From Zancudomyces culisetae HAW-14-8 (taxonomy: Eukaryota > Fungi > Kickxellomycota), in assembly GCA_052426225.1 (NCBI GenBank), contig JBNJNM010000006.1:124001-188000 (forward strand): a stretch of 64,000 bases of DNA. Direction: 5' to 3'. Positions 1-64,000 of the stretch are shown piece by piece. The position numbers and the translations under genes were made by a program. Positions within the stretch are counted from its first letter, which is position 1. Each line of letters starts with the position of its first letter. The notes under the pieces were generated by a model. The model was not told the origin of the DNA, made no database searches, and worked only from the letters and a program-made list of their open reading frames with translations.

Positions 1-3000
1 TTTCTGAACCTTGATGGGTACCAAAGGATGCTTCTTAGTTCTTCCGTCTTTATACAGCTGACAGGTATGGCAGCTTTGAACTATCTCGTATACATCTTTG
101 TAAAGTTCTGTTCCGCAATATCTGGCACTGACCCGCTTCCAGGTATTCTCTATACCTTCATGAGACTCTTCGTGAATTTTATTGATTATTTCCTTATAAT
201 TTCGCTCGTGAAGCACCTCTTTCAGAATCTTTTTAACTCTCTTAAATAGCTTTCCTTCTATTAATCTGTACTGCCTGGATTTATTCCTCAAGCGTTTTCG
301 AAAATTCTCGTCACTATTCCTAGGATAGGATAGGTCCGCCAAGTACTGTCTTACCGCCTCATGTTCTAGGTATCCCATTGCACACACGTCCAATTCTTCC
401 GGTTTGTCCTCTGTGCTTTCCGTAACCAATCTTGACAGTCCGTCAGCAGGATTAAATTTTCCCGGTAAGTGTTCTATTTCAAAATCATAGTTCCTTAGCA
501 CCATCGCCCATCTGGCGATTCTCCCGGAGATATCAGGCCCATGGAATATCTGTATCAGGGACTTGTGATCTGTACGAATACGGAATTTCCTGCCCCAAAC
601 GTAATACTTGTACTTCTTCACCGCCCATACTACAGCCAGCGCTTCTAGATGGCTTATACTGTAATTCTTCTCTGCCTTATTGGTTGTCCTACTTGCAAAC
701 TCGATCACTCTTTCCGAACCTTTTTCACCTTGCGAAAGTACGGCTCCAATCCCTAGCATAGATGCATCCGTAGTGATGACAAATTCCTGTTCCCAATCCG
801 GATGGCCCAGTACTGGTGCAGTCGTTAGTAATGTCTTTAGCTGTGTTACTGCCCCGGCTTGCTCTTCGGTCCACCTCCACTTTTCGTCTTTCTTGAGTAA
901 CCTGGTTAGTGGGTTTGCTATCCGTGCATAGTTTGGAATGTACTTTCTATAGTACCCCGTCAATCCTAGGAGAGATTGTACTTCCTTTATATTTGTTGGT
1001 TCTTTGACTGTCTGTATCGCTGATATTTTCTTCGGACTCGTGCCAATACCTTTATCTGAGACCACGTGCCCCAAGTAATCTATTTCTTTTTGACCTATGG
1101 CACATTTGTTACGGTGTAGCTGGATCTTGTTCTTCCTCAACAAGTTAAATACCAGTTCCAGATCCTTTGCGTGTTCGTCCACTTCTTTTGAAAACACTAT
1201 GATGTCGTCTATAAAGACGACGGCCTTTTTCCACAACACCGGTTTTAATATCTGCTCCATAGTCCTTTGGAACGTTGCTGGACTATTCGTTAGCCCAAAG
1301 GGCATAACGTTGTATCTAAAGCTACCACTCCCTGGAAGGGCAAAACTCGTCTTGTCCTTATCTGTTTCCCGCATTTTGATTTGCCAGAATCCACTTAGCG
1401 CGTCTAGGGAGCTAAAAATCACTGCCCCTGACAACGCCATAAATAGATCCTGGATAACGGGTAAAGGATACGAATCCTTTTTTGTAACTTTGTTGAGCTG
1501 TCGGTAATCTGCGCAAACTCGCAACTTACCATCCTTCTTGTGAACGATTACGACAGGCGAGCACCATTCGGCGTTGCTTGGTTCAATGATTCCTTTCTCT
1601 AACATTTCCTTTAACTGCTCTTCTACTTTCTCTTGTAACCTAAAGGGAATCCGATATGGCCGCTGACGAATGGGTTTGTCTACTTCTAGCTCAATCCTAT
1701 GTTCGGCTACGTCGGTCTGCTTCAAATCTGAAATATCCTCGACAAAAATGTCATCATATTCAGCTAGTACCTTCCTAGTATTCTCGTCTATGTAATCTTC
1801 CTTGCACTCGGGTCCTTCTTTCAAAATTAAATAGATTTCTGATTCTATTTCCTGAACTTCGTTGGATGTTACCAGTCTTGAAATTACTTCCGCATTCTCA
1901 ATGGGGAACCTTATTTCCGGTACGCGCAGGTTTATGGAAGCCCGGTGTTGTACCAACCAATCAGTACCTAGGATCAACGTACCTTCGTTTTTTGACATAA
2001 CTACTAGGTTTGCTGGAAAGACAAATGAGGCTATCTTAACTGGAACTCTATTTACTTTTCCTAGCGTAGGGTGTCGTTTCCCATCAGCAGTTACTATTAT
2101 TTGCTTCGAGGAACTTTCCACACCAACTCCCCATTCATCAATCATATTAATAGAAACCACGGAACATGCTGCTCCTGTGTCTATTACGGCCATGATCTCT
2201 TGCCCGAACACTTCCACCAAGGCTCTGCAGTTTGTAGTCTTCTTTTCTTGTAGTTGGATTTCATTTATTTCAGCTGCTTCGGCCCTATCGCAAATCTTAA
2301 CTAGTTCCTTTGACAATGATGGTGAGGTATTCAAGAGTTGAATTAAGTTGATTTTCGGATACACCTTTTCGAGTTCTTCCTTGAGTGAAAACTTCTTGTT
2401 TCCATCTACTACCTTATTGTAGTATCTTTTAGTTAACTGTGCTCTAAGCGGTATGTCCTCTCTAACTTCCTCAATCTCTTTCTCTACCTCAGTTGCTTCT
2501 GCACTTGTCATATTTCTCTCTTGGGTTACGGTTCTATTAGCTCGCTTACTAGGTCTTTGATCTGAGCTTTTGTCATTTTGAGCATAACCCCTCTTTTCTA
2601 CTGCAAATATCTCTTGATCTTTGACGTCATCCATCTTGACTAAATCTATATAGTTCACGTTGGTACCTGCCTCTTCCTTTGATCCCTTGTTCTGTTGTGC
2701 TTTCCACTTTTGGCACTCAAATCTTCTGTGACCTTCTTCCTGGCAAAAGTAACAGGTATAGCTTCTTGTATTTGCGGTGTTATAGCTTTTCAGCTTCTTG
2801 TCAATAGCTTCGTCGACCCTGGATAACAGGTTGACGCTCATCTCTTCAAATTTTTTAATCATCGCTGCGTATGGTGCCTGATCCTTAGCCATTTCCTTTA
2901 TAGTTTTTCCTTGCTTACTAGCTGCGTTACGAGTTGCTTCCTTGATCTTTACACCTACGCCTTCCATTTTCATTTTTGCATCTTTTCTGGTTCGTTGAAA

Positions 3001-3456
3001 CTTCTGTACGTGTGCAACCACTGCATCCCAACTGGTATACTCAATACTTTCAACACTTTCTTTGCAATCCGGATTCAGTGTACTTATGAGTAGGTTTATC
3101 CTCATGTCATTGTCTATGATCCCTGCCTTGGTGCATAGCTGTTCTACCTCATACTCTAGTTCCTCAATGCTGCTAAAGTCTGCTTGTCTGATATCTTTAA
3201 GCCTGTCCCAGATCCTTGTCTTGGATTCCTTGATAGTAAACTTGTTCTTCATTGCCTTGCTAAACGCTTTCCAGTCAGTAAAGGTACCTTTACTCTTCTT
3301 GTACCACAAGACTTCTTTCTTTCCCAAGTATAACCTTGCCAAGTCAACCCAATCATCCTCGCTCCAGCCATTCTGTTTAGCTACGAGTCTAAAGTTATCT
3401 GTCCATTCTTCCGGATCATGACCTTGATCTGCCTCAAACACTGTTGGAGTTATCAT
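1..3456 (-). CDS. G1 single-ORF Gag-Pol polyprotein, partial (open to the window edge)
   Basis: ATG at 3456 (MITPTVFEADQGHDPEEW), CCHC knuckle CYFCQEEGHRRFEC, protease IDTGAACS, RT VFIDDII, RNase H TDAS, start of the integrase zinc-binding region near position 100. The ORF track lists no minus-strand fragments here, as expected for an unbroken frame with no stop inside the window. Confidence 0.9.
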   Translation of the reverse strand, partial: MITPTVFEADQGHDPEEWTDNFRLVAKQNGWSEDDWVDLARLYLGKKEVLWYKKSKGTFTDWKAFSKAMKNKFTIKESKTRIWDRLKDIRQADFSSIEELEYEVEQLCTKAGIIDNDMRINLLISTLNPDCKESVESIEYTSWDAVVAHVQKFQRTRKDAKMKMEGVGVKIKEATRNAASKQGKTIKEMAKDQAPYAAMIKKFEEMSVNLLSRVDEAIDKKLKSYNTANTRSYTCYFCQEEGHRRFECQKWKAQQNKGSKEEAGTNVNYIDLVKMDDVKDQEIFAVEKRGYAQNDKSSDQRPSKRANRTVTQERNMTSAEATEVEKEIEEVREDIPLRAQLTKRYYNKVVDGNKKFSLKEELEKVYPKINLIQLLNTSPSLSKELVKICDRAEAAEINEIQLQEKKTTNCRALVEVFGQEIMAVIDTGAACSVVSINMIDEWGVGVESSSKQIIVTADGKRHPTLGKVNRVPVKIASFVFPANLVVMSKNEGTLILGTDWLVQHRASINLRVPEIRFPIENAEVISRLVTSNEVQEIESEIYLILKEGPECKEDYIDENTRKVLAEYDDIFVEDISDLKQTDVAEHRIELEVDKPIRQRPYRIPFRLQEKVEEQLKEMLEKGIIEPSNAEWCSPVVIVHKKDGKLRVCADYRQLNKVTKKDSYPLPVIQDLFMALSGAVIFSSLDALSGFWQIKMRETDKDKTSFALPGSGSFRYNVMPFGLTNSPATFQRTMEQILKPVLWKKAVVFIDDIIVFSKEVDEHAKDLELVFNLLRKNKIQLHRNKCAIGQKEIDYLGHVVSDKGIGTSPKKISAIQTVKEPTNIKEVQSLLGLTGYYRKYIPNYARIANPLTRLLKKDEKWRWTEEQAGAVTQLKTLLTTAPVLGHPDWEQEFVITTDASMLGIGAVLSQGEKGSERVIEFASRTTNKAEKNYSISHLEALAVVWAVKKYKYYVWGRKFRIRTDHKSLIQIFHGPDISGRIARWAMVLRNYDFEIEHLPGKFNPADGLSRLVTESTEDKPEELDVCAMGYLEHEAVRQYLADLSYPRNSDENFRKRLRNKSRQYRLIEGKLFKRVKKILKEVLHERNYKEIINKIHEESHEGIENTWKRVSARYCGTELYKDVYEIVQSCHTCQLYKDGRTKKHPLVPIKVQK

Positions 3457-3480
3457 CTTGTTATCAATACTAGGTTTTTA

Positions 3481-3499
3481 GGCCTAGCTGGGAGCGCCA
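3481..3499 (-). promoter_or_regulatory. tRNA primer-binding site of G1
   Basis: Starts TGG (complement of tRNA CCA) next to the 5' LTR; identical 19 nt at 8761-8779. Confidence 0.9.
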
Positions 3500-4254
3500 C
3501 TGTTATATTTTATTTCTAAAATATATGTATTTACTATAATTGTTCTATAATATTTCTTTAAGTTACTGTTATTAACTATAACAAGGTAATTATATTTTTA
3601 ACTGATTATTTTTCTGTATATCTTTCTTTATTTTGTCAAATATTTCCCTTTTTTATACTTTTTTTCTTTCTAAGTAAAAATTAATTTAAACTAAGATACT
3701 GAAACTAAACTTCTTTAATACTAAAACAATAAATTACTATTAAAAATTATATGACTAAACAAACGTTTGTATTGCGACACTATGAGTCATCAGAAAAAAC
3801 TAGATGACGTTATTTTCATCGATAGTGAAAAAAACTGATCCTCATTAGTTATCGCAAACTAATAATTTGTTCGTTTGCATGATGACTAATTAATTAGTCA
3901 TCATGCTCTCCTGCCCACTATATGACATTTTTTGTTATAGAATTTTACAATTCTATGATTATTTAATATTCTTATTGTATTATATGTTTATTACTAAGTA
4001 TATTATTTTTGTATTATTGTTCTTTTTAATACTATATATGTTTAACTTAATATTTTGTTAAGATGTGTTTTTATTTAATTCAAAGTGGGCGGTTGCTTTA
4101 ACCCCCAGATAATAATATAATTAATGAGGAAATATAATGTAAATAACTAACTAAACTATTGGACAAAAACCACAGGGGGAAAAAAGGTCCAATCTCAAAA
4201 CTATTAACTAAAAACCTAATGAATAAATAAAGCTAATTATATAAAATCGTATCT

Positions 4255-7200
4255 TCATACGACAGAACCCCGGTCCCAGATTGGGCCTACCGGTTTAGGT
4301 GTACGGAAGCGTACCAACTTGGTTCTTAATGGTGTACTAATCTCTGGTATCATGTATCTACTTTGATGATAATGCTTTAGCATATCACCGTTTACTAGAT
4401 CGCGGTTCCCTTCACTATCTGATATGACGTAAGTTCCTTTGTTCAACCTTCGGTCTACCTTGTATGGTCCTTCCCATACTTGTTCTAGCTTTGGCATGGG
4501 TTGTTCGGTCAGTTTAAGTACTATATCACCCTCCTTAAATGCTGAGGGTCTCACTCTGCTGTCGTATCTGATTTTTTCTTTTTCTTTTTCAGCGATACTG
4601 TTACTTAGTCCTACATTTCTAAGTTCAGGTATATCGGTTTTTATTGCATCAATCCTTTCTTGTATAGCTATATCGAGATCGCTAATTTCGGGTGGTGGTG
4701 CCCATAGGGCTGGCGTTGTTAATTTTACGCCGTATAATAATTCCGCAGGACTATATTTCGTAGCTCGGTTTCGCATCGTTCGAATGGCAAGCAGAGTTTT
4801 CCAAAGGTACTTGTCCCAATTACCTTTGTTCTTATGACACTGCTTCACTAACGTATTCTTCAGAGTCTGATTAAGCCGTTCCACCTGCCCATTACTCTGG
4901 GGCCTATAGGAAGTGGTGGGTGTGTGCTTAATCTGGAGGAAGTCGTAAACCTTGGCTGCTTGTTCACTGATGAAACCTGATCCTCTGTCCGTTATTATTT
5001 GATCCGGTACGCCATAGTGTTGCACTATTTGTGTAATAATAAAGTTAACTATTGTTTTAGTCTTTATGTTTTCAACAGCCTCAGCCACGGGCCACTTTGT
5101 AAAATAATCGATTCCAGTGAGTATAAAGCGATTTCCTGTTGACGATATTGGGTTTATTGGCCCCACTGCGTCTAATCCAAATATACTAAATGGCTTATAT
5201 GAATATATAGGATGAAGTCTGTTTCTTTTTATACGTCCTCCTTTAAATAGCTGACAATCATGGCATTGCTCTACAACTTTTCTTACTGTTTCGAAAAGCC
5301 CTTCGCCTGTATAAGTGTCTTTCATTCGTTCCCATGTATTCTCTACCCCATTATGATTTTCGTTATGTATTCGCTCTACTGTATCGCGCATGGTGCCTTC
5401 GTGAAGTACTTCTTTAATATTTCCTTTTATATATCGAACTAGTTTATCGTCTCTAACCCTGTATTTTGTTGCCCTGTTTCTTATTTTTAACTGTTGGCTT
5501 TCGCTACTATTTTCTGGATACCTAGAGTTAGTGATATAGTTTTTTATAGCATTATATTCAATAGATGATAGTGTAAAAATTTGAATCTCATTAGGTGATT
5601 CTTCAGCGTCCTTTGATACCAAACGTGAAAGCGCGTCGGCAGGATTCGTTTTTCCTGGACAATGTTCAATAGTGTAGTCGTAGTTTCTCAGCATCATAGC
5701 CCATCGGGCTACTCTGCCTGTAATCTCTTTGGAATTGAATAACTGCAATAACGACTTATGGTCAGTGCGTATCGTGAAGTGTTTTCCCCAGAGATAATAC
5801 TTTAGCTTTTGGATAGACCAGATTACCGCTAGACCCTCCAGATGTGAAATTGAGTAATTACGTTCGTGCTTATTAGTGATTCTACTTATAAAACATACCG
5901 GTCTCTCTCCATCATCAAATTTTTGCGAAAGTATACCCCCGATTCCAATCACGGAAGCGTCAGTTGTTACAATGAACTCACGCTCCCAATCTGGATGAGC
6001 TAACGTTGGTGCTTTTGACATCTTTTCTTTTATTGCTTCCATTGCCTGCTCACATGTTTTATCCCAATTCCACGGCTGTCCTTTTTTCAGTAGCTTTAAC
6101 AGCGGTGCGATAGTCGTAGCATAATTTTCCACGTATTTCCTATAAAAGCCTATCAAACCTAAAAATGATTGAAGCTCTTTAACTGATGTAGGTGCTCTTG
6201 CTTTCTTAATGGATTCAACTTTTTTCATGCTTGTTCTCACGCCGTTCGTAGTTATCACATGGCCGAGGTATTCCAATTCTTTCATTCCTAAGAAACATTT
6301 TGCTTCATGCAACTGTACCTTTCCTCCTCGTAGTAAATTAAATACCTCCTTTAGATGCACTAAATGCTCCTCTACCGTTTTCGAGTAAACAATTATGTCA
6401 TCGACAAATACTATCGCTGTCTTCCACAGAACAGGTGCAAGAATCTTCTCCATTAGCCGCTGAAAAGAGGCAGGACTGTTCGTTAAGCCGAACGGCATAA
6501 CATTGTAACAAAAACTGCCAGTACCGGGTATAGAAAATGCTGTTTTATCTCGATCCTCTTTGGCCATACGGATTTGCCAAAATCCGCTTAAGGCATCAAG
6601 AGATGAGTATATCTTTGCTCCCGCGACAGCCATAAAAATATCCTCAATAGTTGGCAGTGGGTAGGTGTCTTTCTTAGTCTGTTCGTTAAGTTTTCTGTAG
6701 TCCGTACATATCCTAAGTTTACCATTCTTTTTCCAAACGGTGACCACTGGGGAACACCATTCGGACATGCACTTGGATATTACACCGTTATTCTCCATTA
6801 TCTGTAATTCGTCTCTTACTTTTGTGTATAGGTGATGCGGGATCCTATAGGGTTTTAACTTTATAGGGGTATCGTCTTTTAGTATTATTCTGTGTTCCGC
6901 TTGATCTGTCTGTGTTAGCTGTTCCAAATCAAATGCGAAGATATCCCTATTATCTGCCTTCATAGCTTCGATTCGTGGGTCACTATACTTTAAGCTATCA
7001 TCAACAGGTGATTGGTTTTCTTTAAGCATTAAAAACAATTCACTTTCCTCACATTCCTCGTAGCCTGGCACATCCTGTGTGTGCAGTGGTACTATAAGCA
7101 TTATCCGTTCCAGCGGTAGTCTAAGCTCTGAATCTTTAATATTCAGTTGTGCCTGGTGCCTCATAAGCCAATCCATCCCTAAAATTAGGCTATCATCTTT

Positions 7201-8697
7201 ACGTTGCATTATAGTTAAATTTGTTGTAAACCTATTGTTTCCTATTCTTAGCGGAATATCCCTCACAGTGCCTAATGAATGATGCCTCATTCCGTCTGCA
7301 GTTATGATTACCTGGTCGTTTTCCTCATCCATGATTAGTCCCCATCCTTCTACCATTCTTGGTGTAGCAACGGAGCACGCAGCTCCTGTATCAACAACTG
7401 CCCATATTTCCTTGTTGTAAACTGTCACAATTATTCTGCAGTTGGTAGTGCGCGGTCTGGCAAACTTCAGCTCGTTGATTTCCTGCTTTTTTGTCTTCTT
7501 GCATAAACTTATCATTTCGCTGTTCAACGATGGTGCAACACTCATAAGTTGCGGGAAGGATATTGTTGGATTCCATTTAGCAAGTTGATCCACTAATGAG
7601 AATGGTTCTATCCCTTCTGCCATTTTTATCTCGGTTTTTACTTTAGTTTTTGAAGCTTGCGCTACATTATCCTGTTCTATCTCCTGCTTAAGCTTTTCTT
7701 GTTTTAAGTTGTTTTTTGATCTATAACTAACCTTGTTTCTAGCTGGGTCTGGATCTTCTACTTGCATTGACAGTTCTGCATTTGGTACATACTTGTTGTT
7801 AACAACTGTATCTGCACTATCCTGAATTTTCACTGCCTCTTTTCTTGTGTATGGCGTACTCTGTTTGTTCCCTGGTGCCCTTCGTTGTACAGCTAAGATT
7901 TCCATTGGTGAAATATCCTCATGAGCTAGTTCTAAAAAATTAACATTCTTAGTGTACTTTGACTCTGATTTATTCTCAGCTTCTTTCAGCTTGGGGCATT
8001 CGTACTTTTTATGTCCCTCCTTGCGACAGTGAAAGCATGTAACAACCCTAGGGTATGTACGTTGGTACCTATTTCTTCTAGATTCAAAAAACTTCTTCTC
8101 AACCGCCTCGTCTACTTTGCTTAGTAAATTTAAACTCAACTGTTCCATTCTTTCTAGTATCTCCTTATATTCTCCTGAACCACTGTTTACTTTTCTACTC
8201 AGACTAGCTTGTTTCCCTTCTTTTTCTACATCCTTTTCCCTGTCTGCTATCCATTTAACAACTGCATCCCATGTTTGTAAATTATTATCCCTAACTTTGA
8301 TCTTGATATCACTGCTCAATGAACTCACGAGCCAGTTATATTTTGCATTAGTATCCTCAATCCCGGCCTTGCTTAAAGCACTCTCCAAAGCAAATTCTAG
8401 TTCTTCTATAGACTCATAGTTTTCTTGTTTAATTTCCTTGAGTTTGTCGTAACTTACATAGCCTTGCTCTGCAGATGCAAATTTAGATTTAAATTCCACT
8501 GTGAAAGTAACCCAGTCACTAAACGTTGCGACATTCTTTTTATACCAAACTAGTTCACGCTTGCCTAACTTTAACTGCGCTAAATCAACCCAATCTGCTG
8601 CGTCCCACTTATTCAACTTGGCAATCAATCTAAACTGCTTTAACCACTCTTCTGGGTCAGTGCCCATGGATGATTCAAAACGAGGGATACTTTCCAT
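4255..8697 (-). CDS. G2 Gag-Pol polyprotein (Gag-CCHC-PR-RT-RNaseH-IN), 1480 aa
   Basis: CFHCRKEGHKKYEC, VVDTGAACS, YNVMPFGL...FVDD, TDAS, integrase LDAVGP/ITDRGS/QVERLN and WEGPY; no chromodomain. Confidence 0.97.
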   Translation of the reverse strand: MESIPRFESSMGTDPEEWLKQFRLIAKLNKWDAADWVDLAQLKLGKRELVWYKKNVATFSDWVTFTVEFKSKFASAEQGYVSYDKLKEIKQENYESIEELEFALESALSKAGIEDTNAKYNWLVSSLSSDIKIKVRDNNLQTWDAVVKWIADREKDVEKEGKQASLSRKVNSGSGEYKEILERMEQLSLNLLSKVDEAVEKKFFESRRNRYQRTYPRVVTCFHCRKEGHKKYECPKLKEAENKSESKYTKNVNFLELAHEDISPMEILAVQRRAPGNKQSTPYTRKEAVKIQDSADTVVNNKYVPNAELSMQVEDPDPARNKVSYRSKNNLKQEKLKQEIEQDNVAQASKTKVKTEIKMAEGIEPFSLVDQLAKWNPTISFPQLMSVAPSLNSEMISLCKKTKKQEINELKFARPRTTNCRIIVTVYNKEIWAVVDTGAACSVATPRMVEGWGLIMDEENDQVIITADGMRHHSLGTVRDIPLRIGNNRFTTNLTIMQRKDDSLILGMDWLMRHQAQLNIKDSELRLPLERIMLIVPLHTQDVPGYEECEESELFLMLKENQSPVDDSLKYSDPRIEAMKADNRDIFAFDLEQLTQTDQAEHRIILKDDTPIKLKPYRIPHHLYTKVRDELQIMENNGVISKCMSEWCSPVVTVWKKNGKLRICTDYRKLNEQTKKDTYPLPTIEDIFMAVAGAKIYSSLDALSGFWQIRMAKEDRDKTAFSIPGTGSFCYNVMPFGLTNSPASFQRLMEKILAPVLWKTAIVFVDDIIVYSKTVEEHLVHLKEVFNLLRGGKVQLHEAKCFLGMKELEYLGHVITTNGVRTSMKKVESIKKARAPTSVKELQSFLGLIGFYRKYVENYATTIAPLLKLLKKGQPWNWDKTCEQAMEAIKEKMSKAPTLAHPDWEREFIVTTDASVIGIGGILSQKFDDGERPVCFISRITNKHERNYSISHLEGLAVIWSIQKLKYYLWGKHFTIRTDHKSLLQLFNSKEITGRVARWAMMLRNYDYTIEHCPGKTNPADALSRLVSKDAEESPNEIQIFTLSSIEYNAIKNYITNSRYPENSSESQQLKIRNRATKYRVRDDKLVRYIKGNIKEVLHEGTMRDTVERIHNENHNGVENTWERMKDTYTGEGLFETVRKVVEQCHDCQLFKGGRIKRNRLHPIYSYKPFSIFGLDAVGPINPISSTGNRFILTGIDYFTKWPVAEAVENIKTKTIVNFIITQIVQHYGVPDQIITDRGSGFISEQAAKVYDFLQIKHTPTTSYRPQSNGQVERLNQTLKNTLVKQCHKNKGNWDKYLWKTLLAIRTMRNRATKYSPAELLYGVKLTTPALWAPPPEISDLDIAIQERIDAIKTDIPELRNVGLSNSIAEKEKEKIRYDSRVRPSAFKEGDIVLKLTEQPMPKLEQVWEGPYKVDRRLNKGTYVISDSEGNRDLVNGDMLKHYHQSRYMIPEISTPLRTKLVRFRTPKPVGPIWDRGSVV

Positions 8698-8760
8698 TTT
8701 AGCTGTAAGTCCTTAACCTATCTTGAAAAAGTTACTTTTATTACCATAGGCATATGTTCT

Positions 8761-8779
8761 GGCCTAGCTGGGAGCGCCA
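8761..8779 (-). promoter_or_regulatory. tRNA primer-binding site of G2
   Basis: TGGCGCTCCCAGCTAGGCC adjacent to the 5' LTR, identical to the G1 PBS. Confidence 0.9.
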
Positions 8780-9115
8780 CTGTTATAGAATTTCACAATT
8801 CTATGATTATTTAATATTCTTATTGTATTATATGTTTATTACTAAGTATATTATTTTTGTATTATTGTTCTTTTTAATACTATATATGTTTAACTTAATA
8901 TTTTGTTAAGATGTGTTTTTATTTAATTCAAAGTGGGCGGTTGCTTTAACCCCCAGATAATAATATAATTAATGAGGAAATATAATGTAAATAACTAACT
9001 AAACTATTGGACAAAAACCACAGGGGGAAAAAAGGTCCAATCTCAAAACTATTAACTAAAAACCTAATGAATAAATAAAGCTAATTATATAAAATCGTAT
9101 CTTCATACGACATTT

Positions 9116-9370
9116 TGTTGTGTGTTGCCATGTTTAACGTCCCATTTAGTGTTTTTTACACCAAATAACACACGGGACGGGTCATTTTACTTACCTTTTA
9201 CTATATGCTGCGAATTATTATACAGTAATTTACGATTTTGCAAAAGAGGACATTTATTTAGTTAAACAAAAATTTCAATTTTATACAATAAAATCTACAA
9301 AAAATCTAACTAAAAATTACAAAACACAATTAACCAATGGAAATGTTTCACCTATTGTAGGCATACAACA
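9116..9370. mobile_element. Solo LTR S1 (255 bp)
   Basis: TGTTGT...ACAACA inverted termini; shares CATGTTTAA, GGACGGG and TTAACCAAT blocks with 10055-10277. Confidence 0.8.
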
Positions 9371-9374
9371 TTTT

Positions 9375-9745
9375 TGTCGTGAATTTAAATCATCGCAATT
9401 TATATTTTTTCCCAATGGGTTTTTAATAAATTGCAAAGATGGTTAAATTAAATTCACGTAACATCCTTGTAAATCTGAGAATCACACTGTCATAGATGAG
9501 TCATGGGAATCATCTATAAATGATTTACAACATCTTTTCCCATTCAACAAGGGGAAACCCCCTGTTTCAATAATATTATTATAATTCATATTTCACATGT
9601 TTAAAACAGTTATAACTTTATAATTAAATTTATTATAGTAGTAGTTCGTTAGACCCAAAAAATTATATAAGGGCAAATAATTTCTATCTAGTTTTCGATA
9701 TGACTTAAGCAAATAAAAATATAAAAATATAATATTCACACGACA
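9375..9745. mobile_element. Solo LTR S2 (371 bp)
   Basis: Perfect 7-bp inverted termini TGTCGTG...CACGACA, with TTTT on both sides. Confidence 0.82.
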
Positions 9746-9749
9746 TTTT

Positions 9750-10049
9750 TGTTGTAGAATCTATAAAACTGTAATGTTTGTTTATTTTCTTATTTGTTTA
9801 ATACTATTATAACTTATTATTATATTATGTAATTAAAAGATTATTTTATTCCTTTTTTGTTGAGGGCATTCTCCTATACCCTGAATTATCTTCGATAATA
9901 AAACTAAATGTTATTCTACTTAATGACTAAAAATATTGATTGACAAAAACCACAAGGGGAAAAAGGTACAATCTCAGCTAACTATACGAATATTAATAAA
10001 ACTCAATAATTTAAATTAAAAATAACTATCGTCGTATTCTCATACGACA
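9750..10049 (-). mobile_element. Solo LTR S3 (300 bp), related to the G2 LTR
   Basis: TGTTGTAGAAT...CATACGACA; shares GACAAAAACCACA.GGGGA..AAAGGT.CAATCTC and the terminal CATACGACA with G2. Confidence 0.88.
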
Positions 10050-10054
10050 TTTTT

Positions 10055-10277
10055 TGGTGTATAATTACATGTTTAAGCTCCTACTGAGTAATATAATTAC
10101 CCAGTATTATACAGGACGGGACTTTTATTATTATATATTAGGTCTATAATTATTGTGGGAGAAAAAGACAATTTATTAATTAATTCAAAACTAGACTATT
10201 TAATGCATAAAATAATACTAATTAAATTAACCAATAAAATACAAGGAAATACAGGTATATAATTCCACTATATAACA
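10055..10277. mobile_element. Solo LTR S4 (223 bp), related to S1
   Basis: TGGTGTATA...TATATAACA; collinear motifs with S1. Confidence 0.75.
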
Positions 10278-10282
10278 ATTTT

Positions 10283-10697
10283 TGTAATATTTTATTTTAT
10301 TATTAAATATTTTTACCCGTTATGGGTGATTAGTGTCACTACACTCTACCTCACTCGATGCTGAATAGGTATTAAGCTACTCAGTCTAAGAATGTGGTAA
10401 CTTTAAATGTAGACACTTATGAAACTTATAATTTTTATCTGACTATAATTTTTCATTCATAAAACTATATCTATCAACTATATAAAAACTAACTATCTAA
10501 AATACTATTATCTCCTCTACCATTAAATATCCCGAACTGATATCAACTATTAGAAATTGGATAAAACCCTCCACAGGGAGAAAGGTCCAATCTCCACAAA
10601 TAATATAATAATAAAACTAATTATAAATAGATAAATGTAAATAATGTGCTATCCAATCATAGGCCGGTGGGTGTTCACTATCATTTTTGATATGACA
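10283..10697 (-). mobile_element. Solo LTR S5 (415 bp)
   Basis: TGTAATAT...ATATGACA; ATTTT on both flanks (10278-10282, 10698-10702); carries the CCACAGGGAGAAAGGTCCAATCTC motif shared with G2 and S3. Confidence 0.82.
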
Positions 10698-10701
10698 ATT
10701 T

Positions 10702-11524
10702 TGTTATATTTTATTTATAAATATATGTATTTACTATAATTGTTCTATAATATTTTTTCAAGATATTGTTATTAACTATAATAAGGTTATTATATCTTTA
10801 ACTGAATATTTTCTGTATGTTTTTCTTTATTTTGTCAAATATTTCCCTTTTTTATACTTTTTTTCTTTCTAAGTAAAAATTAATTTAAACTAAGATACTG
10901 AAACTAAACTTCTTTAATACTAAAACAATAAGTTACTATTAAAAATTATATGACTAAACAAACGTTTGTATTGCGACACTATTGTCACGACTTGACACTA
11001 AGTACTATTTGTATTAACTATGGCTATGATTTATTTAATAAAATACTATGAGATGAAAAGTATTTTATTGCTAAAGTTTCCTAAAGCAATAAAATCCTTG
11101 TCCTTATATAGTTTTACAATATACAAAATTAATTGTAAAACTCAATAAAAACTTTCTTAAACTATAACTTAAACCTAATATTATTAACTATCAACTCCAC
11201 AGTTAACATTTAATAATATGGGGTAAAACCAAATTATTATAAATTATTAATTCTTACTCCATAATTACTAATTTATGGAGTAAGAATTAAAGCGGAGAAA
11301 ACGTTAATAAATTTAACATTTGCTATTTTTAATAACATATTAAAAATAACAATATTGTCATGAATGGATCATGACAACTATGAGTCATCAGAAAAAACTA
11401 GACGACGTTAATTTCATCGATAGTGAAAAAAACTGATTCTCATTAGTTATCGCAAACTAATAATTTGTTTGTTTTCATGATGACTAATTAATTTGTCATC
11501 ACTCTCTCCTGCCCATATATGACA
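10702..11524 (-). mobile_element. Solo LTR S6 of the G1 family, interrupted by a nested solo LTR
   Basis: Closely similar to 3501-3927 once 10983-11381 is removed. Confidence 0.93.
10983..11376. mobile_element. Nested solo LTR (394 bp) with 5-bp TSD ACTAT
   Basis: TGTCACGA...TCATGACA termini. ACTAT is duplicated at 10978-10982 and 11377-11381. The empty site is visible in the G1 LTR (GCGACACTATGAGTCATC). Confidence 0.92.
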
Positions 11525-11526
11525 TT

Positions 11527-11687
11527 TGTTGTATAATTAAATAATACTTTTAATTATTTATATTTTTCTTATTTATATATGTATAATATGTATCGTATAA
11601 TTATTTTATAAATTAAAAACTTAGTTGAAACTATTATAAACTTAATGTAAACATCTGGAGTTGATCATAACTATATATTTACTACTA
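11527..11687 (-). mobile_element. Partial LTR S7 of the G3 family, cut by Tc1
   Basis: Closely similar to the first ~160 bp of the LTR at 53543-54005. Confidence 0.88.
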
Positions 11688-13254
11688 CAGTGAGTTTCAA
11701 AAATGTCTCAAAATATTGAAAATAATTTGCAAAGTGTAATATCTCGCTCAATAATATCCAGAAACTATATGTTTTTTATATAATATAATGCACAAATGTT
11801 ATATTCAGATTATATATAAACTGTATTTTTATTGGTTAAAAATTCATTATGAAATTATAAATTGAAAAATTTTTATAAATGAGACAATTTTGGGAATTTT
11901 TCAAAAAAAAAATTTTAACTATCATAACTTTATGAATTCAAATTTTAAATTTTTAAAACTTTTCATATTATAATATATATAATTGTTATACTAATAAAAA
12001 TAATAATTATTTAAATAATGATATCTGAACAACGTAAACTGGATATTAAAAACGCGATACTTGAAGGCAGAAGCATTGACCAAATCATTATAGAAAATGG
12101 AGTTAGTAAAGCAACAATATACAGAATTAAAGCAGCAATGAATATCTATTTACCGGCTAATAAACGCGGTCGTCCAGCGAAGCTTTCACCCCAAAGCAAG
12201 CGAATATGTACTAGGATGATATTATCTGGAATGTATCGAACTGCTACTTCGATACAAAAGAAGTTAGAAATGGATAATATTGTTAGTGCTTGTAAGTCTA
12301 CAATATATAGGGCTTTTTATGATTTAAAAGCCGTTGCAAAAAAGAAGGCATCCAAACCGAAACTGAGCCTTAAAAATATTGCAAAAAGGTTGAGAGTCGG
12401 AAAATCTCATCGCCACTGGACTACTGATGATTGGAGACAAGTAATTTGGTCCGACGAAACTAAAATCAACCGATTTGGATCTGATGGAAATGAATGGACT
12501 TGGGTTCGTGATGGTGTGAGTCTACAGCCGCACAATATTAACCAGACCGTAAAACACGGTGGTGGATCATTAATGATTTGGGGATGAATCACAGCATTTG
12601 GAACTGGCTACATGTGCCGAATAGAAGAAATGTTGAACAAGGAAGGTTATTTAAACATTTTAAAAGACGAGCTTAGCAATACAATAAAGTACTACAAGTT
12701 GGATTCCAAGTCAATAATATTTCAACATGACAATGATCCAAAACATACCGCAAAGTTAGTTACATGCTGGCTTGAAAACCAGGAATATAATACATTGGAC
12801 TGGCCGCCACAATCTCCAGACTTAAACTCAATCGAAACTATATGGGCAATCATCAAAAGACGCCTAAATAGATACAGTAAACCTCCGTCCGGGATGATCG
12901 AATTATGGGAGCGAATAGAAACGGAATGAAAATTTATTTTCAGTGGAAACAATACTTGGTCTTATAGATAGTATGCTCAAAAGAGTTGAGGCAGTTATCA
13001 AGTCTAAAGGAAGGTGGACAGAATTTTAAAGTTTTTTTTTGAAAAATTCCCAAAATTGTCTCATTTTTAAAATTTTTTCAGTTTATAATTTTATAATGAA
13101 TTTTTAACCAATAATAATACTAATTATATAAAATTAAATTATTGCAATTGTGCATTATATTATATAAAATTATCTAATTTCTGGATATTATTGAGCGAGA
13201 TATTACACTTTGCAATTCATTATCAATATTTTGAGACATTTTTGAAACTCACTG
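11688..13254 (+). mobile_element. Tc1/mariner DNA transposon with ~230-bp imperfect TIRs and TA flanks
   Basis: TA|CAGTGAGTTTCAAAAATGTCTC...GAGACATTTTTGAAACTCACTG|TA; TIRs at about 11688-11915 and 13028-13254. Confidence 0.96.
12018..13029 (+). pseudogene. Tc1 DD34E transposase, inactivated
   Basis: GRP motif, WSDETK, HGGGSLMIWG, QHDNDPKH...SPDLNSIE (34 aa between D and E). TGA stops at 12585 and 12927 and a frameshift near the C-terminus. Confidence 0.93.
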
Positions 13255-13299
13255 TATATACTACTATTAATAACTAAATAAATTATAATAAAATAATCC

Positions 13300-14600
13300 T
13301 AGTTGTCAGGTCCTGTCAGTTATCCAGTAGTTGCAATACATTTACTTTAAGTGATATCTTTTCAAGTTCTTCAATTAGTGAGGATGGTTTTCCAGAATTA
13401 TTCTTAGCTTTTTCCAGGGTTACAGTTGGTAACACTGATGATTGGTCCAAGCTCATATCCGATGAACGGTTGCTTTGTATCTGTACTGGTTCTTGCAGTC
13501 TTGGTTTTCCTACCCGTTTTGGTAGTTCCAGGTCTTGATCAGTTGAAACTTTGCGTTTGTCCACAGCGAATTTTCTTTCTGGTCTTCCAATGTATCATCC
13601 AATATCTGAATAAAGTTTACATTATTTTCAGCTTCTTTATTGTTGGTTTTTTCATTTGCTTTATTATTCAAAAGAGGACAGTGGCTCCTAGCATGGCCCT
13701 CTTTGTGACAATTGTAACAAATGAGTTTCCTAGGTCCTGAGTAACGTTAATTACTCTTCTCTACTCCTTTGATGCGCTTATCTACTACTTCCTCTACCTT
13801 GTTTAGTAGATTTACACTAAGCTCATCAAACATCTTAATAAGTTGTCCTAAAGGTTTTTGGTCCTTCACCAAATCCTTAACATTTTTTCCGCCATGACTT
13901 GCTGGGTTACGGTTGAAATACTTTTTCTTCTGTTCACTCTCCTTATTTTCAGACCTTCTCTGTAATACCATTTTTTTAGATTCCTCTTCCATAATCCTTG
14001 TTATTATATCACTCCAATCGTCATGCTCATCATCTTCAACCAATTTCTTATACTCTGGCTTAAGTGTACTTATTATCCAGTCCGTTTTTATAAATCCTTC
14101 TTTAATCCCGGCACTTGTAAGTAGACTTCCAGCTCCAACTCCAATTCCTCAATAGTATCAAAATCGTTTTGGCGTATAGACCGAAGTCTATCCCATATTT
14201 GTGACTTGGTCTTTTCACATGAAAATTTCTTTTTAAACAATTTGGCAAAAGTATCCCAAACAGTAAACGATGACTTATTCTTTTTGTACCAGATCTTTTC
14301 AGTAGTTTCTAGATACAGTTTTACGAAGTCAACCCGATCCTCCTGGTTCCAATTATTCAGTTTTGCCATTAATCGGAATTCCTAGATCCATTCCTCAGGA
14401 TCCATTATTTTACTTTAAAGAAATACCTTTGGCACATCATTCTGGAAATATATTTACTATACGTTTGAAATTTGATATATTATACTTATTAATAACAATC
14501 CTGTCACTGCCGCTGCTGTTAAATTTTAAATTCTTTATCCTGAATCAGGCTATTTACAATACTAGACTTTTATCTTTTATTTTATACTATTATAATTTTT
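13300..14600 (-). mobile_element. Degenerate Gypsy gag relic with decayed PBS and probable LTR edge at 14517
   Basis: Frameshifted gag pieces (AKLNNW...WYKKNK; FDELSVNLLNKVEEVVDK) homologous to G1/G2 Gag. AATCCTGTCACTGCCG looks like a tRNA 3' end and sits beside TGTTAAA. Right boundary not defined. Confidence 0.8.
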
Positions 14601-15470
14601 ATATTATTAATTATTAATTTTTTATATTTTTAATAAATCTCAATAATGGGAATATATTTTAAAAAAACTATAATGTAATATTTAATATGTAAACAAAAAA
14701 TATCATCAATCATGATTTAGATGGAGCTTGACTATGAAACATAAACATATTTTACAATTCAAACTACAATGTACCAAAAATACAAAACGCTTTTATTTTA
14801 AATATGTCATTACTTATAAATTTTATTTATTCAAGTAGTATTTTTGTCTTTATTATTAATATATATATTTCAAACAAATAGGTTAAATAATTGTCTCTAG
14901 TCCTTTCAGAAATACTTATCTGACTAGTGTCAACAATTAATATATTTTATAATAGTACTTAATAATTCTCAATAGTCAAATATATTAAACAAGTTCAATA
15001 CAGAGTATGACAATATTTGGATATTTCAATCTTTATTGTTTACTTAATATTATATTTCAAAAAATTATTAAATCTTTTATATATCATATGTTAAATTGTA
15101 CTTATAGTACATTTGTTATTTAAATTTCTCTAGTCATTATATTCTATAGAAAAGTTTTGATTATAAATTTTAACTATAAAAAATATTTTTAAATATTTGA
15201 TAGGTGTAGTAGAAATACAATTCAACATTAGCATCTTTTATTAGCCAACTAGAAAAACTTAAATATCTATAATGGCGTAAGTAACAATATAATAATAGTG
15301 TCAATATTAGAACCATATCAAAGCCTGGAACAGCAATAGATAAATTTTTATACCAAATTTTGCAATTGTTTCATCTGCAAACTTTTTATTAATTATGATT
15401 TATTGAAGTTCATGGATTATAGGATGGATATTTTTGTAGGGGAAACCCAGAGTTTCACGTAGTAATTCTC

Positions 15471-15630
15471 TTTTACTCTTTTACCCTTTTACCCTTTTAC
15501 TCTTTTACCCTTTTACCCTTTTACTCTTTTACCCTTTTACCCTTTTACTCTTTTACCCTTTTACTCTTTTTCCCTTTTACCCTTTTACTCTTTTACTCTT
15601 TTACCCTTTTACCCTTTTACCCTTTTACTC
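15471..15630. repeat. Minisatellite (TTTTACYC) x20
   Basis: 8-bp units TTTTACCC and TTTTACTC mixed, with one TTTTTCCC variant. Confidence 0.95.
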
Positions 15631-16529
15631 TATTATTCATGATATTACTCATTTCATTTTATTGTTATATTAAAAGTATTCTTAAACGTACAGATTTAGG
15701 ATCATAATATAACTCGGCATTTATTAATGGTATTTTTATACATAGAGTTAAATTTTAAGCTTAGATAAGCGATAAAAATGACAAAATATGGCTCCTCTAA
15801 GAAATATAAGTTAGCTTTGTAGTAAAAAATATGCACTATTACTAAATGGATAGTTACAATGATATAGTTTTTCTATTCTGAGTTCGAAAAACTACTCAAA
15901 TAATTAACTAGGTTTAGATATTAAAGACACCTTGTTCACCTTGTTTCATACGGATATCCGTCTTCTCTTATAATTTTCAACTAGGCTACTGAATGATGAA
16001 AATATATATAATAACATAGTAGTTAAGTTAAATTGAGTATGTTCTTTCAGGTTATTGTTCTTGTCAAAAAACTTCATTTCACAATTTAGGCCCTCTGTGC
16101 TAACAATGATTGATTTTGGTGTTTTATTGATGTTCTTTTATATTCGTTGATTATCACTCAACTGGCTTTCCGATCATATCTAATTATGTTGCAATTTACC
16201 ATTCGGTGTCACAAAATCCCATCACATCAACTGGAATATTTTGGTTAGCCCAATAAAACTATCACATTCTACCTCTACTAGTAAAATATATACTTAAATT
16301 TTTAAATCTTAAAATTTAAAGATAAATTATAGAAATGCTAAAGAATAGAGGGTAAGTATCCGGTAAAAAACAGTATAGGATATTTAGAATAATATCATGT
16401 TTTTGCGTTTGAATGAGAATCTTGCAAAGTAAAAGCGCGAAATGGGTATTGCTAATTGAGATTGGCAATGGGTACCAATTAGGACACGAGTAACAGTGAG
16501 TAAAGGTATCTTTAAAATAGGAGGAAAAT

Positions 16530-18090
16530 CACATAGAGTGGTGAAGTATGAATAGGATGGAGATATACTCTATGGAGATAGTTCCGAGAATGAGAAAAAA
16601 CAGAAAAAATCAAATGGTACGAGCTAGAGATAAAACAAGATGAAAAAAGAGGTATGGAAAGGTCAAAAAAAGGGAAATATAGGAGGAGGAGCAAAGACGC
16701 GTGTACAGAAGGAGTATAAACGATACAGAGCATAAACGATACAGAGCCGGGCGGAGAGCGAGGGTCGCCACCAGTTGGAGGGGTACTGGAAAGTGGAGGA
16801 CGTGAAGATAAGCGGCAAAGATACCAAACATAAAGATGAATAAAGAAGAGCGGGAAATAGTTAGGTTTATGACGAGCCAACGAAAGATACTAGCGCCAAA
16901 GAAATACTATGAAGTGGGTGTGAAAGGAAACGTAGGTAGTGGGGAAAGGTTGGGAATAGGAGTACGAGCGGTTGGGGGTAAGAGTTACTGGGCAGCAAAG
17001 GAAGTTGAAACGTTTGTACGGGAGTATTTGAAGCATCCAAAGATGTTTGGGCGTATCAGTGAGGCGTTAGAATTCAAGACGAGTAAAGACTGTGTTAATT
17101 TCTATTACTGGAATAAAAAGAAAATAAACTTCAAACAATGTTGTTGAAACATCGAAAAAAGAGCAAACGTGGCAAAAAGAGTTTTATATTTTCAGCACAA
17201 CCGTGACTGGAGTTGGAAGAAAATGAAAGACGAAAACAAAAAAAGAGAAGAAGAAAGGATACAGAAGGTGAAGAGGAAGAGTAAGAAAGTAAAAGAGATA
17301 AAAGTTTAGAAATATCTGTAGAAGACACTGTTCCGCCAGAAAAAAAACTTGGTGTTTTCCAAGAATTCAAAAAACGTGAACAGCTAGTTACGCTAGAAAG
17401 AGAAGGTGCAAGTGCAAGTGCAAGAACATCAACAGGATCAAACAAATTCGTTTGGTCGAGGACCATCTTTGGCTATTAGTGGTGTCCATGCGTTTATTGT
17501 CACGTTCCAACACTCACGCCTAGTCGACCTTCTTCTTCCTCCTCAATGCCATTGTCTTTATCTGCTGCTCAGCATTCCTCTACTCACCAGCAAACAACTC
17601 TTTTGCGTCGGAATCCTCTCAACCAACATACCATCCCTTTGACTTGTCGCCTCCCATGCTTTCTTTGTCTCCCGCTGAACTTGATAGGTCCTCAGTCACA
17701 AAAGTTAATTTTTCTCTAAATCTCGTGCCAACGACTCTGTCATCTTTTTCCTCCTTATCAATATCCAGATATTGATAATACTTCTCATCTTTATCAGCAA
17801 CAACTTCAACAACAACAAAAACAACACCCCCATTCTTCCCATTCTTCCCTTCATTCTCCCCCTCCCCGCCATATGGCCAGAAACTACACATATCCTCGCC
17901 AACCCAAATCTATGCACCCACTTCTAATCTAAACCCTACTCTTAACCCTAATCCTAATCCTAATCCTAATCCTAATCCTAATTCCAATCATAACCAGAAC
18001 TAGAACTAGAACCAAAATCCCAGCTCATCGGTTATCCTTTACCTTATCACCACCCCGCCTCTTCCCGCAGCCAGCAACACCAAACGAAAA
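16530..18090 (+). pseudogene. Decayed SANT/Myb-domain gene (Snt1/NCoR-like)
   Basis: WAAKEVETFVREYLKHPKMFGRISEALEFKTSKDCVNFYYWNKK is a SANT domain. It is flanked by R/E-rich and S/P-rich coding-like DNA with stops and frameshifts. Boundaries approximate. Confidence 0.7.
17945..17990. repeat. (CCTAAT)n microsatellite
   Basis: About 6 units; reads as an Asn-Pro repeat inside the pseudogene. Confidence 0.75.
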
Positions 18091-18218
18091 AAAAAGAGAA
18101 AAATTCTGTTTCTTTTTTTTTAATTCTGTTTATTTATATTTTTGCTTATTATTTAGCTAAATATACTATCAATAAAACTATAATAAATGATTAAAATATC
18201 CTTTATCTCGCAAAATTC

Positions 18219-19676
18219 CTAAATCATGTATCTGAAATCGGGGTGGAAGTCATGCATGGCTCGCTGCTCCTCGGGACTCAAATGTGATACATCTTTTGGA
18301 TTTGAATCTCTATGTTTGTTTGCATGTTTGAAACTAACTGTCAGCAAAGAGACTACTATAAAAGAAATACCATACAACGTAAATCCATACACATATCCGA
18401 TTGTAAACTTTGGTGCTGTTTTCGTTGTAAATAGGTATGGAGTAGCCATCGCTGCAGCACTACCAACCATCATATAAGCAGCAGACGAAAGAGCGCGCTT
18501 TTGTGTACTTCCTGCGTTTACTGACATCCAGCTCATTGTAATAGGATAAACTGCATAAATTGGAAATCCGCAAATAAGGAGAAATGCTAGGCGTAGTTTA
18601 TCGTTTGTGGCGTAGGCAACTATTAGAAGGCAAATGACTGTGAAAAGATCCAGTACCAGGATACGGATCCAATAACTGGTCTTTTTAAAGAAAAATGCAA
18701 ACACTGCTGTACCTATAGCACCAGTAACGGAGGCGACAGCTGTCAAAAATGTGGAAGTTGAGCTGGAATACTTGAGTGCACGAATAATACTAGGTCCACT
18801 ATAACCTATGATTGTAAGTGCGTTGTTACGTGACATGTTGAGTAATGCAAATGCCCACACTCGCCAGTCTAAAAGTGTTTCGATGATGGACTTGATCGAA
18901 ATTCGGGACTTTGCAGCGCTTCCCTGGCTAGCATTCAACCGTTTGACAATAAGTGCTCGCTCTTCTTCAGTTAGGAATTTAACCTGTTCAGGATAGTCCT
19001 GGATTATGAAGATTGAGGCAATACCAACAAGCAATGTGATAAGACCACCAAAGATAAAGATTGGTTGATACGGCATCAAATTGTTGATTTTAATAAGCAC
19101 AAGTGCACCATACAGCAGATTAACAATTCCTGATATAGGAAGCGCCGTAAACATGACGGACATGCGGGGACCCACCTCCTCGCGTGTGTACCAGTACGCC
19201 ATGTATGTAATAACACCAGGCGCAAAACCAGCTTCAAATCCACCGATAATTAATCGAATAATTATAGCTTGTGTTGCATTTGTTGCAGCAGCAAGACACA
19301 TACACGCAATTGCCCATCCGATACTGAGAATAGGGAACCATATTGATGGGCGCGTGCGTTTAAGTAAAACATTGGAAAACGGCTCTACAACAATGTAGGA
19401 GATCAATAATAACGCTGCGACATTACCCTGGTCAGTAGGTGACAGGTTGAGTTTCTGTACCATACCGTTGATCATTGCAGTTCCAATGTTATTACGGTCC
19501 ATGGAATTGGAAAGGAATAACAAGTACATGATGGGAAGTACACGCCAGTCGGCCTTGCGGATACCCCGCCTGATTGTAGCCATTTCTGTATCACTGAAGT
19601 GAACCACCTTGTTCACCTCCATCTTTTCATCATCTCTTACTTCTCCAACGTTTATTATTGCCTCTTTTTTGTCCAT
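18219..19676 (-). CDS. MFS transporter, anion:cation symporter (Dal5/Tna1-like) family
   Basis: RKADWRVLP, MDRNNIG, RLIIGGFEAGFAPG, WYTREE, C-terminal HPDFRY; many hydrophobic helices; intronless. ATG taken at 19676. Confidence 0.93.
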   Translation of the reverse strand: MDKKEAIINVGEVRDDEKMEVNKVVHFSDTEMATIRRGIRKADWRVLPIMYLLFLSNSMDRNNIGTAMINGMVQKLNLSPTDQGNVAALLLISYIVVEPFSNVLLKRTRPSIWFPILSIGWAIACMCLAAATNATQAIIIRLIIGGFEAGFAPGVITYMAYWYTREEVGPRMSVMFTALPISGIVNLLYGALVLIKINNLMPYQPIFIFGGLITLLVGIASIFIIQDYPEQVKFLTEEERALIVKRLNASQGSAAKSRISIKSIIETLLDWRVWAFALLNMSRNNALTIIGYSGPSIIRALKYSSSTSTFLTAVASVTGAIGTAVFAFFFKKTSYWIRILVLDLFTVICLLIVAYATNDKLRLAFLLICGFPIYAVYPITMSWMSVNAGSTQKRALSSAAYMMVGSAAAMATPYLFTTKTAPKFTIGYVYGFTLYGISFIVVSLLTVSFKHANKHRDSNPKDVSHLSPEEQRAMHDFHPDFRYMI

Positions 19677-20296
19677 TTGTAACAATGAAATGTTATGTGT
19701 TTGATTTCTTGCTATCTTTTTTTTTAATACTTTATAAATGATCTCTTTCTGGTTAAGTAATAATGGAAATTAGCGTCTGTCTTTTTTTAATATTTCTGGT
19801 TTACTAGCTATTTTTTTTGGTTTATACTAGCTTTAACAATCTAAATACTTGTTAAATAGTTAATAGAATCGCTATAATCCTAAATATTAACATGTTAAGA
19901 AACCATGATACTTCAGTAAACTTTCTTGCTTTTTATATTATATAAATTTGCATAGATCAAACCCCTGCTAAACACTATAAAAATCATTAGTTTTTACACT
20001 TTCATGTAAGTGCGATTTGACTTTGTTTCACAATAGCTAACTTATTTAAAATATAACTTACTAATATTTGAATAATTATGCTTCACTTGCGCTTTCATGA
20101 AAAGGGGGTCTAAAAGAAAATGAATATGAAATTCACATGCTTTTGATCACATTCACTTGGTTTGGCATTTGAGTCAAAAGATCATAGCTAGCTAATGGTA
20201 CTATCAAACCAGCAAATAAACTTTCATTTGTACCCACAATTTTAAGTGAACGTCCGAATAATCCGGAAAAAAATGCTTTTCTTGATTCAGCCAATA

Positions 20297-21990
20297 AATT
20301 GCAATTTTTTAAAGATAAGAACAATGCTTCTTATCGAACAAACCAGCGATGGAGGGGATAGGAAACGAGAATGTGGTAAATCCGACCAACTGAGGCACCA
20401 AGAAACATTTGCGCAAAAGATACCAAAAAACGCTAGAACAACAAGCGGATAATACCAACTCGTACAATCCGTATCGTATAAATGTTTTCACGCTTGAACG
20501 AGGTGCAAAATATCAAAAAAACTATTGTTGTTTTACGCCCCTAAAAAATTACTAAAGTTAAATAAATCATCTAGTTAAAAGTGGTAGCGAATACCGGTGA
20601 GAATATAGGTCATCAATCGGTCAGATCCCATTCTTGGAATAAAGTGGTCCCACTTAATAAAGATCACAACCAGGGTATGATCACAATCTATCATTACCTA
20701 CGCATATACTTTGTCTATGGATCACGACAAAGCATATGGTGTAACGAATTTATTTTATCACAATAGTAACAAACGAAGAAGTTTACAACAGGATAGTTAT
20801 ATTTTCAGGAAAAAATGTACAATATTTTAAGATAGTGAAATACTATCAGGAAGTGTATATCATCAACATTCTAACCTTTGCAGAGTCAGGCTTCATTAGC
20901 TATTTTTCCAGAGAAGTAGTCAACGACCTATCTTCATACAGAAAAGTACGAAGGCAACAGCAGTATTTGCCAAGGGCACCAGCCTCATAGCGGAGCACAT
21001 AATGAAACCACTGTTAGCTAAGAAGGAGGATACTCAGATACCAAAAATGGTAGCAGCAAACGGGCTAAAAATAGACAGTTCTGGAACAGATATGATCTAA
21101 TCTGCACCCAATGCAGAAAACAAGGGTGTTGCAAGAGTGACTGCTCCCAACTTGAAAGAAAGTGGAAGCAAAAGTAACTGTCAGGCACGAGAGAAAGGCA
21201 AATAAATCAAGAAAAAAAGGAGTTCATATCTAGAGTGAAGGCAAAACTTGGATCAGTAATGGTGACGCGCGTCCAGGTACCAATGTCTGATCCGAACTTG
21301 AACTAGCAAGAATTTTTGGGTGTACAGGAGACTAATATGATACTAATAGTGAGAATACGGCACTAATCAGAGGAGTGACAAGCCCACACCAAACCTACAC
21401 GTAAAGCTGAATCAGTTTACAATGAATAGAACTAGTTTTATATTTTTAATAGTATTTATACCTTTAATACTGTTAAATAAACTGAACCAAATAAAATTGC
21501 CATAACAGAAAATCGGATTCATTAAGTAACAATCAGTAAAGAAGAATAAATGTAAGGTGGAGAAATAAATATGTTTCACTTCTAACTAATTGGTAGTATA
21601 CCCAGATAATCAACCTAACAACACTCATACATTAAAACAGAGAAATCATTGAACAAACGGGTATACTTAATATTTAACACATAGTCACGTGAATAGACAT
21701 GAAATCAAAAAGATTTGAGTTCCGAATCTCGAAAAAGGAAGAGCAATAAATACTGATACCAAAACAGGTGTCAAGCTGCATCTATAAAAATACTCCAGAG
21801 CGATTAGTTTGAGCACAACTAGCGATGGTAACCAGCTGGAGGAAGACTCCGATTCCGAAATGGTACTGGAAAAACGTGACCAAGAGTGAAATCGAAACGA
21901 CTACCATTACTCAGGACGATAATCCCAGTGCGCTTAGTCGACGCGCTGAGACCATATGTGGTAATAATAGTGGTTTAAGTGTATCTGAAA
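20297..21990 (+). mobile_element. Highly degenerate LINE-like ORF1 relic
   Basis: Collinear similarity to 51560-53300 (TTTAAAGATAAGAAC leader; CTTGAAAGAAAG; CTAGAGTGAAGGCAAAACTTGGA; knuckle remnant). Confidence 0.8.
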
Positions 21991-22685
21991 ATCAAACTCT
22001 AGTTCAACACGTACAAAATGGTTCACGATGCTATGATCTGGACAATATATTAAATTATTAGATATTCATTACCTCGTAAATTTACTTTTTTGATTGAGTA
22101 TTAATTTCCATCACTTTTCAATTAACAATTATAAATCTTTCAATAAAAGTAATTGAAAAAATATTTATACTTAAATAATCAGATTAAAAATACAATACAC
22201 TTATATATGACTAGGGTAGAATTTTTTTTTTCTGGGTTGTAAATAAAAATATAATAATAATAAAACTGTTGTTTATATGATAGTTAAAAGTATTTATATA
22301 ATAGCATAAATAACTATTTAAAAATGGAAAAATTATGGTACTAAAGAGAACAATATAATTTTATAATTCAACACTAGCCAAAAGTGTCTAAATTAAAAGC
22401 TGACAAAAACCAAACTCTTTTATTAATATTACGTTCTTAACACCAAAGTTATTATTACTATTTAAAATAGTAATAGTACAAATAAATTTATAGTTTCAGT
22501 ACATAGATTGAAAATAAAAACAATTAATTATTTCCATATTTCAAAATATTAATACAGAAATATTCATAAATCATTTAAAATTAATGTATGAGAAATAAAG
22601 CATACCAAGTATTGTTAATTCTAAAATATATTTATTAGAAATATACTTCAGCAAAGAAAACGCTATATAATAAAAATAAATCATA

Positions 22686-24560
22686 TCCATTGCTTCAGAT
22701 GGTCCCTCCACCACGTCAGATTGTCCAGTGCGGGCTGATTCAGTGTTACTTGTGAACTCCAATCCGTGGTGCGTTTCAGAGTGTTTTTTTTGAGCTCTAA
22801 CAACCTCCTGCTCATCAGTCGTCCTGATCTGAGTGCTATATTCACTGCCTGCGTTTTGCCAATGAATGATGCCAGATCCTTCAGTGTTGTACGCCCTTTG
22901 TGTATCAACCTGGATGCCTCTCTCGCTAAATCTTTGAGTTTCTGTTTGGGTATCTTGAAACTCATTTGACGGCTGTTGATGTCCATCCCAAGATGCGTAA
23001 TACATTGTTTGGGATGTATTGATGACTTTTCCTGGTTGATCAGGAATCCCAGTTTCACCAGTTTCTTGGATACCATGTTTGTGAACTTTAGACACTCTGT
23101 TTTTGTTGATCCTAAGATTAACAAATCGTCTAAGTAGCTCGACATTCGTATCCCGCGAGCTCTGGCCCATTTCAGTACTGGTTTTAGTATTTTTGTGAAT
23201 ACTAGTGGGCTTAAAGATAGACCAAATGGTAGCACCCTGTACTGGTAGGTGCGACCGCCCCATGTAAACCTGAGATACTTTCTGGACGTCTTGTTGATCA
23301 ATACGTGTAGAAAAGCATCGCTGAGGTCTATGCTGGTCATATAATCCCTTTTGCGGATCATTCAGGAGACGTTTGTGAGCGACTTCATCTTGAAATGTCG
23401 CTGTGGGATGTACTGATTTAAAGGTCTTAAATTCAGTACCATCCGCGTACCTCCGTTCTTCTTTGGGATTGTAAACGGATTTGAGTAGAACCCTGGCTGC
23501 GCGGATGAAGCTTCCTCTATTGCTTTCTTTGACAGGAGGTTTGCTATCTCCTGTTCGACCACTTTTTCTGGAAGCTTTTTCAAGTTGTAACCGAACGGTT
23601 TTTTCTGCGTGACCGTCGGTGGATGCGTTTTGAAGGGGATTCTGAACCCTTCTGAGATCACTTGGAGTATTCATTTGTGATCTGTGAGGCGCATCCAAGC
23701 CTCCTGGAACATCCTCAGTCTCCCTCCTACTTTCGGTGTTTGCTGCTGTTTGCAAACCGAAAATTACCGCCAGTAGGAGCGGATTTGTGTTGTCGTTGTT
23801 GCTGGATCTGCTGCGGCTCTGCCTGAACGTTCTGGTTAACTGATGGCTGAAATGGGATGGTTGGGAAGGTCCTGGTTGCGTTGAATCTTGGTCTTCTCTG
23901 CTGCACATTTTTTGTTGCACGCTGCAATGTATTTGCTGCTGCTTTAACTTCGAGCATCTGCTGTATGTCCATGAGAGGCTTCTTTGATGATGAAACCATT
24001 TCTGGAGGATCTGATGGTACTCCTGAGGCTTTGTAGGACAGTTTGATTCTTTGCTGCGTGATATTGGATGCAACATCCGCAAGTAAAACTCTGATTGAGT
24101 TGATAAAAACTGAAAGTTTTTCGGCACTGACTGCTCCTCCGTCACGGATTGCTTCGTGCATGAAGTAATCCAAAGGTCTTGTAACGGCTGATAAACGGTA
24201 CTGGATGTCATATAACATCGCATCAGTACGTTTATTGTCACCTGATAACTTGATGTTTTCCTCTGGTGGTTCATAATCCATGCCAGAGTTTCTTGGGATG
24301 GCTGCGTAAAACTTCTTGCGTTCGACATCTGCCAGTGGTGCCCAAAAGAAATCCTGTTCAACTGTTGGTAGCGCCTTTTGCAGTTTTGGATACATGACCA
24401 GGTCAGATGGCGTTGGTCTGGCAACCACAAAATAGTCAACTGTGTCATCGTCGATTGCATCAACAATTGATGGTGCATTGATTTTGCTCAGCTGGTGAAT
24501 TCTGACACTGACATGTAAACATTAGGTGTAGTTTGCTTCTCACGAGCTGATAATGTCTCT
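22686..24560 (-). mobile_element. Truncated DIRS-type (tyrosine-recombinase) retrotransposon: gag-like ORF, RT and a long overlapping ORF
   Basis: RT motifs SIDLSDAFLH, YRVLPFGLSLSPLVFTK, YLDDLL typical of DIRS. Gag-like ORF 23727-24428. A 635-aa alternative-frame ORF overlaps RT. In-frame TGA at 23362; sequence breaks off before RNase H and the recombinase. Confidence 0.88.
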
Positions 24561-25575
24561 ATATCTGTTGCAAAACTTCGACTGTAACATTTTATTTTTA
24601 TTTATAATGAAAACTTTCATTAATTTTAATTACTATATATTTTTTATACTATTGAGGAGCCTAGCTATAGAACAAATGTTAAGGATGCAATAATAACCAG
24701 GGAACATCAGTTTATATAAATTTGGATATTTTTAACTAGTATAACACTGTGATATCATCAATTCATTGTCATTACATCAGTTTATCTAAAGTATAGCACA
24801 TTTTATTGATTAATGTTTAATAGAATTTATGGTGATGTATTAACCTATATAAACGAGTAATTATGAATTAAGTTTAGCTTCAAATAAAGATTCTACATAC
24901 AATTAATTGCTTTTGGATAACTGAAACATTACTACCGGATTTTTAATCTATTCAGCTTCGTCGTACTATAATTCACTAAACTGAGTTCTTAGAAAATCAG
25001 TAGTTAAAGTAAAATATAATTTTAACCTTTATTTTATCATCACTGTATATATTATGTTAACTGTAATATGTTCATTATTTCTTTTTATCATCGTTCAATA
25101 TTGAATAGATATTAAATTCTGGTATTTTATCTAAATCTTTATAACAACTTTCCTTAGAATATGTATTTTTTTCCATTAATACTATTTGCTATTTTTTTGT
25201 AGTATACATAATTTATTAAAAACATCAGCTATCCCTTGAAAATTTTCCAAGGTTAGGTTTCATGTCCTAGTAGTTGTTTCTTTTAGTGAAGGAAGAAAAT
25301 ACAATCAAATGCTGGTGATATATATTATTGAAGAGCGTACTTTTGGACCCCTAAGTGTGATAAAACAAAGGCTAAAAAAGCTCATGATACCTTTATCCCT
25401 TAACTCAAATCAATGACTCAAACTCAACTATAATCTTAGAAGAGTATTAATCTTTTTTTTTGGTTTGTTATTCGCTTTAAAAGCATTTGTTATTTGCCGA
25501 TTTCTTGTTATAATAATTGCAAATAAGTGTAAATAATTAGTTAGATTTATGTTCAAGCTTTAACAAATCGACAAT

Positions 25576-28257
25576 ATGCAAAAGCACAAATCTGGGCAGG
25601 GGTTTGGTATAAAGTTGAAAACCAATACTCTGGTTAATAAAAGAGTTTTAGATCAAGAAAAAAAAAAGGTAGCTCTTAATTCCTTTAACAAGAATTGATA
25701 ATATTGACCCAAAGACTAAATTATTACATGTAGCGCGAAGAGGAGTATGAGGCTAAAGTCTATGAAGATTTTGTAGCATCCTTTGAGAATGCTAGCGAAA
25801 ATCCGCAATTTGTCAAAGCAGGTTAGTTTTTATAATGTGAATCCAATGAAGATTGAATACTTACATAAAATTATATCAATACGGCTGTTTAATAATCCTC
25901 TACTTTAAGCGAATAATTACTAACTTTATACCTAGGCAACGACTCATCGAAGCCAGAAGTATACAAACCTAAAGGCAATGTATTGGTATTTGAAAATCAA
26001 ACAAAGGAAGAAGAAAATGAAAATATTGTATGGATTTAAACTTCGATATGCTTTGTGTTTTGCATTACTGTGGATATCTTGCATTTAATCTTTATGTTTT
26101 GGTGTAATCAAATATTAGTCACAGTCAGAGTCAAAAAAACTTAAAAAGCGGAATTTGGATGTGTTCCTAGAAGAAATAAAAAAGTAAGTCTCAGTAGAAT
26201 TAAAGGCTGTGTACAGTTTTTGTGTTCAGTTAATTGGAACAATTTTGATTTCAAACTGCAAAAGGAGAAAGTATACAATATCAATAAAACTACATGGCGT
26301 CAACTTTGATTCTAGGGGACAAGAGGAGAGAGTGGAGCGTCTGAGATACAAGAAAGTAACCAGTACAGACGGAAACGAAGATTTTGAGGAGCGCACCAAA
26401 GGCTTTACTCTGATTGCAGGTGAATTCCACGAACCTTTATCTTTATATAATTTATGCTCAACCTTAGCTTTTTCATTGTGTATAATTCTGCATGAGGCTT
26501 GTAATTACAAGAAAAACGCTTGAGGCGAAAGAACTGGAAGGTTGGTAGACGGGTTTATGTCTTACAATTTATTGAAAATAGCTTTCGAGGAGAAACCAGG
26601 CTCACACGAACTTGGAGACGAGACTACAACGAATCTATACGTGGGGAATTTGAGTCCCCAGACAAATGAAGATATGCTATTGGAGGAATTTGGAAAATTT
26701 GGAGCGATTGGAAGTGTCAAAATCATGTGGCCACGGAAAAAAGAGGAAATAGAAAGGGCAAGGAATTCAGGATTTGTGTGTTTTATGGATAGAGAGTGTG
26801 CAGCAGAGGCGCTAAGGGTAATGGATGGGTTTATGTTAAACGGGTATGATATGCGTGTTTGCTGGGGAAAGGCTGTTCCTGTACCTCCAAACCCAATTTT
26901 TGGTAAGTGGTATCTTTTATGACATTTGCTTCTCTTTTTATTTCTATCCTATTTTTATTGTCGTCTGATTCTTTAGCCAAAAATGCTAATATCCTTTGAA
27001 CACTAACCAAAATCTTGAATCGAAATTGATAAACTGCACTTTTGTAATTATAGATCCAGGAAGTGATAAAATCTTAAAAGTGCCACTAACCGGCTTTCCA
27101 TTCAATGCCAAGTTGCCACCTAAATCACGAGGTGGGTATGGTGGGACTGTGCTTCCTCTAGAAAACGTTGACACAGAGGTGGAAATCCCTGAGGTACTTG
27201 TGACCAAGCCCAAAGACATAAAGATGCTGAAGTTGATACATAGAACGATCGAAAATGTGATTAAGCATGGGCCAAAATTTGAGGAACTACTAATGACAAA
27301 AGAAGTGGGGAATCCTCAGTTTCAGTTTTTGTTTGAATATGAGGTGGGTTTTCAAGTCATTTCACTCGATATCTTGTCATAAAATAGGACAGTAATATAG
27401 CGAATTATTTCCTACCTTCCACTTAGGCACCAGAACATGTATACTATCGATGGAAATTATATTCATTGCTAAATGGAGATAAGCCATATATCTGGAAAAC
27501 TGATATGTTTTATATGTATGCTGGCGGTCCAATTTGGATTCCTCCAGAGCCACCAGCTCGCGAAAACGTAAGCTATGCTTTTCATATATTTAGAAAATTA
27601 TTGATTATTTACATTAATGAATTTGCTATGGTGATTCTTTTTGGTTTTTCTTTTGCGTTTTTATGTAACCCAACATGTGTATGTCAGGATGCAGGGAAAG
27701 GGTATGTATTTGGTTAAATTCTCTAATATTTATGGAATCTGGTTTAGGAGTTCTCGGAAATGGGTGATTCCTCCGCTGAAGAAGAGAGTGAAAAGATAAT
27801 GGTATCCAAATCAAAGCTAGGTGAAGTGGCCACCTCTCGATTGAAGAATCGATTAAAAGACTTGAAATTATCTAATGGGCCAATAGCGAAGGCCATGGTG
27901 TACGCAATAGAGCATGCGGAGGCGTCTGATCAAGTGGCTGAAATAGTATCGTCGTTTATGTTTGATGTTACTATCGACCAACAGGTATTGTTAGCGCGCC
28001 TGTATCTGGTTAGTGATATTTTGCACAACTGTAGCGCTCCAGTGCAGCATGCATGGAAATTTAGGGCGAGTTTTGAAAGTGTACTACCAAAGATGTTCAA
28101 AGTGATTATATCTGTTTATAACTCAATTGATACGAAGATAAGATCAGAGCACTTCAAGAAAAACGTTTTATCTGTCCTTGCTGTTTGGGAAGCTTGGTTG
28201 GTATACCCAAATACATTTATTGAGCAACTTGCTTCCGGATTTTTCCAGAAAAAGTAG
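25576..28257 (+). CDS. U2SURP: U2 snRNP-associated SURP-motif protein (SR140/U2SURP): RRM-SURP-CID, about 9 exons
   Basis: Inferred exons 25576-25668, 25734-25821, 25936-26027, 26119-26183, 26316-26419, 26582-26902, 27053-27343, 27427-27567, 27748-28257 with GT-AG introns. Motifs KVYEDFVASFE, TTNLYVGNL, SVKIMWPR, HVYYRWKLYS, ARLYLVSDILHN. Confidence 0.92.
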
Positions 28258-29451
28258 TATACTTTGCTTAAATATGTGTATCTTTTTTGCTTAGTCCCAA
28301 TCTACAATTATGTCTGCTCGTTCTGGTTTACATTTTAGCCGCTTCTTCTGTAGTCTATACCAACTGCAATGCCGAGGTCATGACCCACGCAAAAACTTGG
28401 AAAATCTAACAAGCCTTGTTTTCATTTTTATCGATTTTTATTGCTAGCCAATGGCTTTTCCCCACTTAATGGTTTTCTTTCAATAGAGGCAGCTGAGTGG
28501 GCTTGACATCGAAAAAAAATCAAATCAAATCAAGTATATTCGTAAGATCAATATGACTCCTGTTACTCAGTTACAACTCTTATGTCGGCTTTTAAACATT
28601 GCATCAATTTCCCCCTATTTGAATCTACTACTTACAATTGATTGTTATGACTTTTCTGTTGTGATGCTGCTAATCCAAAACAAAGAATTAATTTAATAAA
28701 GTTTTGTATTTGCTTTAAAGAATGGAGCAGGGATCGTTATAATCATAAACTATTGTTGAATTTGATTTTTATATATTTCTTGTATAGTTTTTAATAGTTT
28801 ATATATAAAATACAGTTTAGGGGTAGAAAATAACAAATAATTAGCATATCAGTTTCTAAAATCGCCAATACTTTTGGAACACAGTAACACAATGCGCTTT
28901 TAGGTTTAGAGGTACCGACCATATGTGACATTGGTCTTATTATTGGTCTTGCTCTTAAAGCCAACGCTGATATTTTTTTTCCCAATTGAGGGTGAAGTAA
29001 GAATATTTCTGTTATAAAACTAAAAGTAAACTAAATATACTTTAGGTAGTGGTATAGTTCATATGATTGCTGAAAATATGTTTAGTTTATTCAAACTGAG
29101 TCATAATTTTTCAAAAACAGATATTTATTCAGTTTATTTATTACTGTATCTAGTAAAAGTCGTTAGTAATAAAAAAAAACAACACTTTACATATATTCCT
29201 ACACAACCAAATGGTATATCAGTTCATGGTCATAACTCAGGCTTAATATTTTAAACTTTTATGTGTTTGTTTTTTGTTGACTTATTTCGCTAACAACAAC
29301 TATCTTCTCTTTTTTTTCTACCTTTAGTTATCAAATCAACTTTGGGTCTGTCTATAAAAGCTAAATTTATATAGTTTAAAGTATATCAAAGTCAAAGGGG
29401 CAGGAATTCTCTACACTCCGAATTAATTCAATATTGGAAATATACAACAGC

Positions 29452-31659
29452 ATGTCTCTAAAATTTCACCTAAACGTATTTTTAGTAATATTCAGCGGAC
29501 TGGCAAAAAGCTCTTATTTCCAACCCGAGGATTGTTTTATCAGTCAATGCAATAACGATACGAGTAAAACGGGGTGTGTAGCTGTATGCTATGGGGAGTC
29601 AATCCTCAAAAACTCAAAGCTTAGAAACAGTAGAAAATGCTATTCAGAATGTAAACCTCTTCTTCCGGACAAGATTGGTGGATATCTGGAATGTACTTCT
29701 AAATGTATTTTATCAGAAAAGGAGTTGAGAGAGCTCAATATGAATGCTAACCCAAATCAAAACAACCTTGGTAATGACACTCAACAAAGCAGGGTTATAG
29801 GCCAGATTCCACCATCAAATGAAAATAACGCTAGTATCAATTTAGTCGACAAACCATCGACCTTTTCGCAACCTTTAAATGATAAAAACAGCGATTCCAA
29901 TCAAGTCAATGACAGTGTTATCCCCAGACAAGAACCATTTTCCCAAGATAACTCCAATTTTAGACAACTTACTTTTGGTATTTCGAATGACCCTCAGCAT
30001 TCTGTTATTAACGATATAGTTATACTTGAGTTGGTTCCAAATGAAGCAGATGCACAATCAAACAGCCCAGATTCAGCAAAAAACGAGAATGAGCCACAAC
30101 CACAACCACAACCGCAGTATCAGGATCAACTACAGCCAACTGAACAATCGGTTACTATTGATACTTCGCACATTACATCAGCAGAAGTTTGGGAAACTAT
30201 TCAACCGTCATATAATGATGCAGTAGATAATCAGCCTCATGGTTTACCGAAATTACAAAGCGATATTTTAAACACACCCACCACTTCACCTATATTTCCA
30301 CAAATTCAGCATATAGAGCAACCACAGATGCAACCACAACCTAAACTCCAAAACCAAGCCGAAAATTCTCAATTAATTTTAGAAGAAGTAGAAATACCAA
30401 ACCAAAAGTTAAAGCAGGAAAACACAGAAAAAAGTTTTGAAAATCCTGCGGTCAATCATAGTCCTCCAAACATTATTCCACCCCCTGTAATTCCAGATTT
30501 GGTGAATGATCAAATAATAAATGACAACAGCTTTAAAAAAGACTCGGGTACAAACGTTCTCAACCCTGATAATGCAGAAAAATTGAGTATTGATACACCG
30601 CTTGGCATTTCTGAGGGGAAAGTCTACAATAATCCTCAAAAGGAGCTGGAAAAATATGAACCATCGACTAAAATACTTACACCAAACCAGGAAATGTATT
30701 CAGGACAAGCGATTCAGCAACCAGGAAAACAGTCAGAAATTGGAGATCCAGAGCTTGCGCTACCGCCTACCCACCCGCCTGTTTTACCAGCTGATAAATA
30801 TGAGAACATGGTAATAGGAAATCAAAATGACAACTATACAAAAAATACAACTCCAGAAAATGTTCACGACAAGGGTGACAATCTAAATATAACCCCTAGT
30901 GTAAACTCATATCAACCAATACCCATACAGATTCCTCTACAGCAAGATCCTGTGGTACAGTCTCTGATAGGTTTGAATCTACAACAACCACAACCACAAC
31001 CACAACCACAACCACAACCACAACCACAACTACAACCACAACCACAACTACAACCACAACTACAGCATGTTCAGTTACACGAACCAAGTTATCAAGACCA
31101 TATGGCACCACCTTTAGGTGTTCAACCTCAATTATTGTCACCAATTCAAGCGCCACCACAGATTTTGCCACAGTTACCACCACAACAACCAAACAAAGAA
31201 AGCACTTTATCTAACTCTCCTCCTTCAAGCGAGCCTTTGTTACCATCAATCCAAAGATCGATGAAAGATTTGCCAGGAGGGCCAAATTTAGAATTATCGA
31301 TTCCATCCCCTTCACTTCAGGATAAATCATCACTTCCCCCAGCAAAAGATAACTCCTTGCCACCTTTAGATATACTGAAAAAATTGGGGGGTAGTAAACC
31401 AGGGACAGGAGGGGGGTCAGATGGGCCAGGTGGGCCAGGTGGACTGAATGGAAAACTTGATCTTGGAGGAAAAGTTGGAGGAACAAAAGGTTCAGGATTT
31501 GGGATTACAAATTTTTCCTCTGGGGGACTCAACAGTACAGCCAAATTTAATCGAACATCTTTAAACTATACAAGCACCACTGGAATCACAGATGGTGCAA
31601 ACCATAACTTTGATTATAACTATCAGATACTTTTACTCCTTATTTTTACCATTGTATAG
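29452..31659 (+). CDS. Secreted, probably GPI-anchored Q/P-rich surface protein with an 8-Cys N-terminal domain
   Basis: Hydrophobic N-terminus from ATG 29452; CFISQC, CVAVC, CYSEC, CTSKC; QP repeats; Gly-rich segment; hydrophobic C-terminus ILLLLIFTIV. Confidence 0.82.
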   Translation: MSLKFHLNVFLVIFSGLAKSSYFQPEDCFISQCNNDTSKTGCVAVCYGESILKNSKLRNSRKCYSECKPLLPDKIGGYLECTSKCILSEKELRELNMNANPNQNNLGNDTQQSRVIGQIPPSNENNASINLVDKPSTFSQPLNDKNSDSNQVNDSVIPRQEPFSQDNSNFRQLTFGISNDPQHSVINDIVILELVPNEADAQSNSPDSAKNENEPQPQPQPQYQDQLQPTEQSVTIDTSHITSAEVWETIQPSYNDAVDNQPHGLPKLQSDILNTPTTSPIFPQIQHIEQPQMQPQPKLQNQAENSQLILEEVEIPNQKLKQENTEKSFENPAVNHSPPNIIPPPVIPDLVNDQIINDNSFKKDSGTNVLNPDNAEKLSIDTPLGISEGKVYNNPQKELEKYEPSTKILTPNQEMYSGQAIQQPGKQSEIGDPELALPPTHPPVLPADKYENMVIGNQNDNYTKNTTPENVHDKGDNLNITPSVNSYQPIPIQIPLQQDPVVQSLIGLNLQQPQPQPQPQPQPQPQLQPQPQLQPQLQHVQLHEPSYQDHMAPPLGVQPQLLSPIQAPPQILPQLPPQQPNKESTLSNSPPSSEPLLPSIQRSMKDLPGGPNLELSIPSPSLQDKSSLPPAKDNSLPPLDILKKLGGSKPGTGGGSDGPGGPGGLNGKLDLGGKVGGTKGSGFGITNFSSGGLNSTAKFNRTSLNYTSTTGITDGANHNFDYNYQILLLLIFTIV

Positions 31660-33450
31660 CCATCATGCAATTTGCCATTACTTGTAATTTATCCCATGTC
31701 ATCTAATTATATGAACTAGAAAAGTGAGATTGGTAACCGCAGATTCTTATATTCCCATTTATAAAAATAAATCATTTTGTCTTTACAGTTCAAATACCAT
31801 AACTCGGTACTGTTAGTGTTCATGTATAAAGATGAAATACACTAAAATATTTGAGATAAACCAATAAGTTCCTGATTAAATGTACGCGGAAAACCTTGCT
31901 CACTACTTGTTGGAATACAGATGATGAATCAGCCAAACCACTGGTTAGTGGTACGCGGAATTAACTGTTTTGATATCGAGTGTTAGATATACCCTTTCTT
32001 TTTTTTCTTATCGATCCACAATTGGTGGTGAATAAATATATTGGAGTCGAATTGTCCACATATAGGCCACAAACCAATAAATTGTATACTGGCACATCAA
32101 AACAAACATTTCTGTAATGAAACTTGGTGATACGCTATGACCATCAACGGAAACTAAATGATATTACTATATATACTAATACTTGCCTCAATATTTTTGA
32201 TTACTGAAATATCATCAAAATCAGATCTAGTTATAATTTATATCTAATTGGTTTTGTAAATGCTGTTTTGCAACGTTTGAAACTGGGCTTTTGTGGAATA
32301 AAGCCTCAGAGATTCTGCAACATATATACTATATAGTCGATTACATAATTTTTATAGTATTTTTGTTTGATTACTGGTCATTTACTTATCAAATTGTGAC
32401 TGGAATGGTAATAATTTTAGATTTTATGTTATTCTTTCTGTTCGTCTGCTTATTGAGCATACAATAATCAAATTGTCCAATCCTAAAATTTTATATTTAA
32501 AAAAAGCGTTATGCTAATATACCATTTAATTTTCATTTTCATATTACCAATAACGATTTTAGTTTTAGGGTTGATTAATATCTATACTAATAACACATAC
32601 CAATGTTTCCCTGCTTTTCTTCATAAATATGTTTTTATCAACTGGGCAAGACTCGATATTTTGCATATCTTGACTATGTTTAAGCTATATTTGATTTAAT
32701 TGAACCTATTTTTGTTTTTATTAAAAAGTTAGTATTACTAGTAGTATAATTGCATGTTTAGTAAGCCAATTGAAGCAACAATACGCTTTGACCATAATAT
32801 ATATTGGTTTCCTTTGTTTGGATGTAAAAAGCATGAGCTAAAAAAATCCCTATTGCGCCAAAGTCTGTATTCTTTTTATAAACTGAGGAACGCACGGGTT
32901 TACCAACATATTGCTATACTCAGACGTGTAATCAAATTTATGACCAAAGTACCAATACTTCTTTAGAGTTTCGGTGGATTCCAATATAATATATGGCAGG
33001 AAAAAATGAGCAAAGAATACACAAAGGGAATTAAAGCCTTGAGTTCAAGCCACCCCCATATTTTAATTGATGTATCTAAATGATTCATCTTGGATTTAAC
33101 TACAGGAAGATCTGGTAATTCAAGTTGAGTAGCAGCTAACAGCTAATCGCTTTTTATTTTGTACTCGAAATTCCTATTTTGTATTAACCAGTAGAACACC
33201 ATAATACTTCATTATTTACTTTGATAATTTTAAGCCGTGCAAACAAAAAAAAGAGAAAAAAAAATGTGCGTGGAGAAATAGAAAGCGATGAGTAAGGAGT
33301 GTGGGCTACAAATATTATTGGATAAAAACTTGAGATTAGTCATTAGAAATACGTGAAAGCTCTCAATGATTGATCCTTGGATAATTGCCAATTTAATTCG
33401 CTAGTTTTTTTTAGATTACAGTATTATTTTACGTAGGAAGTCACTAAAGT

Positions 33451-33457
33451 TGAGTCA
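33451..33457 (+). promoter_or_regulatory. Candidate Gcn4/CpcA (AP-1) site TGAGTCA upstream of LYS2
   Basis: Exact consensus about 560 bp upstream of the ATG; variants TGAGTAA (~33289) and TTAGTCA (33336) nearby. Confidence 0.45.
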
Positions 33458-34015
33458 TGTTTTATTCTCGGGGGGGGGGGGGGTGGAATGTGGGTGATAA
33501 ATGACAATTTGAACAAAAATCCTCAGGTCTGTATTTAATCATTTGAAAATATAGCAAATTAGGATACAATTTATATTTCCAATTTGCTCATCAATGTTCT
33601 GGTTAAAAATTAACTGCTAAGCACTCAATAAAAAAAAGTTTACAGCTAAGGCCACTTACAAGAAACCTAAACAGAAAATAGGAGTAAAAAATATATATAT
33701 AAGCGGTAAAACTGTATCACTCAACGAAAATTGATACAGAGGCAAGTAGATAAAATTGTAACAAAAGAGCACGCTTTTATGCACTGAAGATAGGACCTAT
33801 TTGTATAAATACATGCATACACATATACAAATCACAGAATAAAAAGACAGAGTGCAGTAAAAGTAATATTTTGATCAAAAGTGGATATAAACTTTGAGTA
33901 AACAAGAATTGGTAAAAGTAAAAGCAGATATTTTGAAGGAAATCCGCTCCAAGAAAGCATAGAAAACCCAGCAGACTAAGCGACAAAACAAGACGCAGTA
34001 AAAAAGAAGGAAAAA

Positions 34016-37000
34016 ATGACTGTTACAGATCAAAACAGAGCTAGCACACTAGTTGAGAATATAATCAGTGAAAATGAAGTGTCTGAAAGGCTCCAAAGGC
34101 TGACTAAAATGCTTGAAGCACACAATGAGTTGGTATTGCCTACAGATTACCCAAGGCCAGTGCCCTTGAAAGTAGTGGAAGCATCAGAGGATTTTCTGCT
34201 ACCAGATAACATAAGTATGAGTGTAATACAGTTGATGCTGCTTCACCAACAAAAGATGGCGCAGGAAAATGGATCCAGAGGAGAGGGGCCTTCTAGAGAA
34301 GACACAGTAACACCATTCACAGTTTTGTTGGCTGCGTTTGCAGTACTTTTGCATCGATATACGGCTAGCGAGGATGTGGTTGTTGGGAGCTCCAGCGAAA
34401 GCTCAAATGCTTTGGTTTTGAGAGTGCAAGTTAGTCCAACGGACACATTCATGGAAGTGTTGGACAAGGTTCAAAAAATTGAAAAAGAATCAGTGAATAA
34501 CCAGGTTCCATTTGATCAGCTTGTGAACGCTATTGCGAGGCAGCTAGAGAACAGCGGGAGAGCGGGAAGATCAGAGGCACAGCTTACAGCACTGAATTCG
34601 CTGTCCAGAATTCGATTCTACAATGCAATAGATACAACAGACATGATGCTTGAACAAATGATTTCGCAATCAACGGACTTGACAGTGTTCATCAGCCAGG
34701 AGTCCACGACTTCTTTGAGGCAAATGTTTCCAAGAATAAAAGTAAAAGTAGTGTATAACCAAGTTTTGTTTACAAGAATCAGAATCCTGCACATTCTGGA
34801 ACATTTGAAAAACGTGATATCTGCTGGAATGGAGTCGGCAATGATAGGGGCTACTGGTGATCAGAAAAACCATTTAGTGGGTTCGATCAATCTTGTCACT
34901 CCGCTGGATAAGAAAGTCTTGCCAGACCCAAATGAAGATTTGCACTGGGGGGAATTTCCAGGAAGCATTACCAGTATTTTTGCAAAGAATGCAACCGCAC
35001 ATCCAACCAAAAGATTTATAAGCGAAAGGCTACTTGGAAGTGACGGCAGACCAAAAGAACAGGTTGAATATAGTTATGAAGCAATATTCAACGCGTCCAG
35101 AATTGTAAGCAGAAAATTGAGGCTAGATGGGATAGAGCGGGGTGACGTGGTGGTGATATATGCATACCGTGGTGTTGATTTAGTTGTAGCGATTATGGGA
35201 GTTTTGATGTCTGGAGCTACGTTTAGCGTGATTGATCCCGCGTACCCGCCAGCAAGACAAAATATTTATCTTTCGGTTGCACAGCCAAGAGGATTGATAA
35301 TTCTTGGAAAGGCAGGATCAATCTCTGATGAGGTATCTGAGTATATAACCAAAAACCTCAGTATAACTAGCAGGATAAACGGATTGGGGCTTGAAAGCAG
35401 TACTGGAAAGCTTGTTGCGGAGGAAGGATGTTTGGAGCAAGCTAGTTCGCTTGTAAAAGCAAGTATCGATCCAATGGAGGATGTGGTTGAGGTTGGACCA
35501 GACTCGGTTGGAACACTTTCATTCACAAGCGGAAGCACAGGTATTCCAAAGGGTGTGCAGGGTAGGCACTACTCGCTTACGCATTTCTATCCATGGATGC
35601 GAGAGAAGTACGGCCTCTCAGAAAACGAGCGGTTCACCATGCTTTCAGGAATAGCACATGATCCAATTCAGCGAGACATTTTTACTCCCATTTTTTTGGG
35701 AGCCGAGTTGCATATTCCAACAACAGAAGACATTGGAATTCCTGGTCAGTTGGCAGACTGGATGGCAAAGAGTGAGATCACTGTTACACATTTGACACCA
35801 GCTATGGGTCAATTACTGGCAGCAAACGCAAGTGCCGCTATTCCATCTCTCAGGAATGCGTTTTTTGTTGGCGATTTGCTGACAAAGAGAGATTGTAACC
35901 GCCTTCAAGCACTAGCGCCAAACTGTGCAATAGTCAATATGTATGGGACGACAGAGACTCAAAGAGCAGTTTCATACAGTTTGATTCAGCCGCGAGCTGT
36001 TAACCCTACGTCATTGGCTTCCGCAAAAGAAATTATTCCTGCAGGGAGTGGGATGGTAGATGTACAATTGTTAGTAGTCAATCTAAACAACAAGCAACAC
36101 CTTTGTGGAGTTGGGGAGATAGGGGAAATTTATGTAAGAAGCGGTGGTCTAGCTGAGGGATATCTGCGCCTTGAGAAGGATACGGCAGAGAAATTTGTTA
36201 ACAACTGGTTTTCAAACATGACTACAAATCCCTCTGGGATGGGCACGAATGAGCACAAGTACTATTTGGGACCACGGGACCGAATGTATAAAACCGGGGA
36301 TCTTGGAAGGTATCGTCCAGATGGGGAGGTTGAGTGTATTGGGCGTGTGGATGACCAGGTCAAGATCCGAGGATTCAGGATTGAGCTGGGCGAGATCAAC
36401 AACATCCTGTCGCAGTATTCAATGCTAAGAGCTAGTGTGGTTCTGGTAAGAAGGGATAAGAACGAAGAGCAACAATTGGTTGGATACATAGTGATAGAAG
36501 AGAAAGAAGGAGAGGAGGGAAGAGCCAACAGACAAAAGGTAATAAGTGATATCCGTGAGTATTTGAAGCTTAAGCTTCCAAGCTACAGTATTCCCAGCGT
36601 ATTTGTTCCTATGAAAAAGCTACCACTAACACCAAATGGGAAGATCGATAAGGCAGCACTTCCATTCCCAGATACACCAATGTTTAGAAAAGGTACTGCA
36701 AATGAGCCAACACACTCGGCTAGCGATGCTGATAGTGCTGGGGAGGCTGGTACTACTGAGGGGGGTGCTATAGGATCCTTTGCCAAGAATTTGGGAGACA
36801 CCGAGCTAGCATTGGCAAAGATATGGGCTTCGTTGTTAGAACTTCCAAGTAATGTAACAATAGATAAATATTCAAGCTTTTTTGACCTTGGTGGACATAG
36901 TATTAGTGCAACGCGAATGATATTCCGAGTGAGGAATGAGCTGGTTTCTGAAGCACCATTGGGAATGGTGTACCAACATCCTACATTAACTGCAATGGCA

Positions 37001-38569
37001 TCAGCAATTGATGATATGATAAATTCATATAAACTTCCAGTCAGTGAAAATGGTATTGATGCAAACTCTAGAGCCCAGAGTAGTGTAAACATTGCCGTTG
37101 CAGATGCAAGTACAATTAACTATTCTGAAGACTACGAGCAGTTGATTGAAGAGCTTCGCAATGACTATCCAAAAGTAGATTCTTCAAAGGACATTCAGCC
37201 ATTACGTAGCAGTGGTACAGTTTCAGTTTTACTTACTGGGGCCACAGGATTCTTGGGTGCATATATACTAATGGAATTGTTAAACCAAAATGAGAATGCG
37301 GTGGTACATTGCTTGGTTCGCGCAAAGGACATTGAAAGTGGATTCCAGAGAATCAGAACTGCAGTCCAGTCCGCATCGGCATCTGGATCAGCTCAACTGC
37401 CGAATACGCAAGCCAGCGGATACCAATGGAACGAGGATTGGGTTAATAAAAATAGAATTCAAGTTATCTTGGGCGATTTGGCACAGCCAAGACTAGGCAT
37501 GTCACAGGAAACTTGGGATGAAATGGACTCAACCATAGACGTTATTCTTCACAACGGTGCAATGGTAAATTGGGTATGGCCCTATGATAAGCTAAGGAGT
37601 CCTAATGTGCTCTCAACAATGGAACTTCTACGAATCTCCAGTAACAAGCGGTTTGTATTCATCAGCAGCACATCAGTCCTGGACACCAACCACTATGTCC
37701 AGCTAGGAAACAAGGTCAATCCTACTTTGGTTTCCGGAGAGGGTGTTGGCGGTTCTGCAATTACTGGTGCTAATATCAGCACCAATAGCGGTGGTGTCCC
37801 CGAACAGGACGACCTGGAGGGAAGCAGACTGGACTTACGCAGTGGATATGGCCAAAGCAAATGGGTCTCAGAAAAGCTTTTGTTCTACGCACGAAACCAC
37901 ATGGGCTACCAAAATATATCGATTGTCAGACCAGGATATATAATTGGAGACTCGAGATCAGGCGTCACAAACACTGATGACTTTATATGGCGTCTGGTCA
38001 AGGGATGTATCCAGCTTGGAAAGTATCCAGTGATGGATAACATTGTCAATATGTGTCCTGTAGATTTTGTTTCAAGGGTGTCTTGTGGAATTGCGCTAAC
38101 TGGTGGTAGTACGCAGCTAGTTTACCACATCTATAACCACCAACAGATCAGGTTCAGACATATCTTTGACCAGATCTCTAGACTCGGCTTTGAGTTGACC
38201 CCTACCGAGTATATCGCCTGGCGTGATGAACTGTTCACATTCACTCTGAACAACAACGATTCCGCACTATTCCCCCTCCTTCATTTTGTTCTTGATGATT
38301 TGCCTACCTCAACCCTTGCTCCACAACTGAACACTACAAACACTGATTCTTTGTGTTCTCAGCTTGGGATCTCTTGTCCTGTGGTGCAAGAATTGTTTCC
38401 ATTGTACGCAGCATACTTGGTAGGTATAGGCTTCTTGGAACTACCTACTTCCTCCAACACATCATCTTCGGCAAGCAACACAAGGAACCCGCTTTTAGGA
38501 CTGCTTGAATCCAATGTCTACAAGTTTGCCAACGTCTTTTCCAGGAACAAGGCATCTTCCTCCAATTAG
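34016..38569 (+). CDS. LYS2: L-2-aminoadipate reductase (NRPS-like A-T-R enzyme)
   Basis: LPTDYPRP, SFTSGSTGIPKG, LSGIAHDPIQRD, NMYGTTETQR, YKTGDLGR, carrier site FFDLGGHS, reductase LTGATGFLG and GYGQSKW. Confidence 0.97.
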   Translation: MTVTDQNRASTLVENIISENEVSERLQRLTKMLEAHNELVLPTDYPRPVPLKVVEASEDFLLPDNISMSVIQLMLLHQQKMAQENGSRGEGPSREDTVTPFTVLLAAFAVLLHRYTASEDVVVGSSSESSNALVLRVQVSPTDTFMEVLDKVQKIEKESVNNQVPFDQLVNAIARQLENSGRAGRSEAQLTALNSLSRIRFYNAIDTTDMMLEQMISQSTDLTVFISQESTTSLRQMFPRIKVKVVYNQVLFTRIRILHILEHLKNVISAGMESAMIGATGDQKNHLVGSINLVTPLDKKVLPDPNEDLHWGEFPGSITSIFAKNATAHPTKRFISERLLGSDGRPKEQVEYSYEAIFNASRIVSRKLRLDGIERGDVVVIYAYRGVDLVVAIMGVLMSGATFSVIDPAYPPARQNIYLSVAQPRGLIILGKAGSISDEVSEYITKNLSITSRINGLGLESSTGKLVAEEGCLEQASSLVKASIDPMEDVVEVGPDSVGTLSFTSGSTGIPKGVQGRHYSLTHFYPWMREKYGLSENERFTMLSGIAHDPIQRDIFTPIFLGAELHIPTTEDIGIPGQLADWMAKSEITVTHLTPAMGQLLAANASAAIPSLRNAFFVGDLLTKRDCNRLQALAPNCAIVNMYGTTETQRAVSYSLIQPRAVNPTSLASAKEIIPAGSGMVDVQLLVVNLNNKQHLCGVGEIGEIYVRSGGLAEGYLRLEKDTAEKFVNNWFSNMTTNPSGMGTNEHKYYLGPRDRMYKTGDLGRYRPDGEVECIGRVDDQVKIRGFRIELGEINNILSQYSMLRASVVLVRRDKNEEQQLVGYIVIEEKEGEEGRANRQKVISDIREYLKLKLPSYSIPSVFVPMKKLPLTPNGKIDKAALPFPDTPMFRKGTANEPTHSASDADSAGEAGTTEGGAIGSFAKNLGDTELALAKIWASLLELPSNVTIDKYSSFFDLGGHSISATRMIFRVRNELVSEAPLGMVYQHPTLTAMASAIDDMINSYKLPVSENGIDANSRAQSSVNIAVADASTINYSEDYEQLIEELRNDYPKVDSSKDIQPLRSSGTVSVLLTGATGFLGAYILMELLNQNENAVVHCLVRAKDIESGFQRIRTAVQSASASGSAQLPNTQASGYQWNEDWVNKNRIQVILGDLAQPRLGMSQETWDEMDSTIDVILHNGAMVNWVWPYDKLRSPNVLSTMELLRISSNKRFVFISSTSVLDTNHYVQLGNKVNPTLVSGEGVGGSAITGANISTNSGGVPEQDDLEGSRLDLRSGYGQSKWVSEKLLFYARNHMGYQNISIVRPGYIIGDSRSGVTNTDDFIWRLVKGCIQLGKYPVMDNIVNMCPVDFVSRVSCGIALTGGSTQLVYHIYNHQQIRFRHIFDQISRLGFELTPTEYIAWRDELFTFTLNNNDSALFPLLHFVLDDLPTSTLAPQLNTTNTDSLCSQLGISCPVVQELFPLYAAYLVGIGFLELPTSSNTSSSASNTRNPLLGLLESNVYKFANVFSRNKASSSN

Positions 38570-40839
38570 TATTGGTATTAGCGTTACTTTTTTTTTTTGT
38601 AATTTTTTATCATAATTATTTTTCGTGATCAAACCACCCATTAATTTGAATGTATAAACTGACGTCATGGTATTCAACCTTAACGATAACATTTTGATTG
38701 TGTAGTTTTTATTCTTTGCGCAGGTAACTATCTCCGCTCAAACTTGTAAATCTAAGAATTGTGGATATTAGTACTATTGAAATAGAGGCAATGTCAAACC
38801 CATGAAGATCGATATGGGAGTTTGTTGGATGTATGTTGTGGAAGATTTTTTTAGTAGTGGTTTTGCATCTTGAACCAACATCTGGTGCGAAATGAGTCCC
38901 TAACAGAGGGGGGGGTGGTACTTTCAGAAGTCTGCTGGAAGGTATTATATGATTTGGCTTGTTAGTGACTTTGAGATATAGTTTTTCAAACCCATATGTT
39001 AAATAGTTGTTACAAAAAGTTTCAAAAACTAATCAACTTTCCTTTTTTGAAGTTAATTATTTTTCTGGGTTTTAGAACACAGGAGAATTAGTAACATAAT
39101 TGCACAAGGAATTCATTTAATAAACATCACATAAAACACTATAAAAAGATAATCCCACATAATACTAACCCAATCAATCACGCCCGCCCTTCAAGAAACG
39201 TTGTGTCCACAGGAAGTTAGTTTAAAGTGTCATGGATTTAACTATTTTTTTTTATTCGATGAACTTTTTAAACATATAAACATCACAAATGAATTTAAAA
39301 TTGTTGCAATTTAGACTGTCCAATTTATTATAAATTGTTCTGGGTTCTGGAAAACAAAAAAAAAACAAATATTGTTGCGTTAGTTATTCTTAATTTGTAA
39401 TCCAACTTTTGCCTTTAGTTCTTGCAAATATAAATCAGTCTATAATCCGAAAAAGGACGACCTGGTAAACAACAAAAAATATAATAATATTAATAATCAT
39501 GTTCGTTGGCGTAAATTGTTTCGAAAAGCATTGGCAAAAAAAAATAACTATGCAAAGATTAATCGGATGCTCATATAGAACAAAACACCCAACATGAAAT
39601 AAAAGTGGTCTATCTGACACCCCCCCCCACCCCCTCCCTCTAATATGAATCGTTTCTCGCTTTCTCTACCTCTTTCTCAAACACCGTGTTTAGAGAGATA
39701 TCTTGTGCACCCGTACAAAATAACATCACGTTGAATTAATTTTACAAGAAAAATTCATGGTGTGGAATAAATTGCTGAATAGTTTATAAAAGCTATGGTG
39801 TTGTGTCCCATTAAATAGCATCGTTTTTTAGCGAATAAAATAGTAATGTGTATAATTTGCAAATCATCGGAAAATCTTCCCCCAACAAATATAACAACTT
39901 GTATTACTCTAACCCGCTAAATTAAATAAAAATAAAAGGTTGACAACAATAATGGAATACTGCACATATTCTCAAACCTAACTCGACGGGCTATTACACT
40001 AATGTGTATATATTCTCCTCTACATTTATCTTGGTTTTTGTTTTCCCACTGGAAACAAAGAAGAATACATTGAAAATTTGCAAATGTGTTTATTATACAA
40101 CAAAAGCGTGAAGTCCGTTGGTACACTAGCATGATTGTCCTTTTTGCACCAGGTGTGATGGCATTGGGCGTAAATTAACCGAAATCGATCTATGCTCATT
40201 TTTTCCCACATATTACATAAGATGTAATTCAGATTAATGTACAAACCTTTCACTGATCCGTCTTAACTCAGGCTTGGATTTTATATGTGTCTTATCAATT
40301 ATGTATCAATATATTGTGCTGTATATTGTTATTTGAAATACAATTATAAAGAGCTAGATAAGTTTAATATGAATAAGTGACTTGCAAGAGAGTGAGCTTG
40401 AATATGGCGTGCATTAACAAATTAATTAAATTTGGATTTAGATGCAGGATGTTATTTAATTGAATCATAATAAATAAATAACTAATTGGTTATAAAAGAA
40501 ATAAACTGTAGTAATTAGTATAAACATTCATCCCACCAGTTTTAAAATGGTATCTGTGATAATTAAGGTACAAACAACAAAAGAAAGCCTGTAAAAAGGC
40601 TGAACTTCCTGCTTCTTAATAAGTAAAATACTACGAAATTATAGCAAAGTCACTGGAGTTAATATATTTGATGAATTCAGTTTATAAAATCAACTTATAG
40701 TAAATTAATGAACCATCGATATGAATTTCTTTTTGTCAAATATCAAACGACAAAAGGCAGTGCAAAATACCATTCTGAACCTAGTGTAGTTAATTGAATT
40801 ATAGTTTGGTCATAATGCCTAAATGATTGTATAAAGAAG

Positions 40840-40847
40840 TATATAAA
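40840..40847 (+). promoter_or_regulatory. TATA box of paralog A
   Basis: TATATAAA 105 bp upstream of the ATG; same spacing in paralog B (47803-47810). Confidence 0.7.
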
Positions 40848-40944
40848 GGGAGCCAGAAACACCCACTTTGTTACAACAACTCGTTTTTACAAAAACCCAC
40901 TCCTTATTTCCTTTCTAGTACTCGTTAAGAAAAACTAACTTATA

Positions 40945-43209
40945 ATGAAGATAAGCACATTATACGGTGCCTTATACACCACACTCCTTACTACTTCAGT
41001 ATTGGCTGGAGAAGTACAGGGAAAAAGAGCAGTTCGTAACATTGAAAACCTTCACAAGAGAGAAGCAGCCAGGTTATTGCGCAGACAGGCCGCTGTACAA
41101 ACTATAACCATTCCTGGCTTTACAGCCAGTGATATAACTGTTACTGGCACTACGATGGATGCTGTAACTGTTCCTGGAACTACAGTTGATGCTGTGATAG
41201 TACCTGGAACTACAGTTGAGGATGTGATAGTACCTGGAACTACAGTTGAGGATGTGATAGTACCTGGAACTACAGTTGAGGATGTGATAGTGCCTGGAAC
41301 TACGGTTGAGGATGTGATAGTACCTGGAAGTACTGTTGATGATGTGATAGTACCTGGAAGTACTGTTGATGATGTGATAGTACCTGGAAGTACTGTTGAT
41401 GATGTGATAGTACCTGGAACTACGGTTGAGGATGTGATAGTACCTGGAACTACGGTTGATGATGTGATAGTACCTGGAACTACAGTTGATGATGTGATAG
41501 TACCTGGAACTACAGTTGATGATGTGATAGTACCTGGAACTACAGATGCCGATACTACAGTAGCCGAAAGCACAATATTTGGAACCACAGTAGCCGAAAG
41601 CACAATACTTGGAACCACCGTAGCCGAAAGCACAATACTTGGAACCACAGTAGCCGAAAGCACAATACTTGGAACCACAGTAGCCGAAAGCACAATACTT
41701 GGAACCACAGTAGCCGAAAGCACAATACTTGGAACTACAGTAGCCGAAAGCACAATACTTGGAACCACCGTAGCCGAAAGCACAATACTTGGAACCACCG
41801 TGGCAGATAGCACAATACTTGGAACCACCGTGGCAGATAGCACAATACTTGGAACCACCGTGGCAGATAGCACAATACTTGGAACCACCGTGGCAGATAG
41901 CACAATACTTGGAACCACCGTGGCAGATAGCACAATAGCTGGAACTACAATCTCGGATGGTGTAGTAACTGGAACCACAATTGCTCCAAGCACATTTACA
42001 ATAACTGGCCCAACTACAATTCCAGGTTTGACAATCCCAGGTGTAGTGACAATCGACGGCTTTACATCTACAGATTCTTCAGTACCAACCACTGGCTACC
42101 CAACTGTCGCTCCAACCACCGGATACCCAACTGTTGCCCCAACAACAGGCTACCCAACTGTTGCCCCAACCACAGGCTACCCAACTGTTGCCCCAACAAC
42201 AGGCTACCCAACTGTCGCTCCAACCACAGGCTACCCAACTGTCGCTCCAACCACCGGATACCCAACTGTTGCCCCAACCACAGGCTACCCAACTGTCGCT
42301 CCAACAACTGGCTATCCAACTGTCGCTCCAACCACTGGCTACCCAACTGTCGCTCCAACAACTGGCTACCCAACTGTCGCTCCAACAACTGGCTACCCAA
42401 CTGTTGCACCAACCACCGGATACCCAACTGTTGCACCAACCTACACTAGCAACCCAATCACCACCTATATTCCATGTGTCCCAACCACTACCACATCAAC
42501 TGCATATCCAACTGCCCCAACTACCATCACCACCACTGTTACAGTTCCAGGATGCCACTACTGCACTGTTGTGACAACCATCACTGTTACTCCAAACACC
42601 ACAGGAACCCCAGGTTGTGAAACTGAACCAGTAACCGTAACTGTTACTCCAAGCACCCCAGGATGTACTTACTGTACCGTTCCAAGCACCATTACCTACA
42701 CACCTAGCCCAACAACTGCAACTGTGACTGTATACCCTACCGCACCAACCACCATTACAATCACCCCAAGCACTCCAGGATGTACTTACTGCACTGTACC
42801 AACCACCATTACTTATACTCCAGTCCCAACTACAACCACCTACACTTCTGGCCCAACAGTAGTAACCACAACAGTATATCCTACCACATCAATCACAATC
42901 ACTGTCTACCCACCAGCACCACCAACCGTTGCACCAACCACTGGATATCCAACTGTTGCACCAACCCCAGCACCAGAATGTGTCTGCCCAGTTGCCCCTA
43001 AGCCAACAAACTGCGTTCCAGTTACTCAATACCTAGCAACGGTTACTGTAACTCCAACCGTCACAGTCACAGCCACAGCCAGCTGTGAAGTAGTGACATA
43101 CTACCCAACTGCCAAGACAACAACCACCACTACTACCTCATCTGAAGATACTGAGATTTGTGTCACAGAGGCTGTAACATCAACAGTTGTTGTGACTGCA
43201 GCATACTAA
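40945..43209 (+). CDS. Secreted Thr-rich tandem-repeat protein, paralog A (mucin/adhesin-like), 754 aa
   Basis: Signal peptide, dibasic KR/KR/RR propeptide, 13 x 10-aa DVIVPGTTV[DE], 13 x 10-aa GTTVA[ED]STIL, 13 x 9-aa TTGYPTVAP, Cys/Thr-rich tail. Confidence 0.92.
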   Translation: MKISTLYGALYTTLLTTSVLAGEVQGKRAVRNIENLHKREAARLLRRQAAVQTITIPGFTASDITVTGTTMDAVTVPGTTVDAVIVPGTTVEDVIVPGTTVEDVIVPGTTVEDVIVPGTTVEDVIVPGSTVDDVIVPGSTVDDVIVPGSTVDDVIVPGTTVEDVIVPGTTVDDVIVPGTTVDDVIVPGTTVDDVIVPGTTDADTTVAESTIFGTTVAESTILGTTVAESTILGTTVAESTILGTTVAESTILGTTVAESTILGTTVAESTILGTTVAESTILGTTVADSTILGTTVADSTILGTTVADSTILGTTVADSTILGTTVADSTIAGTTISDGVVTGTTIAPSTFTITGPTTIPGLTIPGVVTIDGFTSTDSSVPTTGYPTVAPTTGYPTVAPTTGYPTVAPTTGYPTVAPTTGYPTVAPTTGYPTVAPTTGYPTVAPTTGYPTVAPTTGYPTVAPTTGYPTVAPTTGYPTVAPTTGYPTVAPTTGYPTVAPTYTSNPITTYIPCVPTTTTSTAYPTAPTTITTTVTVPGCHYCTVVTTITVTPNTTGTPGCETEPVTVTVTPSTPGCTYCTVPSTITYTPSPTTATVTVYPTAPTTITITPSTPGCTYCTVPTTITYTPVPTTTTYTSGPTVVTTTVYPTTSITITVYPPAPPTVAPTTGYPTVAPTPAPECVCPVAPKPTNCVPVTQYLATVTVTPTVTVTATASCEVVTYYPTAKTTTTTTTSSEDTEICVTEAVTSTVVVTAAY

Positions 43210-43609
43210 CTACTAAATTGATACACCTGGTCCTAGCTACATGATTCTATCCAATTAATATATCTAATTTTTTTGATAGCTATTAGTTTGTTTTTTTGAT
43301 TGTAGTTGAGGTAAATAAATACATTTATTTCTGGTAGATGAGGCTAATAGCAAGTTTATTGGAACAATCCATGAAGACTATATATTTGGTTTGATTATAG
43401 GTAAAGGATATACTCAATAAGTTTAGTTATCATTATTATTATTATTCAGCGATGGAACTATTTTGATTTTATAGTAGCAAATTCGGGTAAAGGGGTTTAG
43501 GTCTATATGTATTGGTTACTGATGCTCAAATTACTAAAATAATGCAATATTTAGAATTCGAAAACGAAAACTAAAAAGGTCAAGATCTTTGGTTAAAGCC
43601 TTTGTTTAA

Positions 43610-44650
43610 TTATTTTATTACTTTTGCAACACTAATTATATGTTGAATGTTGAAACGAAAAGATAGTAAAATATATCGACTTCCTCTATAACAGTCCAGA
43701 ATCCCAGCATTTTCTGAATAATCAAAAGTTGTCCTACACATCAAATACACATCTGGTTCATTTAATACCGCTCTTTTAAAAAGTTTCAAAGTATAGTAGC
43801 TATAATTTCTAGCATCAAGAGATTCAATTAAATTTGATTTTTCCTCGAATAGTACAAACCATGAAACTAGTTCAGATAGGTAATATACCCACTCGTCATC
43901 CTCATCCAAGTAGTCCCGATAATTTTTAATTGTTTTTCTCGCTATATTCTTGTTGAATCTTGCTTTGTAGATACATGGCATCAATCTCTGAAACATTACT
44001 CCCATATACTGTCGTTTCCACACACTTCTCAATCTCGACTTTCTGTTTTACCGTATTTAAACATTTATAAAAAGCAAACACTATTCCGATAAGTTGAGCT
44101 TCTGCATTAACGCTACTAATTGGAGTTTGTACTTTGTCTCTTATAATCTTATTGCCTTCAAAGCTATAAGAGTGTTTATAGCCGTATCAATTTCAAATTT
44201 TATGCTGATATTTATATTTTGTATTTTTAGATTTAGTTGCGACATTGTTAGCTTGTTGCTTTTATCAAACCCAAAAATATCCAATATGTTTTGTACATAG
44301 CTATTGAGAGTGTGTTTGTCTCACTCGCTGTCTCTGATACTTCTTAACACTGGTGCAATTCATTTATATATGTCGTTATTGCTAACCTCATTCATTAACT
44401 GCGTGATTCCACTTTTACAGTGTGTCCTTGAGCTCAAGAGAGTCATGATCGGTTTTTTTGAACACTTTATATTGTTGTATTCTGTTACTATATCACCCGA
44501 TCCAGTAAAAATCAAGTTAAATTTTTTCCTATTTATCCACTTTTTCAAGTTCACTCTTATAACGATTATAAATCCTTCTGACTTAACGTAGAACTGCATA
44601 AGTGGTAACAACAGTATACATCTTAGATTGCTAGTTTCTTCTTGCACTAC
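43610..44650 (-). pseudogene. Possible decayed gene of unknown function
   Basis: Two co-oriented ORFs (140 and 95 aa) joined by coding-like DNA with stops; no motif recognised. Confidence 0.3.
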
Positions 44651-47600
44651 ATACTAAATTTTATAAACCCCTTCTTTGCCTCTTCCAGAAGCTTTTTATT
44701 CACACTAAATCCATTTCGTCAGTGTATTCCATCCCTCAACTTAGTAATTTGAGCTCTCTATCTTTATCTATCATCTGGTTATTATCCGACTTTCTTAATT
44801 GATGGTAACCAGGCGATATATGAAAATGGACAACTAAAATTATTAAATAGAATATTCAAATTTACCGACGAAGAGTTATTTGGTGTAAATTAAAAATTTA
44901 CGAAGCAAAAAAGCAATTTAGAATATTCATCAGTAGAAGCAAGAGGAGAATATAAACTTGAGATATATACTATCATCATCATTTATGGAGTTCCACGATA
45001 TATCTTTTCTCCATTTAGTTGTTGAGTCAAACTTTATATATAATTTTTTCCGTAATATATGTAGAAAAGTACAATGCTTGGTTTACGGTTTCAATTCAGA
45101 TTACTTATAGACTTCAACTGAAATGGGTGATAAAAATCAGTGTCAAATGGAGTGTAATGATGTCTTTTTTTCTACCTATTCTTAAGATGCTTTGTACTTT
45201 TTCTTGGTGTGACAGTTTTTTTTACTGTTTTAAAACATACATAGTAAATATCAGAACCAGCCCCAAAAGAAATTAAAGTACATAAGAGAACCTTTTTTCT
45301 AATATTAGTAAAGGTTACTTTTAAAAAGCGAAAACTATCATGAATATGACATTATAAGATTTTGGATTGGTATTATTACAATAATGGTACAAAATCTTTA
45401 TTTAAAATCAACATTTAGGTTGTGTCAACTTTATTCACTAGAGTAGCATTTCTAAGTCAAAACTATGGTCTTAATTATAAATAATAGTACAAGTTTATTT
45501 TGGTTTATTACACAAGTATATGCAAAGAATATTTTTTAGAAATGAAATCCTTAGAATAAGTTATTAATTTGTTCTAAATAAAAAACTCATTTTAAACAAG
45601 ATGAATATTACCTAGTGTCAATTGTGACATTTTACTAATAAAAAAACATAATAACGCATGCAAAAGAATGCGAGAGTCATCATACTTTGTGTAAATACCT
45701 ACTAACGAGCAAAGTGTTTGACATGCTAGATTATTTTCATTAGCTTGTGTTATGAATTGGTAAGCAAATATGCGTGTATTGACAACTACAGCCGTAAAAA
45801 CAACATGTACTATTTCCTTTTGAACCAAAAAAACAATAACCAACTGACACACATACACAAGGTCAACTCGACATAGATTTGAGTAATTGAGGCTAGTATT
45901 AACTTTTTCAATAATGATAAGGTGACTCGGATGTTTCCAAGCCAGGACAAGACGCAAAATGTGATTTACAGTTGCATTCACTGATACATAAACTACAGTC
46001 AATTAAAATGCATAAAGATCAAATGTCTGGGTTTATTCCACGAGTTTGTTTAATATTGAAATACACAAATTAAAAGTGACATAGCCTCTAGAACTCACAT
46101 AACAAGCTACGACATCCTATTAAATGGTCTAATATTATTACATCTATAATTGTTTAATATTGACATTATTGCAAACTAGAAATGTAAATATATGATTTAT
46201 TAATCTCTATATGCTACTTTTGTGTCTCAGCATCGAATAGGCTAGTGATAACATTAATATTATAGTCATGTATATTTAAAATAATAATCTCGCAAGTGCA
46301 CTAGTATTTCTGGTTTTCCGCATTCTAATGTCTTTTGTTATTTTTGTCCAAGGGTAGATGCACATATTGACGGGGTATTGATAGCAAAATAGGCTATTCT
46401 ACATCTATTATAGCCTGTAAATAGCTGGACATCAAGATATGTTGCAACCAATATTCACCCAAAGTTAGTATTTAAGAATATAATTGATTAATTATTTCAT
46501 CTATCTATATTGCGCATATCTTCAATACATCATGAGTTCAGCTGTAAAAAAAACAACAGAAATCAATATCAATTAATTTGAATAATAAACATGCCCAATT
46601 CCACTGAGCTCAGATTATGCTGTCTTTTTTATTTAGTCTTTTTTAATAACACAACTATTTATGAAGATTTTTCAATTTCATAGATATTTAGGTTTATCGA
46701 GTTTTTATATACCAGGGAATTTTCAGGGGTTGCAGAAAACTGAAGTAGTTAAGACTCAATTTCATCAAGCAGTTTTGCTGTATTTATCTAATTGCGATTT
46801 AATGAATTTCTGTTACAATCCATTCCCTGGAGTAGGAAGCTAATTCGTTTGATGTGTATTTTTCGAAACGTTTTATTTTTTTAAGCATTTTTTGGTGTAT
46901 TTCATGAGCTAAAAAAAAAGATTTAGGTATACTAGCTATTAACTTCAGATGCGCAGAATTAATGAAATTAGTGAAATGTGCTAGCACAAAACATAATAAA
47001 TGGTCAAACAAATGTGCCCAATTAACGAAACTTTTGGGCAACAAAAAGCATGGAATGTATTTTTATAATCAGTCATCCCATTAATAAAAGCTTTTGTGTT
47101 GTTTGCTTTGTAAATCGAAGTAAAAAAATAAATACAGTAATCAAACTATATTCGGAGATAGAATTGATTTGATTTGATGATAAATGTCTTGTGAATTAAA
47201 TTCTGCAGATTTTCCTATTCATTTCATGAGCATTATCAAATCTAAACTAATTCAGTCTAAGCACGATAGTCGTAAATAATAAAACACATCCTTTAGCAAA
47301 GGCAATAATTTATAAAAATATCACCATCAAGAGATCGATAGTTTTCAATATTCAATGCAACGCTAGCTTTCGCAGTTTTGAACTGACTTTAGCACTAACC
47401 AATAGTATGCAAAGGTAATATCTTTCGTTTCCTAAATAAGAACTGTGAGGATAGACCTAAATCTTGAAATGGCTTGAATAGTTATGGTAAGTTATACAAC
47501 TCCCACTTTAAATCTTAGCGTTCAATAGGTTTGGAAAATAAAATAAAATGTTGGGTAAGAACAACAAAGCTTCAACCAACAATTGGTGGATATACCAGCA

Positions 47601-47802
47601 CTTGCTTACATTTTAAAACTGCATATTGCCAATTTTCGGATATAACTAATTAATGAGAATAAATTAAGGCACTCATTAAAACATCTATTGCTTATCCAAT
47701 ACCAAATACCAATCATTGCTTCATTTACTAAGAGTGTTCGTACACAAGTTTAGCAAGATTCAAGATAAAGTAATGAGAGAGCGTAGGGTCCACTAAAAAT
47801 GG

Positions 47803-47810
47803 TATATAAA
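47803..47810 (+). promoter_or_regulatory. TATA box of paralog B
   Basis: TATATAAA 105 bp upstream of the ATG; marks the left limit of A/B homology. Confidence 0.7.
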
Positions 47811-47907
47811 AGGTGCCGAAAAGACCCACTTTGTTTCAACAACTCGTCTTTACAAAAACCCACTCCTTATTTCCTTTATAGTACTCGTTAAGAAAAACTA
47901 ACTTATA

Positions 47908-50547
47908 ATGAAGATAAGCACATTATACGGTGCCTTATACACCACACTCCTTACTACTTCAGTATTGGCTGGAGAAGTACAGGGAAAAAGAGCAGTTCGT
48001 GACATTGAAAACCTCCACAAGAGAGAAGCAGCCAGGCTATTGCGCAGACAGGCCGCTGTACAAACTATAACCATTCCTGGCTTTACTGCAGATGATATGA
48101 CAATTACTGGTACTACAATTCCTGAGTCCACCAGCTTTGGAACTACAATCCCTGAATCCACCAGTTTCGGAACTACAATTCCAGAATCCACTAGCTCCGG
48201 AACTACAATTCCAGAATCCACTAGCTTCGGAACTACAATTCCAGAATCCACTAGTTTCGGAACTACAATTCCAGAATCCACTAGTTTCGGAACTACAGTA
48301 GCTGACACTACAATCCCCGGGCTTACAATCAATGATTTCATAGTCCCTGGAACCACATTTGAAAGCATCGTGATTGATGCAATTACTGTTGATCCTATTA
48401 CAGTTCCTGGAACTACCATTGCCCCAAGAACAGTTTTGGGAATAGCCATACCTGGAATTACATTTGCTGGAACTGTAATACCAGGAACTGTATTGGGTCC
48501 ATTTACAACAGCTGGAGTGACTATTGATGGAACTACCATTTCAGGAACTACTATTACTGAAAGGGTGATATCTGGAACTACAATTGATGACGTGATAGTA
48601 CCTGGAACTACAATTGATGACGTGATAGTACCTGGAACTACGGTTGATGATGTGATAGTACCTGGAACTACGGTTGATGATGTGATAGTACCTGGAACTA
48701 CAGTTGATGATGTGATAGTACCTGGAACTACGGTTGATGATGTGATAGTACCTGGAACTACGGTTGATGATGTGATAGTACCTGGAACCACAATTGCTCC
48801 AAGCACATACACAGTGACTGGCCCAACTACAATTCCAGGTTTGACAATCCCAGGTGTAGTGACAATCGACGGCTTTACATCTACAGATTCTTCAGTACCA
48901 ACCACACCTTCAGGCTTGACTTTAGGTCAATTCTTGGCTGCGTTGAATCGTCTTGGAGTACCAGGAGTACCATCTTTGGACGAACTCAGCGCTATACTTG
49001 GTGTTTCTCTATCAGCTGATATGTCAATTGCTGATTTCTTGAATGTACTTGCTCAATTGGGTTTGGATTTGATTCCAGATGAAATTCTTGAATGGCTCCA
49101 AAATCCAGGTGCTCATCTACGTGAATTGATTGAATTTATCATTGAATGGCTTAGAAGAATACGCGATCACCACAGACCAACTACGACACCTACACAAACC
49201 TCAGCAGAAACCTCAACAGAAACTTCAGCAGAAACCTCAACAGAAACTTCAGCAGAAACCTCAACAGAAACCTCAGCAGAAAGCTCAGCAGAAAGCTCAG
49301 CAGAAACCTCAGCAGAAACCACAGGCTACCCAACTGTTGCCCCAACCACAGGCTACCCAACTGTTGCCCCAACCACAGGCTACCCAACTGTTGCCCCAAC
49401 CACAGGCTACCCAACTGTTGCTCCAACCACCGGATACCCAACTGTTGCCCCAACCACAGGCTACCCAACTGTTGCCCCAACAACAGGCTACCCAACTGTT
49501 GCTCCAACCACAGGCTACCCAACTGTCGCTCCAACCACCGGATACCCAACTGTTGCTCCAACCACAGGCTACCCAACTGTCGCTCCAACCACCGGATACC
49601 CAACTGTTGCCCCAACCACAGGCTACCCAACTGTCGCTCCAACAACTGGCTATCCAACTGTCGCTCCAACCACTGGCTACCCAACTGTCGCTCCAACAAC
49701 TGGCTACCCAACTGTCGCTCCAACAACTGGCTACCCAACTGTCGCTCCAACCACCGGATACCCAACTGTTGCACCAACCTACATTAGCAACCCAATCACC
49801 ACCTATATTCCATGTGTCCCAACCACTACCACATCAACTGCATATCCAACTGCCCCAACTACCATCACCACCACTGTTACAGTTCCAGGATGCCACTACT
49901 GCACTGTTGTGACAACCATCACTGTTACTCCAAACACCACAGGAACCCCAGGTTGTGAAACTGAACCAGTAACCGTAACTGTTACTCCAAGCACCCCAGG
50001 ATGTACTTACTGTACCGTTCCAAGCACCATTACCTACACACCTAGCCCAACAACTGCAACTGTGACTGTGTACCCTACCGCACCAACCACCATTACAATC
50101 ACCCCAAGCACTCCAGGATGTACTTACTGCACTGTACCAACCACCATTACTTATACTCCAGTCCCAACTACAACCACCTACACTTCTGGCCCAACAGTAG
50201 TAACCACAACAGTATATCCTACCACATCAATCACAATCACTGTCTACCCACCAGCACCACCAACCGTTGCACCAACCACTGGATATCCAACTGTTGCATC
50301 AACCCCAGCACCAGAATGTGTCTGTCCAGTTGCCCCCAAGCCAACAAACTGCGTTCCAGTTACTCAATACCTAGCAACGGTTACTGTAACTCCAACCGTC
50401 ACAGTCACAGCCACAGCCAGCTGTGAAGTAGTGACATACTACCCAACTGCCAAGACAACAACCACCACTACTACCTCATCTGAAGATACTGAGATTTGTG
50501 TCACAGAGGCTGTAACATCCACAGTTGTTGTGACTGCAGCATACTAA
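47908..50547 (+). CDS. Secreted Thr-rich tandem-repeat protein, paralog B, 879 aa
   Basis: Same leader and C-terminus as A; 10-aa GTTIPESTSF and DVIVPGTTVD repeats, a ~90-aa helical insert, SAET/STET repeats, 17 x TTGYPTVAP. Confidence 0.92.
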   Translation: MKISTLYGALYTTLLTTSVLAGEVQGKRAVRDIENLHKREAARLLRRQAAVQTITIPGFTADDMTITGTTIPESTSFGTTIPESTSFGTTIPESTSSGTTIPESTSFGTTIPESTSFGTTIPESTSFGTTVADTTIPGLTINDFIVPGTTFESIVIDAITVDPITVPGTTIAPRTVLGIAIPGITFAGTVIPGTVLGPFTTAGVTIDGTTISGTTITERVISGTTIDDVIVPGTTIDDVIVPGTTVDDVIVPGTTVDDVIVPGTTVDDVIVPGTTVDDVIVPGTTVDDVIVPGTTIAPSTYTVTGPTTIPGLTIPGVVTIDGFTSTDSSVPTTPSGLTLGQFLAALNRLGVPGVPSLDELSAILGVSLSADMSIADFLNVLAQLGLDLIPDEILEWLQNPGAHLRELIEFIIEWLRRIRDHHRPTTTPTQTSAETSTETSAETSTETSAETSTETSAESSAESSAETSAETTGYPTVAPTTGYPTVAPTTGYPTVAPTTGYPTVAPTTGYPTVAPTTGYPTVAPTTGYPTVAPTTGYPTVAPTTGYPTVAPTTGYPTVAPTTGYPTVAPTTGYPTVAPTTGYPTVAPTTGYPTVAPTTGYPTVAPTTGYPTVAPTTGYPTVAPTYISNPITTYIPCVPTTTTSTAYPTAPTTITTTVTVPGCHYCTVVTTITVTPNTTGTPGCETEPVTVTVTPSTPGCTYCTVPSTITYTPSPTTATVTVYPTAPTTITITPSTPGCTYCTVPTTITYTPVPTTTTYTSGPTVVTTTVYPTTSITITVYPPAPPTVAPTTGYPTVASTPAPECVCPVAPKPTNCVPVTQYLATVTVTPTVTVTATASCEVVTYYPTAKTTTTTTTSSEDTEICVTEAVTSTVVVTAAY

Positions 50548-50809
50548 CTACTAAATTGATACACCTGGTCCTAGCTACATGATTCTATCCAATTAATATA
50601 TCTAATTTTTTTGATAGCTATTGGTTTGTTTTTTTGATTGTAGTTGAGGTAAATAAATACATTTATTTCTGGGATATGAGGCTAATAGCAAGTTTATTGG
50701 AACAATCCATGAAGACTATATCTTTACATTTGATCACGGATACCAGGGTGAACTCAATAAGTTTAATTATCATTAGAGTATTCAGTAATGGGACTATTTT
50801 GTGATTTCC

Positions 50810-51080
50810 AGACATAATTGACAATGCAATGCGAACGATGATGAGAGCGGGTAAACCTGTGCATTGAATAGGTTGCGAAATGAACTTGGAATTCCCACAG
50901 TAAATCTAAAAGCTAGTGCGGCACGGGAAAGAGCAATTCTGAAATGGCTGACACTGAAAACATGGATTGCAGATTTAATTTTAAACTCAATGTCAAACAG
51001 ATCCAACACTTGGGTTACGGGGACGAAAAAATGGATGAAAAAATATATTGGATCGGAGAAGGATAAAACAGCGAGAAGCG
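50810..51080 (+). mobile_element. Fragment resembling the post-RT part of a non-LTR retrotransposon ORF2
   Basis: LNRLRNELGIPTV...ARERAILKW..LKTWIADLI...TWVTGTKKW resembles C-terminal LINE ORF2 segments of early-diverging fungi (recognised from memory, not searched). Confidence 0.55.
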
Positions 51081-51614
51081 TACTATTAGAAAAGGCTTTT
51101 TTTGGAGCTTATTCATTTTTAAAAAATAATAGTATACCAAATTTATCTTTTGATATACAACTATAGTACTTCATTTTTTAAAAATTGAAAAATATAGCGA
51201 TATCGACTATTGACAGCGACTAAAATCACACAACATCTTAAATAAAATATTACCTTTAAAACAAGCCTAAAAACATTAAAAACCATAAGAAAAAAAAAGA
51301 TATATAGCAATAAGAAAACATAAGAAAAAACATAAAAAGATAACAAAAAGATAACAAAAAAAGTTTTAAAAAACCCAAAAAACATAGTAAAAAGTACCCA
51401 AAAGGTCATAAAAAACTCATAAAAAACACGTCTAAACCGAGATTAGTACTGATCTCGACACATTTAGTCCAACTGAACATAAATCTAAACCTAAATCTAC
51501 TAAATTTAACTCTCTCTCTCTTAACTTTGAAAAAAACATTTTTCTTGAATCAACCAATCAAATTGCAGCTTTTTTAAAGATAAGAACACAGTTTTTTAAC
51601 CAGCAAAACCAACG

Positions 51615-53258
51615 ATGATGGAGGGGGTAGAAAACGACAATGACGGTAAATCCGGTACTGGAGGAGCCAAAAAACGTCAACGCACAAGTTTCCGTGATGC
51701 GGTAACAAGACAAGGAGATGGAATCGGGATGGACAACTCGAATCAAACAGCCACATTCTCATTTGGAGCAAGGCGCAAGCAGCCACAAAACGTTCCTATG
51801 TTTAATGACCCGAAACAGTATGTGGAAAAATCAATCTTCCACTACAGTACTGGAAAGGAAGAAAAACAAGTCAGAAGACTGACAATGAGGGGCTCAGATT
51901 CGACTATTGGAATACAATGGTCGCAAGTCGGAAAAAATTACAACTTAGGTATGCACACAGTCATACAACGCCTAGGCATATATGAGAACACAATAGATCA
52001 CGATAATGCAAACCGTACTTCGTATTGGATCTTTGAGTCTCCTGAAGTAGCTAATGAGGTTTACGAACGGATACTCATGTTCGACGGGAAAAGAGTTGAA
52101 TTTTTTAAGACGGTCAAGTACAAGGAGTCTGTAACGATCATTAATGTCCCAAACTTCTCAGGGGCAGGATTCGCCAAGGACTGCGCCAAAGAAATTATGA
52201 GTGAATTGTCCAAGTATGGAAAAGTACTTGACGCTACAGGAATGTTTGTAAGGGGATCCAAGTCTATGATCCCATACAAAATGAAGATACTCTTGGAAAA
52301 TAAGAAGGAGAATGAGAATGAGATCAAGATTCCGAGCACACTGGAAATAAACGGAATCAAAGTAGCAATGTTCTGGAAGGGCTGCGACCCAATGTGTACC
52401 TACTGTAAAGGGCAAGGTCACTGGAAGAACGACTGTCCCGAGCTTGAAAGAAAAGTGGAGGAGCAAATAATTGCCAGACACGAGAGGAAAGCAAAGAAGC
52501 AGGCGATGAAGGAGTTTACAGCTAGAGTAAAAGCAAAACTTGGACCAGTGAAGGCGGTACAAGTACAGACACCTAGATTGGATCCTGGAATGAACCAACA
52601 AAAGGATATGAGCGTACAGCAAGAGGCTAGAATGATGCCACAGAGTGAACATACGGCCTCGAACACAGTAGGGACAAACCCACAACAGGCCAAAGGAAAA
52701 GGCTTGAAGCTTACTACGATGACCAGTAGTAGTTTTAATAGTGTTAGTAGCGTTGGTAGCTTTAATAATACTAAACAAACTGGTTCAAATAAAACTATTA
52801 TATCAGAAGAACTATCTTTTGTAGAACAAATTAGCAGAGAGGAGTACGAAAAGAGAAAGGCAAAGGGACAATACTACACCTCTAAAACAAAGATAGTATA
52901 CCCTAACTTACCTACTGAAAAACGAGTAGCACCACAAAATATTACACCAGATCACGTGATCACTGCGCCAGCTCAGTCAGATTCGAGATTCGAATTTCGA
53001 AATGAGGAGGGTGCGATAAACGCTGATTCGTTTACAGGGGTTAGAAAACCCCAAACCCGACACCCTAAGGTAATCGACTCAGACCCATCGAGCGAGGGTG
53101 TGCAGATGGACGAAGATTCAGAATCCGAAATGAGTTGGGAAAAAAGTGGCCAGGTGGGGATTCGAACCCAGGACCACACTCAGGGCGAATTTCAGGATGC
53201 ACTGAGTCATGGCGCTGAGTCTAGCGACAATGAGGAAGGTAAAATTAGGGAAGACTAA
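51615..53258 (+). CDS. LINE-like ORF1 (gag-like) protein with zinc knuckle
   Basis: LSKYGKV...IPSTLEING...FWKGCDPMCTYCKGQGHWKNDC; A-rich leader; degenerate second copy at 20.3-22 kb. The downstream ORF (53209-) is cut by the LTR at 53543. Confidence 0.8.
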   Translation: MMEGVENDNDGKSGTGGAKKRQRTSFRDAVTRQGDGIGMDNSNQTATFSFGARRKQPQNVPMFNDPKQYVEKSIFHYSTGKEEKQVRRLTMRGSDSTIGIQWSQVGKNYNLGMHTVIQRLGIYENTIDHDNANRTSYWIFESPEVANEVYERILMFDGKRVEFFKTVKYKESVTIINVPNFSGAGFAKDCAKEIMSELSKYGKVLDATGMFVRGSKSMIPYKMKILLENKKENENEIKIPSTLEINGIKVAMFWKGCDPMCTYCKGQGHWKNDCPELERKVEEQIIARHERKAKKQAMKEFTARVKAKLGPVKAVQVQTPRLDPGMNQQKDMSVQQEARMMPQSEHTASNTVGTNPQQAKGKGLKLTTMTSSSFNSVSSVGSFNNTKQTGSNKTIISEELSFVEQISREEYEKRKAKGQYYTSKTKIVYPNLPTEKRVAPQNITPDHVITAPAQSDSRFEFRNEEGAINADSFTGVRKPQTRHPKVIDSDPSSEGVQMDEDSESEMSWEKSGQVGIRTQDHTQGEFQDALSHGAESSDNEEGKIRED

Positions 53259-56200
53259 TCACCAAATCTCGACTCAGCGGGGACCAAATGTGTCAGAAAT
53301 GACCACTTGGGGACCCCAAAAATTACCATTAATACACGCAGAAATGATCAATAAGGACATTGGACAACAGGAAAAAAGGGATAACAGGAGACAAAAACTC
53401 CTGTTATGGAACATTGATGAGCTCAAAACGAGCTCAGTAAAGCAAGCAATAATGTATCAAGTGGGAATCGATCCTGATACCTTCCGAATAAAAAGGATTA
53501 GACAGTACAACAAGCGATATAGGTACGAAATAACAAACAGAATGTTGTATAATTAAATTTTACTTATAATTATTTATATTTTTCTTATTTATATAGGTAT
53601 AATATGTATCGTATAATTATTGTTATATATTATAAACTTAGTTGAAACTATTATAAACTTAATATAAACATCTGTAGTTGATCATAACTATTTATTTACT
53701 ACTATAAAGCTTGTATGATAGAATGATATTTATTTCCTTATGCAATAACTAACCCTTTAAATACTTTTCCTAGTATTATAAACATACTAATAACTAACTA
53801 TTGAACTAATACTAACTAAATAAACTAATACTGAAACAATTTAATTGAGTAATAAACTAATACTCTTAGAAAAAACATCAATGAATCAGTTTCATTGAAT
53901 ACTAAAAAAACTAAAACTAAAAGTATATTATTAATTTAATTATTTCACTTGATGATAAACATATAATATTAGTTTATCACCAAGGTTTCATGTCACTATA
54001 TGACAGTACCCTCCTCTTTAAGCGTGGATGCCCTCATCCTGCGCTTTTTGCCTGAATCTGCGTAGTTTGGATTTTAAAGTGGTCGTAACTTCTGGTATCA
54101 TATATGTACTCGTATTATATTGCTTTAATATATCGCCGTGTACTAAGTCTCTGTTACCGAACTGATCGCTGATTATGTAAGTTCCTTTATCTAATCTGTT
54201 TTCTACTTTATAAGGTCCCTCCCAAACTTTTTCTAGCTTAGCCTGTTCATACTCTATCAACTTCAAAACAAAATCTCCAATTTTAAAATTATATATCTCT
54301 ACTTTACGATTATACCTTACTTCATCGTACTTTTTAGCCTTTACGGAGCCTTTTATTCCTAATTCTCTTATCTGTGGTAAACCCTCTTTTATTAGTTGAA
54401 TTCTGTTTTTAAATTTCTATTCTTCATTTTCGTTTGTACCGTTAGGTTTCCATGTTGATGGTATTTCCATTTGTATTCCATATAGCATTTCTGCAGGCGA
54501 GTATCCCGTTGATTTATTTTTCATTGTTTTTAATACTAACATGGTTTTCCATAAATGTGAATCCCAATTGCTTTTATCCAACATACACTGTTTTTGTAAT
54601 ATATTTACCACTGTCCTATTGAGTCTCTCTACTTGACCATTACTCTGTGGACGGTAAGGTGTTGTAGGAGCATGTCTTAATCCTAACCAATTGTAAACTT
54701 CTGTTGTCGCATCGCTAATAAATCCTGGTCCCCTGTCCGTTATAATTCTTTGAGGTACTCCATATTCAGTTATAATATAGTTGATTAAGAAGTCGATAAT
54801 TGTTTCGCTTTGAATGTTTTTTACCGGAACTGCAATCGGCCATTTAGTACAGTAATCGATTGCCGTAAGAATAACTCGGTTTCCTGATGTCGTTTCTGGA
54901 GTTAAAGGTCCGATAGCATCCATTCCAATTATTTCGAATGGTTTTCTTGCAATGATTGGTACAAGTGGAAACTTTTTCGTTCTACCATCTTTATATAGCT
55001 GACAGATGTGGCAGCACTTCACTATCTCATAAACATCTTTATATAAATTATGTCCACAGTATATTGCACTTACTCTGTTCCACGTATTTTCAATGCCTTC
55101 GTGTGCAGCATTGTGGATTTCATTTACAACATCTTTAACATTTTGCTCATGTAATACTTCCTTTAAAATATTTTTTACTCTTTTAAATAACTTTCCGTTT
55201 TTTAAACGATATTGGCGCGATTTGTTTCTTATTTTTTTTTTGTATTGTTCGCTACTATTACTAGGATAAGATAAATCCGCTAAATATTGTCTAACTGCAT
55301 CGTATTCAACATATTCCATCGCAAACACATCCAGTTCGTTGTTATTCTCGTGCACATTATCTACTAATCTTGATAATCCATCTGCGGGATTAAACTTACC
55401 AGGAAGGTGTTCTATTTCGAAATCATAATTTCTTAAAATCATCGCCCATCTAGCGATCCTACCTGTTATTTCTGGTCCATTAAAAATTTGTATCAATGAT
55501 TTGTGATCTGTTCTGATTTTAAATTTTCTTCCCCAAACATAATACTTGAATTTTTTCACAGCCCATACCACGGCAAGAGCTTCTAAATGTGATATTGAAT
55601 AATTTTTTTCTGCACTGTTAGTTGTTCTGCTAGCGAATTCAATAACCACTTCAGATCCCTTTTCTCCCTGTGATAAAACCGCACCAATTCCTAATATAGA
55701 AGCATCCGTTGTTATAACAAATTCTTTTTGCCAGTCGGGGTGTCCTAATATCGGAGCTGTTGTAAGTAGTTCTTTTAAATCTTCTACTGCTTTATCCTGC
55801 TTTTCTCCCCAATCCCATTTCTCGTTCTTTTTTAATAACTTTGTGATAGGGCTCGCAACTTTTGCGTAATTGGGTATATATCTTCTATAGTATCCTGTTA
55901 ACCCTAACAGTGATTGTATTTCTTTAATTGACTTTGGTGTTTTCACATTTTGAATTGCTTCGATCTTTTTTGGACTCGTACCTATTCCTTTATCCGATAT
56001 CGTATGTCCTAAGTACTCGATTTCCCTATGTCTTATACTGCATTTGTTTTTATGTAATTGAATTTTATGAATTTTTAATAAATTTAATACATCTTTTAAA
56101 TCTTCAGCATGATCTTCTTCTGTACGTGAATATACTATAATATCATCAATAAATACTACCGCCTTTTTCCATAAAACTGGTTTCAACACCATCTCCATTG

Positions 56201-57716
56201 TTCTCTGAAAGGTAGCCGGACTATTCGTTAAACCGAAAGGCATAACGTTATAGCGATAACTACCGCTTCCTGGAAGTGCAAACGTAGTTTTATCCTTGTC
56301 GTGTTCACTCATGCGTATTTGCCAGAACCCGCTTAACGCATCAAGTGAACTAAATATTGCTGATCCAGATAGTGCCATAAACAGATCTTGTATCCTGGTA
56401 AGGGATAGCAGTCCTTTTTTGTTATTTTGTTTAGTTGTCTGTAATCTGCGCATACTCTTAATTTTCCATCTTTTTTGTGTACAATAACTACCGGTGAGCA
56501 CCACTCGGCATTACTAGGTTCGATTATTCCTTGTTGCAACATTTTCTGTAACTCGACTTCGACATTTTCCTGCATCTGTACGGAATCCGGTATGGTCTTA
56601 ATTTGATAGGTGTATTTTCAGTCACCTCTATTCTGTGTTCAGATACATTCGTTTGTTGTAACTCAGAAATATCCTCTACAAAAAGTTCGTTATATTCTTC
56701 AAGTACTTTTTGTATACTCGTATTTTGTATTTCGTTTATTCCTTTTGGCTTTTCTTTAATCATTAAATATATTTCAGACTCTAGTTCAATAGATATATTT
56801 GATGTAACAAGCCTGGTGATGACTTCAACATTTTCGATTGGGAATCTTATCTCAGGTATTCTTAAGTTTATAGATGCTTTATGCTGTATTAACCAATCTG
56901 TACCTAATATCAGAGTACCATCATTTTTGTTCATAACTATTAGATTAGCAGGAAATATGTAAGAAGCAATCTTAACAGGTATCTTGTTAACTTTTCCCAA
57001 TGCTGCATGTCTTTTACCATCAGCGGTAACTATAACTTGGTTGATATTTTCATCAACATTCAATCCCCAATCTTCAACCATACTACTAGATACTACTGAG
57101 CACGCTGCTCCTGTATCTACAACTGCTAATATATTTTGACCAAATATTTGTACTTGAGCTTTACAGTTTGTTACTTTTTTAGGTTGAAGTTGTATTTCAT
57201 TTATCTCAGCTGTATTAGATTTATCACATATACTAACTGTTATGAATACACATGTATCATAACAATATTGTATATTTATTACAATATGGTATTAACTAAT
57301 ATTAATGATATTAAATGTGTATCATTAATATTAATTAATTATTAGTTTATATTATTTAATTATTATTTAATAATTAGTTTAAAACATTAATATTGATACT
57401 ATGATCAATAATAAATGTATTATCATTAATATTATGTATATTAATGAAATAAGTTTATTATTTATAAATATTTATCATAATATTAGTTTTAGTTTTATAT
57501 TACGTTTTATTATAAACTTAGTTGTATAAAAGGGTATACATTTTCCTGTGATGAAAAACTAAGTTTAACAATCTCGTTATTACTAATAAAGTTATATTAG
57601 TTATATTTAATTATTACTGTGTGTTTTCATAAACATATAATAAATGCTTTCAAAAACTTACTGTGTGATAGTTTGTTAATACCATTACTATTGTGTATAA
57701 TATTGGTATCTAACAT

Positions 57717-57728
57717 ATTGTTAAACTT
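57717..57728 (+). promoter_or_regulatory. Self-priming PBS complementary to LTR 57561-57572
   Basis: ATTGTTAAACTT is the exact reverse complement of AAGTTTAACAAT, which lies about 30 nt downstream of TATAAAA (57525). Confidence 0.85.
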
Positions 57729-57804
57729 CTAAAATTTATTACGAATAATTAATTTCATAAAAGTTTCTCAATTAGTCTAAACATAGCTATAAACGTTAAT
57801 TATA

Positions 57805-60800
57805 ATGAGTGCGGAGAATATTCAAAATTTTAATCAAATCAAGTTACCTGACATCAAAAAATTTGATGGTAATCCGGAGTCATACAATTATTTTGTTGCA
57901 AGCCTTGAATTACAGTTTTGGGCCAATGAAAATGTATTCACAACTGATAAATCAAAAATTGTCTACATTGGGGCACATCTGGAAGGACCAGCAGCAATGT
58001 GGTTTCAAGATTTAATTCGCGGTAATAGTGAATATTTGCAGATTTTTGCAAGATTTTTTGGATATTTCAGTGCTAGTTTTTCTGACCCCAGTTACCAGAT
58101 TAAATGTGCAAACAAAATCAGAAAGTGTTATCAAGGAACCAGATCAATATTGAATACGCAACTGATTTTAAAATGCTTTCACGTGGTGCAGGATTTGATG
58201 ATATCTCATTAATGGACCAATATCAAAGGGGATTAAAAAGACAAATACATCAATATTTAATCATGGCACCGATCCCACATATCTTGGATGAACTTATACA
58301 AACTACTAGTGAAATCGAAAATAGGATTATTGCATTTAACAACTATACAAACAACTCTAATTATAATATTCGCAACTCTAACACCCCCAGAAATACCTAT
58401 TTTAGACATGGGCATAAGCGTTTTGGGCAAATTAAAAATGAACCAGAAGCTATGGAAGTAGACAGTATTGAAGTAAAACATGGCAAAACAACTATTAATA
58501 ACAGCAGAACATGTTTTAAGTGTGGAAAAAAGGGTCACTATATTGCTCAGTGCAAGGCTAAAGTTACGGATTTAAAAGGGACATCCAAAACTAGTGCGGA
58601 AGTTAGTTTTGGATAACATTTTTTGCGACTCTGACAACAATTTATTTACATTTAATAGACCAGTTATCGATATTAAACTGTTAACTTTAAATAAAGAATT
58701 TGTCTCATTAAAATGTCTTATTAATTCAGGCTCCTCTGAAAATTTTATTGACTCAACCACTGCAAAAAAGTTAAATCTTCCACCAAAAATGCTAAAAACA
58801 CCATTCAGAATTGAATCTATTGATGGTAACATGCTTAGTACAACTGGTATTAACCATGTATACAATGATATCAAAGTTTTAATCGGTAATGGTCACACTG
58901 AAACCATTAATCTACATCCAATTCAATCTGTTCATGGTCATGTGATTTTAGGCATGCCATGGTTAATAAAGCACAATCCAAGTATCAATTGGGATACTTT
59001 CGACATCTTATTTAATTCAAATTACTGTTTGAACAATTGTGTACATCACAAGAGACCTGTAGATATTATATACAAACCAGAAGTATCATCCGAGGATGAA
59101 AATAACGAGCAAATAAGTGAAAATAGTGATCAAAATAGTGAAAAAAGTGATGATAACAGCAGATATTATGGACAAAACAACACTTCAGAATCTGATATTG
59201 AACATTCTAACACTATTATGTCTAAAATCAAATCATACTTGTTTACATCAGGAAAGAACGTAGCACAAACGGGTGCAAAAACAAAAAATAAGATGAAAAA
59301 TATATAAAAGAATAAAGTAACACGTGAGAAAAACAAGGTCTCTGAAGCCGTACAAACTGATAATTATAGTAATTATGGATACTTACTAGATCATGACATA
59401 TTTAGTACACCTAAAACTAATAGTGCGGATGTCAATGAACAAAAACAAGAAATCATTGAAGAAAATACTAACAACAATGGTAAAAAATTAAACAAATATG
59501 ACATTGAATTTGATGAAAACATGACTTCTAGTGAGTTGAACAAACTCGTACAACAAATGTATTTGCAAAACATAAAAGATATACAAGAAAAATATAATTT
59601 ATCAGATAGTGAAGATGAAGAACAAAAAATAATTGACATTACAAAAAAGAATCAAAGTATCATTTTTCATGGAAAAAGTGATATTAATGAGTTTAAAAAT
59701 GGAAAAATGAATAAAAATATTAAAGATAACACTACCTAACCAGCATGTGTTGCTGAAAATACATTAGTCATAAACACAAATACTAATAGTTTCACACCTG
59801 AAAGTAATAAAAAAGATATCTATCAAAGAATAAATACAAAAAATTTAAGAAACATTACAAAATATTCAGAAAATATTGAAAAAATATTAACTAAAGTTAA
59901 TTTAAAAAATACAAAGGAAACATCCATTGCACCTGAAACTACCAATGAAGGTAGTACTACTTCTCCACCAACTACTGAAACCACAACTACTAAAAACTTG
60001 AACCTTGATGCATAGTTATATCCAATTTCAACTCCTACTTTTAAGCCTATAAAAGTTAAAAATATCAAAAAAAGAACACCTATAGCTATTCCATCTGCTA
60101 CTCAAGTTACTCCTATGACATCTAATACTACAGCAACAACTCTAGATAACTTGGATAATTGTTTTAAAATACAAAATTATACAAATTCAATGGATATTGA
60201 TGGGTTTTCAACTGAAAAAACACATAATATATATGAAAATATTGATGAAAAAATGGAAAAAAAAATACTTTTCAAGTATGATACTGACATCAAAACTGTT
60301 TCAAATGTTCACAATTCTGTAACTACATCTACTCCTACTGTTATACCTACAAAATATATTGAATTTACTGACGTCTTTGATGAAAAAATGGCTGAAACAT
60401 TGCCAAACCATCGTGAATATGACTGTAGAATCGATTTAAAAGAAGATTCTAAACCATTTTGGGGTCCAATATACCCACTATCTCAAACTGAGCTAACTGA
60501 ATTAAAGTCGTACATCGACAAGAATCTTGCAAACAAGTTTATAAGGCATTCAAAATCACCTTATGGTGCGCCTATAATGTTTGTAAAAAAGAAATCTGGT
60601 GAGCTAAGACTGTGTGTAGATTACAGAAAACTGAATGAAAACACTATTAAAAACAGGTATCCGTTGCCTAGAATTGATGAGGTGTTTGACAGATTAAAGG
60701 ATGCACGAATATTTACTAAATTATATCTTCGTAGTGCATATAACTTGGTCAGAATCAAAAAAGGCGATGAACCTAAAACCGCTTTTAGATGCAGATATGA

Positions 60801-63226
60801 ACATTTCGAGTATCAAGTTATGCCATTTGGATTGACTAATGCACCTGCAACTTTTCAACATTTTATTAATGATGTGTTAAGAGATATATTGGATGTTTAC
60901 GCAATATCATGCCTAGATGATATACTAATCTTTTCACCGGACATACATCAACATACGGAGCATGTTAAAAATGTTTTAAGCAAATTAAGGAAGCATAAAC
61001 TGTATTGTAAACTCGAAAAATGCGAGTTTGATGTCAAAAAAGTGACATTTTTAGGTCACATTATTAGTGATAAAGGCATATCATCTGATCCAGAAAAGAC
61101 TAAATGTGTGCATGAGTGGAATACACCAACAAAACCAAAAGATATTCAAGTGTTTATGGGCTTTGCAAACTATTACAGGAAGTTTATTGAAGGGTTTTCC
61201 AAGGTTACTAGACCACTTACAGAGTTGCTAAAAAAGGATAAAAAGTGGGAATGGTCTTCTAAAGAGCAAAATGCATTTGATACAATAAAAAATATGTTGA
61301 CATCTACACCAATACTACAATATTCAAACCCAGATAAACAGTTTATAGTTGAAACGGATGCTTCAGATTATGCAATTGGAGCTATTATATCACAATATAA
61401 TGATGATGGGAATCTTGCTCCATGTGCATATTACTCTCATAAATTGGATAAAGCGGAAATAAATTATGATATTTATGACAAAGAACTATTAGCGATTATC
61501 AATGCAATTAAAGAATGGCGTCACTACCTACAAGGAGCATCACACAAATTCATCATTTATACTGATCATAAGAATTTAGAGTCATTTAAAAATGCAAAAA
61601 TACTCAACAGAAGACATGCAAGATGGTCATTACTACTAAATGAATATGACTTTGACATCACCTACAGACCAGGAAAACAAAGTGGTAAACCTGATGCACT
61701 TTCAAGATATACTAATAATGACGATTCAAAAGTGATAAACAACAATATTATTGAGGGAAAACACTTTATTAATGCAATCATAATACCACAAAGTGAACTT
61801 ATAAACAACATTAAAACATATATTGAGCAGAATAATATCAATATTGATGATTTAAAACAACAACTAAAAGATACTGATATTATTATAAAACGTAATGGAT
61901 TAATATATATAAATGAAAAAATATATGTACCTGATGTACTAAGGATACAATTACTTCAAGAAGTTCATGATTCAGGTGCAGCTGGACATTTTGGGATACA
62001 ACAAACTATAATAAAATTGGATCGAAACTATTTTATAAAACAAAATATGAAATATGTAAAAGAATACATTAATACATGTGATGTATGTCAAAAAAATAAA
62101 TCTAACAGACATAAACAGTATGGATTGCTTCAACCGTTACCTATAGAACCTGGACCATGGAAATCTATATCTATGGACTTCATTACAGATCTCCGAAAGT
62201 CAAATGGGTATACAACAATAATGGTTATTGTTGACAGATATACCAAAATGGCACATTTCATACCATTTAAAAAGCTGCCGAATTCACCCGAAACTGTTAC
62301 TGCATACATTAAAAATGTTTTTAAACTACATGGTACACCTGATAAATCATTTCTGATAGAGGATCTCAGTTTATAAGCAAGTTTTGGAAGCGTTTTTACG
62401 AACTTTTAAACGTAAAAATAAAACAATCTAGTGCTTATCACCCTGAAACTAATGGTAAACTGAGCGTACTAATCAAACATTGGAGCAATATTTAAGGTGT
62501 TATAGCGACTACATGCAAGATAACTGGTGCAAACTACTTCCGTTAGCTGAATATTCATACAATAATGCATATCACAGTGCAATAAAGATGTCTCAATTTA
62601 AAGCTTTATATGGTTTTGATACAACATCTACACCACAAATACCAACTATTGAGATAATTCCATGTGCTGAAAATCGTGTTATAGAACTGGAATAACATCA
62701 CGAAGACATCAAAAAAGTGTTACAAAATGCAATTAAAACTGGTAAAAAGTTTGCTGATAGGAACCGAAAACGACATCCAAAGTTTAAAATAGGTGATAAA
62801 GTATGGTTAATAAGAAAAAATATACAAACTACAAGGCCTACAAATAAGTTGGACAACAAAAAGATAGGTCCATACAAGATTATAAGCAAGATTAATGATG
62901 TTACATTCAAATTACAATTACCACCGAACATGAAGATACATCCAGTATTTCATGTATCATTATTAGAAAAATGTCACACATCAGAACTCGTGATAAGACC
63001 AGACATCAGACCCCCATCACCTGTAATTATCAATAATGAAATTGAATATGTGGTTAATAAAATTTTGAATACAAAAGAAGTTGATGGTACAACATATTAT
63101 CTCATCGATTACGAAGGATACGGACTAGAAGAAAGAAGTTGGGAGCGTGAACATGATGTTAACGCTCACGAAAAAATACAAGAATTTTGGCTCAGCAAGA
63201 TCCAAAACGAACGCGAATCTGAATAA
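57805..63226 (+). pseudogene. Chromovirus gag-pol with C-terminal chromodomain, inactivated
   Basis: Gag FDGNP and CFKCGKKGHYIAQC; protease LINSGS (catalytic D>N); RT KLYLRSAY (D>Y) and CLDD; ETDAS; ISMDFI; GPY; chromodomain EYVVNKIL...YLIDYEGYGLEERSWE; several frameshifts and stops. Confidence 0.95.
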
Positions 63227-64000
63227 AACACACTTAGTAATTAACCTTATGAGGGGGAGTAGTGTTATGAATACACATGTATCATAACAATATTGTATAT
63301 TTATTACAATATGGTATTAACTAATATTAATGATATTAAATGTGTATCATTAATATTAATTAATTATTAGTTTATATTATTTAATTATTATTTAATAATT
63401 AGTTTAAAACATTAATATTGATACTATGATCAATAATAAATGTATTATCATTAATATTATGTATATTAATGAAATAAGTTTATTATTTATAAATATTTAT
63501 CATAATATTAGTTTTAGTTTTATATTACGTTTTATTATAAACTTAGTTGTATAAAAGGGTATACATTTTCCTTTGATGAAAAACTAAGTTTAACAATCTC
63601 GTTATTACTAATAAAGTTATATTAGTTATATTTAATTATTACTGTGTGTTTTGATAAACATATAATTAATAGCTTTCAAAAACTAACTGTGTGATATTTG
63701 TTAATACCATTATTATTGTGTATAATATTGGTATCTAACACTAACCAGCTCTGCAGTTAAACCAGGTGAACTGTTTAACAATTGTATCAAACTTATCTTT
63801 GGATATATTTTATCCAACTCTTCTTTTAATGAAAACTTTTTTGTACCATCAGTTATCTTATTTATGTATCTCTTATACACTTGTGCTTTTAATGGATTAT
63901 TTTCATTTATTTTTTCTACTTCTTTATTGATATCTGAAGTATTGGTACTTTCAGAACTATCTAAAGGTGTTGCTGCTGTATTTATTCTTTTATTAGCTCT

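Follow-up and report, generated by a model that had tools for sequence, protein, structure and literature searches.

The window, i.e., the whole stretch of 64,000 nucleotides analysed from the genome of Zancudomyces culisetae, opens inside a pile of ten Ty3/gypsy-type retrotransposons and leftover LTRs that abut one another. A search of the window for tRNA genes found none, the anchor of the pile lying outside it: a tRNA-Arg(TCG) gene on the minus strand, 6.5 kb to the left (C6:117393-117466, corresponding to L033:3393-3466; called by ARAGORN and Rfam, 68 bits). Counted outward from this gene, the units are G0, G1, G2 and S1 to S7, with TTT between G0 and G1, TTTTT between G1 and G2, TTT between G2 and S1 and no other DNA intervening anywhere in the series. 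A gap of 8 nt separates the 3′ LTR of G0 from the tRNA gene, measured at the 5′ end of the latter; it reads AAAAATAT on the tRNA strand. The T-rich spacer of the stack is nothing other than this short sequence.

The first-pass annotation had described nine abutting units starting at position 3501. The junctions without host DNA stand, but a tenth unit, G0, lies outside the window and S7 is only a partial LTR. Nor does the stack start at 3501, since the body of G1 fills positions 1–3500 of the window and the 3′ LTR of G1, G0 and the tRNA gene follow farther left. Upon re-reading, all eight junctions within the window proved correct at the coordinates first assigned to them, each consisting of an LTR end in CA, a T-rich spacer of 2–5 nt and an LTR beginning with TG: TTTTT (3927 to 3933), TTT (9112 to 9116), TTTT (9370 to 9375), TTTT (9745 to 9750), TTTTT (10049 to 10055), ATTTT (10277 to 10283), ATTT (10697 to 10702) and TT (11524 to 11527). 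The TG...CA boundaries recur elsewhere in the genome, so that each unit is a genuine repeat. Neighbouring units belong to several families, and the stack is neither a tandem duplication nor a concatemer, in agreement with the first-pass annotation. Every unit that can be oriented has the orientation of the tRNA-Arg gene; the earlier claim of a common orientation holds and now extends to S1 and S4, which were oriented through PBS- or PPT-bearing copies at other loci.

Composition of the stack

G0, G1 and G2 are full-length elements with the hallmarks of LTR retrotransposons, namely TG...CA ends, a PBS beside the 5′ LTR and a purine-rich tract beside the 3′ LTR. G0, which lies left of the window between the tRNA-Arg gene and G1 and in the orientation of the former, has a single ORF of 1478 aa, an identical LTR pair (315/315) and a PBS complementary over 18 nt to the 3′ end of tRNA-Arg(TCG) plus CCA. 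G1 (1–3927, minus strand) is a Ty3/gypsy element represented in the window by its body (1–3480), PBS (3481–3500) and 5′ LTR (3501–3927), its 3′ LTR being found at L033:8651-9064 left of the window; its ORF is intact (1459–1466 aa), and its LTR pair shows one mismatch plus indels. G2 (3933–9112, minus strand), also of Ty3/gypsy type, comprises a 3′ LTR (3933–4264), a single Gag-PR-RT-RH-IN ORF of 1480 aa (4255–8697, minus strand; 1477–1480 aa), a PBS (8761–8780) and a 5′ LTR (8781–9112), and its LTRs agree at 331 of 332 positions. In G1, G2 and the S7 family alike, the PBS agrees with the 3′ end of tRNA-Asn(GTT) at 18 of 19 positions. The G2 LTR has 19 full-length copies in the genome at 92–100% identity, and the LTR families of G1 and G0 also recur.

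In the G2 protein Pfam recognizes RVP_2 (residues 422-525), RVT_1 (656-815), RT_RNaseH (903-1006), Integrase_H2C2 (1104-1152) and rve (1184-1266), and this order of protease, reverse transcriptase, RNase H and integrase is that of Ty3/gypsy elements (Metaviridae). The G0 and G1 proteins align collinearly with that of G2, at 47–56% identity. The best PDB match of G2 is Ty3 Gag-Pol in the TFIIIB-bound intasome (7q5b; E = 2e-95 over RT-RH-IN). The frameshift or stop between gag and pol that is a trait of Ty3 and Tj1 is absent, G0, G1 and G2 each having one uninterrupted ORF. Moreover, a Pfam search of G2 for a chromodomain found none, and the alignment of the G2 and Ty3 polyproteins stops at residue 1444 of Ty3 and, in G2, at residue 1443 of 1480. 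As no more than 37 residues remain after the SH3-like C-terminal domain, the Ty3-type chromodomain module is absent from G2. The intact ORFs and identical or near-identical LTRs of G0, G1 and G2 suggest that the system may still be active.

The more distal units are solo LTRs. S1 (9116–9370, minus strand) belongs to a non-autonomous TRIM family with an LTR of 254 nt and at least 40 copies in the genome at 96–100% identity. Complete S1 elements, found at three loci, consist of two 254-nt LTRs 734 nt apart, and their interior of about 480 nt, which is non-coding, runs from a PPT-like tract to a PBS (TGGTGATCCAGCCAGGACC), as is the structure of a TRIM. S2 (9375–9745; 371 nt, orientation not called) has at least 18 full-length copies, and its full-length elements are seen as LTR pairs 4.9 kb apart. 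S3 (9750–10049, minus strand; 300 nt) was oriented by a core shared with the G2 LTR; its family, in which a 22-nt indel occurs close to the 5′ end, numbers at least 14 copies and likewise forms pairs 4.9 kb apart. S4 (10055–10277, minus strand; 223 nt) has at least 17 copies, those flanked by PBS and PPT being found in L039 and L046, and the PBS in its family is that of S1. S5 (10283–10697; 415 nt, orientation not called) represents an old low-copy family with five further full-length copies at 72–91% identity. S6 (10702–11524, minus strand), also a solo LTR, belongs to the G1 family and shares about 95% identity with the G1 LTR. At 10983–11376 it is interrupted by a further solo LTR, 394 nt long, which comes from an unrelated family, N, and has a 5-bp target-site duplication (TSD), ACTAT. 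The first-pass annotation had rightly set this insertion apart, as it is a different kind of element; the other N copy, in L030, is flanked by the 5-bp TSD ATTAG.

S7 (11527–11687, minus strand), the first 161 nt of its LTR family, was oriented by the copy in L032, in which the PBS lies on the same side. A Tc1/mariner element truncates it at a TA, at position 11687, whereas five other copies of the family run on past the breakpoint, with ...TACTACTA before it and TAAAGCTTG after it. The Tc1/mariner element (11688–13254, plus strand), which is flanked by TA and bounds the recognisable stack, has TIRs at 11686–11709 and 13233–13256 that form perfect 24-nt inverted ends, TA included; its transposase reading frame is broken, ORF 12018–12587 encoding HTH_Tnp_Tc3_2 and other HTH domains according to Pfam and the catalytic part being interrupted by stops. 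The remainder of S7 was sought to the right of this element and ruled out, as the sequence beyond differs. The distal end of the stack is thus rearranged, with S7 cut short and a decayed gag fragment beyond the Tc1 element. An array of the 8-mer CTTTTAC(C/T)C at 15470–15640 was considered as interstitial telomere and rejected; the pattern occurs nowhere else in the genome.

Copies elsewhere in the genome

Copies of four LTR families were surveyed in 60 other loci of the genome, drawn around matches to the G2 LTR and S1, with S2, S3 and S5 copies known by coordinates only. The assembly comprises 27 Mb in 25 contigs, and its non-coding DNA has 22–30% GC. Each copy in this census adjoins either the 5′ end of a tRNA gene at 6–8 nt or another LTR. 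Nine independent LTRs are direct neighbours of tRNA genes (for Thr, Gln, Glu, Ile, Phe, Lys, Asn and Arg, plus one without assigned anticodon) at distances of 6, 7, 7, 7, 7, 7, 8, 8 and 8 nt. A tenth is 5 nt away from a unit that is tRNA-like, with A and B boxes, but was not called as tRNA. The remaining copies, about two thirds of the total, adjoin another LTR end, ...CA or TG..., with 2–5 nt between. Wherever a tRNA gene was reliably called in the locus, its side and its orientation are the same (25 of 25 copies), and every stack whose end fell inside the analysed DNA ends at a tRNA gene. When other Pol III genes were sought as anchors at Rfam gathering scores in 35 loci, only tRNA genes were found. 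The same architecture recurs at at least 20 loci on at least 10 contigs, with differing family orders and locus-specific spacers. At L042, L047 and L053 lone insertions stand beside a tRNA gene with ordinary DNA on their far side, indicating that a pre-existing LTR is not required.

The spacer sequence varies with the tRNA gene, being GCTG, TGTG, GTGC, ATTG, TTGT or TTTT. The T-run, which had been taken for the target, is therefore not what the elements choose, as the same families leave the other sequences at other tRNA genes; since both spacer and TSD differ between tRNA genes, the target is a position relative to the Pol III gene and not a row of T's or an LTR end. The TSD is 4 bp long, not 4–5 bp as first proposed, and reads TTGT for a full-length element of the G2 family (L007/L009) and GCTG, TGTG, GTGC, ATTG or TGTT for solo LTRs. 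It is exact in five of the six solo LTRs that adjoin a tRNA gene; among solo LTRs as a whole the share is about half, and of the internal ones about half have no exact 4-bp TSD. The wider claim of the first-pass annotation, that several Ty3/gypsy families share near-nucleotide-precise and orientation-fixed targeting and that each insertion re-duplicates a short target, is borne out.

The stacks are also polar in age, the newest copies lying beside the tRNA gene, which the first-pass annotation had missed. The three units nearest to tRNA-Arg are the intact ones with identical or near-identical LTRs, the solo LTRs lie more distally, and identity to the nearest relatives is 98.6–99% for S1–S4 and 91–95% for S5–S7. 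Among the S1 copies, private substitutions number 0 in those that adjoin a tRNA gene (n = 6) and average 2.1 in the others (n = 27; Mann-Whitney p = 0.0011), and in stacks with two S1 copies the distal one is more diverged (0 vs. 17 and 2 vs. 7 private substitutions). The order of families is not constant among stacks, S1 being proximal to S4 in four and distal in three, and the G0 family has old as well as young copies. For these two reasons a global chronology based on concordant family order proved uninformative; the inconstant order indicates that the periods of activity of the families overlapped, and the archive gives a sequence of events only per locus.

Mode of insertion

How did ten units of several families come to lie end to end beside one gene? 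The locus was very probably built by repeated position-specific integration of Ty3/gypsy elements upstream of a single Pol III gene, tRNA-Arg(TCG), the units abutting because each inserted at the same spot beside it. Anatomy, anchor, insertion window, orientation, TSD length, independence of the spacer sequence and polarity are observed features. Mechanistically, elements of at least nine families would integrate on the upstream side of the mature tRNA 5′ end and only a few bases from it, leaving the end of the proximal LTR 6–8 nt away, always with element transcription in the direction of the tRNA gene and with a 4-bp duplication of the target. Each newcomer would come to lie between its predecessor and the tRNA gene, older copies would be pushed outward, and a remnant of 2–5 nt of the re-duplicated target would be left between adjoining LTRs. 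Recombination between LTRs would then collapse older elements to solo LTRs. We infer from Ty3 and Tj1 that the integrase may be tethered to the Pol III pre-initiation complex (TFIIIB/TFIIIC) at the tRNA gene, an analogy that is weakened because the vestigial chromodomain through which the Ty3 integrase contacts Brf1 is missing here.

It could be imagined instead that insertion is random or loose and that only copies in a harmless position and orientation survive. The compactness of the genome (27 Mb) would fit such a selection, which the authors of the Tj1 study raised as a formal possibility for fixed orientation (PMC4600332). However, a 3-nt window (6–8 nt) at nine tRNA genes and spacers of 2–5 nt are far tighter than selection would be expected to produce, insertions 20–500 nt upstream, expected to be equally harmless, are not seen in the census, and very young copies, with identical LTRs and 0 private substitutions, already show the pattern, all of which makes this explanation highly improbable. 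Less probable still is guidance of new copies by integrase residing on the termini of LTRs already present, whereby a stack once seeded could grow anywhere. Although the many copies that abut an LTR end and not a tRNA gene would agree with it, the lone tRNA-abutting insertions at three loci have no LTR neighbour, stacks with a reached end all stop at a tRNA gene whose side and orientation are constant, and the youngest copies are always tRNA-proximal, a pattern that growth at either end would not give.

Recognition of a T-run or of the word ACA-T(n)-TG by the integrases, with the neighbouring gene irrelevant, is scarcely credible and was graded as largely refuted. While all spacers of this stack are T-rich and each insertion remakes a T-run beside an LTR end, the T-run here is merely the 8 nt upstream of tRNA-Arg, other tRNA genes show the non-T-run spacers listed above, and T-runs are very common in this AT-rich genome, yet copies are found only at tRNA genes or in stacks. 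Finally, the probability of an assembly artefact or segmental copying, i.e., a chimeric join of repeats or a copy of another stack, is close to nil: the region is highly repetitive and judged from the assembly alone, and the S1-S2 adjacency recurs at C6:1.31 Mb (1309914–1310541), but that second pair has the spacer GCTGT in place of TTTT and hence arose independently, the junctions fit the logic of TSDs, the assembly is in few contigs, and the many loci differ in family order and spacers.

Wider meaning and known systems

Targeting of tRNA genes is a textbook 'safe haven' strategy of LTR retrotransposons. Our full-text literature search found no report of it for Harpellales or Zancudomyces, and a review of 2018 lists fungal tRNA-gene targeting only in Ascomycota (PMC5911963). 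Confirmation in a native genome establishes fixed orientation as a natural property, seen so far only for Tj1 in a foreign host, and here it is common to many families, non-autonomous TRIMs included. It is conceivable, if doubtful, that an entire radiation of LTR elements in this early-diverging fungus, comprising at least three intact autonomous families with 47–56% protein identity and several solo-LTR and TRIM families, has orientation-fixed Pol III targeting of the Tj1 kind as its common strategy, and that the targeting operates through a module other than the chromodomain of Ty3. A candidate for this module, judged by sequence conservation, is the short C-terminal integrase tail GD(M/I)LK.YH.S..MIP(E/D)..T.L..KL.RF. 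If so, the trait would be ancestral in fungi or would have evolved a third time, fixed orientation would be intrinsic to the integration complex and not a by-product of selection, and, given strictly polar growth, each tRNA gene would carry an ordered, datable retrotransposon archive. The unusually clean polar stacks give the order of insertion events at a locus, and a variant that makes a 4-bp TSD and lacks a Ty3-type chromodomain may help to locate the minimal targeting determinant. If the system is indeed still active, structural variation in this mosquito-gut fungus would predictably arise at tRNA genes.

Several known elements share parts of this behaviour. Ty3 of Saccharomyces cerevisiae inserts at the Pol III start site via contacts between integrase and TFIIIB (PMC5911963, PMC8632968). 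It resembles the present elements in domain order and in nucleotide-precise integration beside the start site of tRNA genes, but inserts in either orientation about 12–15 bp upstream of the mature 5′ end, as compared to a fixed orientation and 6–8 nt here, generates a TSD of 5 bp and not 4 bp, uses a +1 frameshift between gag and pol where a single ORF is found here, and carries in its integrase a Brf1-binding vestigial chromodomain in place of which there is a tail of 37 residues. DGLT-A of Dictyostelium is likewise a single-ORF Ty3/gypsy element without chromodomain that inserts upstream of tRNA genes, though in a window of 13–33 bp, in either orientation and in an amoebozoan host (PMC5006619); its targeting is considered convergent with that of Ty3 (PMC5006619). 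Tyl3, Ylt1 and Tyl6 of Yarrowia lipolytica and the beta/Tca8 LTRs of Candida albicans are also Ty3/gypsy elements and solo LTRs located a few bp upstream of Pol III genes (PMC5911963), but all are from Ascomycota, and the review reports no multi-family orientation-fixed stacks (PMC5911963).

Compared by insertion behaviour and not by phylogeny, the closest known case is Tj1 of Schizosaccharomyces japonicus, which inserts 5–11 bp upstream of mature tRNA 5′ ends and always in tRNA orientation, a constancy that its authors called unique among wild-type LTR elements (PMC4600332). About ten related families are clustered with tRNA genes in its host (PMC4600332). The window of 6–8 nt found here falls within that of Tj1, and the tRNA orientation is fixed in both. 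Tj1 differs by a TSD of 5 bp instead of 4 bp, by a stop codon between gag and pol in contrast to the single ORF here, and by its host, an ascomycete as opposed to a member of the Zoopagomycota/Harpellales; in Zancudomyces culisetae, moreover, TRIMs have the same targeting, at least nine families take part, a Ty3-type chromodomain is missing and deep polar stacks are preserved.

A tRNA-Arg gene at the proximal end of the stack

The first-pass annotation described nine LTR retroelements joined end to end at 3501-11687, and all eight of its junctions hold up as TG...CA units separated by 2-5 T-rich bases. No tRNA gene was found within the 64-kb window. The 10 kb to the left of it (locus L033, C6:114001-124000) were inspected after the flanks of other copies of the G2 LTR were found to resemble tRNA genes. 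The stack extends into this region, where the 3' LTR of the full-length element G1 starts at L033:8651 and is separated by a TTT spacer from a further complete element, G0, with identical LTRs (L033:3475-3789 and 8333-8647, 315/315) and an ORF of 1478 aa. A tRNA-Arg(TCG) gene (L033:3393-3466, minus strand), called by ARAGORN and scored at 68 bits by Rfam, has its 5' end 8 nt (ATATTTTT, + strand) from the end of the G0 3' LTR. Read on the minus strand the order is S7-S6-S5-S4-S3-S2-S1-G2-G1-G0-AAAAATAT-tRNA, and all orientable units run in the sense of the tRNA-Arg gene. The T-run, originally taken for the target, is the complement of a few bases upstream of tRNA-Arg, re-duplicated with each insertion.

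What are the elements in this stack? G2 is complete (3933-9112), with 332-nt LTRs matching at 331/332 positions and a single ORF of 1480 aa in the Ty3/gypsy domain order PR-RT-RNase H-IN. Among solved structures its polyprotein matches best the Ty3 Gag-Pol of the TFIIIB-bound intasome (entry 7q5b, E = 2e-95), and its closest relatives are fragmentary Z. culisetae gene models. Mutual identity of G0, G1 and G2 is just 47-56%; a conserved C-terminal tail is common to all three. All units are genuine repeats, present with identical ends at other places of the 27-Mb assembly: the G2 LTR in 19 copies, S1 in at least 40, S2 in at least 18, S3 in at least 14, S4 in at least 17 and S5 in 5 further copies, and the LTRs of G1 (S6 is of the same family) and G0 as well as S7 are each recurrent. 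S1 is the LTR of a terminal-repeat retrotransposon in miniature (TRIM), as at other loci S1 occurs in pairs spaced by 734 nt, whose non-coding interior bears a primer-binding site (PBS) and PPT. The PBS of G0 (L033:8313-8332) pairs with the last 18 nt, CCA included, of tRNA-Arg(TCG), its own neighbour gene. The PBSs of G1 (3481-3500), G2 (8761-8780) and the S7 family match tRNA-Asn(GTT) at 18/19 positions, and for that of the S1 and S4 TRIMs (TGGTGATCCAGCCAGGACC) no matching tRNA was found among the fetched loci. Moreover, an LTR core of ~33 nt (GACAAAAACCACAGGGGGAAAAAGGTCCAATCT) is 90-97% conserved among G2, S3, S5 and other families that are otherwise 70-75% alike; it is found at 4158-4197, 9006-9045, 9939-9976 and ~10556-10595 and at many further loci (e.g. 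L024-L030 at ~1506-1538). The core begins with TTGGAC and closes with the inverted repeat GTCCAA, so that it may form a hairpin, and it could be a regulatory or R-region element.

Distance, orientation and target duplication at other tRNA genes

A census of 60 loci of ~3.3 kb each covered the surroundings of other G2-LTR and S1 copies and took in four LTR families in all. Nine independent LTR copies abut a tRNA gene, at distances of 6, 7, 7, 7, 7, 7, 8, 8 and 8 nt, the genes being those for Thr, Gln, Glu, Ile, Phe, Lys, Asn, Arg and one without assigned anticodon. In a tenth case a G2-family element lies 5 nt upstream of a tRNA-like unit with A and B boxes (L003:1420-1500, C13:324228-324308, minus strand) that both ARAGORN and Rfam leave uncalled; this is a possible tRNA pseudogene or SINE-like Pol III unit to which insertions are still drawn. 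All remaining copies of the census adjoin another LTR end with a gap of 2-5 nt. Wherever a locus contains a reliably called tRNA gene, the LTRs lie on the same side of it and in the same orientation (25/25 cases). The only two apparent exceptions rest on one doubtful ARAGORN call in L046, which is 128 nt long, contains an intron and disappears in default mode.

The target-site duplication (TSD) is 4 bp long and its sequence varies by locus (GCTG, TGTG, GTGC, ATTG, TGTT), with TTGT flanking a full-length element at tRNA-Lys. The change of letters from one tRNA gene to the next speaks strongly against a sequence word as target. The LTR end of an earlier element is ruled out as target by lone insertions in L042, L047 and L053, which adjoin tRNA genes and have ordinary DNA on their far side. 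The target is therefore the position relative to the Pol III gene. Of the original interpretation, the observation itself stands, as does a short target re-duplicated at each insertion, and the T-run as target has to be given up. Successive 4-bp staggered cuts could wander by 1-2 bases within the available 6-8 nt, which would account for the 2-5 nt range of the spacers.

Order of insertions and the distal end

The full-length elements G0, G1 and G2 occupy the three places closest to the tRNA gene; their ORFs are intact, and their LTR pairs differ by 0 (G0), 1 (G1, whose pair has indels too) and 1 (G2) substitutions. Beyond them follow seven solo LTRs (S7 incomplete), and identity to the closest relatives is 98.6-99% for S1-S4 as compared to only 91-95% for S5-S7. 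Genome-wide, S1 copies abutting a tRNA gene carry 0 private substitutions (n=6) versus a mean of 2.1 in the others (n=27; one-sided Mann-Whitney p=0.0011), and mean pairwise identity of S1 shows a trend in the same direction (p=0.009). Furthermore, in stacks with two S1 copies the distal copy is the more diverged (0 vs 17 and 2 vs 7 private substitutions). Young proximal and diverged distal copies indicate that new insertions enter on the tRNA side, each one separating the tRNA gene from the element that came before. There is no family order common to all stacks, as S1 lies nearer to the tRNA gene than S4 in four stacks and farther from it in three, and stacks thus record the order of events per locus only.

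S7 is an incomplete LTR; copies of its family run past the endpoint given in the annotation, and S7 is cut at 11686/11687 by a Tc1/mariner element (11688-13254). This element is flanked by TA, its 24-nt ends are perfect inverted repeats and stops interrupt its transposase; further copies of it are found in L014, L027 and L035. The DNA to the right of it holds a degraded piece of gag (13290-14400, with ~68% identity to other elements) instead of the missing part of S7. The stack has been rearranged at what was its distal end, and since the two flanks of the Tc1/mariner element do not fit together, a rearrangement between Tc1/mariner copies is suggested. The LTR nested in S6 (10983-11376) was rightly set apart from the stack, as its family is unrelated and has TSDs of 5 bp (ACTAT here, ATTAG in another copy, in L030).

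Several other features were noted in the window. A segment at 14665-15003 is 71-78% identical to a repeat found 2-19 kb from most contig ends in end-specific orientation; it is a subtelomere-type repeat, here ~139 kb inside contig C6. An array of ~21 units of the 8-mer CTTTTAC(C/T)C at 15470-15640 has a telomere-like look; a telomere-type repeat was rejected, the pattern being absent from the rest of the genome. An LTR pair of 478 nt (57238-57715 and 63263-63740, 98.5% identical) encloses a different Ty3/gypsy element of ~6.5 kb (ORF 60115-62376), which is part of no tRNA-anchored stack among the loci examined. Long ORFs without Pfam match (40945-43209 and 47908-50547) contain internal tandem repeats with a period of ~21-30 nt (41100-42460, 47800-50800; L032 ~7200-10000); they are present twice, once at 42-50 kb of the window and once in the DNA immediately right of it, with 94-97% identity. 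The host, a member of the Harpellales (Kickxellomycotina), is a symbiont of the mosquito-larva gut, and its Lys2-type alpha-aminoadipate reductase ORF (34016-38569, A-T-R domains) is intact, with 100% full-length identity to the Z. culisetae protein and 56-57% to those of Smittium and Furculomyces, by which the genome is recognised as that of Z. culisetae.

Comparison with Ty3 and Tj1

Ty3 integrates within 1-4 nt of the point where Pol III starts transcription, ~12-15 bp ahead of the mature tRNA, in either orientation; its integrase contacts TBP and Brf1, the latter being bound by a vestigial chromodomain (PMC5911963, PMC5006619, PMC8632968). For Tj1, an element of S. japonicus, insertions lie 5-11 bp ahead of the mature tRNA and without exception share the direction of the tRNA gene, a trait described by the authors as unique to it among wild-type LTR elements; the duplication is 5 bp (PMC4600332). 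The Z. culisetae elements resemble Tj1 in insertion window and orientation but have a TSD of 4 bp instead of 5 bp. They are further distinguished by one uninterrupted ORF, by the absence of a chromodomain, since just 37 residues remain beyond the SH3-like C-terminal domain, and by at least nine co-targeting families, TRIMs among them. Full-text searches turned up no report on retrotransposons or tRNA in connection with Zancudomyces or Harpellales, and the fungal examples in the table of a review are from Ascomycota only (PMC5911963). We infer tethering of the integrase by TFIIIB. The mechanism is of a known kind, that is Pol III-directed, orientation-fixed integration of the Tj1/Ty3 type; the host phylum is new for such integration, and the polar multi-family stacks are unusually clean.
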